Source of the DNA: Candidatus Omnitrophica bacterium UBA6253
GTDB lineage: Bacteria > Omnitrophota > Gorgyraeia > Gygaellales > Profunditerraquicolaceae
DNA length: 64,000 bases
Reading direction: 5' to 3'
NCBI GenBank assembly: GCA_002441245.1
Contig: DJVP01000012.1
Location: forward strand, 325,504-389,503
Part shown: one piece after another, positions 1 through 64,000 of the stretch
How the letters are laid out: every line of letters starts with the position of its first letter
How positions within the stretch are numbered: the first letter of the stretch is position 1
Notes under the pieces: model-generated
The model's input: the letters and a program-made list of their open reading frames with translations, nothing else
Databases searched by the model: none
What the model was told of the DNA's origin: nothing
Translations under genes and position numbers: made by a program

Positions 1-1027
1 ATTGTGTCCATTCTTTGTTTAAGATAACCGGACCGATACTGGCGCTATCTGAATCCGAGAATTCACCCATAATTCCACCGACCTTAAACTCTTCAATACG
101 CTCTGTACCATTTACACCGCGCGCCCAGAAGGTCAGCTTGGAAGCCTTGGAAAGATCAAACCCTGCATCAAGATTCCCCCAGTTATTCGCCGGATTTTGC
201 CAAAAGATCCCTGCCCAGCGTGCGCCTTGCGTGGCTTTTCCGCTGTAGATTATCTTAATGCAGGTATCCCCTAAATAGGCATCATCCTTTGAAGAACCAT
301 CGTATTTTATGTCTCCATAATCACCCATCCAGCCGGAAGGAATAAAATGATTGGCTAAAGATGAGCGATCGGCATAAACATAGAATGGCATAGCCTGTTG
401 TTTTTTACCCTCTGGCTTTAAAGTCGGATCGGCCTCAAATTTTATATCATCAATATAAAACGTGGCCCCTTCAGGATTTAAATCAGCGGTAGTAGTCCAC
501 CCAAAAGCACCATTGATATAAGAAAGATCCTTGCCTACCAGGTTAACCGCATATTGTTTCCAGGTATCGGTTAACTCAATAGGGCCCATTTCAACTACTG
601 CAGAATCAGGATATGTCCCTTTGATCCCGCCAATCATTATCTTTTGGATTACCTCGCCGCCTTTTGCTCCGCGTGCCCAAAAGGTAAGCTTAGTCATTCC
701 GGTCAGGTCAAACCCGCCCTTTTTGTTTCCCCAGTTATTCGCAGGATTCTGCCAATAAACTCCGGCCCAACCCTGAGCTTGTGATTTCTTGGCACTATAA
801 ACAAACTGGATGCTAGTTGTGCCGCTATGCGGATTCTCTGCTGCCTGATCATTCATTTTAATATCGCCGTAATCACCCATCCAGCCGGAAGGAATATAAT
901 GGTTGTCTTTTGCATTCCTGTCTAAGAAAACCACAAACTCCTTGGAGCTGGCAGTCTTATCTTGAGCCATAACAGCTACCGGAGCCGCAAGGACCAAGGC
1001 TAAGATCACTACCAATAACTTTTTCAT
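1..1027 (-). CDS. Secreted protein with two tandem ~160-aa repeats. Possibly carbohydrate-binding beta-sandwich. Its 3' end runs off the window start.
   Basis: ATG at 1027-1025 on the minus strand, preceded by a strong SD (rc of 1031-1038 = GGAGGTG, 5-nt spacer). Translation is MKKLLVVILALVLAAPVAVMAQDK... (signal peptide) followed by two repeats. Each repeat contains FIPSGWMGDYGDIK ... GWAGV(I)YWQNPANNWGN ... GFDL ... KLTFWARG. The frame is open to position 1. Confidence 0.55.
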   Translation of the reverse strand, partial: MKKLLVVILALVLAAPVAVMAQDKTASSKEFVVFLDRNAKDNHYIPSGWMGDYGDIKMNDQAAENPHSGTTSIQFVYSAKKSQAQGWAGVYWQNPANNWGNKKGGFDLTGMTKLTFWARGAKGGEVIQKIMIGGIKGTYPDSAVVEMGPIELTDTWKQYAVNLVGKDLSYINGAFGWTTTADLNPEGATFYIDDIKFEADPTLKPEGKKQQAMPFYVYADRSSLANHFIPSGWMGDYGDIKYDGSSKDDAYLGDTCIKIIYSGKATQGARWAGIFWQNPANNWGNLDAGFDLSKASKLTFWARGVNGTERIEEFKVGGIMGEFSDSDSASIGPVILNKEWTQ

Positions 1028-1118
1028 CTCCACACCTCCTATTTTCAATGAGCACTTGACTTACGAATACGCCAGTACGAATAAATCAATGTGCAAGTTT
1101 ATCCTGCCTAATATACCT

Positions 1119-3392
1119 TCATTTCCACTTCTTCTGATACATATAATAAGACTTACGCAATTGCCTTAAAAATGGGCTTAATTTCCCATTACCCTGGCCA
1201 GCCATACCGAGCCACTCTTCATGCATATATCCATCAGGAAACGGACCGGCCCATAAACCTTTATAGTCATGGATAGACGGCTCATAAGCCTTCCACCATT
1301 CATCTAACCATTCAAAGACTACTCCGCCTAAAGCATTACCAACGCCGGAAGAAAAGGCCATGTTATTCTGGATATCTTCCCAGGAACCTAGATGGTACTG
1401 CGCTTGCAACTCTTCGGATTCATCGACATTTTTTCCCTCTGCATAAGCCGGGCAGCCAAATTCAGTAATGAATGCAGGCTTTCCCGTCTCCTCTCTAACT
1501 TGACTCCAGAAAGCGCCAAACCCGTAGTCTCCGCGGTAGGCATTGGTGCCGAATATGTCGATATCCGGGGAATTCTTACCAAATTTATCCAGGAATAGAA
1601 TATCACCGCTGCATATGGCTACAGGATGGTCCGGGTCAATAGACTTTATTACCTTGGCCGCCTCATTGGCAAACTTAAAGAATGCATCCGGATCTTCGTT
1701 GGCATTGCAGGCATAGCCATAGACATTTTCATTTCCCAAAAGCCAGAACAGGACATAAGGCTCATCCTTAAACTCATTGACCATCTGCCTTACCGACTCA
1801 ATCATATTCTTTTTGTGCGTTTCATTGTTATAATCGGTACCCGGATTCCACTGTGCACCTGAACCGATAGCGTATTTACCAAGAAAATCTCCGATGATCA
1901 CCCTGATACCGTAAGTCTTACAGAGGTCGCGCATTAATTCTTTGTTTATCTTCAAAGGATGGTGATAAAGACGGATAGTATTTACCCCCATATCCTGCAT
2001 TAATTTAAAATCCCCGGTTGCCGGCTCATCCTTATCCTGCAGATTATTCCTATTCTTATCCACAAAGGCGTCATACGGACCGTCAATCTTGCCGTTCTTA
2101 TTGAAATCTTCCTCCATCCAATTCCCCTGGGTGCCGTCATCCGGAGATTGGCCTACCTTGGTAGGCGCATAGGTGATGCCTTTAATAATATACGGTTTAT
2201 CTTCCACCAGTAATTGCCAATCCCCGTTATTGTATTGCACAAGCCGTACCTTGCCTTTACCGACTTTCTTCTTTACGCCTGAAGATTCAGCAGTAGGCTT
2301 AATCTTTGCCGCCTCCTGAGCCAAATCAACCTTGATAAATTTTCCCGGGTTAGTTACCGCAATATCATTTAAAATATCATTATCAAAACCATTAAGTATC
2401 CTGATCTCGGCGCCTTCCAGTTTATAGCCTAACTGCGGGTTGCGCCTTAAGAGAAAATTTATTTTGGCAATTGCTGCCACACCTACATACCATGGGGTAT
2501 GCCAATAAGTCCAACCGTAACTTCCCGGAAAATGCACGACAATAGAATAATAACATTTTATTGCCTGAGTAATAAGGCCTGCCCGCTCAAGGATCAAGCC
2601 GGTACAGAATAATCTTACCCCCTGAGGCTCACTTGAGGTCGTCCATTTTACAAATGCCGCCTGCAGGTCAGGAGAATAAAGAAAATCCCAGGCATCCCCT
2701 TCCAAACGCTTATCTTTAATTACCTGTTTAAAAATCGGGTCCTTCCTGATTGAGCTGCTATTAGGATAAACACCCTCCCCTACCGCATCCATTAAACCCG
2801 CCTGGTCTATAACTACATATTGATAATCCCTGGTCCCGACATTCTTAAACTCTCCGTATTTTGTATAATCAACAAAGCTCTCTTTACCAGGATCAAATAA
2901 AACCAACTTTGTCGGCAATTGGCTAACCTTTTTCTTTTGCTCCACTTCAATGGAACCGGTTTCTATCTTTTTTATACTTTGTTCCGCAGCCAGCCTTATT
3001 GACCAGAACCAACCGCGTGGATCCCATGCCTGGCCATAAGAATATTTATCCATAATCAACCTGAATATTTTCTTGGCCTCATCCATTTTCTCCTGACGCA
3101 TCAGGCTTTCCGCCTGGATAAAATAACAAGTAGCAACATCATTTAAAGCCTGCACCGCCTCAATCTCTTTTCTATTCTTAGGCAAACTGCCTAAAGAAGC
3201 CTGTTGTTTATCCGCCTGTTGTTTATAAAGATCAATGCATTCCTGAGTATATTTAAAAGTTGCCTCCACATCCTTTTTGCCATGGGCAATCCAGGCCTTA
3301 GTAGTCAATTCACCGGAAGCAGGTTTATCCTCGGCAAAAACAATACCAGCATTTAAAGCTAAAAAAACTATTAATAATAAATATTTACGCAT
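1119..3392 (-). CDS. Secreted glycoside hydrolase, clan GH-A TIM barrel (GH2/GH5-like), with an N-terminal helical region.
   Basis: 757-aa ORF with signal peptide MRKYLLLIVFLALNAGIVFAEDK. Acid/base-type motif LLGNENVYGY (NEN) and nucleophile-type FITEFGCP (TEFG). TIRLYHHP resembles the GH2/GH5 strand-3 motif. It is the last gene of the sugar ABC operon. Confidence 0.55.
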   Translation of the reverse strand: MRKYLLLIVFLALNAGIVFAEDKPASGELTTKAWIAHGKKDVEATFKYTQECIDLYKQQADKQQASLGSLPKNRKEIEAVQALNDVATCYFIQAESLMRQEKMDEAKKIFRLIMDKYSYGQAWDPRGWFWSIRLAAEQSIKKIETGSIEVEQKKKVSQLPTKLVLFDPGKESFVDYTKYGEFKNVGTRDYQYVVIDQAGLMDAVGEGVYPNSSSIRKDPIFKQVIKDKRLEGDAWDFLYSPDLQAAFVKWTTSSEPQGVRLFCTGLILERAGLITQAIKCYYSIVVHFPGSYGWTYWHTPWYVGVAAIAKINFLLRRNPQLGYKLEGAEIRILNGFDNDILNDIAVTNPGKFIKVDLAQEAAKIKPTAESSGVKKKVGKGKVRLVQYNNGDWQLLVEDKPYIIKGITYAPTKVGQSPDDGTQGNWMEEDFNKNGKIDGPYDAFVDKNRNNLQDKDEPATGDFKLMQDMGVNTIRLYHHPLKINKELMRDLCKTYGIRVIIGDFLGKYAIGSGAQWNPGTDYNNETHKKNMIESVRQMVNEFKDEPYVLFWLLGNENVYGYACNANEDPDAFFKFANEAAKVIKSIDPDHPVAICSGDILFLDKFGKNSPDIDIFGTNAYRGDYGFGAFWSQVREETGKPAFITEFGCPAYAEGKNVDESEELQAQYHLGSWEDIQNNMAFSSGVGNALGGVVFEWLDEWWKAYEPSIHDYKGLWAGPFPDGYMHEEWLGMAGQGNGKLSPFLRQLRKSYYMYQKKWK

Positions 3393-4240
3393 TAACCTAC
3401 TACTGCCCCCTGGGTAACCCCTTTGACAATATATTTTTGCATCAATAGATAAACTATAATAATAGGTAAGGCAGTAATGGTTAATCCTGCCATTAACAGC
3501 GGATAATTAGTAACGAATTCACCCTGAAAGGTCTGCAAGGCCACCTGAAGCGGCATAAACTGCCGGTTATCGAAGATAATCAAGGCCAGGATATATTCAT
3601 TCCATACAGCCAGGGCGTTAAACACAACTACCACTGCCAATACCGGTTTGGCAAGTGGCAAGGCAACATGCCACCAGATCCCGATCTTAGAACAGCCGTC
3701 AATGCGCGCGGCATCCTCCAGCTCCTTAGGCATCTTATCAAAAAATGTTTTAAGTAAGAATATACTTGTAGAAAGCCCCACGTTAATCATACACAATATG
3801 TAACCGATGGGGGTATTTCTTAAATGCAGTTTATTTAATAAGACATACAGGGCGACGAAGCTCCCCGGAATAGGAATCATCATTGCCGCCATGAACATAA
3901 TAAACAAAAACTTGCTTCCCATAAATTTCAGCCGGCTAAAAGCATAAGCAGCCATAGAAGAAATTATTACGATTCCGAAAACTACTGATACAGTATAAAT
4001 AATACTGTTGAAAAAATTACGGCCAAAACCTCCCTCTTTCCAGGCCAGGACATAATTCTCCAGACGGAATTGATGCGGGATCAAAGAAATATCCTTAAAA
4101 ATCATATCCTGGGTTTTAAGGCTTGAGACAATCATCCAAAGCAAAGGATACAGACAAGTTACAGAAACACTGAGTAAGAAAATATGTATCAGCGTGTTTA
4201 TTGCAACTTTTTTACTCTTATAATAAAACGCGTGCTTCAT
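3392..4240 (-). CDS. Carbohydrate ABC transporter permease (MalG/UgpE-like).
   Basis: 282 aa with multiple TM helices. EAA loop: LEDAARIDGCSKIGIWWHVALPLAKP. The start overlaps the stop of the downstream GH gene by 1 nt. Confidence 0.8.
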   Translation of the reverse strand: MKHAFYYKSKKVAINTLIHIFLLSVSVTCLYPLLWMIVSSLKTQDMIFKDISLIPHQFRLENYVLAWKEGGFGRNFFNSIIYTVSVVFGIVIISSMAAYAFSRLKFMGSKFLFIMFMAAMMIPIPGSFVALYVLLNKLHLRNTPIGYILCMINVGLSTSIFLLKTFFDKMPKELEDAARIDGCSKIGIWWHVALPLAKPVLAVVVVFNALAVWNEYILALIIFDNRQFMPLQVALQTFQGEFVTNYPLLMAGLTITALPIIIVYLLMQKYIVKGVTQGAVVG

Positions 4241-4245
4241 TTTAG

Positions 4246-5124
4246 CTAATGGCCTTTCTTTGAAAAACGATATTGAATAAATGAAATTGCAACCAGCACC
4301 ATGCCGAAAGTAATCCCTTGCGCGCAGGCATAACCAAAACGCGATGAGCCGCGCATGGAAGCCAGGATCCTTAAAACCGGCACTGACGTATGGCCGGCGA
4401 ATTCACCTCCCACAAGACTGACAATTAACACAAATACCTGCATGGTACCTAACACTGTAAGAATAGCAACCAGCACCATAACCGGGACCATCAAAGGCAT
4501 AGTTATTTTCTTAAATGACTGCCAGGCGCTGGCTCCATCCACGCGGGCAGCCTCATAAAGCTCGCGCGGAATAGTCTGCAGGCCGGCAAGAAAAATAAGG
4601 AACCCCCAACCAAACCCTTTCCAGCAATGCACTAAGGCAACAGTAGTAAGAGCGGTATTCGGGTCAGATAACCAATTGTGTGCCAGATTGCCAAACCCCA
4701 TGCCGATAAGCATACGATTAATAATATTTGCCCCATCAATATCATTGATGATAAAACGCCAAGCCATACCAACGACTACTTCTGATAGAACCGGGGGAAT
4801 AAAAAAGATTACCCGGTAAAAATTCTTCATTCTTATTTCACGATCACATGCCAAGGCAAGCATAAAAGCCAGGATATTTTGAAAGGTAAGCGCAATCAAA
4901 GTAATATAGGAAGCATTCCACATTGACTGCCACCAGTTGCTATCTTGCAGGAATATCTCTTTAAAATTCTGCAGCCCCACGAATACTCTGGTAAAAGAAA
5001 TCCCATCCCATTCAAACATCCCCAGCTGAAAAACCCAAATAAATGGAATGATGTAAAAAACGGAGAATATAGTTACTGCGGGCAATACAAAAGTATAATT
5101 TTCTATTGCATCCCTTATTTTCAT
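4246..5124 (-). CDS. Carbohydrate ABC transporter permease (MalF/UgpA-like).
   Basis: 292 aa. EAA motif: LYEAARVDGASAWQSFKKITMPLMVP. There is a 4-nt overlap with the upstream SBP gene. Confidence 0.8.
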   Translation of the reverse strand: MKIRDAIENYTFVLPAVTIFSVFYIIPFIWVFQLGMFEWDGISFTRVFVGLQNFKEIFLQDSNWWQSMWNASYITLIALTFQNILAFMLALACDREIRMKNFYRVIFFIPPVLSEVVVGMAWRFIINDIDGANIINRMLIGMGFGNLAHNWLSDPNTALTTVALVHCWKGFGWGFLIFLAGLQTIPRELYEAARVDGASAWQSFKKITMPLMVPVMVLVAILTVLGTMQVFVLIVSLVGGEFAGHTSVPVLRILASMRGSSRFGYACAQGITFGMVLVAISFIQYRFSKKGH

Positions 5125-6419
5125 TTCGCTCTTTTCTTGGCCATTTCACGCTCCTTGATCTTCTGTACGTCGCTGGCTACCTGCTCAGGCGATTTCTCTC
5201 CGATAATAATTGACTGGATGCCCCGGTCAAAAGCTTCTATTACCAAAGAAAACTCTGAAACACCCCAGACATTAGGATGAGTAGCGTAATCCATGCCCCG
5301 GGCAAATTGAGCAAGTATCTCCGGGATTTTGGTTAAGCTGTTTTTATTGGCAGGCAAATTGTTGGTAGCCTGTGCCAAATAAGCCTGCTGGTCCTGGTCG
5401 GTCAGCCAAATTAAAAACTTTACCACTTCCTCCTTATTCTTAGAACGGGCATTGACCATAAAAGAAGACCCTGCCCCGCCCCAAATAGCCATAGGGTATT
5501 GGCTGGATGCTGCCGGAGGAAGCATTGCTCCATACTCAAGACTAGGATTCATCCCTTTATAAACATTCACGCACCATGAACCGTTAAAAGCAAACACAGC
5601 TTTTTCATTGGCAAAAATCTGCTCCGCTGATTTATTAATCATCGTTACCAGGCCCTTTGCTAAAACACCGGAATCCTGCATTCGTTTAAAAATAGAAAAT
5701 ACCTTAACCCAGTCCGGATCAGTATAGGCGACCTCGCCTCTTATTGTAGCCAATACCTTATCTTTACCCATAATATTAAAAGCGTAGTTGTTCGCCAGGC
5801 AATCAATCATCCAGACCTCGCCCCATCCGGAAACCAACCCCTGCATCCCGGCAGCACGAATTTTAACACCGATATCCAGAAATTCCTGGAGAGTTTTAGG
5901 GGGCCGGTTAGGATTTAAACCCAGTTGTTCAAAAAGTTTTTTGTTATAAACCATCTGGATAGTCATAATATCTATAGGCACACCGAATATGCCGGGTTTT
6001 ATACCATAGCTATTCCCCGGGCCGAATTCATTTACCGCCAATGCCTTGGGAAAGAAATTATTCTTCCAATTACTATTATTAGCTTCCATATAAGAGGTAA
6101 TATCCAGGATATGGCCGGCTTTAATGAACGAAGCGAAATCCCGTTTCTCTCCTAAGATACCAAAGACATCCGGAAGGTTCGTGCCTTGCGCTGCAGCGCG
6201 AATCTTCTGCGAATAAGCATCCGAGGGAGCATAAAGTTCAAAGTTAACTTTTACCCCGGTTAAGGCTTCATATTTTTTCGCCAGTTCTTGGAAAGCTGGA
6301 TCACGGTCAGTCATCCAATGCCAGACTGAAATGGAGGGTTTTGAATCAACGCTTACAGGACAACATCCTGAGATAACAAATAATAAAAATAAAATAATAC
6401 CTAAACCTCTACGCCGCAT
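5121..6419 (-). CDS. Sugar ABC transporter extracellular solute-binding lipoprotein (family 1 SBP).
   Basis: The track ORF is 5121-6500. The likelier start is the internal ATG at 6419-6417 (MRRRGLGIILFLLFVISGC, with lipobox LFVISG-C). That ATG is preceded by SD GGAAGGAG (rc of 6426-6433) with a 7-nt spacer. The SBP_bac_1-like body is ...WHWMTDRDPAFQELAKKYEALTGVKVNFELY... Confidence 0.75.
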   Translation of the reverse strand: MRRRGLGIILFLLFVISGCCPVSVDSKPSISVWHWMTDRDPAFQELAKKYEALTGVKVNFELYAPSDAYSQKIRAAAQGTNLPDVFGILGEKRDFASFIKAGHILDITSYMEANNSNWKNNFFPKALAVNEFGPGNSYGIKPGIFGVPIDIMTIQMVYNKKLFEQLGLNPNRPPKTLQEFLDIGVKIRAAGMQGLVSGWGEVWMIDCLANNYAFNIMGKDKVLATIRGEVAYTDPDWVKVFSIFKRMQDSGVLAKGLVTMINKSAEQIFANEKAVFAFNGSWCVNVYKGMNPSLEYGAMLPPAASSQYPMAIWGGAGSSFMVNARSKNKEEVVKFLIWLTDQDQQAYLAQATNNLPANKNSLTKIPEILAQFARGMDYATHPNVWGVSEFSLVIEAFDRGIQSIIIGEKSPEQVASDVQKIKEREMAKKRAK

Positions 6420-6484
6420 CCTTATACTCCTTCCGTTTATCGTGGGGGATTTACCCCTTGGGGATAGATTATAAAAAGACGTAA

Positions 6485-6519
6485 TGTTAAAATTTAACAT
6501 ATTTTAATGCTCTGGTCAA
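6485..6519 (-). promoter_or_regulatory. Candidate sigma70 promoter plus a palindromic operator upstream of the sugar ABC operon.
   Basis: On the minus strand: TTGACC (rc of 6514-6519), 17-nt spacer, then TAAATT (rc of 6491-6496). A perfect 8+8 palindrome ATGTTAAA.TTTAACAT at 6485-6500 overlaps the -10. Confidence 0.4.
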
Positions 6520-6538
6520 GTTCTTTTGTTTGAAAAAA

Positions 6539-7231
6539 TCAGGATCTAAGGACACGGGAGATACCCATTAGATCCGCCTTCTCTAATTCTACTCCTAATT
6601 TATAGTTATTTACCCCTTCCGACTTTTCCCAAACCACCTTACCCCTGGTATACAAAGACTCCCCCTGATTTTTCATTTCCAGCCAAATCTCCAAAGCAGC
6701 AGGCAGCCTTAACTCCTCACTGGCTGACAAGCCTAACCCCTTGGCACTGACATCCTGGATCTTAGCTAAACCCTCCTCTCCTGTATCCGGATTCAAATAC
6801 CGGGCAGAGATGTTCACTGGAAATCTCTCAAAAATCCGATGATCGTTCATATTATCACCTCCTTTCTCAAGTTTCTTTTCATCCGGCCACCATTTTTCTT
6901 TTATCTCATTGTGGCAATATTTGTTTAGAAAATTATAGATCTTATCCTTATCAGCATCCCGGATTTTATCAAAATAAATACCGTAATGGTTTACCCCGTT
7001 AAAAACCTTGTGCCAAGCAATCCAGACTTCAGCATCTACAGTGCAATCTTCATAAAGCCGCAGATTTATTCTAAGTGCGGCATCTTCCGGAAGCTTGGTA
7101 TTTAAAACAATCCTCGCCCCCTTATAGCTAATGTCTTTAATCTGACAGGGCAACTCCCCGGGGAGCTGCTCCAGCTTAAGCCTGCCTTGCTGTTTTACCT
7201 GATATCTAACATATCTTCTATGTTCCTGCAT
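6539..7231 (-). CDS. Tandem PilZ-domain protein (putative c-di-GMP receptor).
   Basis: Two PilZ signatures are present. The first is RRYVRYQV...DISYKGARI. The second is RIFERFPV...DVSAKGLGL. These match the RxxxR and D/NxSxxG motifs. Confidence 0.65.
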   Translation of the reverse strand: MQEHRRYVRYQVKQQGRLKLEQLPGELPCQIKDISYKGARIVLNTKLPEDAALRINLRLYEDCTVDAEVWIAWHKVFNGVNHYGIYFDKIRDADKDKIYNFLNKYCHNEIKEKWWPDEKKLEKGGDNMNDHRIFERFPVNISARYLNPDTGEEGLAKIQDVSAKGLGLSASEELRLPAALEIWLEMKNQGESLYTRGKVVWEKSEGVNNYKLGVELEKADLMGISRVLRS

Positions 7232-7257
7232 TTATGCACCTCTCCGCCACTGTCCGG

Positions 7258-7587
7258 TTAATTCACTGGAAGATTATTCTTAACATGTTCGCTTATCCAG
7301 CTTATTGCCGATTCCTCAATCCTGTTAAAAGAAAGCCCATAGATATTCTTTTCATAGGCGTTATCATGCCAGGCTACGTGCGCCCCCATGTCAAATACTA
7401 AACCTTCAGTCAAGGCCAGCCTGAAACTTGAAAAGGCCTCATGAAAAAGGTCCCTGCTTAAAGAAATCTTCATTCCGGAAGTGCTTATATCTTCCACTGT
7501 ACAAGGAATAGAGCTAATGCCACCATCAAAAACCAACCCTGCCTCTTTATCAAGTTGCCACCGTGCTACCTGCCTACGCTCTTGCAT
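7258..7587 (-). CDS. PilZ-domain protein.
   Basis: 109 aa with RRQVARWQL...EDISTSGMKI. SD AAGGAGGGGA lies immediately upstream (rc of 7590-7600). Confidence 0.6.
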   Translation of the reverse strand: MQERRQVARWQLDKEAGLVFDGGISSIPCTVEDISTSGMKISLSRDLFHEAFSSFRLALTEGLVFDMGAHVAWHDNAYEKNIYGLSFNRIEESAISWISEHVKNNLPVN

Positions 7588-7679
7588 ATCCCCTCCTTAT
7601 CTAATTCACTTGATACCTAACATGCTGATATAAGGGAAGTTAACAATATTATCCCTTACTTTATTAAATTGTCCACTGA

Positions 7680-10160
7680 TTATTTTAAACCTGCTTCCCT
7701 CATTTTTACCATAGCCTTAACCAATACCTGCCTTACTTCTCCTTCTCCAATCTTAAGGCTTCCGGCAATATCTTTAACATCCATACCTGAAACTTCAACA
7801 GCTATTACTATATCTTTCTCCAAGCTGGTAAGCCTGCTAAATGCATCGGCAACTAAATGGTTTCCAAAACTTCCACCTTTTAAATCTATTATGTCTATAA
7901 GCTCATATTCACTCAAGGCAGTTCTATCCGGCAAAACATCCTTTAAGCTAAACCCCGCAGAATTCGATTCTTCATCAATAGACTTCTGCTTAAAAGAAAG
8001 TTTGTTATTTTCTTTTCTCATTTTAACAAAGAACCTATTCAGCTCCTTTCGTACATAATCTTCAAAATCCGTCCTGAGATTAGAATCAATGCCCGCATAT
8101 TCATCCAGGATATCATACATATATAATATGCCTTCTTGGATTAATTCTTCAATATACCCGTTTTGCGGATTAGCATAATGAGCGGCTACTTCCTTTACCA
8201 GCCAGATATAAGCCTCGATAAATATAGTCCTCGCTTCAAAATTACCACATTTTATTTCATCCAAAAGCCCCAATTGCCGACTTTGTTCAAGATGCGTTTT
8301 TTCATTATAATAATCTTTAATGGTAAAAGGCACTCTTTCGGGAAGCTTTTCTTTGGATATGGCGATCCTCTGCAAACAATATTCAATATAATCCTGTGCC
8401 AAAACAACAATTTCATTTAAGGGGTGAGCCAACCGTATAACCTTATTAAATTCTGCAAGTGCGCGCTTATATCTTTTTTTGGAAATATGTTCTTCCGCCC
8501 GGGCGAATCTGGATTCTATCTCTTTAGATTTTTTTATCTCGTCGTAATGCTTAAGATACGCATTGGTAGATTCCAGAATTTCTCCCGCTGCAGGATCGTC
8601 AATAAACTTGTCTTTAAGCCCTCTTGATACATTTTTGAATATTTTAACAGCTTCAATTAATTTATCTTTTGAAAATAAATCTATGCCCAGATCATAAAGT
8701 CCTTTTAAATTAAATAGCCTTTCCTGGCGTGCAGCTTCGATTTTCCAGGCATGCCTGTCAGCCTTAAAAATACTCCGGCAGTGATCAATATAAATCCTGG
8801 CTTCCCGGGCAAGGTTAATTTCTTCAACTATAGGCACTTTTCTTTTACTTTTAATATAGATTATTCTGGAAAATAATCTTTGCGCTTCTTTATATTTAGT
8901 TTGAGCAAACAACTCTTTGGCCTGGGCATAAAGCCTGCGCGGTTCCTCCATCCTGGAATCATTCCTTAGCCTGGACTTAATGAGCATTTCCCGGCGGATG
9001 CTTTTTCTTACATCAATCACTAAGGGTTCATTATCCAAATTAAATATATAGTTACCTTCTCTATCCTTAATGAACTTGAGAAAGGCCGGCTTGCCGGCAA
9101 TAAATTTTGCTTCTACCCTGGCCAGGGGATAAAGATAAAACCAGCCCCAGTAATTCATAAGATTAAATATGCCACGATTATCCAGGCCTATTTCCGAGGC
9201 TATATAATCTAAAACCTGATTGCCAGCACAATCTACCAGTTTATCGTTGCTCCATCTTTCAAAAACATTGAACATCTCGCCTTTAGCGAACGAATCTTCG
9301 GAGCTATCCTTGGCAGCTTTATACATTAAAGACAACCTTTTCGTAGTTAAAATTTTACCATCTTCAAAGACATCTGCCCCTACGATAAAGGCCTTTTTAC
9401 CTGAAGGATTACGGATATCAAAAATATTTACTCTCTTATAGCTATATTTAGGGCCAAAATCTATCCAGTTTTCCCTCCCGCCTATATTTAAAGAGCCGTC
9501 CTTACTTAAAGGATAATTGTGAATTTCGTATCTTTCATTCAACATATTAAATTCTTCTTCAAAACCTAATTCCACAAAAGACATTGTATAGAATTGCTTT
9601 TCTTTATTCCAAATAAGTGAGAATTCAACATCTAAATCTGAATCTAAAGAGGTAACTCTTCTGACCAATCCGTCTATAACCAAAATTTTTACTCTTTCGT
9701 TGGGATTCTTGTAAAACTTTGCCCAGCGTCTTTTATTTTTGGTCATACTGCCGTCAACAAACGGCCTTCCTCCGCCTATCCATAAACCGCCATCCTTATC
9801 CAGGCAGCCATAAACAGTGACATTTTTGAACTGCGCTAATTTATTGCGTTTTATCTTTTCTAAATACACATCTATTGTCTCCTGGGTAAAATTATCTATT
9901 ATCGGAAAAAATTCCTTGGAAGTGTTGTCTTTAGTCAATAAAATTCTCTGCGGGAAGCCACCCTTTATCTCCAGCAAATATCCGGATTTGTCATAAGCAG
10001 TAAACCTCCCCCAATACTTACCCAACATTAATCTTCCCCCGTTAGCCAATACCCCTCTTATAACCACATGGCCTAATTTCTTTAATTCCTCCAAACTAAT
10101 ATTATAAGGCAGATCACTTTTGTTAATAACCGTAAAAGATGAAAAATACGAAAGATGCTC
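7680..10160 (-). other. Module BA (~827 aa): C-terminal module. Beta-rich and helical/TPR-like region followed by a sigma-70-family (group 3/ECF-like) domain at ~7680-8250.
   Basis: Region 2: IFIEAYIWLVKEVAAHYANPQNGYIEELIQEGILYMYDILDEY. Region 4: LTSLEKDIVIAVEVSGMDVKDIAGSLKIGEGEVRQVLVKAMVKMRE. TAA stop at 7682-7680. Confidence 0.55.
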
Positions 10161-13100
10161 CACCGGCGAACTTCCGCTTTTCTTACTTTTAAACTTAATA
10201 ATTTCATAGCTATTATTTCCGGCACTCCTTAGCTCAACTTTTCCGGTTTTATTAACTTGGGCCATTAATACCCCTAATTCATCTTCACTAAGCATATCTT
10301 GCCTGCCTAAAATAACTCTAAAATAAAGTTCTAATTCATTGGCGTTGACCTTGCCCGAAGTTTGCTCTGCTCTTTTAAATAACCATTCGGTAACGCTTTT
10401 CATTTGTATCTTATTAAAACGTTTGCTTCCTAAAGATACCTCTACCGGAGAGCTAGATATATATATCGCTCTGTTTACAGCCAGTTCTTTTTCCATCATC
10501 TCCCAAATCCGGGGATAATACACCGCTTTTGTATATACCTCTGTAGTGAAATCCCCCAACACCCTTTTCAATAAACCGGATTTAATTGGAGGCGAAACTC
10601 GCTTAATTAATTTAATAGCCCCAATTCCGTTTAAATTTTTATTCGCCATAAGTCCGAGCAATAAACTTGTAAATGCACCGGCAGAAAAAGAGGTTGAGCC
10701 GTTTCCATCGATTGCAGCCATCGCAAAATCTCCCGGCAAGGAATCATCATGAAGTTCCTCTCCTGCCCATGATGACAAGGCTCCGACTGAAATCACGCCG
10801 GGGACACAAGAAGGAAATAGATCGTAAAAAATAGTTTCTTCATTTTTTCTGTTTCCGGCGGCGGCAATAAAAATAATATTTCTTTGAATCAAGCGCTCTA
10901 TCAACTTATAACAATCCAAATCCCGCAAAAGATCAAAATCTCCGGCAAAACTCATATTTATCACTAGTTTAGCTACCGGGTATCTATCCTGAAAATTTGC
11001 TATTTTTACCAAAGCCTCTTTAATCAATATCTTATTCATTGTTCTACCATCTAAATCGCCTACATTAACTGCCCATACATCACATATAGTACCCGGTTGC
11101 GTCCAGACGATTTTCAACACTATATCTCCGTGATACCCATAAAAATTATCAAGTACAAAACAAACAATCCGGCTTTTTGCCTCTGGAACAATTTTCTTTA
11201 TATCGTTTGGCTTAAATACAATATAACCACTCACCGGAGAACTGGAACGGCTTTTCGTAATTACCAACTTTAAACTGACAGTCGCGCCCAGCGATCCCCC
11301 GCTTACGTTTGAGATCATCCCGCGTTTGCCTAAAACTGGGCTCGATGACGAGGCTGCCGGCGAACTAAAATCACCGTCATTAATCAACCTAGAAGAACTA
11401 TCCCTTCCAAAAACAGGAGAGTTTCTCAAAAACATCAGCTCCCGCTGTAACCTCGCAGGCGAACTAGCCCTTAGCACTTCCACAGAGGAAGCGCCATTGC
11501 CTATTCTTATCGTTGCTTCTATCCACGCCCCCGGGAGATTATTATCATTTTTGATTGGTTGACTAAACAATGCTTCCCCGCCTTCGGCCTTCTCCAAAGT
11601 TTGAGTAATATTCCTGGTGTGTACCGTAACTTTACCGCCGTAATAACCTACAAAATCTTTCTTTACATAATAAAGCCCAACCCCTAAACTATTACCTCCG
11701 CTCAATTGTTCTTCAAAAGCTTTCTCTATGGGAATAGAAAATCCTTTTCCGGTATCGCACACACAAACATTATATTCTTCAGCTGTTTGCAATATTAAAA
11801 CCAGCATTTTAGTTTTAACGTGCTTGAAATTATGCAACAGGTGGACAAGGATTGATAAACGTATATCAATAACACCGAGCTTATCTGCTGTTTTACCCAT
11901 ATCTTCATTATTTTCTATTAATTCAGCCAATATTACGCCTTTCCCATTGCGTAAGTTTTCCAATGGATAAACACCTTCCAAAACCTGCATTATCAGATTA
12001 CGTTCAATCAGTGGAGAGGAAACCGGGGAGCTGACGCCCATCCCAGATAAAGGCTTTCCTGCCTGCAATTCCAGCATCCTTCTTGTTTCACCGTTGAGGC
12101 TTTTGACTCTTGCGTTTCTTATCTTTATGCCTGCAAAACCTTTAAACGCGTTCTCCAATGATTCAAAATCAAAAAATCGATATGGCATTCCATTAATATT
12201 AAACCGGTCTTTATGCAGGGGAAGTCCCTTGGCGTATTTATCATCGGCTTTTGAATAAACCATCGCAAAAATCTTTCCTCCCCGCTTAAGCACCCGCCAA
12301 GTTTCATCAACAATGCGCGTCATCTTCTCATCATCAAAAGAAATAAAGCTACAGTTAGCAAAAACCGTGTTAAATTCTTCATCCGGAAAGTTGAACGGCT
12401 CTGATAAATCCTGAATACTCGCAACAAGTCTATGCTGAATACCCTGTCTGGCCGCCTCTTGAGATATCCTGCTGATACAAACAGGAGAAATATCGGTAGC
12501 TGTAACAAAACACCCGATATCCCGGGCTAAGATAATCTCATCCTCTCTTCGTCCACAGCCTAAAGAAAGAACCCTATCTCCGTTTTTAAATAAGTTTTTA
12601 TTCAATAGCCGGCCCATAAATTCGCTCTGCGGCAGACTTATGGCCTGCCAAATCTGAGACCAATTATGTACTTGCTGACTCGCTGTAAGTATTCTGTTAT
12701 CCCTTAAGTAAATAGCCCTAGCAAATGCCTGACGTTCCTTTTGTAGTTTAACCGGCGAGCTGACAGTTGCAACAACAGGATACGGCTTAACCTTTTCCGC
12801 AATCAACCCCATCGCCCCGAGATAGCCTTTAGGGGCAAATATAAAATCATTGACTTGATACCCCCTTAACTCAAAAAGTTTTTTGACTCTCTGAAATTCT
12901 TCTTGATGAGGTGCTTCTATAGACATGCTCAAATACCCGGTATTAATAACTAAATCAAAAGCTCCATCTTCATTAATTATCTCTAATGAATCCCTATTAG
13001 CAGTACCATAATGCCTCCACGGCCCCATATTCAACAATCCGATTAAATTCCCGCTACCACGGAATTTCTGTAAAAAGTTGCTAATCAGCTCTTTTTGACT

Positions 13101-16100
13101 CAAATTTGCATTAAGAATATAAAAATCATCATCTTCTATCCACCCATGTTCTTCCAATATAACTCTTGCGAAACTTACGTTTCGGGAATTATTTTCTATT
13201 AAAATAACCCTGCGTGCCCCCAGGGAAAGTGCTATACAAGAAAGAACACTTGTCCCGGCCCCAAAGTCAACAACAATTGCGTTTTTAAACATTTCTTCTC
13301 TTGCCAGTATCGAGGCAATAGTGGAAACTGTAAAATCATTCAACGGCTGACCAGGCTGGGCTGACCAGGGAGAAATAAAGAAAATGAAATCGGAATGCTT
13401 GATATAAAGATCACCGAGCTTATCTTTATACTGTCTGGCCAATGCCCTCGCCTTCCGAGAAACCGACTCCTGAGACCACCCATAACTATCTGACAAAAGA
13501 ACAATAAATATCATCCGGCCTAACCTGTACATACTTCTGGTAAAATTTCTTTTAAAATTATAATCCTTATCGCCTATCTGTATTTTCCGGTTTCCTTCCA
13601 GGGGGAATCTTGAAAGAAGTTTTTCAATATCCCTGGACACTTGAGCCATCCTTTCCTCAGAAACTATCTCCATATCAGCAGGTACTGTTACCGCCCCAGG
13701 AAGGACAGTAGGAGTATGCGGTGAGATGGATAACCGGCTATGGATATCATCAATAGCCCTTTTAACCAACCGCTCATTTTCCTGCTTAATTCTTATTTCC
13801 AACTCCACGATATCATCCTTAGCTTTCTTTAATGCTGCGATTTTTATGTAAAGATCGCCGCTAAACTCTGGATGGAATCTATTCATTGGTTCCATAATAC
13901 GGTTAAAACTTCTTGCGATATCGCGGGCAACCCCCTTTGCAGACCTTACCACTGGTGAACTGGAGCACACTCCCGCTGCCGCTGCCTGACGCTCATAATC
14001 CGCTTCTTCTTGCGCCAAATTCCGAGTCAATTTGGGCCAAGAAAAACCGCCAACTTTATTAAGGTAAAATGAAACTGTCCGCTCCGGGAAATAACGCACG
14101 ACCGCCCCATGAAGAATGCTAACTTCGGAAAGACCCGCCCTAGTAATGAATAAAATATGCATTTGTTTGGCGAAACAATACAAACTAAAACCTTTACCCA
14201 AAAGTTTTCTTCCGTCGCTCGATAATCCGCCAAAATCCCTGTTCCAATCTTCATACTGGCAGCCAACTCCCAGGGCCAATTTGATATGCGCGCTACTCTG
14301 TTTCGGCACCGCCACATGAAAAATACAACGATCATTATGATAAAAACAGTGCCAATCGTGCCAATCGCTGTTAAAATGCCTCCTCCACTCGATCCCGTGA
14401 CCGACTTGCCCCGGAGATGCCGCGTTTAGCTCAATCCCGGTGACGGCTCCGGAGCCAAAATAAAACAGGAGTTTTTCAAAAGAAGTCAAGGGCTTGGCCA
14501 GATGTTCAAAATCTTTCAGCCGCGCCAGATCGTCTTTGCCAACGTTTCCCAAAATACGCTGCGCTCCATCGAACGCCTTAGACAAACCCAAGGTAGCCCT
14601 ATCAACTACCGTCTTGCGGAAAACCAACAAATGTGCCAGATCGATCTCTGGCGATGTGCGGCCCCTAAACTCAACATCTTCCGAGAGCCTTTTTCCAAAA
14701 ATTTCCTGGAATAAGTTGAGACGCTGAAATAAACCCACCGGAGCCCGTTCTTTAAATTCAGAAACGAACGCCCTTTGATCAAAGACAGGATACAAACTCC
14801 ACATTTTATGAATAGGGCTGGAACAAAGACCATAACGCGCTATAAATTCATCCTTCTTAATCTGCTGTTCAAAAAGATACTCTTCTATACTCCAGGCTGT
14901 TACGCCATCGTCAAAAACATCCCACCGCATATCCCTATGCCCTAAAGTCCTGATTTTGGCCAAGGTTGACTCGTTCCTTAATTCAGGATCATTCTGCAGT
15001 AATCTCTTAATTCCAAAAACCCTTAATTCATGGCCAAGGCCTACAAAACGGCGGGCTTCTAATTCAGGCAGCCTATTCCAAGGTGATATCTCCATGACTG
15101 CATAGCGGATATTCTGATATAAACTCGAGAAACCAACATCCAAATCAACCCAACCTTCTATTTCTAGTTTTTCATTATCAAAAGACAGGGCTAAATATAG
15201 TTGGCCTAAGCCTTCTGACTGCCACTCAAGAAAATCCCTGTAAGCTATTACATCCGAAATATGCTCTGTCTCAGGCTTTCCGTCAAACGATATCCATCTA
15301 TTAAAACTATTTGCCGCAGATAATTTCATAGCAGCATTTAATGATTTTGCCATTACCACCGGTAATTCCACCATAACCTTTCCGGCATGATTATGGCCAA
15401 GGACCACTACCTTGCCTTCCAAACCAATACCGCCATAAATCTGCGATTGAATGGTTTCTTTTACCGGTGAACTGGAACGCAGCTTAAGCGGTAAAGATGA
15501 ATAAGCTGGCTCAACATTTTTATAATAGCGCGCTAGCGTCGCCAGGGTAATATCGTCTTTTTCATTCCTGGCTTTCTTTTCCATATCTTCTAATATTTCT
15601 CCTCTGGTTTTCAAAATACCTCTTGAAACCAAACTCTCTATTCTTTTCTCCATTTCAGCGATTAATTCATCAATGGTTAAATAACCTCTTATCAACCCAT
15701 TCCGCCTGGCGGCCTGCAAAAGAGGAAGAAAATCAGTATTTTCCGAAACCTCGATATCAAGCTTTAATGCCAGACAGGATTTTTTAACTAAACCCCATAA
15801 AGAACTATAAGATGACCTACCCTGTATATCCATAATCTCGGCAAGGCTCTTACCGCAAGCCAATAACCTCAATATCTGCAGCTTGGCTAAACCAAATTTC
15901 TCCTGCTGTACCTTAGCCTGCAAAACAGATAAATCAAGTTCTTTAGGAATCTGGCCCATGCCCTGTAATGATTTTATTAAAACCAGGGATGTAGCGAATG
16001 GCTTTTTATGGCTCCCATTTTTTAACGTTATATTAATATTTTGTTTTCCTGCTCTTTTCTTGATATATGCCGGGCCGCATAAAACATCGCTCCTTGCTAT

Positions 16101-19100
16101 GCCAAGTTCATGATTAATTTCTTCAAAAGAAAGCCCTTTGGCTCTTAGCTTTAACGCGTTTATCTGCACATTTGAAAGGAATATTACCGCATTACGCGCA
16201 GAAGCGAACAACTTCATTTCTACCGCCCGCTTCAGGATTTTCTCAACAACTGCCGGGCCAAAACCCTTATCATCAATGCCAAACTTCCTTTTAATCCCGC
16301 GGATATGCCTCTTATTTGCATCCACCTTCACATATCTACTGCTTGCAATATCCCTGGATCTTACCTTTCCTTCCCGCATGAAGGCTAAAATATCTTTCTC
16401 CGCATCAGTTAACGGATTAACCAAAATATCAGGATAGATCTGCCTTGTTTTTTCTATTAATTGCGGCCAGGACTTCCTAATTTTACGTTCCAAACCAAAA
16501 GCATCAAGTATGGAATAAACGATTATTCTTACCGTTCCCTGATGGCTTAAATTTAAGGCACTGCCTATCACTTTATAAGGCTCCCGTTGGCACAAAAGTT
16601 TCAAGGTGACCAATTGACGCTGGTTAAATAACGGTTCAGCAACATATGCGCCCACCGGCGAGCTACTTGTAAATTCCCGGTTGATTTCAAGATATGCTTC
16701 CGGTTTCAAAGGAGTGAAATAAACAGGCCCGTAATAATCGTCTCCCCTAGTCCACCAGACTCCTTTTAACCCAGGTCCATAGGCATTGGAGTATTCTGGG
16801 CGGTTTCCTGCCTGGAGTACGGCCCTTACCAACTCTTGCGCAGGAATTTCAACATAACGCTCCAACCACCTTGGCCAATCATACTCAGAATCAGGAGGCT
16901 CTTGATGAACCAAATCTTTGATCCGAGACGTTTCATCTATTGAAGGAATATCTTTTGCATGTAATGAAGCGCAATAACCTGAACCTAAAAGTGAATTAAG
17001 TATAGTTCCCGGAAAACTATCATTAAACTCTGGCACATTGGGATACCCTTTCAATAGTTCATCTTGCGCCAAGAATGCCACTCGTACAGCTTCATCAACA
17101 AGGTTGTAATATCTGTCTCCACCATCTCTTCCTAGGGAAGACAAACTATTTGTTCTATCAGGGCCGTATGTTTTAGGAAGACCGATAATATCGCAATTCA
17201 ACCAGCCCTGCCAAACAATAGCATCGAAATCATAACCCCTGCTTCTTTCCTGGGGCTGCATTAAGTCTTCGAAGAATATTTTAATCATTCCTGCCAATTT
17301 ACGGCTCTGGAGATTGGTAAAACGGACTGAATGACCCAAGCGTAAGGCCTCTAACCGCAGAAATTCAAGCACACTCAAACCTATTCCTTTATATTCACCC
17401 TTCCCTCTGCTGTTAAGGGTATATATCACGGGTATGCTTATCTCTTTATATTCTGGATCTATTACTATATTCACGCGGTTACCTCTATGGAACTGGCCAT
17501 TAAAACCTATAGAATATAATAAATCAATTTTCTCTTCCCCTTTAGGCTCTCCATCTAAAACTAATTCAATGCCTATATTGTGATCCAATATATTCCTAAA
17601 TGATATTTTGCTTTCTCCTAAAGCGCCGGCCACATTAATATCAACCGGCGAACTACTCTTTTTTTCAATTGTTCCTGGATCTAATGCCGCAGCGGCTTTT
17701 TTGATAGATAGAAATACATCCAGCATGTAAAAATTACTCTCATATAAAACTTTCATGTCTATAGGATACGCAACCGCCTTGCTTATTCCCGGAAACGGAA
17801 AAATATGTACGCGCATGTTGTCAAACCAGCTTCTCTGCTGGTCTTTAACTGTGTAATTATCGCTATCGATAATCTTTACATCTAAATCGGTTTCTGATGT
17901 TATCGGCCACGGCTCACAAGACATGAATCTTTTAAGAATACCTCCATAGATATAGCAAGGAGGCAATAAACGGCCTTTCTGCTCATACAAACCTTTAACC
18001 TCTCTCAATACTATTTTCAGGTTAGTATTTAACAACCAGAGGGATTGCAAGAATTCATCAGATATACCGCCAGGCACCCTTGCACGATACTCTATCATTA
18101 TTTCTTGCGGGATAACTGGATCCTGAGGTACAGAGCTGTCTGGTAATGGGCTTGAGACAGATAACGGCAAGGCGGCAATAGCCATCTCCTTAAAGGTATC
18201 GTTACTTAAAAATGCGGGGTGCGCTACAGGCGAACTGGAAAGGTGCAATTTTATGCCTTCCTTGCGGTAGACTCCCACAAGGCGATTAACAACAGGCTGA
18301 AGAACTATAAATTCCCCTTTGCCATTCTTGTCAAAAGTAACGTTCCCCGGATTTTGCTCAAATTCCCTGGAAAGAAAACTGTGCCCGCTCTTAGTAATAA
18401 AAACACCCTCTCCGCTACCCATAGCCTCCTTGAATGTACGAACAGGTTTTTCTTCCAGCAGGTCTCGATAAACCAGGTAATATAGCCCCCAAAGCCCTTG
18501 CTTAAATAACTCAAACCAGCAAGGAGACAGGTCTTTCTTTATGGCTGGGAATTTCCCGCAGATTCTCGGCTTATCCCTGTCTTGGTATATTTTGCAGGAA
18601 GAAACGAATGTAAGGCCGGTGCTATTTGAGAAATCCAGGATTATCTGCAGCGCCCAACAGGGAAACCCTGAAACAAGATTAGATTGACCTATAATCGAAT
18701 AGCGCTGTTTAGGCTTGAGGTCGCCGATTGCAAAATACTCTCTTGTATATGGGCAATCTTTGCCATATTTTCTTCTAAGCACCTTTTTGATTTCTTCCGG
18801 AATCCATTCATCCCTAAAAAAACAACAGGCGGCGTCAACACATAAAAATCTCCTTCCCGGCATACTTCGAAACATCACCGGAATATCCTTTCCTGCCGGC
18901 GAACTGCTATACAGGCGCAACCTGATTACCGTTCCCTTATTATATTCACTATCAATCTCAAGTTCGCTTTCAATACCAAAAACATCCTCTATGCTGTTTA
19001 GATTACGTATACCTACTCCGGGGCTGCCTTTTTTGACAAAATCACCAGCGAGTATGGCTTCCACATCATCCATGCCGCTTCCATGGTCTATAGAAGTTAC

Positions 19101-22100
19101 TTCAAATACTTTACTGTCTGCATGATCCCCATAAATCTTCACCAGGAAAATACCCCAAATTGCATGCCTCCATATATTAGTCAATAATTCTTCTATGATA
19201 ACCCTGAAAGGATTCTCGTATTCATCAAAATCAAATCCTGAATTATTCAATAAAAGCATTATCCCCTGTTCAACATCTGCTGCTAAAGCCTCACCTTTAC
19301 TGGATAGCTCTATAATATTCTTATGTTCATTCGAATTGAGATAGCTATCATCCAAATCATCTTCCTCTATGACCCAGGCATTCATAAACAAATTCCTGCC
19401 CTGTTGTCTTGCCCTATCAATCATACCCCTGGCTAACTCTAAATTATTATCCCAGACCGCGTCCTGCAATAGATCAACGTCGATTACATCTGAAACAGGG
19501 ATGATTAGCGATGGGTTTGAATCAGATAGCGGCAATGCGGCAACCGGAGAGCTGGGATGATTTAAGAACTGTTCAAATTCTTCTACCCCTGCTCTGCCCC
19601 GTGACCATTCTTTAAGTTTATTTTTATATACCAAGAGGTCTTTAAAACCTGTCCGCCTGATATATTCCGCAAGCGGCCCAAAGTAGTTATTATTCTTTTT
19701 GTTAAATTGCCTGACTGTGGCATCCATAACAAATACGGCATCTTTATTTACAAAAAGCAATACGCAATGAAAGTTTCCGCATACCCAACCGCTAACCAAT
19801 AAAGAAGGAATGGAAAACTCCCTGAATAATTTATCCGGGATAAGCGAACAGGCTAATTCACAGGTTTGCTCCCGGGTTAACGGGAGACGGGATATTTCTT
19901 CTTCCATGTCTCGGGCTATACTCGGCCGGTTATTTCTCAGGGTTTCATTCTTAACTTCCTCCAGTTGCGTGATTCTTATCGCTATCGCCTCCCTGGCTGC
20001 CTCCTCCATGATCCTTTCGGCATCCTGGTATGAAATTGCCGGCCTGGCTGCTGGTGAGCTAACAACTGTATTAGCGCTGAAAGAAACCTCACAAGCATGG
20101 TATGACCACAGCCAGGGGTTAAGTTCATTTTGCGAAACCAATAGTCTCTTAATTTCACCCCTATCTTTCATTTCTTTAATCCATTTCGCTACTGGCTGGT
20201 TAACGGGTGTTAAGATCATAAATTCGTCGCATCCGGACTTTTTAAGCATAGCCATCATTTCTGACCACATTTTTTTACCGATGCCCCTGTGCTGAAACTC
20301 AGGATGCACCGCTATGGTAAGAATTTCCGCATCACAGAGATCTTTTCCGTCACGGCCGCATACCCCTAATATCCCTATCAATTCCCCTTTATGGAAATCC
20401 AGTATAAAAGTACATGTAGGATTAACAAGCACATCCCTATCCAAGCTGCTTATGTGGAATGAAGATAGCCCCGCGGACTTAAGTAAATCCAATATCTCTT
20501 CCCAGAAAGTAAAAAAACCATTGCCCCCCACAATCACTGTTATATTCTCAAGATCGTTTTTCTTCTCCCTCTCTATCGGAGAACTGGATATTTGCCCCGC
20601 GCCGGGCATACCAAAATTGAATTCTCCTTCTGATAACATCAGCCTATGCCCGGAACCAGACACAAATATATTTCCTTTGATTTTTTCTAAACCCCTGGGG
20701 AAACTTCCAAGCTGCATAACTGCAGTAAATCGGTCTCTTTGGCCTTCAATATAAAAATTAAAATCATGCCTTAAATCACAGGGATAAAACCCTGTATTTA
20801 ACTGGGCAGGCCTGGAATAGCGCTCCTCATACGGCTTATCATCGACATTTATCTGCACCAAGCCATTCTCTCGGTAATGTATGTACACCCTATGCTGCGT
20901 GTTATCATAAAATATAAAAGTAAACTCCGGGCTCTTACGGTTTACCCTAACCGCAATCGCGTCATTTTTGTGAACAAGTTCTATGCGGAAAGAATCGGCA
21001 CTGTGCTCTATTCTATTTTTTTTGCTTGCCGGAGACTCGCTAAAACCAGCATTAGCTTCTAAAATCCTCCTGAAGAATAGCCAGCATTTTGTTCCGGATA
21101 TATCCCAGCTTTCCCTGGCTGGCACAGCTTCAAATACATTCTTAATTTTTCCTGTAATCTTGCTGATAAAATCCTCAAACCGGACACTCCCTATGTTAAG
21201 ATATTGCCTGGAAATAGCCGGAACAATCCTGGCAATAGGAATGCGGTTAGCTGCCAAGAAGCTTTTTATTTTACGGATCTCGCTTTCAATCTGCCGGTCA
21301 TCCATGTTAAAAATATTCGCCCAAAATGCCATTCCGCCGATAGATAACCTCGTCCTTAATGAAAAGAAATCAAAGCAGAAGGTCAGCCATATTTCCTTGA
21401 CTTCACCGCCATTAAGATAGCCCTTGATTTTCTCTAAAATAACCCCTCGCTCATCACAAGCAGACCAGTTTGTCCTGGTTGCTCTTGCATTGTTAGAACC
21501 ATCGTAATATGACCTAAACCAGACTAAATATCCTAATCCATCCTTCTCCATCCTGCTGCCCCAGTTACCTATATTACGAAGCAGGCTATTGCCTAAATCA
21601 TAATCTTCATGTGCGTCCGCATTAAGCACCAGTATTTTCCCGCCTAATTCTTTAGCCCTGATTTTTATAAGATCATAAATGTCAGAATGGTCTTCAATCG
21701 GCTGATTAAGGATTACGACTTTTACCGGAGAGCTGGAACGCTTACGCAAGCTGGCTTGCTCCAGAGAATGTTCGTATAGTTCCGGGCGCGGGTTTTCGGA
21801 CGCGGGAAGCTTGCGGAGAATTATTTCTATTATTGTGGCGTTATCAGGATAAAATCCGCCCTGGACCCCCTCTATTAATCCTTCTACCCTTAAAAGGAAT
21901 TGCCGGCCCAGCTCGCTAAGGATACCCCGGTTAGCTATTAATAACGCCCTGGTTTTTAGCAACTTATTTATCACAGAATCTGTTTCATCCGGGTAATCTG
22001 AAGCCGAAATAGGCGAGCTGGTTATATGAGCTATCGGCTTACAGGCTTCATCAAGGAAAAGGAGTTCCTGATTATAATCCTTTCGGGTTTTCAACCATCC

Positions 22101-25100
22101 TGCAAATTGATTGACCAACTCCTCTATCTGCTGGCGATGGTTTAATTCGGTTTCTGAAATGGTATAACCTGCATCATTGCCCTCAGCAAGGCTTAAGGCT
22201 TCATCAAAAAAATCAAACTCTACTTCTTTTAACTTCGGGTAATATTCCGCCGCTTTTTCAGCTAATGTGGAAGGCGCATAGTAAAGAAGTTCCTGCAGCT
22301 CCCTGAAATAAACCATCAGGCGGCGAGTGGCTTCGGAAAATTGATTAGTAATATCAAACAGCGCTGCTACTTCGGGATCATCGAATTCATCATCAAACTC
22401 CAGATCTCCGGTCTGAACCAGTTTGCTACCAGCCTCTATGTGCTTCTTATACAACAAGGTAGAGAAATATATAGCTAACTTCCTGGAAGGATAAGCAATG
22501 CCTGCCTGAAGCTTATACTTTTTTATGAATTCCGCATTATTTCTTATCCTGGCAAAATTACTCTCCTTACAGAAATTAATTAACCCTATACGGACAACAA
22601 TACCTAACCCCTGGAGGATTTCTATGGCCTCCCTGTTTTGCTCCCGGGTTATGCCCTTTCTAAAATATTTTAATTCCTCATTATTATCACTTTCTACGCC
22701 TACAAATACCTGTTTTAATCCCGCTTCCTGCAGAAGGGCGAAAATCTCTCTGCCTGCCTTACATACAGCATCAGCCCGGGTTAATATCCAGAAACTTATT
22801 TTTAAACCTCTTTCGATAATCCCCTCGGCTATGGCCCTGGCCCTTTCCGGGTCAGTACCAATAAAATCATTATCCAGAATATCAAATCCGGTTCCTCCGA
22901 ATTCCCGGTGAAGAAATTCTATTTCATCGACCACTCTTTTTGCAGAACGCGGCCGCCATAATAAATCTTTTAATTTTGCGCCCTCCTTACGGTTTTCCGC
23001 CTGGGCTTCATTAAAAAAGCAGTGCTCGATGCAAAAAGTGCAATTTCCGGGGCATCCGTAGGAAGTATCCAGCATAATCTTATTAGAAAACATATCCGAG
23101 CCAGTCTGCACTATGCCCCAATCCAGAAAAGGCAAACTATCCAACTCTTCTGTGGTTAAGACACGGTTCGGGTTAATGACTATCTGCCCCTCCGGCCCGC
23201 GGTAGATAATATTTTCCACTCCCGCAAGGCCCTTGCATTCAGATAATGCCCTTACCGCCCCCAATAAAGCAAACTCCGCTTCACCGGCAATAATAAAATC
23301 TATATCTGGGATTTCCTTCAAGAGCTCACCCTTACAAACAGCAGGCAGATGGCCTCTGGCACAGATAAAAAATCTTTCTTCCGATTTTAGCTCCCGGGGC
23401 AGATAACTAAGGAACTCGACAAAATACGTTTTATCTCCTGGAAACAAATTTAAACATATAAATATCTGTTTTTCGGGATAGCTATTAGCGAGTGTGGTTA
23501 TTTTAACGGACAGGTCTTCGGCTGCAAGATTAAGGTTATTTGCATCAATAAATTCGGTAGGGATCTTATTCTCTTTTAAGAAAGCGCTTACCCTGGCAAA
23601 TCTTAATGGTTTTACGCCTCTGACAGAACTATGATGGTTTGCATTTACTAAAACTACTATAGGCGGGCCGGTTTCGGACAATTCCCTTATCCCATTTAAA
23701 ATCTCGCGATGTCCGTTACCGATATCGCTCTTTGCTCCCACAAGGCCGTTTTTGTGCGGGTCATTGCCTAACAATGGATTATCGTAGAGATGCCTCTGGT
23801 TTCTTACTATCGGCGAGCTGACAGCAGGCATTACATGATATGCGCCATAATTTCTCTCCTCGAGCATGCGTTGCGCAATAAAACCATATTTCTCAACTAT
23901 CTTAAATAGATCATTCTCCGTTACTGCAGGATTCCAGTCATCCGGAGATACAAAAAACTCAATGGGCCATACGACTATCGCCCTTCCTGCCACATTAAGG
24001 TACGCTCCTAATTCTTGAAAGAACCTGTCAGCTATATTTTTTCGTTCAGGCCAACCGGAAAAATTACATGCCACCAAATCAAATCTTTCCTCTCCCAAAT
24101 CAGTAAAAAGATCACCTTGTACAACCCTTATACTCTCAAATAACCCGAATTGTTTGATATTTTCCCTCGCGGATTGTACAGCGCGCTTGTCGATATCTAC
24201 GGCTACCCCAGAACCTCCGGCAAGTTGATTAATGCGTATGGATAATATCCCCGTGCCGCAACCTATATCCACAAAATTAATTCCAGGGCACTGGGGAATC
24301 TCATTAAAAAATAACTCCAGCGCTTTTAAACTCAAAATAGTTGTAATCTCGGGAATGTGGATACCCTTATAGGCAAAAAGGTCCCTACCTAAATGCGGAC
24401 TAAAGAAAACTGTTTTTTCTGATTCAATTTTAGACCCTATAATCGCATCATTTGCCGTCGGAGAAATAGGCTGCTGTGACACTGGCGAAGAAATACACAT
24501 AAGATTATTACATTTCAATACGCCTGTAAATAAACCCCTTATTAGCTCCTCTGCTGTTTTCTCCCCTCCATTACTAACCCAAATTTCTTTTAAGCTATCC
24601 CCCTCTTCTTCTATCGCTCTCTCAAACTCATATTCGGCCTGCCCCCAGAAAGCACGAATATTTTTTGGTTTACCAATTACGTCTTGCTGACATAATAGCC
24701 TTAAACAACCTGACGTATACGTGAATAAGTGCCTTCCCGTAACTAACCAGTAAATAATTCCGGCCATGGCATAATGTATTTCAGATTCAATTACACGCAC
24801 CGAATGAGATCCATATATCCTTCTCAAAGAAAAAGTGTCTATAAAACAGGTGATGGAAGAGAATTTATTAGGGGTTTCCGGCAGGCGCGCTACCTCTTCC
24901 TGTTCTACCCGCAAGCTGTTGGAATCTTTAGCTACATAGATAGTCTGGGGGGTTAAATTTACCGCTCTTAATCCTGTTTTTGAGAGTACTTGCTTTAAAT
25001 AGATACACTCCTCTATTAATGATGCTAAGAATACTGACTTCTCTCTCAGGAGCTCTGCTCTTGTCGTTTCTATCAGCTTTATTAAGTCGCCGGCTATCCC

Positions 25101-28100
25101 ACCCCTGCTCCTGTCTATTCTTTCCAGAAAAATATCTTCTATTATCTTCAAAACTACCTTTGTAAAGCATGATTCGGAGTCAAATCTATCTCCCCAAAGC
25201 CTTCTCTTTGTACTCCTTCCATTGAAACCAGCATATGCCCTCTCCCAAACCTCCGGAACATTTCCCGTGGAAGTAAAAACGCCCTTTAATATTTCTCGCG
25301 TCTTTCTCCTAACCCTGCCTGCCAATAAAGTATCGATGCCTTGCCAGCGTTCAGATAAATCAAAGAGGCTAACTCTATCTACCGGTGAGGCGGAGCCTGC
25401 CAACCTGGCCATGGCTTTGCGGAGTTCATCAGAGCGCATAAATGGATGTAATGCCTTGATGTCATATAATTCAGAAGCTAAATCTCCCAGGCCAACCCGC
25501 ACATATTCCCGCTGTCTGATTAGTTGTTTAAGGATATACCCGAGATGTTCTTTTCCTGGCTCTCCAAGTAAATCAAAATCCAGGAAAAGATGCTTATTAT
25601 AAATTCCGTAATATGGCTGCTGTCCTTTAATGAATATTAAAACGAAACCTTCCAGCGCCGGGCCAATGCCATTTTTTTCTATAATCTCAACAAAGGTTTT
25701 TAACTGAGCGGGGTTAACTTGCAGGTGTTGTTCTGCGGCCGGGATATTTGCAGGCTCGGTGCCAATAGTACCTTTGCCCGGAAGCATAAAAGTAATTTTT
25801 GTATAAATAAAATTAGCTTGAACAAGCCCTTCTTTTTCGCTAAACCGCAAGGAAGCAAACTCTTTTGAAGAAATCAGATCTTTTATTTCTTCCGTATAAT
25901 AATCATCGGGCAGCATTTCTATCACTACAGGGGAATTAGTTGGCGAACTGGAAAGTGTTTCTAAAAGAGTAAACTCTTTATCCAGGGAATACCTGTTAAT
26001 CCTTTCAATTTTATAATTATAACCTGTACGGCTGGCATAACAAACCTGGATAGCTTTTTCCTGGGGCCAGATAAAAATACCGGTTGATTCTGTTTTTGCA
26101 TGAGCCCCCGGGGCAGAGTCTATTTTTATATTTGACGGGGTTAAGCCGCAGGAAATCATGAAATCTTTGAGCGCCCTTGTAAATTTGCTGTTATTATCTC
26201 TATGTGCGATAAGTACCTTGGTAGATGCCTTAAAGACATTCTTTCTTTCAAAAAAACAGTATTTTCCCCATTCCTTAATAATATTGTTAAGGCCAGCTTT
26301 TAATGAAGAGGGGTTGATATGAGCAAGATAAATCCTGCCGTCTTCAACCAGGAATACTACAAGAGCGCAAGCCGTACATATATCCTTTAACGGCTTTTGC
26401 GCAAACCAGAATCCACTCTCTGTGCCGCAGACAAAATCCGCGTTATTGATCTCATAGAATCTTGTTCCTGCAATAGATGGTAATTCTACCGGACTGGAAG
26501 AAGCTCTTAAAAGAGTAAAGCCCTTGTCCAGCCAATAACGGTTAACCTGGATGATTTCGGGTTTAAAGACTTTAGGAAGGGCATTGATAAAAAAGTTAGG
26601 GATAGTATAAGTGATCTTTATGGCTTTACCCGGCCAGATGCAAAAAGACAGGTTTTCCGCAAAAAGGCCTATCCCTTGCGGCGCAGGGTCTATTTGTACA
26701 TTATTTTTGTGCAGGCCATAGGAAATTAATAAATTTTTGGTTGATTCTGCGGGTATGCTGTTTTTCATTATATGAGAAACAAGTGCCTTGGTAGTTTCGT
26801 TAAAAATATCGCCCGCATCAAAATACCCTCCAGCCTTCCATTGTCCGAGCATATCATTACGGTATGTTTCAGGATTTATTTGAGCCATGTAAACACTTCT
26901 ATCCCGGGTAAAGAAAAATACCACCACACAGTTTAAACAGGCATGTTTAAGGGGTTTTTCAACACGCCAGAACCCCGTGACAGAACCAGGCCCCGCAACC
27001 TTGTCAAATTGAGTCCTCTTTTCAACTGGGAATATTATCGGGCTGGAACACTCTTGAGCATTTTGGCTTAAAAAAGCGGCGAATTGCTTAATTAATCTTT
27101 TTTCCCGTATAATATTCAGCGGAGGAAGCAGCTCTGCCCCCAATAAAAATGCTATATCGTCACTTATCACAAAGTATCTATGCGCGATATTTATATCCAA
27201 AACGCAATAATGATTTAATAAATTCAAAAGGGCGAAGTTTAATAACAGGCAAGCGGTACGTTTATGCGCTTCATCATATGGCTGAAGGTGGGTTAATTTA
27301 ACAAAACATTCAGCGGCAAACAAATACGCAGAATCGCATTCCAAATCATCTTTGTAATTTCTAATAAACCATCTGGCGTATTTTCTTGCCCGGACAGCCT
27401 TTTCCCTAAGCATCCCTAAATCCTGGTTACGCCGGGAAATTCTTGCGCAGTCATATTCTTTGGTAGGTTTTGTAACTATGGTATTCAGATCAGCCAGGAA
27501 CGCGCTGAATTCATCTACATTTCTGAACTTAACCCCGATTTTTTCATTAATAAACTTGCACCCATTAACAAATCCCTCAATTACTTTTTCATCCGGCCTT
27601 CTGCAATCACGCAGTACGTCTTTATTCCCCAGGGCGATTCTTTCCCAGTTATCAGACAATTCCTTAAGCTTCATGTGCACTAACTCCAGATCTATGATCT
27701 TGTCAACAGGGCTGGATGACATTATCCTATCCAGCCATTTACGGTTTTCTTGATACTCCGGGGAATTTAGAATACCTGCGCGCCTGGCCTCGGCATCAAC
27801 TTTACCCAGTAATAACGGGTCTTTTATCACTTTATAATATTCTAAATTCACTATGCAATTCAAGGGAATCGAATCATAAGATATAAAATAAACGGTGTCG
27901 TTTTCTCTGAAAAAATTAATACCTTGCTCAACAAGCTTAGCCCGGCTTATGTACAGCAATACTCCGTTTGAGAAATAACCGGGTTGGCCATAATCAGGAT
28001 GGGACAAGAAAATAACCGGCTTGGAGTATTTATTAGTGATGGTTTTGGGTAGAATAAATCCATCCCTGATTATTAAGGCAAATTTTTCTACGGAGGTACC

Positions 28101-31100
28101 ATGTAAATATATCCTGGCTTCAAGCGGGTAATTAATCGGCGAAGAACTTTTCTTGCCGGAAATGCCGCGCCTGCTAATTATCCCATAAATCACTTCCGAT
28201 ATTTTCACGGAATCATGATAACTTTTTGCTTCTTCGTCCTCAAAATCCCCCATTACCGGTTTTATCCCCATTGCCCGGATATTCGCTATATCAGCGTAAG
28301 TATAGTAAGTTTCATTCTCTTTAGGCACATTGACCAGAGCATATTCAATATAATCCGTGTTTATCCGGCTGGGGTGTTTATCCGCATTCCTCAGATGTAA
28401 CAGGGCCAACCTTACCATATCGCTGGCGGCTAAACCTTTACTTTCCGCAGAACTATAGCGGAAATTACGCCATGAGATATTCACAACAAAAATCTTGGCT
28501 GCCCTGGTTAACCTAAGAGCTTCAGGGTTCCCCTTAACCGCTAAAGCCGGTATATAGCTGGTGATACTACCCGGACCGATAACTATGGCGTCTGATTCCA
28601 AAATAGCTGCCAGGCTCTCATGAGTAGCTGACGGCAGCTTCACCTCTTTACGGGTCCCTCTTCTGACAAAAATAATCCGTTCAATCTGTTCCGACTGGTT
28701 AAAACGATGATCAATTTCGTACTGGCCATAAATTACGCTATTGTTTTTCATCTTCGCGGCGATATCTAAATTAGCTAAACTCGCCGGGATTAACTGTGTG
28801 TAAGTATTAACGCCCAAAATACCGGATATTTTATCTATAGCCTTAAGGATATTCCTTTTCGCAGCAAAATACTGGCTGGCAACAATAATATTGCCGACAT
28901 TGGCATCAAATAACGGAAAGCCAGTATTCGCGTTTTCAATCTTCTCGCGGATAAAATACTCAATTGAACCCTGCAAAAAGGTTCTTAATTCTCCGGATAT
29001 ATTGATACCGCTTGCCCTCTCTTTAGCCTCTATTAAATTAAGCAGCTGGTTTTTAAGCTGGGAATTGCTGTTCCTGGTCTCTGTTTCCCGGGGAAACCTA
29101 TGGTTCAATATCTCTTCTACTAATTTATTCTCCAGGGTATCCGGTAAAAGTGCGACCAGCCTGTTACGTAAATCGCCAATAGCCGGCATATCCAGATGTC
29201 TGCGCAATATTCCGGTGCTAAACCCGTTGTCAAAAACTGTGATAATATTATATAAATGCGCTCCGCGGCTAATAAGCCCTTTAACCAGCTTCTGGGGGCC
29301 GGAGCCTCCTCCGATACTGGTTATGCAATAGCCGCCCGTAACCGGCGATGACCCTGAAGAAGGAGTAACCTCTATTTTTAGGCGGGTAGCCTTATCTTTT
29401 TTCTCTATCAGTGTTATTTTGCCAAATTGGGCAGTAATATCTCCATTTATGCATACATTAAAATATGTACGGCTCCTAACGCCACGATAAATTGCCCATA
29501 ATTCCTTTGTTTCTTTTGCATCAAACCCGGCTTCTCCGGGATAATAGCGGGAAAGCCACAAAAGAAGGTCTTGCCGGCCCTGCGGTACCCAGCCTTGCTT
29601 ATGGTCTCCATAAAATATTTCTACTGTGTTTATATGCGCATAATTTACTACCAACCCTGACAATATTTCCTTAATCCTGGCCCGGAATTTCTTGTCTACG
29701 CCAAAGAAACTATAAGTAACCTCTCCCTTGGCTTTAATTTTTGAACCTGAAACAGCCGAGACAAAAATGCTGGTTTTATTTTTGGCAGCCTGGGCATCAT
29801 AAGGGACCTGCGGCTCCAATAAAATAAGCTCTGGGATTATAATTTTCTCTACCATATTTTCTATGGATTTGATTTTAATACTAAGGCGCTCTTTTCTTGC
29901 CTCCAATAAATTAATTGCCAGGTTTACTCTATCAAGAATTTCTCCGGTCATGCCATTTTCCAGGCCTCCTATCATTAAATCCAGCTCCTGGCGCGCAAGG
30001 GTTATTTCGTGGGCCTCAGCAACTTTATTTTTACTGCCCCTCATCCTGCCTAAAATTGTCTTTACCTCGGATAATATTTCCAGATGCCCTGTCTTTCTGT
30101 AAAAATCAAGCCTCAGGGAGCTTAAAAGCTTTAAGGCCTGATTGATCCTTTCCTGAGACATAATAATGCTTTCGTATATATGGATAGTTTTCCTATACGG
30201 CTTGGGAAGCTGGGGAACAAGAGCCCTGTTATATGTTAACGGAGAGCTGCTCATAACCCCTGTTGATTTTGAAAACGTTTTCATTAACGCGCCAAAAAAT
30301 AAGGGGGTGGCGCCTTCTGCCTCACAGGACCAAGCAATATTAATTAAAACAGTAAAAAAGATAGATAAAATAGTAATCCAGCTCAATACTGTCACCCAGG
30401 AGAAATTCCCTAAGCTAAATTCACTATATAATTCCCTGGCAAATCTTCTATATAGGCTATTTTTCTGCCTGAAAATTACAGATAAAACAGCCATAGCTGC
30501 TCCCGGGGTAGGATATGATTGATAGCTATCTAACCACTTTATTATTTTATTAGAATAGCCTGATGCCCTCAGGACCTGTTTTATCTGTTTCCTGTTTCTG
30601 ACTCCAGACGCTTCATAATTAAGGATGGCGAAAGCCAACTTCCGGAAATTCATGTTCCTGCGATTACGATGCGGGCTTCCATACCCCCTGGAATTATCAA
30701 TTAACACCCTGGCAATATCAGAATAGCTTGACCCAACAGGACTGGATGAGGAGGTGTCTTTCAATGATTTAAGGGTTTTCCTTACAGCTTCCTTTGATTT
30801 AAAAGAGAATTTATGCTTTCCCCAGAAATCCTGGCCTAAAACATACTCCAGTAATTCACTACCCGTTATTTCTCTGCCTGCCCTCACTGCGTAAACTAAA
30901 ATCCTATTATTAATGCGGGAGAAATCTTTAGTCTCAACGAGCATTTTCCAATCCAGGGTCCCGATACATATTTCATCAATGCTTACCTTAAATTCAACCC
31001 TTACCAGTCCGCCCACGGAATTCCTGAATGCCGGCTCCCGGATAGCTTCTAACATCTCCTTGGCTACAATAAGAGGAGATTTCATCAGCTCCAGTAAAGC

Positions 31101-34100
31101 TTCTTTCTGGAGTGCCTGTTTCTGCTGCTGGTTCTGTATAAAATTAAAGAATGATAAGTGGAGGATTAAGACTTGAGGATAATATATGAAACTGGCAATT
31201 TTCCCGTTGGTGTATTTGGGGTTAGAAACAACGTTGATATTAAGCCCTTCGGGAGGGGCGTTAGCGTTGGAATTCTTAATCAACCTGAATAACTCGGATA
31301 ATTCCCTTTCTATTGGGACAATTCTTTTTCTTGAAGGCAGGGCCTCCAATTCAAAATTCCTGTTTGCCTTAAATGCTAAATTAATTTTATTAAGTACAGG
31401 AAATTGCAATACATTTTCAGAAGCTACAGGTATCTCCAAAGGATAATCGCGCCTTGCCACCCTGGCTGCTATTGGGCTGGAAGAATGGCTTTTTGGTCCC
31501 CGGGCCTCTTTGCCGTATTTTACGGAAATCTTGCCGAATATGCCCGGCACGCCCATCATTTTTTCTACTTTTCTAAAATCAAAAACGGGTTTTAATGAAT
31601 TATATTTTATCTTGGTCTCTAATTTCTCAACGACCTCCCAGGCCATAGCACTCATATTCTGCCTGGTGTTAAATCTATGACCGAATTTCTTTTCCGCCAT
31701 ATCCCTGACTTCCTCAAAAGTTTTATCTCTTATCAAAAATTGAATAAAAACAAACTCTTTTAAAAGTGTTATCCTGCCATTCCTGCGATGGTGCCTTAAT
31801 TCATACCTATTGTATCTCTCAATTGCTTTACCCATTAGATCCCTAATGCTTATTCCAATACCTTTTAAGTTGATTCTATCCAAAGTATCGTCCTCTACCC
31901 CCAGCATATCCCTTAATTTTCCGTCATTATCAGGGCTGATTTGGGCGTCTAATGAAGCAGGGTTGATAAGATTGCCTAACCGTATAACGCCCCCTATAGT
32001 GTTTTTTCCTGCCCCCAGCCTATCGGCAATCTGGCTTATTGTAGGAACGTTTCCTCCGGATTCATTTTTGAATGAATCTATAGCTCCATTTACCTTCCTT
32101 ACCCGGGAATATATATCCGCCGGCAGCTTGGCTCCATTAAGATGGCCCTTGGCAATGATTATTCTGCTGAATTGTACATCTAATGTACTCATATTAGTAT
32201 TAGGAACTGTTTTACCTATAACGAATGTCATAAAATCACCTTTATCAGGGTCAAATTTATCTAAGCGGCCGATCATATACTCTACAATTTCATGAGAGAG
32301 GTCAAATAAAGATATAGAGGTGGGAAAACGACACTTATAATCCCGGGCCCTTTTTATTATCCGTTGCATGCTGCCTGTAATTAATTTATCCTGCGCCTGT
32401 TTTGCCCTGGCTTTAGCCCTGGTATCTGCTCCGGGTATTTTCCCGTTTCTAATCGCTTCCATTAACACCCTCTGCTCTTCTCTTGTTGGATATTTAAAAG
32501 CAAAATACGACTGCAATGTCTCCATTTCCATATCATCATCTTTAGCTTTACTGAATCCTGAATTTGCGATATCGGGAAGCCCTTCACATTGAGCGCCATC
32601 CGAATCTCCGGTGCCTACCGGGCTATATTTTTCTTCCTCAACTAAAGTGGGCATGATTACTTCCGGAACAGCCAAAGGTTCTTCTTTGGCTGCTGATAGT
32701 TCAGCCGCAAATTTCTTAGTTAGCTTATTCAGTACGCCTTTTAGTATTACAAAATACCCCTTGGCCAATATATGTTCTACGATGGACAGGCGTAAACTTC
32801 TTTCTTCCCCCCATATCGCTGATAAAATATCGCTTTCGATTATTGCTTTCTTTTGCAACGCGGTTTTTATAACCCCATCCATTATCTGGGCCATTTTTTG
32901 CCCGGGTTCTAATTTCACGCCTAATTTTCGGCGGATCTCCCCATAGACATCCGTTGTCATACGCCTGCGGCTTATTCCCAGTTTTAATGCAATTTTATCC
33001 GCTTCAAATCCCATCGCGCTATATGCTAAAACCCCTGCTTCAAGTTTGCTTAATTTCACGCTATTATAAAAAAGGTAGATAAAGCTATCATAGCTTTCTT
33101 TACCGCAATTTATATACCCCTTCTCATACCCTGCCTTAACGCATTCTATAAGGGTATTCCTGCCGTCTTTATCTATACCAAGCTTATTGGCAATTTCGTC
33201 AACAAAAACCTGGATTGTATGCGGCTTAAGGTTCAATGCTTGCGCTATCTGGCGATTTGTATCCATTGAATTATTAACTGCTGCCTCCAGAATTGATCTT
33301 TCTCTGTTGGTCAACGGATTGGTGATGATTTTTTCCGCGCCGGAAGCATCCTCAACCGTAATCCAACCTTGTGTTAAGGCATATTTTGCCGCTTTAATCA
33401 ACTGGCTATGCCTCCAGTTGTTTCTTTCGCCTTTTACCTCCTTAGGCGTTTTTCCATAAACACTGTAAAAAGCCCTGCGGTAAATATACCTGGTATTGGG
33501 AAAATTCATGGCCTTAGCTATTTCTTCCAATGTTCTGCCTTGCAGTATAAAAGCAAGGATTTTCCTGGCATCATCATTAAGTGGGTTTGATTCCTTGGAG
33601 CGTATATTCTCAATATCTGCATCGCTGATATTCTCAACCGCTTTCAGCTTTAGCTCTTTAGCTTTAAGCATCAACGCAGACAACCCTGAAATTGTAGTCC
33701 GGGTCCCCTTAACACTTGTTTTATCTATTTTAATCCCGAATTTACGCCGCACGTCGCTTAAAGCGTTTCTTACTCTTTCCCGGCTTAGGGTAATTATAAA
33801 TTTATCAGCGATATTCTTTACTACCCGGTCAAAAAGCCCCCTGAATCCTCCGGCTACCGCCTCCTTTATTACTTCCTCAAATATCAAACTCTCCTGGCCG
33901 GTTAACTTAGGCCTGGTAATCGGGCTGGAACTGCCTGGGTTAACTATATTTTGAAGCGCGCTTTCCAGCAATCCAACTTCGGCATCCACGCCTCTTTCCT
34001 CCTCCCGGCTCAACCCCTGCGTGTCCAAAACAATATATTCCGTTTTAAAAACTTTTACAGAAATCCATAATACTTCCTTTAAGGTTTTACTATTTATATC

Positions 34101-37100
34101 CGCAAAAGAAAATTCTGCACCGATTTCAAATATTGCTTCATTTTTCTGTATCTTAAACAAAAGGCCGCTATTCATTCTAATGCCGTTGTTTTTAATACGC
34201 TCTAACTCGCGCCCTATGAGCTTTTCATTAAACAAAGCTGTATATTGGGAAAGTTTTCTTTCTTCGTAAGATAAAAATCCCTCTCTAATAGCAATCAAGA
34301 ATCTCAGGTTGCTAAGAGAATCTGCCTGAATCGCTGTTGCAATGTAACTGCTCAATCTATCCAGAAAAGCAGGAGGAAAATGGCTGGATAATAGCTTCTC
34401 TACCAGATATTCTAAACAATCGAGGTCCCTGCTTAATATTAAAAGTTCTATATCCGGCATTTTGGTTGATTTTTCCTTTTTTCTGTTCTTATTTTTTTGC
34501 TTAGCTCCACTATCGCCTTTTAACGCAGAGAGGTATTGCTCCAATTCCTGCTTCTTGCTTTCAAGAGCAGATTTCCAATCCCCTATAGGCATCCCTGCTC
34601 CAAGCGTAAAAAACGCCCGTAATAAATCCTCTTCTTTTGCCTGAAGATATATGTCTCTTATCAAATTAATAATTCCCTCCTGGCCCTGGAAATTGTTCCC
34701 AAGAAAGGCAAGAAATTCTTTTCTTTTTCTTTCTTCCAGCCCAAGGAGGCTTCGAAATAAATCAGCGATTTGCCTTTTGTCCGAAACAAGTACCGCGCAG
34801 ATAATTTGGCTTATTTTCTGCTGCTGGCCCATGTCAAAATAGCCGCTTGCTGTCTTAAGGAGAAACTTCAGGGCGTCTTCAGCCAAATCAAATCTTGCGG
34901 CTAACAAGCATATATTTACATAATCAACAACCAGCCTCACATGCTGTTTTTCAATACGGCCCTTAGCCCCCTCCATATCTATTCCAGCTATCCTGAAGAT
35001 CTCCCCATAACCTGCGCTTATATTCAGGAATATCCCAGATTTATCCAAGACCCTGCGGAATGCCGTCAGCGGAAGGATTATCCTGTTTCTTATATCATCA
35101 ACCATGCCTTCAAGCTCTTTCTTGGATGCCTTGGAATAAAAAAGCACCTCTTTCCGCAGGGTTGCTATGTCTTCGTTAGCATATAAATCATATGCCATGG
35201 TATGCCCTTCATGGACTAAAGCGACATTAAAATATGTATTCAAAAGATGAAATTCAAAATCTTCTTTAGGGATAGATGCAAGCAATCTTTCTACTGCAAT
35301 CCTGTATTTGGCTATTTTGCTCCCTTGCTCTATACTCATAAATATTATTTTTATATAACAGTTTGCGACTTTCTTTGATATATCAGCAATTATATCTTCT
35401 CCCAACAAAGGCTCTGCTTTTAATAAAGACTTTTTGGCTTTAATATACGCCTCTGCTGCCTGTTCTGCAGCCAAAAGCGCTCCCGGAGCGTTATTATCCC
35501 TCAAAACTATGCTTATATCGTAATGCGCCTCGCAGGCCATCCATATATTCCTGAAATAAAACTGCTGTCCTTTGAGGGCCTTTAATAACGTTGCACTGGG
35601 GATAAGCGAATAGAGGCGGTCCAGGTAGGGAGTGGAGATCGCTTCTCCATTATTGCCTAAGAAAGAAATTATTTTCTTAAGAATATCCCTGCCTGCCGAT
35701 AAGTAATCAATATCCTGCTTAATTTGCCCCTCGTTATAAAGATAAGCTGCAACGCTGTGAAGCGTAAAAAGCACTCTTTCTTCCTGGCCGGGTACATTGC
35801 TTATTAGAAGCTTAAACTGTTCGACATCTTTATTATGCCCGGGCTCAAACTTGAATGTTTTAGCCGCGATATCCGTAAGAACATCTGCCCCTAAGCTTGA
35901 AAGGCCCCCTATATCTTCCGAGGCAAAATAAACAAGAAAATCCAGAAAAGCGCTTCTGTATGAGTTTATGTCCTGGAAATTCCTGGGTGTTATTGCGGAG
36001 AGCTTATTTTGTATTTCATCTCCGTAAACAGGGCTTGAAATAGCTTTTTCATAAATCCGTGTTTCCGCTGCCTCCGGCTCAACAGTTTGATAATACCTGT
36101 TGATTGCAGCCAGTGTGATTTCGTCTTTTTCGCCTGATAAAGCCTCGGCCTTTATTTCATCCAAAACCTCAGATCTGGTCTTTAAAATATCGTCTTTATC
36201 CAGCAAACCCTCAATCCGCTTTTCTATCTCTAAGACTAACTCATCAATACTTAAACAACCGCTTATCAAGCCTTCTTGCTTGGCCTTCCTTAAAAGAGGA
36301 AGGAAATCAGCTTTTTCAGAAACTTTCATATCCACTCCCAACGCTATGGAGGACTTCTTTATTAAATCCCACAGGGAGCTGTATGAAGCCCTTCCCTGCT
36401 CTATTATAATCTCAGGCAGGCCCTTTCCGCAGGCTAAGAGCTTTAATGCCTCTATCTTGGAAAAACCGAATTTTTCCTGTTTAACTTTCTGCTGCAAACC
36501 GGATAATTCCAAATCCTTATCTAATTGCCCTTTAGACTGTAATGATTTAATTAATTTAAGGGAGGTTGCGTACGGCTTAGTTTGATTTCCTTTCTCAAGT
36601 ACTATCTTAATCCCCATTTTTCCAGCTCGCCTCTTGATATACGCAGGCCCGCATATTATGTCGCTCCTTGATATTTCCAACCTACTGTTAATCTCTTCAA
36701 AGGCCAGCCCCTGCGCCCTTAACAATAACGCCTGTATCTGCAGATGGGAAAGAAATACCGGATTCTTTTGCGGCAAAGAATGCAGTTTTTGCTCAGCAGC
36801 CCTTAGGATTTTTGCGGCAACTCCCGGGCCAAACCCTTTCTCCTGAATCCCCAATTTTCTCTTGATACCGCTGATATGCCTCTTGTTCGCATCTGTATGA
36901 ACGCGCCTGGATACGGCGATATCCCGGGATCTTGCCTTGCCTTTCTGCATCAATGCCAGGATATCTTTTTCCGTGTCGGTTAAAGGATTAACCTCGATGT
37001 CGGGATAAATCTGCCTTGCTTTTTCTATTAATTGAGCACGCACCTTCTTAATATTATGCTCTAAACCAAAGGCATCGAGTATAGAATGCACAATCTTTTT

Positions 37101-40100
37101 TACTGTGCCTTGATGGCTCAGGTGCAAAATACTGCCTATTCCTTTATAGGATTCGTTCTGGCACAAAAGCTTTAAGGCAATAAGCTGCCGATCGTTAAGT
37201 TCGCATGATTCCCCTGGCATTAATTTCTCCTGCCCGGCCAGCTTAATCTTTACAACCGGGCTGGATGCCTTTTCTTGATCGCTTAATCTGCTTATCGGCA
37301 GGGGTAAACCGACAACCGTGCATTTTTCCCGGCCATCCCAGTCTTCAAATCCAGGGCTTAATCCTCTATTACCCTCGGGGACCACCTTTAAATCGATAAA
37401 ATATTTCCGGATCAATCTGCGCAAATAATCCCTTCCTTTGCGCAATTCCAGGATATAGACAAAAGTAACTGTCCAATTCATGCGCAATGCCTCCCGGTGT
37501 AAAAAATCAAATATTGTTGAACCAATACCAATATATTCCCGGCCGATACGGCCATAACGGGTTTCTATAGACACTATTTCTATATTCTCAACCTGATAAT
37601 CCAGGCATGCCAGAAGCCCGTTTCCTCTGATAAAAATAAAATCCCCCTTGCTGGTAATATTTTCAAACCCTAAGTCGTAGAAAAGTTGCTTTCTGATTAA
37701 GGACTCCCTGGGCCTTAAATCATACTTATAATAATCAGGCACCTTCAACTCTATGCTTAATGAAGGTTTAAGTATATTCCTTAAAAATATGACATCCTGG
37801 CCCAATTCCTCTTTAGTATCATAAACCGGGCTGCTGCTAAATGCCCCGCCGGAAAGAAACTTTTGCTCCCCACCAGCCACGGAAGGTAAAGCAAAATCAC
37901 TATCATCTTTCCAACGGGGCATAACAATTCCTTTTTCTTTTAATATCCGCGCCAAAATCAGCTTGCCTCTTTCAATTCTTTGCCTGATTCCTTCCCTGCC
38001 AATATCCCACCTTGCAAAGCCTTCATCTTTCAGCGCTTTCTTTATCTCATTAGCCTTCCCGGAGTGCTGGCCCATCAGGATACTTAAAACAGCAAGAAAT
38101 AAATCTTCTGCCTTGCTGATATCCTTCCCCTTATACTCTTTATATCTGCCGATAATATATGCGATTATTTCTTTTTTCTCTAAACGCTCCAGAGGATTCT
38201 CTGTTTTATTATCCGCAAACATATCCAGGAGGGTAAGTCCATCGCTATCATCACCAACCGGGGTATCTATTGATAAGCCCTCTATACGTATTGCCTCAAT
38301 TTCATCCGCAATTAATTTTTTTATGGATTCATCGGGAAACCAATTATAAAGAAGTGTGGAAAGCCTGAACCCCTTATCAGGATCGTATAACGCTACTACA
38401 TCACGCATATTGGAAAAATCCAGAATTGCCCTGTTGGTGTAGAAAATATTCTCCAATAACCTTCCGTATAAATCCAAATATCCTTTATACTGGCTTTTTA
38501 TTATCTTTTGGATACGGAATATTATTATTTTCATTCCTATAATTGCCAGTATTTCGCGGGCTGCCGCGTTCCCATTAAGGCATTCCCGGCCTAATACCCC
38601 CTCTTCTTCTCTTGTCGGCCATCTATAGCCGTCATACATACTACTGATCCCGGAGCCATTTTCATTATCATAATTGACATAATTTATACCCTTTAAATCC
38701 GGAAGAGAACGAAAATCACTATATTTTGCTTCCCATTTTCTCTCAAACGGCTTTCTTCCCATTCTTTTCTTACCATTACCATTCTCTTCTTTGCTTGAGC
38801 TATTATCATTTTGGCCATAAAGATTAACAAATACGCCATAAAGCAATCTTACTTCTTCTAAATCCAGTGCCTTTTCCACATTCAGCTTAGCGAATATGCT
38901 CTTCTCCAACCGTAAATCGGGTGAGCCTGATTTTACCTGGCTAAGCAAATCTAATTCTTCCCTGCTTAAGCTTTTAATGTTTTCTTTAAACTGGATGAAT
39001 AGATATTTAACTCCGGGCAGATACCCTTTATCTATCGCGTATTGGATGCTGCATAACCTTAACCCTTCTTCCAACTCCATAGCTGTATTAATAATATCTT
39101 TTTCGGATATTTCACCGTCTTTAAGCGCGAACATTATGATTTCGGATATATTCTTGCCTTTTTTATCAATACCCATGGCGCCACATATAAAAAGATTATA
39201 CCTGCGGATTGAATCAGCGCCTTCTTTTATCTTTAACAGCCTGCAAGCCATATCCCTGTCAGCAACCAGAGCCTGGATTAATAATGCCTGCTTAAGTTTC
39301 AGGCTGAGCTTTTTCCTTTCGAACATAAATTTAAATCTCTTGAATTCTCCCGCGTCATACTCGATATAGCCTTTTTCCGCGGCACTTACCACACATTGCA
39401 CCAATGTCTGGTAACGCGGTTCAAGAAATTTCGGAATATCTAAAATACTCCTAATCTCACCGACCCTCTCCCTCACAGTAATAAATGATTGGCCTAAGCA
39501 AGCAGCAATATCCTTATATGATATCCGCTTATTTTCTAAGCCTGCTTTTATAGCTGTCTCCAGCAATTTTATCTGGGTCTTAAGCAAAGGATTCGATTCT
39601 TTAACTTTTCTTGCCTCTTCCTGCGCAGGCTGTTTAGCAACCGATTCATTTCTTTGTAAAATATAAATTACCTCAGCTAACTTATCCCTGCTGATTATTC
39701 CTCCCTGCCTGTTAACCAGTTCATATTCCTGCTTATATACTTCCATAAAAATAGGCAATAGTTTGCCGTAATTGCGGGAGGTGCCTAATTTTTTAGTTAC
39801 CCAATACAGCCTGTTACGTAATACCGGCTTGCTACCGATTTCCTTTCCTGCTTCTTTTAAAGGCCTGCCGCTTAGGATATCTTCCGCGATTACCCCCAGC
39901 GTCATTAACTCCATCTCGGTGAGCCATTCCGCGCCTCTTTTGGACGCCCTATAGACATATTCCTTGATCTGGCTAAGATGGATATAGTGGGGGAAGCTTT
40001 CAAAATAACGCTCACTATCCTTATACGCCGCAATTATCAAAGGAGCGACCTGCCCTCTTTTTTTGTCTACACCCAATTTAACGGTGATACTGGTTAGCAA

Positions 40101-43100
40101 TCTCTTAAGGGAACCAAAACCTACATTCAATTCCCTGCAAATATCTTCGTTTGATTTTCCCAAAACAAGCAACACTAAAACTGTTACTTCCCTATCATCA
40201 AGCTTATTAGCGCAAGGAGATGAACTTAAGGAAGAATCGAAACCGGCCAAATGATTTTTTAGCTCGCCTAAATTCTCAATAACAAAATCAAAAGGCTCGA
40301 CTCCATCAAATAGCGCTTTGGCTTTCTCCAACTTACTTTCTTTTTCTTCGGCCGCGGCGAACATCGCCAACCGCACACCCTCAACAGCCTTCCTCAACGT
40401 AACGATTACTTTTGGAGCATCATCCACTATTAAAACTTCTTCTGCAGAGAATCCATTAGCCCTTATTATTTGAACCATTTCATCTATCTTAACCTTTATC
40501 GTGTCAGATTTTTTATTCTGCCGCTTAAGAAGAAACCTTGCTTCTTTAAAATATTTATTTAATCCGGAATATTTCAGTATATTTCTTTTTTCATAGCCTC
40601 CGGCAGAAACTATATAAAGGGGTAAAACCTGGCTTAGTCTTTCAACTGTTTCCTTGGCACCCGGAGTCAATAAAGAAACGGCTCGAGTTTTCAATATATT
40701 TTTTAACTGGCTGTCTCTTAATTCTTCATAGTCTTTGATATATTCCATAACAGGCTTGGCTTCTATTTTACCGCGCTGTCTGATAAGTCCGGATACCTCC
40801 GGCAATGTTTCCCTGGTAGGCGTACCTAAAACCCTCTTAAAAAATTCATTTATCCATGGCTCAAGCCAAAGAATATCTTTAAGTTCAAATCCGGCTTCCT
40901 TGAACATTTTATAAATTATCTGCCTGAGCACATCACGGCAAACAGGTATTGTATCCGCAATCACGCCGTCAAAATCAAATATAATTGCTTTAATTCCATC
41001 AGGTGAAGGAGAAACCGCTTTCTTCTCATTTGAAAAAAATACCGGCGAACTGGAGTGAAACATCGATGAAGCGCCCGATAAGTTAACACCATCCCTATTG
41101 TCGTTTAAAATTGATTTTGCCTTCTGGTAAAGATTGCTTATCAGGGAGTCACCGACGCTTTCATTATTCCGCAAGAAATCCGAGGATAGCCAGCCTACTT
41201 GTTCATTTTGGGAAGAAAAACTGTCCAATATGCCACGCACATAATATTCTAGATCTATAAAAATACCTGTATTCTCAATTTCCAATACATTTGTTAGTAA
41301 CTTCGACAATCTAATCCGCATGCTTTTTTCACAATTAAGATAACGGGCTGCGACGGATAACGGCAATCCTAAATCGCATTCTCTTTTTAAAACGGCCTGA
41401 CGGCGGGATTCTTCATCCCTGTTTACATACCATACTCCATCTAATATTTTCCCGACTTTTAGTTGGAACAGGTTGGCTGAATCTATAAAAATAGGCTTGC
41501 GGCTCCCATTATTAGAATCATGCAAAACCTTCAGTATCTGTTCATAAACCAAATGCCTTCTAGGTAAACAAGAAATGCGTATATAAAACCAATACAACAG
41601 AGGTGACAATGAAAAAATGTATTTTAACCTATTTATAATAATATTTTTCACGCAGCTTGAAAAATCGCCATAGACTACAGAACAGCCTTCTTTTTCTATA
41701 ATCCCGGAAACAGTGGTTTTCCCCACCCCCATAAATCCCGTAATGCCTATAAATTGAACTCCCAATTTTTCCTTTAAAGCAACAATCTCTTGAATCGTTT
41801 TCCTGCGACTCAATATTCTCAACGGCGAGCTGGCGGCTTGATAATTAACCATGCTTATTCCCCCTTCACAAACCTTGTATTCATGAAGAATACGCAGTAC
41901 CTCTGCTACGCTCCAGGCCTGCGAAGAAGTCCCTCCCGGATATTGAGGAACGGACAGACCAATCTCTCCGCCATTAAATACCTCGTCTATTGAGCCATGC
42001 GTAAAAAGCCTAAGAAGCAATTTCTCTGTTTTAAAACGCACCTCTTCTTTAATCTTTTCTTCCGCTACGCCTTGCCATCGTCTGACTCGCACCAATAAAT
42101 CTATCTCAGGACCGATAAGAAACGGCCAAGCTGTACCCTGGTGATAAGCAAAATCCTTGTGTTTACCAAAATCAACTGAATCTGGCCCTGGCTGACTGTT
42201 AGTATCATAGTGCGAATGGTAGTTGGAATCGCGTGGAGATAATGTTCGCGGGCCATAAGACGTACTTAAATCCTTCATGCAGGCATCTAACACCTGAGCC
42301 TGCTCCTCCATAGGTAAAATATCCGGTGCCACGCTCAAAGCAATAAGTTGGTTCGGCCGCAAAGCAGCTCCATGATTGGCGCTATCCGGTGTCCCATCCG
42401 GACCAATGACATCAAACAAACAATTTTCCCTCTCATCTAGCTCTCCGGGATTTTTTAAATGGTTGTTCCAAAATTTATCCCTGAAATTACTTTTTACCTT
42501 TTCTGCAAGTTCTTTCCAGTTCGGCTCATTCTTTTCCGGTTGCAGCCCGAATTCTTCCATTGCTTTAGCCAACCAGCGAAGGTTGGAATACCATAATCCT
42601 TGAATCTCTACGCACTTACCGTTACGCGGAGTTACGGGTAAGGTATGCTCCGGGATAGCGTCCATCCAAGTGCTCTGCGCAGGGCTAATGATTAACCCAT
42701 CTTCTTTATCAGCATAAATGCTTTGCCGCTGACCGTTGCGGTCATGATACCCTGTACCATTATAATAACCTAACATGACCCGGCGGATTACAGGCAGCAT
42801 TTGTTTAATGGTTTCGAAATCCCCCGTATAATCCAAATATTTATGTGCCATAACATAAACAAACCACATAGAGCCATCCACTGTGTTATACTCCGGATTA
42901 GCCGGGTCAATGATGCGGTTAGGGATCAAGCCATCGCGTTCGAATCTGCTAAAACTTTCGAGAAGCGCCCGTGCTTCAGGATGAAGCCATTTCTGCAGTA
43001 ATAAGCAACCGGTATAACTGATAAAAGTATCCCTTCCCCATTGCTCAAAGAACCAATCGCGGCTGGCGGCCCAAATTTGAGGTACTCCATTAAATGACTT

Positions 43101-46100
43101 AACAAAGGAATCCGCTGCGGCGCTTAAAGTAGGCATAATACAAGCTATAGCCTCTTCATCTTTCCAGACACTCTTTCCATCTTTCTGCAAACGCGGGTAA
43201 ATCCGGGTCGTAAATTTAATAAATGGCCCCAAGTCATAACGGCAGCGTTGATAATAATCCGAATCACCGGGGAGAGGTATTCGATATCTCCAGAGTGACT
43301 CACGAAGCACTATCTCTTCAGGTTTTAATTTTAACGAACGGTCATATCTGTCAAAGCCCGTGGCGTAGATCGTTTCACCCCATGACGTAGTTATGCGCAC
43401 AACCTTGATAAGCTCGTAATCTCCCCATAAATCACCCATAGTATAAATAATAAACTTGGAAGCATTGGGAGAAACTTGCGCCTGTAATAAGTTATTGAAT
43501 CCAACCATAAAATCCACCGCATTCCTGTGATACCAACGTGAATGGTCATCATGGGTACTAAGCCTCTTGGCATTTCCATCCATAACTACAAATCCAAGAC
43601 GCTCGGCATCGCCTGCTTTACCTTCATAGGCTTCAGCTAAAGGAAGTTTACCGCGTTCAAGATAAACCTTAATCAATGCAGCCGCAAAATCCTCCCCATC
43701 TTCATCGCCGCTGGCTAACTGTCCGCTACCAAAATTCCAGCTAAAATGCAAAGCATCAGTACGGCCTCCGGCAAAACCGAAATCCAACCAATGCATAATA
43801 GGATCAAGTTTAAGTTTATATCCATCTTTACGCAGGTTTTCCCAGTTCCAAAGGGCCAAATCCATCCATCTTTCATTGGAACATTCATTTACAATCCCCG
43901 GATAGCGGTTATAAATATCACGGAAAAATTCTTTATGATGCCGATAAACATCCACACTGTCTTTAGCGCGAAACATAGCATCGTCAAGAAGTAAATATCC
44001 ACCCATGGTATTCACATCCCGGACAGCTTCTGCCAATTGCTGGTACCCAATCCATTGACTATATTTGTACCTATTCTTTAATTCCGAGTAGTATGGAGTT
44101 ACTCTTACTTGATTTACCCGCTCATCCTCCCATTCCCACCAGGGCCTACTGTTGAAAATTAAGTGCAGGACCATAAAATCGGCAAAATCATCCAACCAAA
44201 CCTTATCATGATTTTTGCAGAACTCCTTAAACTGCCCGGCCCGGTTAGTGTTATTAAGAATACATTCCCGTTGAAAAACCTCAAAGGCTTTCTGCAAAAT
44301 TGTGCTTTCGCGATAGCGCAATTCCGCGTGATTAATTTCTCGTGAAGGAAAAGTTAGCAATGGCCCGAATTCCTTTTTATGTTTGATCACCTCCGGAACT
44401 TCTGACCAGTCATTATAATCAGTGTTAACAGCATATTGGCAAATTGAGCCATAAGGGCTCTCCAATAGAATAGGATAATGCGGAAGCATAACCGCAACCC
44501 TTACTCCATTCGACAGGAGTTTTGATTTAAAATGCGGAGCGATATCAGTCCATTTTCCGATTCCGGGATCATTCTCCGGCCTGCGTAACGCGCCAATACT
44601 CATTGTCTCAACAATATATGTTTCATCCGGCATCTGCCACCAGGCATCCATAGGTGAGCTGGAAACTAAGAAAACGCTTTCATTCGAAGGCAAAATAAAA
44701 CTACGCGACTCTACCTTTACTAATGCGCCAAGCTCTTTGGAAACAGGAGAGCTTGATTGTCCCGAGATAGAACAACTGCCCTTTTGGAGATTCGCTCTCA
44801 TCTCTTGAGGCGATAACACATTAATCTGAGTATCCACGCCCCAGCCATTAGCCCAGCTAATAACATCTTCTTTGCGTAAGGAGCCATTATTAGTATCCAT
44901 GCGTTCAAATAACGCCGCTGTCAGCCATCCGCTTCTCTTAGGCGAAAACGCAACAGTCCATTTAACGCTATCATTCTCTACTAAGTACTCCCCGGCATCC
45001 GCCTCCACTATGAACCGTTCGCTATTTACATTCTTTACAGGATTAGTAGTCCCCAATATTACCGGCACAAGCTTAGAGCATAACTCGTATCTACGCAGAG
45101 GAATGGTTATCTCAATTTTCATCTTGTGCCCCATTACTACATCCCAAATTCTTTCTTCTGTTTGTTTAACATAGCCCGTTTCTTCAATGATTTTGATTTT
45201 CATCTTGTGATTACTCTGGTTATTGATCTCCTGGCGCGCCTTACAGGTCAACCGGGGTGTCAACGTTACCTCATACTCCTCCTGCCATTTTCCTGATGTG
45301 GTTATAACGCGGAACTTCTTCTCTTTACCATTCATGCATATTGCTTTCCTAAATATAACCACACCTTCTTCCGGTTTTTCTTCTACTTGATTAAACTCCT
45401 CAATAACTCCTTCCGGAGTTTCTATCCATGCGCTTACACGCTTCAATCCATTCAGGCGAACCGGTACTACTAATTCTAACTCGTTAGCATTCCTGGACAT
45501 CACACATACCCTGCTTCCTCCCGTACATGGTTCGCTATCCAGTATAACCTTACCCGAATCTAACTTCTGCTTTATCCGCAGATAATGTTTCTCATCCTGC
45601 GCAAAGGTTACTTCATGCTCCGGCTGTGCGAATCCTCCAAACTCCTTCAATAATATCTGATGGATGAACTTACCAGGGTTCTTGGCTATCAATTCCTGCC
45701 TCTTTGCTTCCTCTTTACCGACCATCTTATCCCATTGCCGCGCGTATTCTGCTGCCGTCAAATTTACATCCACGCTACGGAAAAGCTTGAACCCGTCTAA
45801 CAAATGCTCAGTTAATCTACCCTGTTTCCCTGCTTCCAATACCCATTCATACAACTCTAAGTATGAACCCTCACTTGAATCTTTCGGTACAATATTCGAC
45901 CCCCGGACTGACTGACGGTTAGCCAACGCCTGAATCAACTGTATATACCCGTGTAAAGCCGCGCATCCGCCATGCATCCAAGTATGCGCCTCAGTTGACT
46001 CTGCGGCGCCTGTAATTAAGGGGTTGCGTAACTGTGTCAAGAATGACGAATCCTGCATCTGCGGCGCCAGACAAGGCAAAAGCGCAAGCTGCTGATCTAT

Positions 46101-49100
46101 ATCGAATTTCGGCTGATAAATCAGCTTGCTTTTCAGACCATGCACGTTTATCTCTCTGGTAAATCCCAGGAATTGCTCACCTTCATACTTGCTCCCACCC
46201 GGCAATTCTGTACCCATATAATCCTGCACATTACCAAGGATCACAAAGAATTGTCCTCTCTCAATAGCCTTTTTCACATTTTCATCGCTAAACGCGCCAT
46301 CACGACCCCACTTCTCATGTACCCACCTACCGCTGTAACCTGCCCACGGCATATCTTCAATTGCTGCCCAATACGCATCCCAGTCGCCGCTATATTCATC
46401 AGGTAATACTATATTCCACTCTTGAACATGAGACTTTATATAGGTGTTAATATAATACCATTTGCTTGCTCGCACCAATTCCGCGAACATCTCCATCAAC
46501 TCTTGGTCTGTCCGCTCAACGTTATCTACCCAAGCCCACAATTCTTCGTATGTAAGCTTATCCCTCTCCTGCTGGAATTTCGCTTTCTCGAATTTATCAG
46601 CAACACGCATCTTATCATTCAATCGCTCGTAAACATCTTTTGATGCCTGTCTCGCAAAGCGAGATTCGATAAACCGCATTGCAAAATACCTGAGCGTCAG
46701 CCTGCACAGGTCGCCGTTAGTCACCCCTATGCCGGTACTTTCATAAACCTGTGGATCAAATTTCCTCATTTGATAACCGTGTGAATCACTTACGTAATTC
46801 GTAAACCCCCTCCTGAGCATCGTTGCGCGCAACCCCGCGCTCGTCCAATCATAACCTTCATTACCGTGGACTGTCCGTCGCTTCCATAACCATAACCATT
46901 CATCAGGAACACCGGCCTGCTTCAAATATTCTCTGGTTGCCGATAATGTATTCAACACCGTATGTGAGGTACTCCCATAGTAGGCCTCTAATAAAACAGG
47001 TGTCTGGAACTCAGGTAAAAATAAACTCCACGCCGCAGCCGCCACCGTCTGTCCATCATTCAATCCTAAAAACGGTGCCTTCCACAATACCCCTTCTTGC
47101 GCCCGCCGGCCCTCCTCTATTTTATTAACCACCGCAAGGAATGCTTTCGTCGCAAACTCAACTGAATGTGATACCGTTGGATCCCTATGCCGTTCGGCTC
47201 CACAATTGCTGTCATCGTAGCGATATAGAATCTGTGCGTACCAGCCACCTGCATCCCTGAACATGACAACCGGAATACCTTCATCATTTTCAGCCTGATA
47301 TACCAGAACCTCTTCTTTCTTCCCCTGAAATGTTGCCTCTATTCTCATTGTAATATCATCACCCATTTTTAATGGTATAGGCAGCGATCCGTAATCTAGT
47401 TTTTTGTCGATTTCTCTCTCATAGCTTGATCCCCATAAATACCGAGGCTCCACTATTACTACATCGAGACCCATTGCCTTTAGAGCCCTTGCCAAATACT
47501 GCATTACTCTGCCTAATCCACCCTTAAGCTGCGACACTTCTGGAGCAAGTAAATACAATCTCCTGCCCTGTAGATGCTTAAATGCCTCTTCACCCCATTT
47601 CTGTAAATCCGGGATCATATTCAACATTAACAACACCGACTCTGTAAGAGCGCTTCTTTCTGCCACATACTCTAATAAATCTCCGTTAACACTACGGAGC
47701 AAATACTTTACCAACATATCCCTCATTTTTGCATTTAAACCCAGCACGCCTCTCAGGAACGGTTGGCGCGCCTCTACGGGACCAAGCGGGAATTCTTCGG
47801 AAGCCGCGCTATAGCTATTTACCATCTCTGCCAGCGCCTTTTCATTTTTAATCTCTCCCTGCTCATTAAACATTCCACGCAACTCTTCCTCTATGAAGAA
47901 ATTCAACTTCGCCCAAGTCGCTATGGCTTCTTTTTTCTCTCTCAATTCGTAGTGCCCATGTTTATCCCTTGAGATTATTTTCAAATTCTCCAGGTAATCA
48001 AAGATATCCTGGATATGTATTCCGCTTCTATCTCCTATATTGCTAAAACCAAATCGCTCTAATAACTCCATCTCCACTTTCTTACTCATCGTATCATCCA
48101 GCTTTACCGGCAGGCGTCCTTGCTTATCCCATTCAAGCAATAATTCCGCTGTCCCGAATAACATTGCCCAGTATGCCGGCATATTACCTTTATTATCCCG
48201 AATAGCCTGATGTGGTAACGGATATTTTGTATTAATAATTTCTCGTGACAAACCATAACAAATATTATGTTCTACGGGTGAAGAGCAGTTTTCTACCGGG
48301 GAGTTTAAATAAGCGGAAACTTCTGCGGGCGAAGAAACAATAGTTTCCCCAGCCGGCGGGCCTCTCTTAGGCAAGGATTTGGCTATTACATCGGTTTCTA
48401 CTATTGCTTGCGAGGTAAAACCTGAAATCTTCTGAAGGATATGGAGGAATTTATCGTCTGAGATATTAACAGGGCTTGAACCAAAAGAAATCTTATTAAA
48501 AATCTTATTACTATGCAACAAAGGGATTGTCTGGGGGACAGGCTTTTTATCGTTATCTGAAATAATAAGTAAATCCCCGTTTTTAATTAAATAGTCTCCT
48601 CCCCGCTTAAGCCTGCAGACCATGGATAAATCGCCCTGGCTATCGGGAAAATATTCACCTAAGGAACAAACTCTAATATGCGGATCGCTTACATTCAAAA
48701 CACTGGCTATACTATCTATCTTGCTTTCTGAAGGGCTGCGCAGGGCCTTTATGGTAACGGGAGCTTTTATATTGCTCCCCAGTTTGATAACATTTATATA
48801 CTTATATTCGCTAATATATTTTGAAATTATAGAAAATATTTCCGCGGCATTTTCCGCCGCTTCTACCCCTGGTATCACCTCAAATTTTTGATTCTCCAGC
48901 GCGTCAATTTTCTGCAACTTATGAGACCAATATGCCATCTTACCCAAACGCATCTCCCTATAAGTTTTTTGTGAATAAATCTGTATTTCGTATTTTACGC
49001 CAAAGCCGTCTTCAAAATCTATGTGGTATTTTTGTCCCGGAATTACATACCCCCCTTCAAGCTTAATGTCTTTACTGTCTATGTTGCTTGCATTTATATT

Positions 49101-52100
49101 TATACCAAATCTGCCCTTCAAGATCTTTCCGATATACCATACTGCGCCATGCACATCTACATCACTTTCCACGATAACCGTTATCCCCAAGATGTCAGTT
49201 AGGTCTGATATTGAAGTGTATTTTTCGTCCCCCCTATTGATCTTTAACCACGCGGTAAAAGCCTTCTTAACCCTGTTTAAAACAGTTGCCCTTATCCCAT
49301 CTTCATTAAGCCCATTTCTTATATCTTCGGATAAATCGTTTAAATATTTATTGGCATCCGTTCGGCTCCTTCCGATAACTGTTTCGATTTCTTTCTCTAT
49401 AATGTTATGGATACTGCCGGCGTAATTTCTGAATACTTCATCCAGGAAATCCCCGGCCAATTCATCCAAACCCAATCTCTCAGCCAACGGAGCATATATA
49501 CAGGCTATCTCCTCTAACAAATCCTTTTTTCCTGTATAAGTAGAAATACTTATGAACTTATCCGCCAACACCAGATATAAACCCTCGATGCTTTCGGAAA
49601 GTCTTATAACAAGATTGATGCGGTTATTAACGGCTTCCTGGTCTTTGTAATTTAGACCATACGGAAGGTTAATTAATCCGGTCAGCCTCTTTACATAAGC
49701 GATAATTCTTCCTGCCTTAGACTTATCAACCCCCAGCCCTTTAAGTATCCGTTTTATCTCTTTCTCCGAGGAGACCTTATGCAAATAAGCAGCATAAATA
49801 ACTTCTTCCTCGGAGGTAAATTCCAAGGCCTTAGCCGCTACTCTTTTTGTATGTGTAAAATATGTCTCTCCAGAAGAAAATTTCTTGCCCCTGTATTCTT
49901 CGCTCAAGATCTTCTCTATCTGAACAATCCGTTCGCCTCTAATCTCTACCGGTGAACTGGAGTAAAAAGAGTTATTCTTTCTAATATTCCCTATATCCTT
50001 AGCTGAAGAAAGCGATGCCCCTTTCAGAAAGACTACATATGGCCTTTTTTCTAATAAGGGCGCTAATCTCATGGCTGAGTTCAAGCCAGTTGCCAGAACC
50101 ACTCTTTCCTTTAACACTGCCTCCCGGCTCGATAAGAAAGTTATAGCCAGAGAACCAGCCCGGGTATTTAGCATTGATAAAAATCCCTTCAATTGTAGAC
50201 TCAAGGCTAGCGAACTCAAGAACCTGTAAATCGTGCATTTTACTCCTCCTTTGTTAATTAGATTATTAGAAAATAATATCTCTTTCCCTGTAATCTCCAT
50301 CGGCGAGCTAGAAACACCATCTCTCTGAATTAATGACCTTGAAGGCACAAATAAAGAAGCCCCCAAAATCCCGGTGCAGCCAACTATTTCTTTTAGCCCG
50401 TGTATTCGGTCGGCCTCTATTAATATAATATCTCTATATCCCCTGGAATTAAGTTCGTCTTTCAAGGCAGTGAGAATGTTCTTTCTGTTAGAGCTTTTGA
50501 TCAACCATCCGCCTAAAATAAAAATACTACAACCTTTAACGCTTTGCCAGAATTGTCTTTCCAATTCTTCAGGAATATTAACTATTAATTTTCTACCGCT
50601 ACCCTCATAGATCGCAATGATAGCCCGGGATAAATCCATACCTACCTGGTTAAATATCGAGATACTGGATGCCCGAATCAAAGCATCCGTTGAATATGTC
50701 AACTTGCTAAGGGATTCACCGTCAATCCTGTCTAATTTTTGTAAAACAGTATTCTGGCAGGCAAGATTCGCAATCCCCTTGCCGCTAATAAGATCTTCAC
50801 AGGTCAAATAATCCTTAGAAAACTTTCCCTTGCCTTTACGGATAACAATATCGAAAAATTGTTGCGGCCCGGGCATAATAACTACCTGATTATTCTTAAT
50901 GAACAAACCTCCGGCCCCAAAACCGGTGCCGGGAATAATATTAATAATTTTAGGAGCAGTTTTAAGCCTGTCTTTAACCGACGCAAACTCTCTCGAATTA
51001 ATCAAAGAAAGTAAATGGTGTGTCATAGCCAGGCTATGCGCAACGCCGTCATTATTGATAAACACCTGCCATTCTTTGCTTAATCTATCTATTATTTCAT
51101 CTGCGAACTTCAAACGCTCCAAATCAGGCACATTGAAAGCTGTTCCGCTATAAACCAGCCCGTTTTCTTGCCAGGCGCCGGGAGCTGAAATACCTACAGA
51201 CTTTAATAAACGACGACTTTGCATCTGCTTGCTTCTTAAGCCCTCCTTGATCAAAACAACCATGGAATCGATTGCTTCAGGTAAATCAACAACTTTTTCT
51301 CCATTAATAATCTTAAACGGATTCACACAAGAACCCTTCCAGAGAATAATCGGTTCGCCGATAAACTGACCTTTTCTAATTTTTCTTTGAACTAATGCTA
51401 CTCTTATGTTCGTGCCGCCAAAATCAATAGCCGGAATTACAACCGAGCTGATTCTATCCAAGGGATTAGTTAATTCTTGTAATGGTGAAGAGCTGAATAT
51501 ATTACTCGATTCATTAAAAGTTTCAGGCGTCAAAGACCCTAGTCCTTCAGCATCATAGATAATACCAGAGTTAGTTATCTCGGTTTCATCTATGTAAACC
51601 CCTAGTTTGGTTAACCCATAAACAAAATTATGATATATCCACTTTCCGCCGTCTGTTAACGGCAGATCTTGAGACATAGGGAAAGTTTCTAATCCCTGAA
51701 GACTATAACTGATCCAACTAGTAAACAATGCATGAATAGGATAATAATACGGCTGGATAATTACGGGATTATAAACATATAAACCAGCTAAAGGCTGGTC
51801 TTTTATTGCCCGATACAGGTCTGTTCTAGTAATTTTTCCTTCAGCAACGCCCATATCGATGATTTTCGGCAGCATCTTTGCATAAAGATAGTATAAAAAC
51901 CTCGTATTATCGTGCGTCTCGTTGTAATGCTTATATTTTATAAATATTGCGTCCTCGCAAATAGTGCCGATAGCATCAATTTCAACCGGATTAAGCAGTA
52001 GTAGGTAAGCGCTTTTAGTGTGACCGCCCCCGGGGGAAATAATTACTTTTACCCCTTCACGGATAGCAAGCTCTCTAAAATTGTAAACCTCTGCACCCCC

Positions 52101-55100
52101 CTTTGTAATACTTTGCGGTCTCCAGAAATTGCCTATCCTTCTAAGATCATTGGCGAGAATAATGTTTCCATCTATGCTTATATTAGAAATATTATCTACA
52201 ACAATCCCTTCATCCAAAGCCACCTTTCGCTCAGGAGCAAGGCGCATAGAAAGCATGTCCCAGCGCTTTTCGCTGAATTGCTTAATTATTGTATCCAGAT
52301 GAGAGATTATTCTCCCGGGGATTACGTCCTTAATCCTCTCCTCTATGGATAACGGCTTAAGCCAGAAATTACCTCTTATACAATTTTCCGGAATAATATC
52401 AGGTAAAAATTTTCCAACGTCTACAAAAATCTTCCAGCCATAAGGCAAAGCTTCGTGAATTACAGTAAAACAACAAAGTAATCTATTTAAAATAATCATT
52501 AGATTAACATCATCAATAATAATAACGGCTGGCAAAATATCTTCCATGATTTTTTCAAGATTTACAATCCTCTCTTCCGCTACCGCTAATATCCTAAGCA
52601 ACACAGTCTCAATTCTTTCTCTTAAAACTAAATTATCTCCAGTCTTCTTATTAATATGTTTATTTAGTAAGATAAGAAGAGGCTTGTTTGCCAAAAGCTC
52701 TATCTGTTTCTTGACCTGACGCATCCCTGACGGAATAAACCATCTATTTAAACCACTCAGGAGACCAAATTGACCATTCTCATAGATAGCCTCATCAATA
52801 TATGAATTTGCTTTAAAAATATCCTCCGGGCTATGTATATCCGGACCAATAATACTCTTTAATCTCCCAATAGCAGTCAGCCTTATGTTAAGAAGAGATG
52901 AGGACGAATGTTTATATTTATATAGAGACTGGACCCTGGCAAAGTTTAGTTCCGATAAATCTCTTACAACAATATCTGCACCTGCCTCTTCCAATTTCTG
53001 ACTGTTACCCACCCTGTCTATACCAATTATTAAACCGAAGTTCCCTCTTTTAAAAGCCTCAACACCTAAAGGAGCATCCTCAAAACCGACACACTCTTCA
53101 GGTAAAACTCCAATTTTCTGGGCAGCTAACAAGAATATCTTCGGGCTAGGCTTACCTTCGCCAACATCTTTCTTAGTTATAATGACTTTAATAATATTAT
53201 TGAAAACGCTTTCTTTTAAGTAATAAGAAAAAACTGTCGCGGAGCCTACTGCTATGCGGATATTTTGTCGGTCTAATTCTTTTATAAGAGATGCAGTTGA
53301 ATCAAATAACGGGACTCCATTGCTATCCCTAACGAACTCGCTAATCGCTTTTTCTTTCCGTTGGTCTAATTCCTGAATAAATCCCTTACTTGCACCGGGG
53401 AACATTGCTTTAAAGGCATCCTTACCGCTTACTCCATTGGCAAATCTATTATATAGATTCAAATCAAAATACTTACCTTCCCTCGCTAATATTTTTTTGT
53501 AAATCTCAAACCAAACCAATGCCGTATCCGCTATCACCCCGTCAAAATCAAAGATCGCGCCCTTAAGAACACTAGCAGGGTTTTCAATGATAGATGAGGA
53601 AGATTTTAGATCTAACTGAGAACTTGCATAAAGCGCAGCGCCTATAGCGCCTCCGTATTGCCTATCCACACTCGACAAAGAAACCGTAAACCGCCCTTCA
53701 TTAGCTTCACTCAATAAATTATTGATTCCTTTTAATATTCCTGTTCCGGCTTCCGCTACCGTAATACCTCCTGTAATTATGAATTTTGTATCCTGCCTCA
53801 TCCTATTCATCAAGCGCATCCAGGAATAAATTGAATGTGATAAATCACAATAAACTCTTCGCGCCTCCGCATACCCGATTTGATCTCGATTCTTTAATAA
53901 CTGACTTATCTCTAAAACACTAAGATTATCTTTCCCTGCAATACCAGGTAAAGCGAACTTCTGGGAAATCCTTAAGATACCACTGACTCCGGCAAAAGCT
54001 GCAAAACATCCTTTAACGCTGCATCCTTGGTCAAATGGAGCATCCTCTCTAAGGTTGACCACAAAAGCTCCGCTCTGTTCAATTCGACTCATATCTATTA
54101 ATCCACCTTCAAACCGAGCGCATCCTACTCCGGTACCTAAAGCCAAAAGCACTCCATTATCTATTTTGTCATAATTAAGTGCGGCTACGGCAAACGAGGT
54201 TACATCATTTAAAACCCTTACACATTCAATGTGATATTCTTTTTTTAGTTCTTCCAACATGCTATGTAAATAGCCATAGTCTTCCCGGAAATCCGCATCC
54301 ACTCGCTCATGAGCCTTCCCCCATTTGTATTCATAATTAACCAACCAAATAATGTTACTTTCAATCGGGTTTACTACTCCCGGCAATGATATCCCTATGC
54401 CATCTATCTTATAGCCCTTAGACATATCTTTAGCTAAATTCATTATCAAGTCTTTCAGTTCTTTCCCACCGGTAGTCACGGTATCAATCGTAGTTTTTTC
54501 CATTACTAACCCATCCCTAACAACTACGGACTTTATTGTTGTTGCTCCGACATCGATTCCGATAAAGGCCCCTTTCATCATTTCCGGAGGTAAAGGCCCT
54601 AACAAATGCCTGACCAACTTATCCATCAAAAACTGATTTTCCTTACTGTCATACGTTAGGAAACTAACCTTATTCCCGAAATTCGCGAAATATTCCAACC
54701 TCTTGAAATTATCTTTAAGATGGTTCGCTAAAAGATAAAATACCGCCTCCGACATCTTCTCATTGGTTGAGCCAACGTATACTTTTTCCGCGCTAAAAGC
54801 AACAATGTAATTGTAGAGGAAAGAAGATATGTAATTAAGAACACTCTGTCTAATTGGACCTTCAAAGAGTTCTTTTACAAGAGGAATTGAAACCTCTCTC
54901 ATTTCAAGCCCAGACTGTAAAGCAACCAGTATTCTATGGCTATTAGGATATTTGTTAGTAATCAGGGCAAAAAGCATATCCCAATCATTAATATCTCCGG
55001 ATGTCAGCGCCTCTTTAATAAGGTTTTTTAAACCAGATTCATCGCTTAATGCCGGAACAGTCGGATCAAAAATCTTTGTTTTATTTTTCTTGACGATATA

Positions 55101-58100
55101 ATTACCAATGAACAGTGTATCGACATCTTGCATATATCTAAAAGTATTCAGGGCTTCTTCCGGATTCTCTACTAATGGTTCATGCTTGTTAAAAGAAGTA
55201 TTGACCACTGCCGGAACCCCAGTCAATTCCCCTACCTTATCCAAAAGTTTCAAATAAAGGGTGTTATGTTTTCCGTCTACAGTCTGGGGCCTCGCTAGTC
55301 TTTTCCCATATTGATGAACTCCGGAAGCCAACATATGTTTCTTATCCGCAAGGACGTCAAAAGCAACGACCATAAAGGGAGATTTGTAAATTCCCTTAAA
55401 ATATTCTTTCGCGACAGACTCAGAAATACTACAGGCAGACGGCCTCCATAACTGCCTTCCCTTTAGAATATTGGCGGTATTATTGGCGGTGTCGTCCAGA
55501 AGGTTTAATAAAATGCTTCTTGCGCCTAGCGCCCGCGGGCCTAACTCGCTTTTCCCCTGAAACCAGGCAACCGGCTCATTTTCTACTATCAAACGAGAAG
55601 CTTCATCTATTATTTTTTGATCGTTTGCCGCGATATAATCAATTCCCTGTTGAAGCCCAAACCGATCCAGAACTTTTCGAATTTCTTCATCACTGTATTC
55701 AGGTCCATAAAAAGCATGCTCCATTTCAAAGAAAACATCTTGCCCATATACCTCTTTAGCAACCACCAAAGCCGCGCCGATCGCTGTTCCGGCGTCGCTT
55801 GCTACCGGCTGAACAAAAATATCTTCGCCATCCACTAATCCATCGGAAATGATCTTCCCATTCGCTAATATATTCAAAGAAATCCCGCCGGATAAAGACA
55901 CCTTTTTAATATCTCTTGTCTTACGGGCTTCTCGAAGATGATACCTTACAATATCTGTTACAATGCTATCTGTCGTTTCCTGAAGCACAAAAGCCAAATT
56001 GGCGAAAGACCTGTCTTCAATCAAAAGAGGATCAATTTCTTTGCTATTTTTTGTACATAAAGGAACTAATGCCTGGAGCTTCTTTACCAGCGCGTTGGTA
56101 ACGCGAATCTTTCCAGGCGCAATACCTCCATAATAAAGATATTCGGGATTAGCGACCAATTTTCCACTAGTAGAATCAAAATATATATAATCATTGAAGA
56201 TTTTCCTTAGATTTTTTACCCGGTGTCTTTCCGTATCGTCCCGTGGTTCTCCATATGGAGCTAAGCCCATGATCTCGCCTTCTGCAAAAGTAGGCCGGAA
56301 GCCAAGATATTCTGTCATTGCAGCCCAAACCCATCCTAATGAATTAGGCAAGGTATAATTTCCGATTCCTTCCATTTCTCCATTATCACCGATCCAAATC
56401 GTCCCTGAATCAACATCTCCATAGCCATCCAGACAAACAACCAAAACAGGGTCTTTGAAACCACTGAGGTAATATGCCGAAGCAGCATGCGCAAGATGAT
56501 GACTGATAAACGAAATTAAGGGAGTGTATCTAGTATTATAGTATTTTCGCATTTCAGCCAAAAACTCTTCCAGATTACCGATGCTAAATCGCGCTTTATT
56601 CTTCTCGGGAACATTTCTGCGAATAATCCCTTTAATAGTAATATTTTTTTTTGCGGCAAACTCTTCATCCATTTTCCGAAAAAATTCATCCGAGGGGGCA
56701 GGAGAATGCGGAGTATCAACGTAAAGATTATAATTCCAGCCAATGGCAATATGAGCTATATCTTCTAACGATATATTCTCATCTTTAAGAAGCTTATGAA
56801 TTGCCAGAATAGGAAACTTTGAAGCATCGTGCTTAGTCCTAGACATACGTTCTTCTTCTAAAGCCGCTACAATCTTTCCGTCTTTCAGCAGGACTGCGGT
56901 AGAATCATGCCAAGAACCAGATATCCCCAGGATATATTGACCTTTTCTATTGGCGCCGAAATCACCTTGGTATAATTTTATCGTTATCCCGTCGTAGAAG
57001 ATCCGATCTTTAAGGCCGGCATACTCAACGGGAAAAATGTCATTTTTGTGGAAACGGACAAGTCTATCAGCAAAATACAAATCAATAACACGGTCTTTAT
57101 TAATAGTTACCCTCTGGACGCCGGAGATCTGACTAAGCAAGATAATCATTTCTTTATCGGTAAAGACGTTAAAGCCGTTACAAAAATCCATAAAGTTATT
57201 CAAATCATACTGATCTATCATGATCCCATTATCTGCGAGCGTCCTGAAAATAATATCCTGCTCTCTGGTGATCCGTGAAAAAAGCTCTTCCATTTTATTC
57301 AACCCTTCTTCAAGGGTCCTATTCTTCTTTAAAAACCAGGTCCTAGCGACAAAGGAATCAACGCCTTTACGCAAAATTCTATGCAGGCTTTCTTCGTTGA
57401 TCCCACCGTCGATTTCAATCGGAACATTGTGGATACATCGTTCACGGAAGAATTTCCTCAACATGGCTATTTTTTCCAAAGTTGAAGGAATAAACGGACG
57501 ACTGCAGGCGCCCGGGACTATCGCCATCAGCATAATAGATTCTATTTCCCTACCGATCATCTCCGATATATTCTCAAGCGCGGATAAAGGAGTTTCAGGA
57601 TTAAGCACTAAACCAAATTTTAAATCTAATCCTACGGTCTTTCTAATAATATCCTTCAGTTTCTCAATTTCATTAAATGATTCAAAATGAATGAGTATTT
57701 TATCCCTTTTGCTTTTTAGTCCGGCATCAGACATTCTTTTTACAAGAGAGAAATCCGGTGCTACGGACATCAGGTGGACTATTAAAGGCAACTTTGTGAA
57801 AGAAAGCTCCCGAATCTGCTTACTGCAATCAAATGCCTCAGAATCAGGAGTAAATACGCCGTCAAGATAATCGATATGTATCCCATTCATCCCCGCGGCT
57901 TCCACTCTCCTTACCTCTGATACAACTTCCTCATCCAAAGCTGATAAGATCGAAAAGTAAACATTTAGCGATTTTATTGAGGTAATAGCGGAAGACGACC
58001 CTACCGGAGCGTACCATCTGATTATCTTTGAGGGGTGGTTAGAAGTGTTGGTAAGGGTGAATTCTTTAAGATAAGCCGGGATTATGGCGCAGTCATTGGT

Positions 58101-61100
58101 AGAGAGAGTTTCAGGAGAATAGTTAGGAGCATTGATCTGGACTGAGCCTTCTAAGATGAATATAGGATAGCCGTGGTCATTAGCTTGCTGGCTTATTCGG
58201 GTGTTAAGAGTAATCTCATCTACGATTACTTCAGTGGTGGTAAAGAGATTATCAATATGATTACCTTGATTATCATTAAACAGGTTTGCTCTCTGGCTGT
58301 AAACTTTAGCTAAGTTTATTTTATCATAAGCAGGAATATTGGCTCTGATTAAAGCATCATTTAAAACCTCCAGAGCTCCAACTATATCTTCTTTGCCTGG
58401 CCTGGGTGATTTACCATCAGTCCTGTCCCAAAGAGCAACTGTAGCTCGTTTTAAATCACCTTTCTTGATTTCTTCACCTGTTGGAGCATGAGACCATTCC
58501 CAGATGGTTGTGCCAAACCGAATAGCATGGATTAAACCACCTCCAACTAAGATCAAATCGTTTTCTTTAGCATTTAATTGATACAGTAGGTTTTCTAAGC
58601 TTCCTTCATTGTAGGCTCGCAAAAGGATTTCAGCAGTTATATTTTGATTTAGGCCCAGATATAACTTTGCTCCGCCTGGACCAACCATCCACATCTCAGG
58701 CTTAGCAGGCCTGGAAGAATGACCTATAGCCGGATGAACCTGAACCCCCAAGGATAAACCGGCATCAATTAACTTCATGATAGTAGCCATGGATCTGCCG
58801 TATCTTCTGATATGTTCACCACCTAAGATACGTTCCCCTTCTTGCTCTAAGAGCTGGATGAGGTTAAGATTAGAATCAACTACCTTTGAAGGATAGGTTT
58901 GATCATCTGAGGCAAGCCATAATTCACCTACAGGCTCATTCTCAGGATTAGCTTTATTTACATCAGCTATATCTCCAGCTGGCAGGTCCTTGTAAGTCAA
59001 TCCTAAAAGCTTTAAGATATTTGATTCCTTGGCAGGCCTGCCCCAGGTGTAAGTATGCTTACCGGTGCGGATGTTGGCGCTATAGATACGAACTATAGCG
59101 CTGAGAGGGGAGGAAGAAACATAAATCCTCTCTACGTCTTGTTGGGTTAAACCAACTTCGGCCAACTTACGATAAAGTTCTTCATTGGCAATTAAAATGT
59201 GCCCGGTCATTTCTAAGCTGGCAAATTTAAGCTTATGGCTACCATTTAAATTGATTTTTGCGTATTCATCTTGACGTGGAAATAAAATAGCCCTCGGATT
59301 ATTTTTTCTTAAGTTAAATGACAAATTATAAGGCATGTTCTTAAGCGATAAATTATTAATGTCTATTAATGTTGCTTCACTCAAATTTTCTATATCTTTT
59401 TCTTTAAACATAAACGCCGGAGCCGGCCAACCCATAATCAATCCTTCTTTCGTGGGATCATAAGCATCGATGTATTTCCAGATATTGGTCTGTTTCTTAA
59501 AGATCTGGAAATGTAAGTGGTGTACGGAATGGCCTGCGCCAGGGCTATTAAAAGTGGCTTCGTAATCTTCACCCATTGCCTTTAAAACTAACAAAGTATC
59601 TTCTACTCTTTTAGCATCCAATGATTGTTTCCGATGCTCTTTGCTAACCAAATTTAGGTGAAATGGAACATAGGGGAATTTATTGGCTATTAATTTATAT
59701 TCTCTCCCTTCTATTTCAATCTCGGCTAAAACCTGTTTATCCAGAATATTGCAAAAAGGACAAAGCGAATTATTATCATTCTGTTGATTAACGTATCCTT
59801 CCCTTAAATTAAATAAAACTACTTCTATTTCAGCTCCGGAGCCAAGCGTTACTTTCTGGGAAAAAGTATCAATAAATTTGTAAGCAAAAATGTCTCTATC
59901 GCTACAAGATAATTCCTGGAAACGCTTTTCAATAATCTCTTTAATTACTCCTGATTTTACATTGTTGTTTATATTTAGCTTCAGAATTGCTTTAATTGGC
60001 GAAGAAACACTGGGTTTTTCAGTTTTGTTCTTTCTCTGAATTTTTTGATTTACCAGATAAATAGTCCCATAAGCTTGGGCAAATCTGCGTAAATTATCAT
60101 CTGGAACTATTTCTTCAGGAAAAATAATCTGGGGTATTAGAGCTCTAAGATGAGGGAAATCTCTTTCTATAGTTTCTTTTAAGCTCTCATAGTAAACTTT
60201 ACCAGCTAAACAATTAAAATCTTTATTCTGAGCCTTATCTTTAACTTTAACCTTAGTGATTCTACCAGTGAGAAGCAATTCGTCTGGAAAGTCCGGCCCA
60301 AAATCATAATATATATCATTTAAAAAAATAGCCAAATGCTTACCTAAGTGCCGGAATATTTCTACCGCGTCTTCATTATAATCTTCTCTTTCAGGAGACG
60401 TCATAAGCTGTAATTCCTCTAATCTTTCTGCCTTCTCTTTTGCTTTTAATTCTATATTTTTCTCTTTAGCCAATCTAAAAGCTGCCTCCTGAGCTAAATG
60501 TTTCTGGGCCGCATCTAATATACCGGTGTTTTTGTTTTCAGTGCCAGCTTCCTTGTCATCTGTCAAGATCACATTGCTTGCCCTCAAAAACATCGGGGTT
60601 AATTCGCCATTCATATCCACATAACCAGCGCCAGGAGAAGTTCCAACTGCAATACCTAAAATATTGCCTCTTTCTTTTTCTACGGCAGCCCAGAAAGCAG
60701 TAATATTACCATCGTTAGCAATAGCCACTTCGGTTTTAAATTCTTTTCCTATTTCTTGAGCTAATAAACCTAACTTATCAAATTCATTCCAATATTCTTC
60801 TTTAGACCACTCTTCCCGATTCCAACGCTTCTTTCTATCCTCTTTAGCTTGTTCAATCCCTTCTCTCGTTCCTGTAATTCCCAGGCTTGCGGTTTTACCG
60901 GTATCTCCACCAACAATTAAGCCATTATAATTTTCATCATTAATTATCATATCCGGCCAGCTTATTCCAATACCTACTATCTTCTCATTATTTCCTACAG
61001 CCTTCAATACTTCCGGTATTACAATTTTATTAATGAAATCAATATAGTCGCTAGCCCGAGTAAAATCTTCCGGCTTCCAGCCCTCTTTTTCACCAAACTC

Positions 61101-64000: not shown

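Follow-up and report, generated by a model that had tools for sequence, protein, structure and literature searches.

Sugar-enzyme modules and a recurrent Ser-Ser-Pro junction motif in part of an Omnitrophota giant gene

The giant proteins of Omnitrophota, which range from 10,000 to 147,000 aa, are a recognised puzzle with regard to their role, their location and whether they persist as one chain or are cut. A 21.7 kb region within the 64,000-nucleotide stretch of DNA analysed here (hereafter the window) was followed up from an earlier note, which had read positions 41,833 to 63,551 as consecutive sugar-enzyme modules encoded in one translation unit. What kind of gene is this, and what sets its modules apart from each other? 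The locus is nothing new in kind, yet it is unusually readable, in that its modules match ordinary free-standing enzymes one to one.

The flagged region is an internal part of a giant gene of the kind termed "Archaeovorin" (West-Roberts et al., 2023; bioRxiv 10.1101/2023.11.21.568195) or "multi-enzyme metabolic cluster" (Nielsen and Lui, 2026; bioRxiv 10.64898/2026.06.07.730766). Our overall reading, to which we assign a probability of roughly 0.75, is that it is a stretch of an Omnitrophota giant gene whose sugar-enzyme modules are joined at short junctions and act in the cytoplasm. What this analysis adds to the published work on giant genes is the junction motif, (S)SSP[V/I/L].

Extent and genomic setting of the giant ORF

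A single minus-strand frame without any stop codon extends from a TAA to the end of the window, and the enzymes are encoded as discrete modules within it, as the earlier note had proposed. The ORF must be longer than the 18,772 aa visible here, because the window ends within a PRK/uridine-kinase domain. Residues are numbered (P) along the translation of minus strand 7683-63998, on which the flagged region spans approximately P150-7388. The ORF and the conserved genes downstream of it (synteny and domain searches) are as follows:

7680..64000, minus strand: giant ORF, >18,772 aa, TAA at 7680-7682, open at the window end
1119..7587, minus strand: conserved downstream genes, listed below
7258-7587 and 6539-7231, minus strand: PilZ genes
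5121-6500, minus strand: sugar-type SBP
4246-5124 and 3392-4240, minus strand: two ABC permeases
1119-3392, minus strand: GH2_C-like hydrolase with signal peptide

Since TAA, TGA and TAG all serve as stops of the downstream genes, no stop codon has been reassigned, and reassignment was ruled out as the source of the long frame. The modules strung together along the ORF are the size of proteins, with a median length of 243 aa, and a further 11,000 aa beyond the flagged region carry LuxR-type HTH, CofD, methyltransferase, radical-SAM, GNAT and sigma-70-region-4 modules. Hydrophobic segments are nearly absent, with at most one convincing example in the 18.8-kaa part and none in the flagged region. 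Domain searches of the 18,772 aa within the window returned no peptidase domain, and no SecA_DEAD, C39 or S8 domains or numerous TM helices were found there. As the N-terminal part is not covered by the window, the ORF may also encode a signal peptide, membrane anchors or protease modules upstream; C39 and S8 domains have been reported near the N-termini of giant proteins.

The giant ORF is encoded by an Omnitrophota genome. As the window contains no marker gene, this assignment draws on homologues of the neighbouring genes: the named homologues of the SBP, at 78-89% identity, come without exception from Candidatus Omnitrophica/Omnitrophota, and the best named match of the glycosyltransferase module is also from Omnitrophica. 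The order of giant ORF, PilZ, SBP, permeases and GH2-like gene recurs in six other loci (among L008-L016) on Omnitrophota contigs, and this synteny has been described in the literature, as has a domain repertoire of PF08323, ROK, HAD, HD, radical SAM, GNAT and methyltransferases. An ORF of at least 10,000 aa, an Omnitrophota genome, the domain repertoire and the downstream PilZ, SBP, permease and GH genes are all found here. This is a typical Omnitrophota giant-gene locus of the kind described between 2022 and 2026, and the phenomenon itself is not new; Velamenicoccus archaeovorus LiM carries an ORF of 39,678 aa.

Enzyme modules of the flagged region

The module order previously proposed, from the nucleotidyltransferase (NTase) to the GH77+GDE_C debrancher, was confirmed by Pfam, NCBIfam and fold searches. 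A CoaE-like and a HAD (beta-PGM) module had been placed after the debrancher, and a P-loop kinase and a second HAD module were found there. From the window end inwards, the modules are:

63564..63998, minus strand: PRK/uridine-kinase-like module, cut at the window end (PF00485 E=5e-6; udk E=2e-5)
61665..63563, minus strand: sugar-1-phosphate NTase-like module, NTase plus beta-helix, P146-778 (AF2 and Foldseek)
60006..61664, minus strand: ASKHA/ROK-like sugar kinase 1, weak, P779-1331 (ROK E=0.0027; fructokinase E=0.0011; DVGGS motif)
59115..60005, minus strand: HIT-superfamily GalT/Ap4A-phosphorylase-like module, P1332-1628 (DUF4922 E=2e-7; Ap4A_phos_N E=0.003)
57999..59114, minus strand: class I phosphomannose isomerase (PMI) module, P1629-2000 (PF20511 E=5e-6; manA E=1e-9)
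53604..57998, minus strand: Rpe–carbamoyltransferase–ROK block, no SSP inside (profile searches)
57342-57962, minus strand: Rpe (E=7e-31)
55086-56933, minus strand: NodU-type carbamoyltransferase (C-terminal domain E=2e-43; N-terminal E=4e-23; NodU E=1e-28)
53625-54563, minus strand: ROK kinase 2, P3146-3458 (PF00480 E=5e-11)
52908..53603, minus strand: HAD-IA beta-phosphoglucomutase-family module 1, P3466-3697 (TIGR02009 E=4e-33; bPGM E=5e-30)
51492..52907, minus strand: unannotated 472-aa module, P3698-4169 (no Pfam or NCBIfam match)
50310..51491, minus strand: glucokinase-like ASKHA kinase 3, P4170-4563 (PF02685 E ~1e-3, weak)
48480..49958, minus strand: RelA/SpoT-homologue module, P4681-5173 (HD_4 E=5e-8; RelA_SpoT E=4e-4; TIGR00691 E=3e-20)
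44754..48479, minus strand: GT-B alpha-glucan glycosyltransferase-like module, core 45609-47681 (PF08323, GT5, E=4e-7)
41832..44660, minus strand: bifunctional debrancher, GH77 4-alpha-glucanotransferase plus GDE_C amylo-1,6-glucosidase, P6447-7389 (GH77 PF02446 E=3e-25; GDE_C PF06202 E=3e-85)
41052..41831, minus strand: P-loop (CoaE/nucleoside-kinase-like) module, just past the flagged region (Walker A GFMGVGKT; AAA_18 E=2.5e-4; CoaE E=0.02; TIGR00152 E=3e-5)
40224..41051, minus strand: HAD-IA module 2 (PF00702 E=4e-11; motif I DFDGV)

The first complete module (P146-778) has no sequence match in Pfam, NCBIfam or PDB. A single-sequence PDB search with the N-terminal 1,300 aa gave no matches, and a profile search gave just a non-significant one to ADP-Glc PPase (E=0.26). 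Its predicted AF2 model (pLDDT 85.5, pTM 0.89) matched GDP-fucose pyrophosphorylase best in Foldseek (9iis, E=1.2e-7), followed by ADP-Glc PPase, RmlA and eIF2B, and a GGxGxR motif is present. It was this fold search that settled the assignment, and the NTase identity is supported at the level of the predicted fold. Among the other modules, the HIT module carries HLHFQ and CPFC motifs, the Zn-ligand motifs QVHP, PEMW and HAIRFG are present in PMI, and kinase 3 contains DFGGTN, NND and GTGFG. ROK kinase 2 passes the PF00480 gathering score (43 bits against 22.9), and the two other kinase modules are weak ROK/Glk-like matches only. In the RelA/SpoT module, the hydrolase HD motif reads HK.

DFDGV, GKPSP and ED motifs are intact in HAD module 1, which is a member of the beta-PGM family as judged by its profile matches; its specific activity is only putative, since it scores 104.9 bits against the TIGR01990 equivalog cut-off of 189.4 and is also below the cut-off of TIGR02009. 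Three beta-PGMs had been counted previously; searches of the entire ORF recovered no more than two HAD modules. The associated proposal of module-level paralogue expansion did not hold for recent duplication of either ROK or HAD modules: the three kinases and the two HADs resemble each other at the motif level only, with E values of 1e-2 to 1e-5 in a 50-sequence database and approximately 24% identity between the HADs.

The GT-B module had been described as a GT35-like phosphorylase, a description that the searches do not support. PF08323 is its sole profile match and covers just positions 5-105 of the 239 in the profile; a KGGLG motif is present, PF00343 gave no match and the PLP motif EASGTxNMK is absent. 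Profile evidence therefore points to GT5, and the fold search does not separate the two families, with Foldseek scores that are approximately equal for GT5 starch synthase IV (3e-13, top) and GT35 GlgP (2e-11) from an AF2 model of pLDDT 63. The nearest named relative is a "glycogen/starch synthase" of Candidatus Omnitrophica at 43% identity. For the debrancher, the earlier attribution of a eukaryotic/archaeal architecture is correct for the GDE_C glucosidase; the transferase is of GH77 and not of the eukaryotic GH13 type. GH77+GDE_C fusions form a bacterial family, normally free-standing, and many Elusimicrobiota and Omnitrophota have such a separate protein of ~1,050 aa. The module retains 188 of 214 family-conserved columns (88%) and is the most divergent member of its own family.

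Every module tested corresponds to an entire enzyme that other bacteria encode as a gene of its own, and catalytic motifs are intact in the Rpe, PMI, HIT, both HAD, ROK/Glk, carbamoyltransferase, GH77 and GDE modules. A number of modules diverge strongly, with weak or no profile matches, and some modules could be inactive.

Junctions between modules

A short peptide, (S)SSP[V/I/L], links the modules in frame. Its tripeptide SSP occurs 52 times in the ORF, compared with 3.4+/-1.9 times in shuffled sequences, and none of the 52 occurrences falls inside a Pfam envelope (expected 10.9, p ~5e-6). Within the flagged region and just after it, the sites are:

40215..63563, minus strand: 15 (S)SSP[V/I/L/A/M] junction sites (motif scan)
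SSP first bases, sites 1-8, minus strand: 63563, 61664, 60005, 59114, 51491, 50309, 49958, 48479
SSP first bases, sites 9-15, minus strand: 48335, 48284, 44753, 44660, 41831, 41051, 40223

Degenerate SSSA/SSSS sites are found at P2001, P3466 and P3698. Junction positions match the termini of free-standing homologues: the 653-aa protein P0052 covers the NTase-like module end to end (P147-779), and free-standing GH77+GDE_C homologues align to P6452-7380. In the AF2 model of the NTase-like module, pLDDT drops below 50 just before site 1 (residues 1-6) and just after site 2 (643-651), and the SSP residues themselves lie at the termini of helices that are predicted well. The Rpe–carbamoyltransferase–ROK block contains no SSP, so the junctions do not set off each enzyme individually. 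When compared with the corresponding locus of a related MAG (L006), this block is 59% identical with 8 gaps only, and its domains are better conserved (52-77%) than its connectors (37-42%). A metagenome scan with the block recovered one distant locus only (L007), which lacks SSP.

SSP junctions are also present in relatives, whose homologous modules are arranged differently, the breaks in order falling at the junctions. The peptide FIQAN, which is enriched in L006, was considered as a second junction motif and rejected, as it belongs to a HEAT-like tandem repeat of ~38 aa. A purely DNA-level origin of the junction was likewise discarded, given that both Ser codon classes are used and that the nucleotide motif occurs in the SSP frame only. 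Codon choice at the site is biased, so a nucleic-acid component could still contribute; GTA and GTT account for most of the codons directly after SSP.

As to function, we lean slightly, and with well under even confidence, towards the junctions being recognition sites at which the chain would be cut into separate enzymes. An alternative that we hold to be about equally probable is that they are conserved Ser-Pro hinges for folding or modification. Somewhat more tentative is the fuller proposal that the junctions are processing sites in a true bacterial metabolic polyprotein, which would be cut after translation into ~50 enzymes and regulators and whose modules would act like cassettes, with gain, loss and reordering taking place at the junctions. 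A search for a cognate protease revealed no peptidase domain in the 18,772 aa within the window. Cleavage points of giant proteins were stated as unknown by West-Roberts et al. (2023), and neither punctuation by a junction motif nor junction-bounded shuffling is mentioned in the two papers on Omnitrophota giant proteins that were searched. If the junctions are processing sites, they would supply the cleavage points missing from earlier work. Should they be cleavage or recognition sites, one could divide giant proteins in silico before structure prediction and look for neo-termini in existing proteomes, and the role of the sugar stretch, whether in the cell's own glycogen economy or in attack on prey, could be tested module by module.

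Possible roles and comparison with known systems

We propose that the kinases, PMI, Rpe, beta-PGM-like HAD, NTase and GalT-like HIT modules would convert imported sugars, sugar phosphates and nucleotide sugars into one another, and that the GT-B glucan transferase and the GH77+GDE debrancher would build or trim an alpha-glucan store, with a (p)ppGpp-type module and a carbamoyltransferase beside the sugar enzymes. Expression from a single ORF would fix the co-expression of all modules. They probably act in the cytoplasm, because they need ATP/NTP and phosphorylated substrates and the stretch has no credible membrane or secretion segments. The locus had been described as a maltodextrin/glycogen regulon, of which the nucleotide-sugar, hexose/pentose-phosphate and alpha-glucan theme stands. 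It is not a self-contained regulon, because the NodU-type carbamoyltransferase and RelA/SpoT lie inside the flagged region and because the ORF starts outside the window and runs 11,000 aa further with other modules. The accompanying statement that a sugar ABC importer and a secreted GH lie downstream is accurate: sugar-type importer genes and a signal-peptide-bearing GH are present.

That the chain is instead exported, being secreted or anchored as a prey-directed surface or effector protein whose modules act on prey wall polymers or outside sugars, is the published predation hypothesis. The literature ties giant ORFs to secretion and pilus genes, GH2 flanks and predation, and published topology surveys place most giant proteins at membranes, predict some "metabolic" giants to be extracytoplasmic and predict a signal peptide and transmembrane helices in some multi-enzyme giants; the secreted GH and the sugar importer downstream fit the same picture. 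ATP/NTP, sugar-phosphate and (p)ppGpp chemistry together with DNA-binding HTH modules would make little sense outside the cytoplasm, however, and the near absence of hydrophobic segments also speaks against export, which we regard as improbable here. We give still less weight to a structural megaprotein in which decayed enzyme folds serve as building blocks of a coat or scaffold. Many modules are far under curated family cut-offs, and the divergence of the GH77-GDE module and the degenerate hydrolase motif of RelA/SpoT would fit such pseudo-enzymes, but most modules examined retain their catalytic and ligand motifs, and in the conserved block it is the domains rather than the connectors that are better preserved.

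The equivalence of modules to whole free-standing proteins could also be explained by a disguised operon, in which modules are translated separately from internal starts or internal transcripts. This is very unlikely, as Shine-Dalgarno sequences with a start codon near junctions are not enriched (4/52 vs 5.9+/-2.3), the codons after SSP are mostly the non-start GTA/GTT, promoter-like and terminator-like sites are about as frequent as expected by chance, and the Rfam search revealed no element. Least probable of all is an assembly artefact or chimeric contig. The source is a metagenome and 4 indels break the frame in a second assembly (L002), but an independent JGI contig is 100% identical to the ORF sequence over 14.3 kb and a stop-free frame of 56 kb is beyond chance. 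Relatives at 54-65% identity carry multi-kb stop-free frames across the same modules, and in one of them contigs of 9 kb and 10 kb are each one open frame.

Several known systems resemble this chain in part. With proteolytically processed polyproteins it shares several complete protein units in one ORF and a short conserved motif at unit boundaries; in the viral polyproteins of picornaviruses and potyviruses, several whole proteins follow one another in one ORF, and each boundary carries a short conserved peptide at which the chain is cut. The modules here are cellular metabolic enzymes, and the likeness to viral polyproteins is in layout only. AROM, CAD and the FAS/PKS/NRPS megasynthases also place several catalytic units on one chain, but with a fixed, pathway-ordered architecture and carrier or channelling logic, whereas module order is not conserved among the relatives of this locus.

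Bacterial glg/mal clusters (glgBXCAP, malPQ) have in common with the stretch a glucan transferase, a debrancher, a 4-alpha-glucanotransferase, a sugar kinase, a phosphomutase-like enzyme and an NTase. These are separate genes in operons there, while unrelated modules are interleaved here, and this locus yielded neither a branching enzyme nor an unambiguous GlgC, GlgP or alpha-PGM. Eukaryotic AGL/GDE (PDB 5d06, 8zeq) similarly combines a transferase and an amylo-1,6-glucosidase on one protein, and its GDE_C domain is homologous (PDB 8zeq, E=1e-21), with WGRD and TWMD motifs retained. Eukaryotic GDEs align over the C-terminal domain only, and their transferase domains are GH13-like (hGDE_N / hDGE_amylase / central), unlike the amylomaltase-type GH77 here.

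Most described Omnitrophota giants differ from the part within the window in carrying many TM helices. They share with it the phylum, the ORF size class, the downstream PilZ, SBP, ABC permease and GH2-type hydrolase genes, and a domain set that includes GT5 starch-synthase-like, ROK, HAD, HD, methyltransferase, GNAT and radical SAM domains as well as sugar-phosphate enzymes.

Extent of the giant reading frame

The sugar-enzyme modules lie in one minus-strand frame that runs from nt 7680 to the window end at nt 64000 with zero stop codons inside. The first domain seen, a PRK/uridine kinase, is truncated at the window edge, so the giant ORF exceeds the 18,772 codons present in the window. Six ordinary downstream genes terminate in TAA, TGA and TAG, which shows that no stop codon is reassigned. 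The window matches a JGI metagenome contig over 14.3 kb at 100% identity, and a second JGI contig from another sample at 99.97%. The two contigs of this locus (L001, L002) differ over 14.3 kb by one mismatch and four indels at locus coordinates of about 4589-4617; the indels cause the giant ORF of L002 to be called as two genes, and the differences may be assembly error or strain variation. Residue numbers (P) refer to the translation of window 7683-63998, minus strand, the sugar-enzyme stretch covering about P150-7388. The features discussed are as follows.

7683-63998, minus strand: giant ORF within the window, with SSP junctions along its entire length
41833-63551, minus strand: sugar-enzyme stretch
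48480-49958, minus strand: RelA/SpoT module
50301-50315 and 41823-41837, minus strand: example SSP junctions, where synonymous codon choice is biased
40059-40202, 33171-33317 and 7695-7844, minus strand: helix-turn-helix (HTH) DNA-binding modules
36027-37838 and 15462-17657, minus strand: internal duplicates, P8721-9324 and P15448-16179
30333-30389, minus strand: hydrophobic TM-like segment, P11204-11222
5121-6500, minus strand: substrate-binding protein (SBP) ORF, 459 aa

Hydrophobic segments are close to absent from the giant ORF in the window. P11204-11222 is the sole convincing TM-like segment (Kyte-Doolittle 2.23), and the remainder of the 18,772-aa chain looks soluble from its sequence. 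Two HTH are of GerE/LuxR type, with a possible third near P8135-8226, and the extreme C-terminus is a sigma-70 region 4 domain; such internal HTH modules are odd for a supposed surface protein. Outside the sugar-enzyme stretch, the duplicates of about 600 aa share 36-72% identity by segment (approximately 62% across the main 300-aa stretch), indicating a fairly recent duplication. A weaker tandem pair (P12317-12440 and P12500-12630) shares 34%.

Module identities

The earlier note described this stretch as consecutive polyprotein modules, which is correct as the anatomy of the ORF, and nearly all of its module names and their order were confirmed by profile matches to Pfam and NCBIfam, by inspection of motifs and by two predicted structures. 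Significant profile matches were obtained for PMI, Rpe, a NodU-type carbamoyltransferase, one clear ROK kinase, a beta-PGM-family HAD, RelA/SpoT, GH77 and GDE_C. The GalT-type HIT module matches DUF4922 and Ap4A phosphorylase and carries HxHxQ and CPFC motifs. The NTase-like module has zero sequence-profile matches, and no Pfam model covers its family. Its model, built from 20 homologues (pLDDT 85.5, pTM 0.89), has a predicted fold closest to GDP-fucose pyrophosphorylase (E=1.2e-7); ADP-glucose pyrophosphorylase, RmlA and eIF2B subunits come next. The same module occurs immediately 5' of a PGM/PMM module in 2.6-3.8 kaa proteins of other lineages (P0047, P0050), in one of which it is also downstream of PGK; neither protein contains SSP motifs.

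Other assignments require revision. The proposed GT35-like phosphorylase has GT5 as its sole profile match and is missing the lysine motif for pyridoxal phosphate (PLP); its moderate GT-B model (pLDDT 63) matches GT5 starch synthases about as well as GT35 phosphorylases. One of three claimed ROK kinases is clear; the other two are weakly ROK-like or Glk-like, yet bear ASKHA phosphate motifs. Instead of three beta-PGMs, the whole ORF in the window has two HAD modules only, and module-versus-module comparison does not support the suggested paralogue expansion of ROK and beta-PGM modules. The debranching enzyme, to which the earlier note gave a eukaryote/archaeal architecture, has only the glucosidase half in common with its eukaryotic counterpart and is a member of a bacterial GH77+GDE_C family. 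Of the modules read for catalytic or ligand motifs, all but the RelA/SpoT hydrolase have them intact; active-site motifs are largely retained. The RelA/SpoT module has HK in place of HD in its hydrolase motif and changes at several synthetase motif residues (R to T, R to Y), making its activity doubtful.

A glycogen utilisation regulon in one translation unit had also been suggested. The single unit stands, but the theme is too narrow, since the same ORF encodes the carbamoyltransferase, RelA/SpoT, a LuxR-type HTH, CofD, methyltransferases, radical SAM, GNAT and sigma-70 region 4, and the order of the modules varies from relative to relative.

Junctions and module order

Peptide junctions lie at the boundaries of these modules, which are equivalents of whole enzymes, and are the sites of module reshuffling. 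In the giant ORF the tripeptide SSP is found 52 times, compared with 3.4+/-1.9 in shuffles, with the logo [S/V/A]-S-S-P-[V/I/L/A/M] and uninformative flanks. Pfam envelopes contain none of the 52 sites, where 10.9 would be expected (p about 5e-6), many domains start 4-25 residues past a site, and inter-site stretches have a median of 243 aa. Two sites coincide with the ends of the sugar-enzyme stretch (63551 and 41833) as delimited in the earlier note.

In alignments, free-standing relatives have their termini at the junctions. A 653-aa homologue (P0052) aligned to P147-779, exactly one module, and more than 30 free-standing GH77+GDE_C proteins aligned to P6452-7380, between sites P6447 and P7390. 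In the NTase-like model, confidence falls below 50 just outside both flanking sites (residues 1-6 and 643-651), and the SSP residues are predicted at the ends of well-predicted helices. Not every enzyme is delimited separately by junctions: Rpe, carbamoyltransferase and the second ROK share a single block of 1,465 aa, which has only the degenerate sites SSSA and SSSS at its boundaries.

Both serine codon classes are used at the sites, which argues that selection acts on the junction peptide. The second serine is TCG at 20 of 52 sites (8% ORF-wide, p=5e-12), CCG is enriched as the proline codon, and a loose consensus AGY-TCK-CCG-GTR is common to relatives; this bias may point to a component at the DNA/RNA level or to a shared ancestry of the junctions.

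Every named homologue of the downstream SBP (78-89% identity) is from Candidatus Omnitrophica/Omnitrophota, as is the nearest named relative of the GT module. Compared with most homologues (432 aa), the SBP ORF has about 27 extra residues at its N-terminus, and its true start is probably an internal Met ahead of the hydrophobic signal segment. Six other loci share the order of giant ORF, PilZ, SBP, two permeases, GH2-like hydrolase and, farther on, a free-standing ROK. In the related MAG DP16D_bin.15, contigs of 9,075 and 10,224 nt are each a single open frame. The former carries the Rpe-carbamoyltransferase-ROK block at 59% identity to the window with only 8 gaps (domains 52-77%, connectors 37-42%, junctions <20%), but between different neighbours, with HEAT-like repeats preceding it and a GAPDH domain following it. 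In the latter PRK, PMI and NTase adjoin, whereas the window order is PRK, NTase, ROK, HIT, PMI. Among other relatives, L014 has 16 SSP sites in 3,071 aa with homologous modules ordered differently from the window, and L012 has 10 in 2,126 aa with undetectable module homology to it; the giant ORFs of L006 and P0044 are also punctuated. Omnitrophota giant ORFs of the same synteny without punctuation were found at L015 (0 sites in 2,926 aa) and L009 (1 in 1,103 aa). These distributions show a junction that is kept within a sub-lineage as its modules change in both content and order. At L009 (SBP 89% identical; locus positions 3486-9024), a 17,736-aa ORF is followed by separate 516-aa and 1,308-aa ORFs, the latter with a PGK domain, and then by PilZ genes; these tail modules appear un-fused.

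Proposed working and comparison with described giant ORFs

The sugar-enzyme stretch could activate and interconvert sugars through its three kinases, PMI, Rpe, beta-PGM-like HAD, NTase and GalT-like HIT, and handle alpha-glucans through its GT-B transferase and GH77+GDE debrancher, plausibly supplied by the adjacent ABC importer and secreted hydrolase. The need for ATP or NTP, phosphorylated substrates and (p)ppGpp, the HTH modules and the scarcity of hydrophobic segments would place it in a cytoplasm.

With five residues, an invariant Ser-Pro bond and a hydrophobic residue following this bond, the junction resembles a recognition site more than a generic linker. We give proteolytic separation into individual enzymes a probability of roughly one in three, and an uncleaved hinge recognised for folding or modification carries similar weight. 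A conserved parvulin-type prolyl isomerase gene is known near giant genes (West-Roberts et al., 2023), and tying it to the Ser-Pro junction is speculation. Internal translation initiation at the junctions is unsupported; internal transcription signals in the giant ORF are no commoner than expected by chance, and an Rfam search of it found no RNA elements. The junction motif and junction-bounded shuffling make the question of one chain or many proteins directly testable, and the moderate interest of the locus rests mainly on them.

Giant ORFs have been described as a hallmark of Omnitrophota. West-Roberts et al. (2023; 10.1101/2023.11.21.568195) left product cleavage open and did not split the proteins, having no cleavage-point information. 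Neither that study nor Nielsen and Lui (2026; 10.64898/2026.06.07.730766) mentions a junction motif, linker or polyprotein, and prior mention elsewhere is possible. The 'Archaeovorins' of the former are rich in GT5, GT1, methyltransferases and NUDIX, and at times include glycolytic enzymes; downstream of them come pilZ genes, solute-binding proteins, ABC transporters and glycosyl hydrolases. The 'multi-enzyme metabolic clusters' of the latter comprise a sugar module (PF08323, GT1, PGM/PMM, ROK, radical SAM) and a regulatory module (methyltransferase, GNAT, HAD, HD). The window fits both descriptions and is thus another member of an already described class: the feature is real, and an ordinary example of a class that is described yet still unexplained.

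What the first reader, a model, noticed from the sequence alone, without database searches (positions are those of the whole stretch)
44664..44741. Short 27-45-aa peptides bounded by junctions on both sides (possible released peptides or spacers).
Three places have junction-peptide-junction arrangements. The first is 44664-44741 (SKELGALVKVESRSFILPSNESVFLV). The second is 11248-11334 (LGKRGMISNVSGGSLGATVSLKLVITKSR), which loosely resembles the first: both have ..LGA.V......I......V.SSSP. The third is 48335-48468 (NISDDKFLHILQKISGFTSQAIVETDVIAKSLPKRGPPAGETIV), followed by even shorter EVSAYLN and ENC segments. Under a processing model these would be liberated as small peptides (signalling peptides, chaperone-like spacers, or leftovers comparable to viral 6K/2A peptides).
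Basis: partly seen in the sequence, partly recalled or inferred. Interest (0 to 1): 0.65.

Follow-up and report, generated by a model that had tools for sequence, protein, structure and literature searches.

The report
Leftover spacers in giant bacterial polyprotein
The three short peptides really are caught between repeated 'SSP' joints of an enormous multi-enzyme gene from an uncultured Omnitrophota bacterium, but related genomes gain and lose such stretches, so they look like evolutionary leftovers rather than purpose-made signalling peptides.

Summary
The window is almost filled by one minus-strand ORF (7680..63938, over 18,752 aa, open at the window edge). It strings about 50 unrelated whole proteins together through a five-residue joint, [S/V/A/G/C]-S-S-P-[V/I/L/A/M]. 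There are 52 SSP against 3.2 expected. The three junction-peptide-junction arrangements are real (coordinates off by at most 1 nt), and I found five more. The claimed P1/P2 resemblance is chance (p=0.25).

Ten related Omnitrophota loci, nine of them distinct, carry the same architecture. Whole modules are gained, lost and reordered exactly at the joints.

Its neighbouring subtilase-like module has an 82.5%-identical ortholog (dN/dS 0.19) that begins exactly at the joint, with no P2 before it. No short peptide has a detectable homolog in the related fragments or in Pfam.

One relative shows a 216-aa module cut to 90 aa by an in-frame internal deletion. Tiny tandem joints (VSSPVSSP, AASSP) recur.

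Best reading: these are non-conserved spacers or scars of cassette turnover. They would be released only as by-products if the joints are cleaved, which is unproven. P1 and P3 could not be compared with any relative.

The parts
7680..63938 (-). Giant modular ORF (over 18,752 aa; open at the window edge). About 50 whole-protein modules are joined by xSSP[VILMA] joints.
   Evidence: ORF list, no upstream stop, translation and motif statistics, Pfam domains of modules.
44652..44744 (-). P1: the 31-aa inter-junction segment VSKELGALVKVESRSFILPSNESVFLVSSSP. It lies between the glycogen-synthase-like module and the GH77+GDE module.
   Evidence: No Pfam hit. No homolog in relatives. It sits where the stand-alone homolog P0001 has its signal peptide plus linker, but the similarity is not significant, p=0.35.
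44745..44756 (-). Upstream SSSP joint of P1 (aa 6395-6398).
11235..11336 (-). P2: the 34-aa inter-junction segment VLGKRGMISNVSGGSLGATVSLKLVITKSRSSSP, directly before the S8-like module.
   Evidence: Absent before the orthologous S8 module in L018. Absent from L007 and L010. Not covered by any hit of the exhaustive S8 search. Its DNA is confirmed by an independent assembly, L001, 100% identical over 13,392 nt.
48327..48470 (-). P3: the 48-aa inter-junction segment after the RelA/SpoT-like module.
   Evidence: No Pfam hit. No homolog in relatives.
48276..48326 (-). The 17-aa piece AEVSAYLNSPVENCSSP. It contains a degenerate joint, NSPV.
18147..18227 (-).
11337..11456 (-). A cluster of short pieces upstream of P2: a 33-aa segment (ARLQREL...DGDFSSP, with an internal NSPV) and the 7-aa AASSSSP.
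   Evidence: 'DF(Y)SSP-AASS(S)P' is shared with L007 and L010, while the rest of the 33-aa piece is not.
12012..12023 (-). Tandem joint VSSP|VSSP (a 4-aa 'segment'), conserved in L007 and L010.
10446..11234 (-). S8 (subtilase)-like module, the candidate processing protease, bounded by joints on both sides.
   Evidence: Pfam Peptidase_S8 at 20.6 bits against a cutoff of 21.8. PDB subtilisin and PCSK9 hits at E=0.006-0.1. Stand-alone S8 homologs at E down to 2.6e-8, which themselves score 77-90 bits on Peptidase_S8. D29/H35/N128/S182 are invariant. The L018 ortholog has dN/dS 0.19.

Best explanation
P1, P2, P3 and at least five further short stretches are non-conserved spacer or scar segments lying between neighbouring copies of the joint motif xSSP[V/I/L/A/M]. 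They sit in a giant modular ORF of an Omnitrophota bacterium.

The ORF is a string of complete proteins (enzymes, regulators, a subtilase-like protease). Related genomes gain, lose, duplicate and reorder these as cassettes, exactly at the joints and always in frame.

Short inter-joint stretches arise as by-products of that turnover in three ways:
- In-frame internal deletion of a module. This is shown in a relative.
- Duplication or slippage of the joint itself (VSSPVSSP, AASS(S)SP). This is shown, and it recurs.
- Retention of a captured gene's leader or upstream sequence. This is inferred.

If the joints are protease sites, which is inferred and not shown, the short stretches would be released as small by-product peptides. 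That would resemble the small leftover peptides of viral polyproteins. There is no evidence that they have a function of their own.
For: Architecture
- The joint motif is highly non-random and is a protein-level signal.
- No joint falls inside a Pfam domain envelope.
- Module 13 ends '...NYQAA|SSP' where the stand-alone homolog P0001 ends '...NTLQAA*'. Whole proteins are therefore concatenated.

Turnover
- The window and L007, L010 and L018 share modules at 73-94% aa identity. Homology breaks exactly at the joints, and different modules are inserted at the same joints.
- The architecture persists in nine distinct related loci, down to 58% identity of the PilZ neighbour.

Non-conservation of the short pieces
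- P2 is absent before the 82.5%-identical S8 ortholog in L018.
- P2 and most of the 33-aa piece are absent from L007 and L010.
- Each relative has its own unrelated short pieces, for example 24 aa in L010, 9 and 58 aa in L017, 18 aa in L021, 23/39/16 aa in L024 and 29/13/28 aa in L025.
- No short peptide has a significant match anywhere in these fragments or in Pfam.

Decay seen directly
- L017's 90-aa segment is window module 36 (216 aa) with a 126-aa in-frame internal deletion.
- L010 has a 24-aa piece where the window and L007 have a 287-aa module.
- Joints themselves decay to SNSP and SSSL in L010, and to NSPV inside the window's short pieces.

Composition
- The short pieces are rich in S, V and A and poor in W, Y and C. 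This is linker-like.
- Their codon usage is still coding-like: 0.17 against bulk 0.22 +/- 0.04.
Against: - P1 and P3 could not be compared with any relative, so for them the conclusion rests on analogy.
- One class of short joint-bounded peptide is conserved: the C-terminal tail after the last joint. It has dN/dS 0.22-0.45 among L007, L010 and L013, and a shared ...YGIM.I[KR] end in more distant relatives. Not every short piece is junk.
- The origin of P1-P3 from a particular deleted module or leader could not be traced. There is no residual similarity.
- The short pieces contain no in-frame stop in 197 codons, but this is required simply to keep the downstream modules in frame.
Confidence: 0.6

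Rival explanations
1. The joints are not cleaved at all. xSSP[VILMA] would be a conserved inter-domain linker or a modification site (for example proline-directed phosphorylation or glycosylation). The giant protein would work as one multi-enzyme scaffold, and the short stretches would be longer linkers that are never released.
For: - No computation here shows cleavage.
- Tandem joints 4-9 aa apart (VSSPVSSP, AASSP, ASSP) are conserved or recurrent. They make no sense as sources of peptides but are natural in linkers.
- The short pieces have linker-like composition.
- The S8 module was seen in only one related fragment, L018. All those fragments are incomplete.
Against: - A strictly conserved 5-residue motif flanked by unconstrained residues looks like a recognition site, not a flexible linker.
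- Modules are complete proteins whose stand-alone homologs end exactly at the joint.
- Modules mix membrane proteins, sigma/LuxR-type regulators and metabolic enzymes, which are unlikely to work tethered.
- An embedded subtilase with an intact catalytic set is under purifying selection.
Confidence: 0.22
2. The short peptides are purpose-made products. They would be released as signalling or regulatory peptides, or as decoy substrates or inhibitors that time the processing protease.
For: - They are bounded by full joint motifs on both sides.
- P2 lies directly before the protease module.
- A different short joint-bounded peptide, the C-terminal tail, is conserved in relatives.
Against: - P2 is not conserved while its enzyme neighbour is.
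- The peptides show no mutual similarity.
- There are no family hits and no homologs in relatives.
- The number of short intervals is not above random placement.
- The window itself has lost the conserved tail through an 88-nt deletion.
Confidence: 0.1
3. P2 is the propeptide (intramolecular chaperone or inhibitor) of the S8-like module. P1 is the relic signal peptide of the captured GH77+GDE gene.
For: - P2 is immediately N-terminal to the S8 module.
- P1 sits where the stand-alone homolog P0001 carries its signal peptide and linker.
- Stand-alone S8 homologs carry signal peptides or membrane anchors at the equivalent place.
Against: - The L018 ortholog of the S8 module has no P2.
- The stand-alone homologs of this S8 subfamily have no propeptide.
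- P2 is 34 aa with no Inhibitor_I9 hit.
- The similarity between P1 and the P0001 leader is not significant, p=0.35.
- Neither peptide has an uninterrupted hydrophobic core.
Confidence: 0.05

Closest known systems
Small leftover or spacer peptides of viral polyproteins (flavivirus 2K, alphavirus 6K, potyvirus 6K1/6K2, picornavirus 3B, coronavirus nsp11). From my own knowledge.
   Same: Short stretches (about 10-60 aa) are bounded on both sides by the polyprotein's recurrent junction motif. They lie between full-size enzymes, and a protease is encoded inside the same ORF.
   Different: - The viral peptides are positionally conserved, and most have a role (membrane anchor, signal sequence, primer). 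Here P2 is absent from the nearest relatives, and none of the peptides is hydrophobic enough to span a membrane.
- The host is a cellular bacterium.
- The joint motif xSSP[VILMA] is not a known viral site.
- Cleavage is unproven.
Giant genes of Omnitrophota (West-Roberts et al. 2023, bioRxiv 10.1101/2023.11.21.568195).
   Same: The phylum is the same (NCBI names) and the ORFs are far over 10,000 aa. That paper speculates that embedded C39 or S8 peptidase domains cut the giant proteins into several products.
   Different: - That paper describes membrane-anchored adhesion and cell-wall-degrading giants with repetitive beta-rich regions.
- It states that no cleavage points are known.
- It does not describe concatenated housekeeping-type enzymes and regulators, a recurrent SSP joint, cassette turnover or short inter-joint peptides.
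Neisseria/Haemophilus IgA1 protease precursor with its small gamma-peptide released between adjacent autoproteolytic sites after Pro. From my own knowledge; not checked here.
   Same: It is a bacterial precursor cut by its own serine protease at short Pro-containing sites. A small peptide is left over between two neighbouring sites.
   Different: - It is a secreted autotransporter with three or four parts, not about 50 cytoplasmic-type modules.
- Its protease family is S6, not S8.
- The site sequences are different.
Cyanobactin-type RiPP precursors processed by subtilisin-like PatA/PatG. From my own knowledge.
   Same: Short variable peptides are flanked by conserved recognition sequences, with an S8 protease encoded alongside (the P2 situation).
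   Different: - RiPP precursors are small stand-alone genes with dedicated modification enzymes.
- Here the peptide is inside an ORF of over 18,752 aa and is not kept with the protease in L018.
Subtilase N-terminal propeptide (Inhibitor_I9).
   Same: P2 lies immediately N-terminal to an S8 catalytic module and ends in the joint that would occupy the substrate cleft.
   Different: - P2 is 34 aa rather than about 77 aa.
- It has no I9 hit.
- The orthologous S8 module lacks it.
- Stand-alone homologs of this subfamily have no propeptide.

Membership tests
Spacer or leftover peptide of a proteolytically processed polyprotein | Bounded on both sides by the polyprotein's recurrent junction motif | tested here: met
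   Full xSSP[VILMA] motifs flank P1, P2 and P3. The motif occurs 52 times against 3.2 expected.
Spacer or leftover peptide of a proteolytically processed polyprotein | The junctions are actually cleaved, so the peptide is liberated | not testable with these tools
   Only circumstantial evidence is available. Whole proteins are concatenated, and an embedded S8 module has an intact D/H/N/S set under purifying selection.
Functional small polyprotein product (viral 6K/2K/3B type, signalling peptide) | Conserved in position and sequence among related genomes that keep the flanking proteins | tested here: not met
   P2 is absent before the 82.5%-identical S8 ortholog in L018, and absent from L007 and L010. 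P1 and P3 are untestable because no relative covers them.
Functional small polyprotein product (viral 6K/2K type) | Hydrophobic membrane-spanning core | tested here: not met
   GRAVY is 0.0-0.5, and charged or polar residues interrupt every hydrophobic run.
2A-type ribosome-skipping peptide | C-terminal D(V/I)ExNPG|P motif | tested here: not met
   No NPGP occurs in or next to P1-P3 (direct reading).
Subtilase propeptide (Inhibitor_I9), for P2 | An alpha/beta prodomain of about 70-90 aa that is co-conserved with the catalytic domain | tested here: not met
   P2 is 34 aa with no Pfam hit at E up to 10. The ortholog in L018 lacks it. No hit in the exhaustive search covers query residues 1-34.
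RiPP precursor core peptide (cyanobactin-like), for P2 | A small stand-alone precursor gene whose cassettes travel with the S8 protease | tested here: not met
   P2 is embedded in the giant ORF. The S8 module occurs without P2 in L018.
Relic Sec or lipoprotein signal peptide, for P1 and P2 | A basic n-region, an uninterrupted h-region of at least 10 residues, and detectable similarity to the homolog's leader | tested here: not met
   The position fits. There is no uninterrupted hydrophobic core, and the similarity between P1 and the P0001 leader gives p=0.35.
Peptidase S8 (the module next to P2) | Pfam PF00082 match at or above the gathering score | tested here: inconclusive
   The window module scores 20.6 bits against a cutoff of 21.8. 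The L018 ortholog scores 21.9. Linking homologs P0004, P0006 and P0016 score 77-90 bits.
Peptidase S8 (the module next to P2) | Catalytic Asp-His-Ser in that order, plus the oxyanion Asn | tested here: met
   D29, H35, N128 and S182 are invariant in the alignment with stand-alone S8 homologs.
Omnitrophota giant genes as described (Archaeovorin or Dockerin type) | A domain content of adhesion, carbohydrate-binding and cell-wall-degrading regions with many transmembrane segments | tested here: not met
   Pfam shows kinases, epimerase, carbamoyltransferase, HAD, RelA/SpoT HD, glycogen enzymes, CofD, radical SAM, GNAT, methyltransferases, and LuxR and sigma-70 regulators, compared with the descriptions read.

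The most novel reading that the evidence does not exclude
The giant ORF is a genuine self-processing bacterial polyprotein, cut at every xSSP[VILMA] joint by its own embedded subtilase. Under this reading P1 and P3, which could not be compared with any relative, are deliberately released regulatory or signalling peptides. They could equally be decoy substrates that time processing. They would be analogous to the conserved C-terminal tail peptide seen in relatives.
Probability: 0.08. Interest if true: 0.85.

Novelty: new variant of a known kind. Interest (0 to 1): 0.45.

Why it matters
The short peptides themselves look like by-products, but they are useful in two ways.

First, they are evolutionary footprints. 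They show that this giant gene grows and shrinks by in-frame gain, loss and decay of whole-protein cassettes at a fixed five-residue joint. I could not find that mode of gene organisation described for bacteria in the searched literature.

Second, they are the cleanest experimental handle on the central open question, whether the joints are cleaved. A 26-44-aa peptide with both ends defined by joints, or semi-specific peptides ending in ...SSP, would be unambiguous in peptidomics or N-terminomics.

If processing is confirmed, the parent system would be a cellular counterpart of viral polyprotein expression. It would also answer the question left open for Omnitrophota giant genes, whether they are cut into many products.

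Tried and rejected
- **Homologs of the P1 region.** The word-indexed protein search found only a stand-alone GH77+GDE protein (P0001, 37-40% identity) and two ordinary MalQ proteins. The upstream gene next to P0001 is unrelated to module 11.
- **Homologs of P2 plus the S8 module.** The word-indexed search found nothing. The exhaustive search found only distant stand-alone S8 proteins, and none covers P2.
- **Metagenome scans for the P3-P1 region.** A single-sequence query found nothing. An alignment query gave L008 and L009, which are distant and frameshifted and were of no use.
- **Viral-contig scans.** Nothing found.
- **AlphaFold2 of P2 plus the S8 module without an alignment.** pLDDT was 41.6, so the model is unusable. 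No fold search was attempted.
- **Trace of a deleted module in the 33-aa piece.** Only about 40 nt around 'DF-SSP-AASS' align to the end of an L007 module, which is not above shuffles.
- **Trace of module 43 in L010's 24-aa piece.** Only the first few codons (about 29 nt including the preceding joint) are homologous.
- **P1 as a relic of P0001's signal peptide.** p=0.35.
- **P1/P2 mutual similarity.** p=0.25.
- **RNA or repeat explanations for the three loci.** There are no Rfam matches in the window and no direct or inverted repeats.
- **Literature searches.** Searches for bacterial or Omnitrophota polyproteins found no description of this architecture.
Full report
**What is in the window**

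Nearly the whole window is one minus-strand ORF, 7680..63938, of 18,752 aa. In-frame translation of 63846-63998 has no stop, so the gene continues beyond the window edge. Its first module is a uridine-kinase/PRK domain truncated at profile position 107.

Pfam finds a chain of unrelated, mostly complete proteins:
- PRK, a DUF4922 domain, phosphomannose isomerase, ribulose-phosphate 3-epimerase, carbamoyltransferase
- ROK kinases, HAD hydrolases, a RelA/SpoT-type HD domain
- starch-synthase-like, GH77 and GDE_C (glycogen metabolism)
- several LuxR/GerE regulators
- CofD, PrmA-type and other methyltransferases, radical SAM, GNAT
- a C-terminal sigma-70 region 4

NCBI names the neighbouring PilZ gene's organism 'Candidatus Omnitrophica/Omnitrophota bacterium'. 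The downstream 13.4 kb, which includes P2, is 100% identical in an independent NCBI MAG contig, and the parts covered by ENA and Logan assemblies are 99.9-100% identical.

**The junctions**

SSP occurs 52 times against 3.2 expected from composition, and SSSP 29 times against 0.22 expected. The codons used vary synonymously, so the signal is in the protein and not in the DNA. Only five positions carry information: [S/V/A/G/C]-S-S-P-[V/I/L/A/M]. No SSP lies inside a Pfam domain envelope.

Module 13 (GH77+GDE) aligns end to end with a stand-alone 975-aa homolog, P0001. It ends '...NYQAA|SSP' where P0001 ends '...NTLQAA*'. The ORF is therefore a concatenation of whole proteins with the motif in place of the intergenic gaps.

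**Checking the observation**

Cutting at SSP gives 53 segments. Five more short pieces exist: 27 aa at 18147-18227, 33 aa at 11358-11456, AASSSSP, VSSP, and the 17-aa piece after P3.

The suggested P1/P2 resemblance is not better than shuffles (p=0.25). The only pair above chance (p=0.017) shares a degenerate joint, NSPV.

The count of intervals of 50 aa or less (8) is what random placement of 52 joints would give (6.6 +/- 2.3). Pooled over nine polyprotein sequences (the window ORF and eight related fragments), however, segment lengths are bimodal. There are 18 of 127 at 60 aa or less, eight of them under 10 aa, and only two fall in the 60-90 bin. The main mode is 160-500 aa.

None of the short pieces hits Pfam at E up to 10. 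No Rfam family or DNA repeat explains the loci. Their codon usage is coding-like but at the low end of the bulk (0.17 against 0.22 +/- 0.04). They are rich in S, V and A and poor in W, Y and C.

**Relatives**

Direct searches with the P1 and P2 regions found no related polyprotein. A genome scan with the C-terminal part found L007, at about 83-90% nt identity. Orthologs of the adjacent PilZ gene led to nine more loci (eight of them distinct): L010, L013, L015/16, L017, L018, L020, L021, L022, L024 and L025.

Every one ends in a giant ORF with the same SSP architecture, 5-17 SSP per fragment of 1,400-4,300 aa. This holds down to relatives whose PilZ is only 58% identical.

Module content and order differ greatly. 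Between the window and L007, L010 and L018, shared modules are 73-94% identical (dN/dS 0.19-0.36), and homology starts and stops exactly at joints. Different modules are inserted at the same joints. Inside the window, modules 17-18 and 40-41 form a duplicated two-module block, and modules 27 and 28 are a tandem pair.

**What the relatives say about the short peptides**

1. **P2.** The S8-like module after P2 has an ortholog in L018, 82.5% aa identical with dN/dS 0.19. Its homology begins at SSP|V(S/G)GY and ends at SSSP|V. It is preceded directly by an unrelated 386-aa module, with no P2. L007 and L010 keep the modules on either side but lack P2, the S8 module and most of the 33-aa piece. L010 has a 317-aa module at that very joint.
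2. **No homologs.** None of P1, P2, P3 or the other short pieces has a significant match in any related fragment. Each relative has its own unrelated short pieces.
3. **Decay is visible.** L017's 90-aa segment is window module 36 (216 aa) minus an in-frame 126-aa core. L010 has a 24-aa piece where the window and L007 have a 287-aa module, and beyond the joint only the first few codons remain homologous. Joints decay too: SNSP and SSSL in L010, NSPV inside the window's short pieces, and SSSAI, SSSSI, SSSSL and SASPV inside long window segments.
4. **Tiny tandem joints recur.** VSSPVSSP is found in the window, L007 and L010. AASSSSP, AASSP and ASSSP occur at one orthologous spot. ASSP and AASWPSSSP occur in L022. 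These look like slippage or duplication of the joint itself.
5. **A counter-example.** The peptide after the last joint is conserved in L007, L010 and L013 (dN/dS 0.22-0.45), and more distant relatives share a ...YGIM.I[KR] C-terminus. In the window an 88-nt deletion has removed its joint and put it out of frame.

**The protease next to P2**

The 263-aa module scores just under the Pfam S8 cutoff (20.6 against 21.8 bits). Its L018 ortholog is just above it (21.9). PDB hits are all subtilisins or PCSK9 at E=0.006-0.1.

The exhaustive search finds stand-alone homologs at E down to 2.6e-8, and these are solid S8 proteins at 77-90 bits. In the alignment, D29, H35, N128 and S182 are invariant.

The stand-alone homologs carry a signal peptide or membrane anchor and C-terminal membrane segments. 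They have no propeptide. The window module has neither membrane feature. It is a plausible cytoplasmic processing enzyme. It travels as a cassette like the other modules, and it was seen in only one related fragment. An AlphaFold2 model without an alignment was unusable (pLDDT 41.6).

**Interpretation**

What is shown:
- The arrangement exists and the joint motif is real.
- Whole proteins are concatenated.
- Cassettes turn over at the joints.
- P2 is not conserved.
- A module decays into a short piece in a relative.

What is inferred:
- The joints are protease sites.
- P1, P2 and P3 arose by module decay or from captured leader or upstream sequence. P1 sits where P0001 has its signal peptide and linker, but the similarity is not significant. 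L018's last segment reads through into a lipoprotein-type leader, which shows how such sequence can be captured.

I rate 'non-conserved spacers or scars, released at most as by-products' at about 0.6. The main rival, that the joints are uncleaved linkers, gets about 0.2. Purpose-made peptides get about 0.1.

**Novelty**

The searched literature contains no description of SSP-joined polyproteins. The Omnitrophota giant-gene preprint speculates about cleavage by embedded C39 or S8 domains, but it states that cleavage points are unknown and describes a different domain content.

The parent architecture is therefore the surprising thing. The short peptides are a minor corollary of it and resemble the leftover peptides of viral polyproteins. 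I score this finding 0.45 and call it a new variant of a known kind.

Noticed in passing
window 63846-64000 (minus strand): The giant ORF has no in-frame stop up to the window edge. Its first module is a PRK/uridine-kinase domain cut at profile position 107. The gene is therefore longer than the 18,752 aa listed.
   Followed up: yes
window 7680-63938; L007, L010, L013, L015/16, L017, L018, L020, L021, L022, L024, L025: Ten related Omnitrophota loci (L015 and L016 are near-identical) end in giant ORFs with the same xSSP[VILMA] joints but different module sets and orders. Homology between relatives starts and stops exactly at joints. I found no description of this architecture in the searched literature.
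   Followed up: partly
window 10446-11234 (minus strand); L018 4223-5011: An embedded subtilase-like module has invariant D/H/N/S and an unusually short Asp-His spacing shared with a stand-alone membrane-anchored S8 subfamily. It lacks that subfamily's signal peptide and C-terminal membrane region. dN/dS is 0.19 against the L018 ortholog.
   Followed up: yes
window 7606-7700 (minus strand); L007 12746-12925: An 88-nt deletion relative to L007 removes a final 'ASSP' joint and frameshifts a 52-aa C-terminal tail. That tail is conserved in L007, L010 and L013, and a ...YGIM.I[KR] end is shared with more distant relatives. The tail remains open in the -1 frame in the window.
   Followed up: partly
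window 7683-7690 (minus strand, just before the stop TAA at 7680-7682): A canonical in-register -1 slippery heptamer, T_TTA_AAA, sits immediately before the stop codon. It lies at the point where a -1 shift would restore the conserved tail (ISGQFNKVRDNIVNFPYISMLGIK*). The chance expectation is about 7% for the 10-codon overlap (0.0071 such heptamers per codon in the ORF), so it may be coincidence.
   Followed up: partly
window 35-38 kb and 15.5-17.6 kb; 25.9-27.0 kb (minus strand): There are paralogous modules inside the ORF. Segments 17-18 and 40-41 form a duplicated two-module block (33% and 64% identity). Segments 27 and 28 are a tandem pair (37%). Segments 16 and 20 are distantly related LuxR/sigma-like modules.
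   Followed up: partly
giant ORF aa 1981, 3446, 3678, 12849 (window about 57,990, 53,600, 52,900, 25,390); L010 aa 1810-1825 and 2320-2330: Degenerate joints (SSSAI, SSSSI, SSSSL, SASPV; SNSP and SSSL in L010) appear to subdivide the longest 'segments'. The motif can therefore decay, and the true module count exceeds 53.
   Followed up: partly
L018 about 5012-5464 (last segment of its giant ORF): The ORF reads through 34 residues into what looks like a complete lipoprotein-type leader (MARKQFQILPFLMIAVLLLCSGGC). This is a possible snapshot of a downstream gene being captured.
   Followed up: no
L005 10001-12928 (P0001): The closest stand-alone homolog of the GH77+GDE module carries a Sec-type signal peptide, whereas the window's copy is internal to the polyprotein and has none.
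   Followed up: partly
L007 record title compared with the names of P0027, P0034 and P0040: The taxonomic labels conflict. ENA calls the closest relative 'uncultured Planctomycetales bacterium', while NCBI names the same gene neighbourhood 'Candidatus Omnitrophica/Omnitrophota'.
   Followed up: no

What the first reader, a model, noticed from the sequence alone, without database searches (positions are those of the whole stretch)
52890..57999. Degenerate or proline-less junction variants: SSSSII, SSSSLL and SSSAI.
HAD module F is flanked by KSSSSIIENP (53586-53603) and HSSSSLLNIR (52890-52907). The PMI-to-Rpe boundary is PVGSSSAITS (57985-57999). All three retain the Ser run and the hydrophobic +1/+2 residues but have lost the proline. 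If SSSP|V is a cleavage site, these would be inactivated sites yielding permanently fused products (PMI-Rpe, ROK-HAD). If it is a linker, they show the Pro is dispensable. In the same ~1830-aa stretch (53604-59102), Rpe, the carbamoyltransferase and ROK#2 are fused with no junction motif at all, so the junction is not obligatory at every domain boundary.
Basis: seen in the sequence. Interest (0 to 1): 0.6.

Follow-up and report, generated by a model that had tools for sequence, protein, structure and literature searches.

The report
Proline-less junctions in a giant gene
Three serine-run sites in a giant (over 18,752 amino acids) bacterial gene are real variants of a short Ser-Ser-Pro-aliphatic tag that marks where once-separate enzymes were joined, and relatives show the proline is replaceable, which gives a concrete way to test whether these giant proteins are cut into pieces.

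Summary
KSSSSIIENP, HSSSSLLNIR and PVGSSSAITS are encoded on the minus strand where stated; the last is 1 nt off. They lie in one ORF of at least 18,752 aa from a Candidatus Omnitrophota genome.

The ORF carries S-S-P-[V/I/L/M/A] 50 times against about 1 expected. Serine codons come from both codon families, so selection acts on the peptide.

By count alone the three proline-less Ser runs are not above chance: 6 non-Pro SSS runs against about 6 expected. Position and comparison show they are true junctions.
- Stand-alone HAD and PMI homologues begin and end within 0-8 residues of them.
- The AlphaFold HAD core ends at both SSSS runs.
- The same PMI end is SS(S)P in two related giant ORFs.
- A second HAD and the closest multi-module HAD carry SS(S)P at the same places.
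- Other orthologous junctions swap Pro for Ala, Ser or nothing.
- One relative uses only SSS-aliphatic.

The SSSS codons changed synonymously three times, and never non-synonymously, against a 95%-identical strain.

The proline is therefore dispensable. "Dead cleavage sites" is not supported.

My preferred mechanism, which is inferred, is a processing-protease site resembling elastase and subtilisin substrates (AAPV). The main rival is an uncleaved linker.

The parts
7680..64000 (-). Giant ORF of at least 18,752 aa. The stop codon is at 7680-7682 and the N-terminus lies beyond the right edge of the window. It is a multi-enzyme 'fused operon' protein of a Candidatus Omnitrophota bacterium.
   Evidence: ORF listing. 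The frame is open to position 64000. Pfam tiling of unrelated enzymes. A 95-97%-identical partial protein is labelled Omnitrophota. The same locus is found in NCBI GCA_028712745.1.
59103..59117 (-). Canonical junction SSSP|L (aa 1608-1612) at the N-terminal end of the PMI module. It opens the longest stretch of the ORF without a canonical junction.
   Evidence: Met1 of the stand-alone PMI (L005) aligns with the Pro of this motif.
57987..59105 (-). PMI (type I phosphomannose isomerase) module, aa 1612-1984.
   Evidence: Pfam PF20511. Orthologues are 54-80% identical. Stand-alone ORFs of 371-382 aa occur in L005 and L006.
57984..57998 (-). Variant junction SSSA|I (aa 1981-1985) between PMI and Rpe.
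   Evidence: Rpe Pfam profile position 2 starts 10 residues after it. Stand-alone PMIs end 6-8 residues after the WYAP motif, at the same place. The orthologous position is SSSP|I and TSSP|V in L001, GSSP|V at a second PMI end in L026, SSSA|I in P0001 and P0002, and SSS|I in L007 and L004. Identity between the window and P0001 switches from 69% to 95% here.
53592..57986 (-). Rpe, carbamoyltransferase (N and C domains) and ROK#2 (aa 1985-3449), fused with no junction motif between them.
   Evidence: Pfam. No SSP or SSS and no convincing one-mismatch variant in the inter-domain gaps.
53586..53603 (-). Variant junction SSSS|II (aa 3446-3451) between ROK#2 and HAD module F.
   Evidence: The ROK Pfam match ends 11 residues before it and the HAD match starts 10 residues after it. 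Met1 of stand-alone HAD homologues aligns 7-8 residues after it. It lies in pLDDT<50 coil just before the confident HAD core. The fourth Ser codon TCT is one transition from CCT and is TCC, a synonymous change, in the 95% strain. P0044 has SSP|L before its HAD.
52896..53591 (-). HAD module F (beta-phosphoglucomutase-family hydrolase), aa 3450-3681. It corresponds to a complete stand-alone gene of about 216 aa.
   Evidence: Pfam HAD_2 and Hydrolase. The nearest relatives are stand-alone proteins of 214-222 aa at 36-43% identity. AlphaFold mean pLDDT is 81.
52890..52907 (-). Variant junction SSSS|LL (aa 3678-3683) between HAD module F and an unannotated 470-aa module.
   Evidence: Stand-alone HADs end about 5 residues before it, and the paralogous HAD (aa 7633-7908) has SSSP|C in nearly the same alignment columns. 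pLDDT falls from 92 to 58 at this point. There are two synonymous and no non-synonymous changes in its four Ser codons against L026.
51483..52895 (-). Module of unknown function, aa 3682-4152, ending in the next canonical junction.
   Evidence: No Pfam hit even at E<=0.1. The only relative found is P0001.
51480..51494 (-). Canonical junction SSSP|L (aa 4149-4153), which closes the 2,541-aa stretch without a canonical junction.
   Evidence: Identical in L026.

Best explanation
Shown:
- The window holds one giant Omnitrophota gene in which dozens of formerly independent genes are joined head to tail. They include sugar-phosphate enzymes, kinases, HAD phosphatases, glycogen enzymes, methyltransferases and HTH regulators.
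- Most joins carry a five-residue peptide tag, [S/V/A]-S-S-P-[V/I/L/M/A]. It sits within 0-8 residues of the native ends of the ancestral proteins.
- SSSA|I, SSSS|II and SSSS|LL are genuine members of this junction family. In them the proline is replaced by Ala or Ser, a single-nucleotide change from CCT in each case.
- In related giant ORFs the same junctions switch freely between SSP, SSSP, SSSA and SSS. The serines and the following aliphatic residue are the constrained core, and the proline is replaceable.

Inferred mechanism, about 0.4 likely:
- The tag is the recognition site of a processing endopeptidase that cuts the giant precursor into enzyme-sized products.
- Small-small-Pro-aliphatic is the classical substrate pattern of elastase- and subtilisin-type serine proteases (AAPV, AAPF). 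The cut would then fall after the aliphatic residue, with Pro at P2.
- Ser or Ala at P2 would leave the three sites cleavable, perhaps more slowly. They would tune the order of processing rather than abolish it.

I put the identity of the three sites as junction variants at about 0.85 and the cleavage mechanism at about 0.4.
For: Motif statistics:
- SSP occurs 52 times against 3.2 expected, and 50 of the 52 are followed by V/I/L/M/A. Information is confined to five columns.
- Serines use both AGY and TCN codons at every position.

Junctions fall at ancestral gene ends:
- Stand-alone HADs of 214-222 aa start 7-8 residues after SSSS|II and end about 5 residues before SSSS|LL.
- Stand-alone PMIs in L005 and L006 start at the Pro of SSSP and end where SSSA lies.
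- The AlphaFold core is bounded by both SSSS runs.

Junction history:
- The PMI end is SSSP|I and TSSP|V in L001 and GSSP|V at a second copy in L026.
- P0044 has SSP|L before its HAD, and the window's second HAD has SSSP at both ends.

Pro is interchangeable at orthologous junctions:
- PRK end: SSSP in the window and P0002, SSP in P0003, SSSA in P0001.
- Window aa 759 ASSP|V corresponds to P0002 TSSS|L.
- L004 has 0 SSP but 6 SSS-aliphatic sites.

Selection on the variant sites: three synonymous and no non-synonymous changes in the eight Ser codons of the two SSSS runs, against 62 synonymous and 44 non-synonymous per 1,700 codons regionally.

For cleavage specifically:
- A fixed short motif with a defined aliphatic position, unlike ordinary linkers.
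- Very short spacers to the native termini.
- Clusters of motifs that give 4-48-aa mini-segments.
- The resemblance to AAPV and AAPF substrates (PMC5297747, and general protease knowledge).
- West-Roberts et al. propose cleavage of these giants but state that cleavage points are unknown.
Against: - No peptidase domain was found in the 18,752 aa in the window or in the neighbouring genes at Pfam sensitivity.
- There is no proteomic or other direct evidence of cleavage.
- Related Omnitrophota giants L002, L003, P0049 and P0071 show no enrichment of the motif, so it is not required for giant proteins in general.
- Several multi-domain stretches have no junction at all: Rpe-carbamoyltransferase-ROK, and GH77 plus GDE.
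- By count alone the three variants equal the chance expectation.
- For SSSS|LL no orthologue more distant than 95% identity could be found.
- Ser/Pro-rich peptides are also typical of passive linkers.
Confidence: 0.45

Rival explanations
1. The tag is an uncleaved inter-module linker or 'insulator'. Ser gives flexibility and solubility, Pro breaks secondary structure, and the aliphatic residue starts the next fold. The giant protein works as beads on a string, and the three variants are simply linkers in which Pro was not needed.
For: - The junctions lie in low-confidence coil outside the folded core.
- Pro is replaceable by Ala, Ser or nothing.
- Some giants lack the motif altogether, and some boundaries have none.
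- No protease was found.
Against: - Natural linkers vary in length and sequence. Here a fixed four- to five-residue string recurs 50 times with invariant S-S and a defined aliphatic position, and nothing else is conserved.
- The motif is kept while flanking residues diverge completely between orthologues, for example the window's 'PSVSSPIKAI' against P0002's 'NNGSSPVNTG'.
- Spacers to the native termini are only 0-8 residues, which is short for dozens of independently folding enzymes.
Confidence: 0.3
2. SSP-aliphatic is a cleavage site that needs the proline. The three variants are dead sites, so PMI-Rpe-carbamoyltransferase-ROK-HAD-X stays as one product of about 2,541 aa.
For: - Aa 1612-4152 is by far the longest stretch without a canonical junction: 2,541 aa against a median of 243 and a next-longest of 1,177.
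- Each variant is one nucleotide from a Pro codon.
Against: - The Ser runs are preserved through synonymous turnover, and the SSSA state of the PMI end is conserved from 95% down to 76% identity. Decayed sites should drift.
- Proline-less forms are about 40% of junctions in P0002 and all of them in L004. That would make those giants largely uncleavable.
- Proteases that accept Pro at P2 commonly accept Ala or Ser. This last point is general knowledge and was not tested here.
Confidence: 0.12
3. The three Ser runs are chance low-complexity strings that happen to lie near domain borders and are unrelated to the SSP junctions.
For: - There are six non-Pro SSS runs against about 6.2 expected, and three of them followed by an aliphatic residue is close to the roughly 2 expected.
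- One-mismatch variants are not enriched.
Against: - All three sit within a few residues of independently defined module ends.
- Canonical SS(S)P occupies the same PMI end in L001 and L026.
- SSS[SA][VILM] occurs 3 times against 0.2 expected, with 0 of 300 shuffles reaching 3.
- Proline-less SSS-aliphatic is enriched in four related ORFs.
Confidence: 0.04
4. The tag acts during translation or at the nucleic-acid level. It could be a ribosome pause or StopGo-like event at Ser-Pro, or a DNA recombination scar left when modules are inserted. Under this reading the variants are old, decayed copies.
For: - In the window the last Ser codon is TCG in 20 of 52 junctions against 4.4 expected, and a recurrent string AGTTCGCCGGT occurs.
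- Module order differs between relatives, with breakpoints at junctions.
Against: - The codon bias is absent from L001 and L007 junctions.
- Serines use both codon families, which a DNA site would not tolerate.
- There is no conserved upstream nascent-chain segment of the kind 2A peptides need.
- The residue after Pro is rarely a start codon: GTG in 6 of 28 Val.
Confidence: 0.07

Closest known systems
Omnitrophota giant multi-enzyme proteins ('Archaeovorin'-type of West-Roberts et al. 2023, bioRxiv 10.1101/2023.11.21.568195; 'multi-enzyme metabolic cluster' class of bioRxiv 10.64898/2026.06.07.730766)
   Same: A single ORF of tens of thousands of codons in an Omnitrophota genome, tiled with GT5 glycogen-synthase-like, methyltransferase, radical SAM, HATPase_c, HAD_2, ROK and TPR domains.
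   Different: In the text I could search, neither paper describes a recurring junction or cleavage motif. West-Roberts et al. state that cleavage points are unknown. The SSP-aliphatic tag is lineage-specific and is absent from other giants sampled here.
Viral polyproteins with short protease sites (for example picornavirus 3C Q|G and coronavirus Mpro LQ|S/A/G)
   Same: Many unrelated mature proteins in one ORF. A short, position-specific motif at most boundaries. Non-canonical variants at a minority of sites. Some boundaries are left uncut to give fused products.
   Different: The organism is cellular, the cargo is cytoplasmic metabolic enzymes, the precursor is about ten times longer, no cognate protease has been identified, and cleavage has not been demonstrated.
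Elastase- and subtilisin-type serine protease substrates (MeOSuc-AAPV-pNA, Suc-AAPF-pNA; PMC5297747)
   Same: Small-small-Pro-aliphatic. The aliphatic position here is V, I, L, M or A and never F, Y or W, which resembles elastase-type P1 preference.
   Different: This is a resemblance of sequence pattern only. No such enzyme has been linked to this locus, and the position of the scissile bond is unknown.
Ser/Pro-rich flexible interdomain linkers of multidomain bacterial enzymes
   Same: Short, polar, predicted disordered, and placed between independently folding domains.
   Different: Fixed sequence and length, with high information content in five columns and an obligatory aliphatic residue.

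Membership tests
Omnitrophota giant multi-enzyme protein | A single uninterrupted ORF of more than 10,000 codons | tested here: met
   18,752 codons without a stop, and the frame is still open at the window edge.
Omnitrophota giant multi-enzyme protein | Encoded in an Omnitrophota genome | tested here: met
   The 95-97%-identical P0001 is labelled Candidatus Omnitrophota. PMI-module relatives L001-L003 are Omnitrophota MAGs. The window's own genes are found in NCBI GCA_028712745.1; I did not check that record's taxon label.
Omnitrophota giant multi-enzyme protein | Many distinct enzyme families tile the polypeptide (GT5, methyltransferases, radical SAM, HATPase_c, HAD_2, ROK, TPR) | tested here: met
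   Pfam scans, compared with the domain lists. NUDIX and peptidase domains were not seen in this part of the protein.
Omnitrophota giant multi-enzyme protein | Transmembrane anchors or SecA-like segments | not tested
   No topology prediction was run, and the N-terminus is outside the window.
SS(S)P-aliphatic junction family (defined here) | Lies at the end of an ancestral stand-alone protein | tested here: met
   All three variant sites meet this, from alignments to stand-alone HADs and stand-alone PMIs, Pfam envelopes and the AlphaFold core limits.
SS(S)P-aliphatic junction family (defined here) | At least two serines followed, directly or after one small residue, by V, I, L, M or A | tested here: met
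   SSSA-I, SSSS-I and SSSS-L.
SS(S)P-aliphatic junction family (defined here) | Proline before the aliphatic residue | tested here: not met
   Ala or Ser stands in its place. Orthologous junctions show that this position varies among P, A, S and absent, so Pro is typical of the family rather than defining.
SS(S)P-aliphatic junction family (defined here) | The canonical form occurs at the orthologous or paralogous position elsewhere | tested here: met
   PMI end: L001 and L026. HAD N-terminal end: P0044 and the window's second HAD. HAD C-terminal end: the paralogue only, since no distant orthologue was found.
Protease-processed polyprotein | A short conserved motif at most boundaries between mature proteins | tested here: met
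   50 SSP-aliphatic sites, with a median spacing of 243 aa.
Protease-processed polyprotein | A cognate protease encoded in cis or in the genome | tested here: inconclusive
   No peptidase Pfam hit in the window's ORF or in neighbouring genes. The N-terminus and the rest of the genome were not available.
Protease-processed polyprotein | Cleaved products observed | not testable with these tools
   This needs proteomics or biochemistry.
2A-like StopGo peptide | A conserved upstream segment of about 18 aa ending in NPG|P | tested here: not met
   There is no information outside five columns and no NPG.

The most novel reading that the evidence does not exclude
S-S-[P/S/A]-aliphatic is the cleavage code of a cellular polyprotein. 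On this reading an Omnitrophota bacterium translates a fused 'operon' of more than 50 cytoplasmic enzymes and regulators as one chain. A dedicated elastase- or subtilisin-like protease then cuts it after the aliphatic residue. The P2 variants (Ser or Ala in place of Pro) and the motif-free boundaries set which enzymes stay fused and in what order products are released. This would be the first defined processing map for bacterial giant proteins.
Probability: 0.3. Interest if true: 0.85.

Novelty: new variant of a known kind. Interest (0 to 1): 0.58.

Why it matters
Giant Omnitrophota genes are known. Whether their products act as one chain or are cut into pieces is an open question, and the original description says that missing knowledge of cleavage points blocked further analysis.

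A compact, statistically overwhelming boundary tag gives a concrete hypothesis. The comparative evidence adds which positions are essential (Ser-Ser and the aliphatic residue) and which are not (Pro). This hypothesis can be tested now in three ways:
- Re-search existing metaproteomes for semi-specific peptides that end or begin at the tag.
- Split giant ORFs at the tags for structure prediction.
- Profile complete Omnitrophota genomes for a protease that co-occurs with the tag.

The tag also shows how such genes grow. Whole ancestral genes are joined end to end and reshuffled at the tags.

Tried and rejected
1. I asked whether the variants stand out by count. They do not: SSS runs without Pro match the chance expectation, and one-mismatch variants of SSP-aliphatic are not enriched. 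I dropped count as an argument and relied on position and comparison.

2. I considered a nucleotide-level element. TCG-CCG is strongly over-used in the window's junctions. The bias is absent in L001 and L007, and both serine codon families are used, so a conserved DNA or RNA site is rejected. The bias remains unexplained.

3. I considered internal translation starts. The residue after Pro is mostly GTT, GTA or ATT, which are not start codons. Rejected.

4. I considered a 2A-like skip. There is no upstream conservation. Rejected.

5. I searched for distant orthologues of the module after HAD F. The protein search returned nothing, not even the 95% relative, which is a tool limitation. The metagenome scan returned only unrelated HADs matched through one HAD peptide.

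6. I looked for a protease in the ORF, in the five downstream genes, and in 10 kb further downstream in another assembly. None was found.

7. Three plus-strand ORFs of identical length (161 aa) looked like a repeat. They are unrelated Ser/Leu-rich antisense ORFs.

8. P0002 looked like a complete 3,630-aa protein. Its ends coincide with a frame change and a scaffold gap, so it is probably a broken giant ORF.

Full report
**1. What is there**

The window is dominated by one minus-strand ORF, 7680-63938, of 18,752 codons. Its reading frame is still open at position 64000, and its first residues match only the C-terminal half of a PRK/uridine-kinase domain. The true N-terminus therefore lies outside the window.

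Pfam scans of the whole ORF show unrelated enzymes and regulators in series:
- PRK, DUF4922 and type I phosphomannose isomerase (PMI).
- Ribulose-phosphate 3-epimerase (Rpe), carbamoyltransferase and ROK kinase.
- Two HAD phosphatases and an HD domain.
- GT5 glycogen-synthase-like, GH77 and amylo-1,6-glucosidase.
- LuxR-type HTH domains, CofD, several methyltransferases, radical SAM and GNAT.
- HATPase_c, TPR and sigma-70 region 4.

A 95-97%-identical partial protein is labelled Candidatus Omnitrophota. The window's downstream genes occur in NCBI assembly GCA_028712745.1 and eight other contigs, so the ORF is not an assembly accident.

This is the 'Archaeovorin' or 'multi-enzyme metabolic' class of Omnitrophota giant gene described in two preprints. 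In the text I could search, neither preprint mentions a junction or cleavage motif. [quoted passage not shown]

**2. The canonical junction**

- SSSP occurs 29 times against 0.22 expected, and SSP 52 times against 3.2. In 50 of the 52 cases SSP is followed by V, I, L, M or A.
- A column-by-column count shows information only in five positions, [S/V/A]-S-S-P-[V/I/L/M/A]. Nothing is conserved on either side.
- Every serine position uses both AGY and TCN codons, so the constraint is on the peptide.
- The segments between SSP sites have a median length of 243 aa and a mean of 354 aa, which is gene-sized.

**3.

- KSSSSIIENP is at 53577-53606, HSSSSLLNIR at 52881-52910 and PVGSSSAITS at 57978-58007.
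- They lie inside aa 1612-4152, the longest stretch of the ORF without a canonical junction: 2,541 aa, against a next-longest of 1,177 aa.

**4. Are they more than chance?**

Not by count.
- The ORF has six SSS runs not followed by Pro, and composition predicts about 6.2 SSS.
- Single-mismatch variants of SSP-aliphatic are not enriched: SSx-aliphatic occurs 19 times against 28.5 expected.
- One of the six runs, IIISSSTDDEA, is an internal motif conserved in orthologues.
- The narrower, post-hoc pattern SSS[SA][VILM] occurs 3 times against about 0.2 expected, and 0 of 300 shuffles reached 3.

The real evidence is position and comparison.

**5. Position**

HAD module F (aa 3450-3681):
- Its nearest relatives are stand-alone beta-phosphoglucomutase-family hydrolases of 214-222 aa at 36-43% identity.
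- In the alignment their Met1 falls 7-8 residues after SSSS|II, and their C-terminus about 5 residues before SSSS|LL.
- An AlphaFold model built on that alignment (mean pLDDT 81) has a confident HAD core from residue 31 to 250. The N-terminal SSSS lies in pLDDT<50 coil. The C-terminal SSSS lies where pLDDT drops from 92 to 58.
- The ORF's second HAD (aa 7633-7908) has canonical SSSP|V and SSSP|C at the same two places.

PMI module:
- In two MAG contigs (L005, L006) PMI is a free-standing ORF of 371-382 aa.
- Its Met1 aligns with the Pro of the upstream SSSP. Its stop codon falls 6-8 residues after the conserved WYAP, exactly where SSSA lies in the window.
- The Rpe Pfam match begins 10 residues after SSSA.

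All three sites are therefore at ancestral gene ends.

**6.

PMI end:

| Form at the PMI end | Where |
|---|---|
| SSSA\|I | the window, P0001 and P0002 (PMI module about 80% identical) |
| SSS\|I | P0003/L007 (54%) and L004 |
| Canonical SSSP\|I and TSSP\|V | two PMI copies of L001 (71%) |
| Canonical GSSP\|V ('...KIIRWYAPVGSSP\|VKKIDTT') | a second PMI end on the contig that encodes P0001, which also carries 'KWYAPVGSSSA\|IVSTK' |

HAD N-terminal end: the closest multi-module relative, P0044 (39% identity), reads 'KEVSSP|LIKGAIFDFDG'.

HAD C-terminal end: no orthologue beyond 95% identity could be found. The evidence here is the paralogue and the stand-alone termini.

Other orthologous junctions show the same interchange:
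- The PRK end is SSSP in the window and P0002, SSP in P0003 and SSSA in P0001.
- Window aa 759 'NIASSP|VLANF' aligns with P0002 'KVTSSS|LINVA', with homologous sequence on both sides.

Counts of proline-less SSS[A/S]?-aliphatic sites in the related ORFs:

| ORF | Proline-less sites | Note |
|---|---|---|
| P0001 | 4 | |
| P0002 | 3 | beside 4 canonical sites |
| L004 | 6 | no SSP at all; part of L004 is an internal duplication |

Each count compares with an expectation of 0.03-0.3.

Other Omnitrophota giants (L002, L003, P0049, P0071) show no enrichment of either form. The tag is lineage-specific.

**7. Selection on the variants**

I compared the window with the 95%-identical strain (L026).
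- The eight Ser codons of the two SSSS runs carry three synonymous and no non-synonymous differences.
- The fourth Ser codon of SSSS|II changes from TCT to TCC rather than reverting to Pro.
- Over the surrounding 1,700 codons there are 62 synonymous and 44 non-synonymous differences.
- Next to SSSS|II, 'IIENPASVLKG' became 'IIENSTSVFKG' while the Ser run stayed unchanged.

The sample is small, but it argues against neutral decay.

**8. Module shuffling**

| ORF | Order of modules |
|---|---|
| Window | PRK, then a 1,483-aa block, then PMI, then Rpe |
| P0002, P0003 | PRK, then PMI, then that block |
| P0001 | PRK, then a 31-aa PMI remnant between two SSSA tags, then Rpe |

Identity between the window and P0001 jumps from 69% to 95% at the PMI tail. 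Rearrangement breakpoints therefore coincide with the tags.

**9. What the tag does**

Shown: it is a peptide-level, selected, five-residue tag at ancestral gene ends, in predicted coil, with a replaceable proline.

Not shown: any biochemical event.

A fixed short motif with an obligatory aliphatic residue is unlike ordinary linkers and is typical of a recognition site. Small-small-Pro-aliphatic is the classical substrate pattern of elastase- and subtilisin-type serine proteases (MeOSuc-AAPV-pNA, Suc-AAPF-pNA; PMC5297747, and general protease knowledge). The aliphatic position here is never aromatic.

I therefore favour a processing-protease site cut after the aliphatic residue, at about 0.4. 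Pro would be at P2, so Ser or Ala there would still be acceptable.

Three points count against it:
- No peptidase domain was found in the window, in neighbouring genes, or in the related fragments.
- The N-terminus and the rest of the genome were not available.
- Giants without the tag exist.

The main rival is an uncleaved linker, at about 0.3. Translational or DNA-level roles are unlikely. The window-specific excess of TCG-CCG at the Ser-Pro step (20 of 52 against 4.4 expected) remains unexplained.

**10. Verdict**

- The three sites are genuine proline-less members of the junction family.
- 'Pro is dispensable' is supported.
- 'Dead cleavage sites' is not supported.
- Whether junctions are cleaved at all is open, and can now be tested directly by proteomics.
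- The giant gene is of a known kind. The junction tag and its variant rules appear undescribed in the literature I could search.

Noticed in passing
window 63939-64000 (minus strand): The giant ORF's frame has no stop up to the window edge, and the first domain is only the C-terminal half of PRK. The ORF is therefore longer than 18,752 aa, and the listed GTG start is not the real start.
   Followed up: partly
window, all 52 SSP sites; most clearly in the C-terminal half of the ORF (about 7680-27000): The Ser codon just before Pro is TCG in 20 of 52 junctions (4.4 expected, p about 2e-12), and Pro is mostly CCG, which gives a recurrent AGTTCGCCGGT. The bias is absent from non-junction Ser-Pro pairs and from junctions in L001 and L007. 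Possible causes are recent copying of junctions or a translational effect.
   Followed up: partly
L026 1-2400 (contig of P0001) against window 57984-63938: In the 95%-identical strain the 1,483-aa block is absent, and PMI is reduced to a 31-aa remnant between two SSSA tags. Identity to the window jumps from 69% to 95% at the PMI tail. This is a recombination breakpoint at the junction.
   Followed up: partly
L001 ORF aa 3519-3535 against window 53562-53603: 'SSSP|IINKNPASVL' in L001, before a CofD-like module, closely resembles 'SSSS|IIENPASVL' in the window, before HAD F. A shared leader of about 10 aa stands in front of unrelated modules.
   Followed up: partly
P0070, P0042, P0051 (hits): Other multi-HAD proteins carry a different recurring string, [K/A]-x-[S/N/H]-S-A-G, directly before each HAD domain (P0070: 3 observed against 0.11 expected). 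This may be a second lineage-specific boundary tag.
   Followed up: no
window 48276-48479; 12012-12032; 11340-11366: Junction motifs occur in clusters that give mini-segments of 4-48 aa, for example 'SSPVSSPL' and 'SSPAASSSSPV'. They resemble spacer peptides between cleavage sites, or duplicated linkers.
   Followed up: no
window 41823-44660 (aa 6430-7372): GH77 4-alpha-glucanotransferase and amylo-1,6-glucosidase (GDE_C) lie in one junction-free segment. This pairing resembles the bifunctional eukaryotic glycogen debranching enzyme.
   Followed up: no
L027 3090-3360 and 14250-14400 (contig of P0002): The apparently complete 3,630-aa P0002 is bounded upstream by a change of frame with open sequence, and downstream by a scaffold gap (Ns). 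After the gap the glycogen-synthase end reads 'SLSRSSSP|LSDD'. It is probably a broken giant ORF.
   Followed up: partly
window 1119-7231 (minus strand): Downstream of the giant ORF lie a PilZ protein, a sugar ABC transporter (one binding protein and two permeases) and a TPR-GH2/GH5-like glycosidase. Further downstream in L023 are a GH5 mannosidase-like gene, ROK, LacI and ribonucleotide reductase. No protease is present.
   Followed up: yes
L005 and L006: Stand-alone PMI genes 57-60% identical to the giant's PMI module sit on contigs binned as Thermoplasmata and Nanoarchaeota MAGs. This reflects either mis-binning or gene exchange between Omnitrophota and archaea.
   Followed up: no
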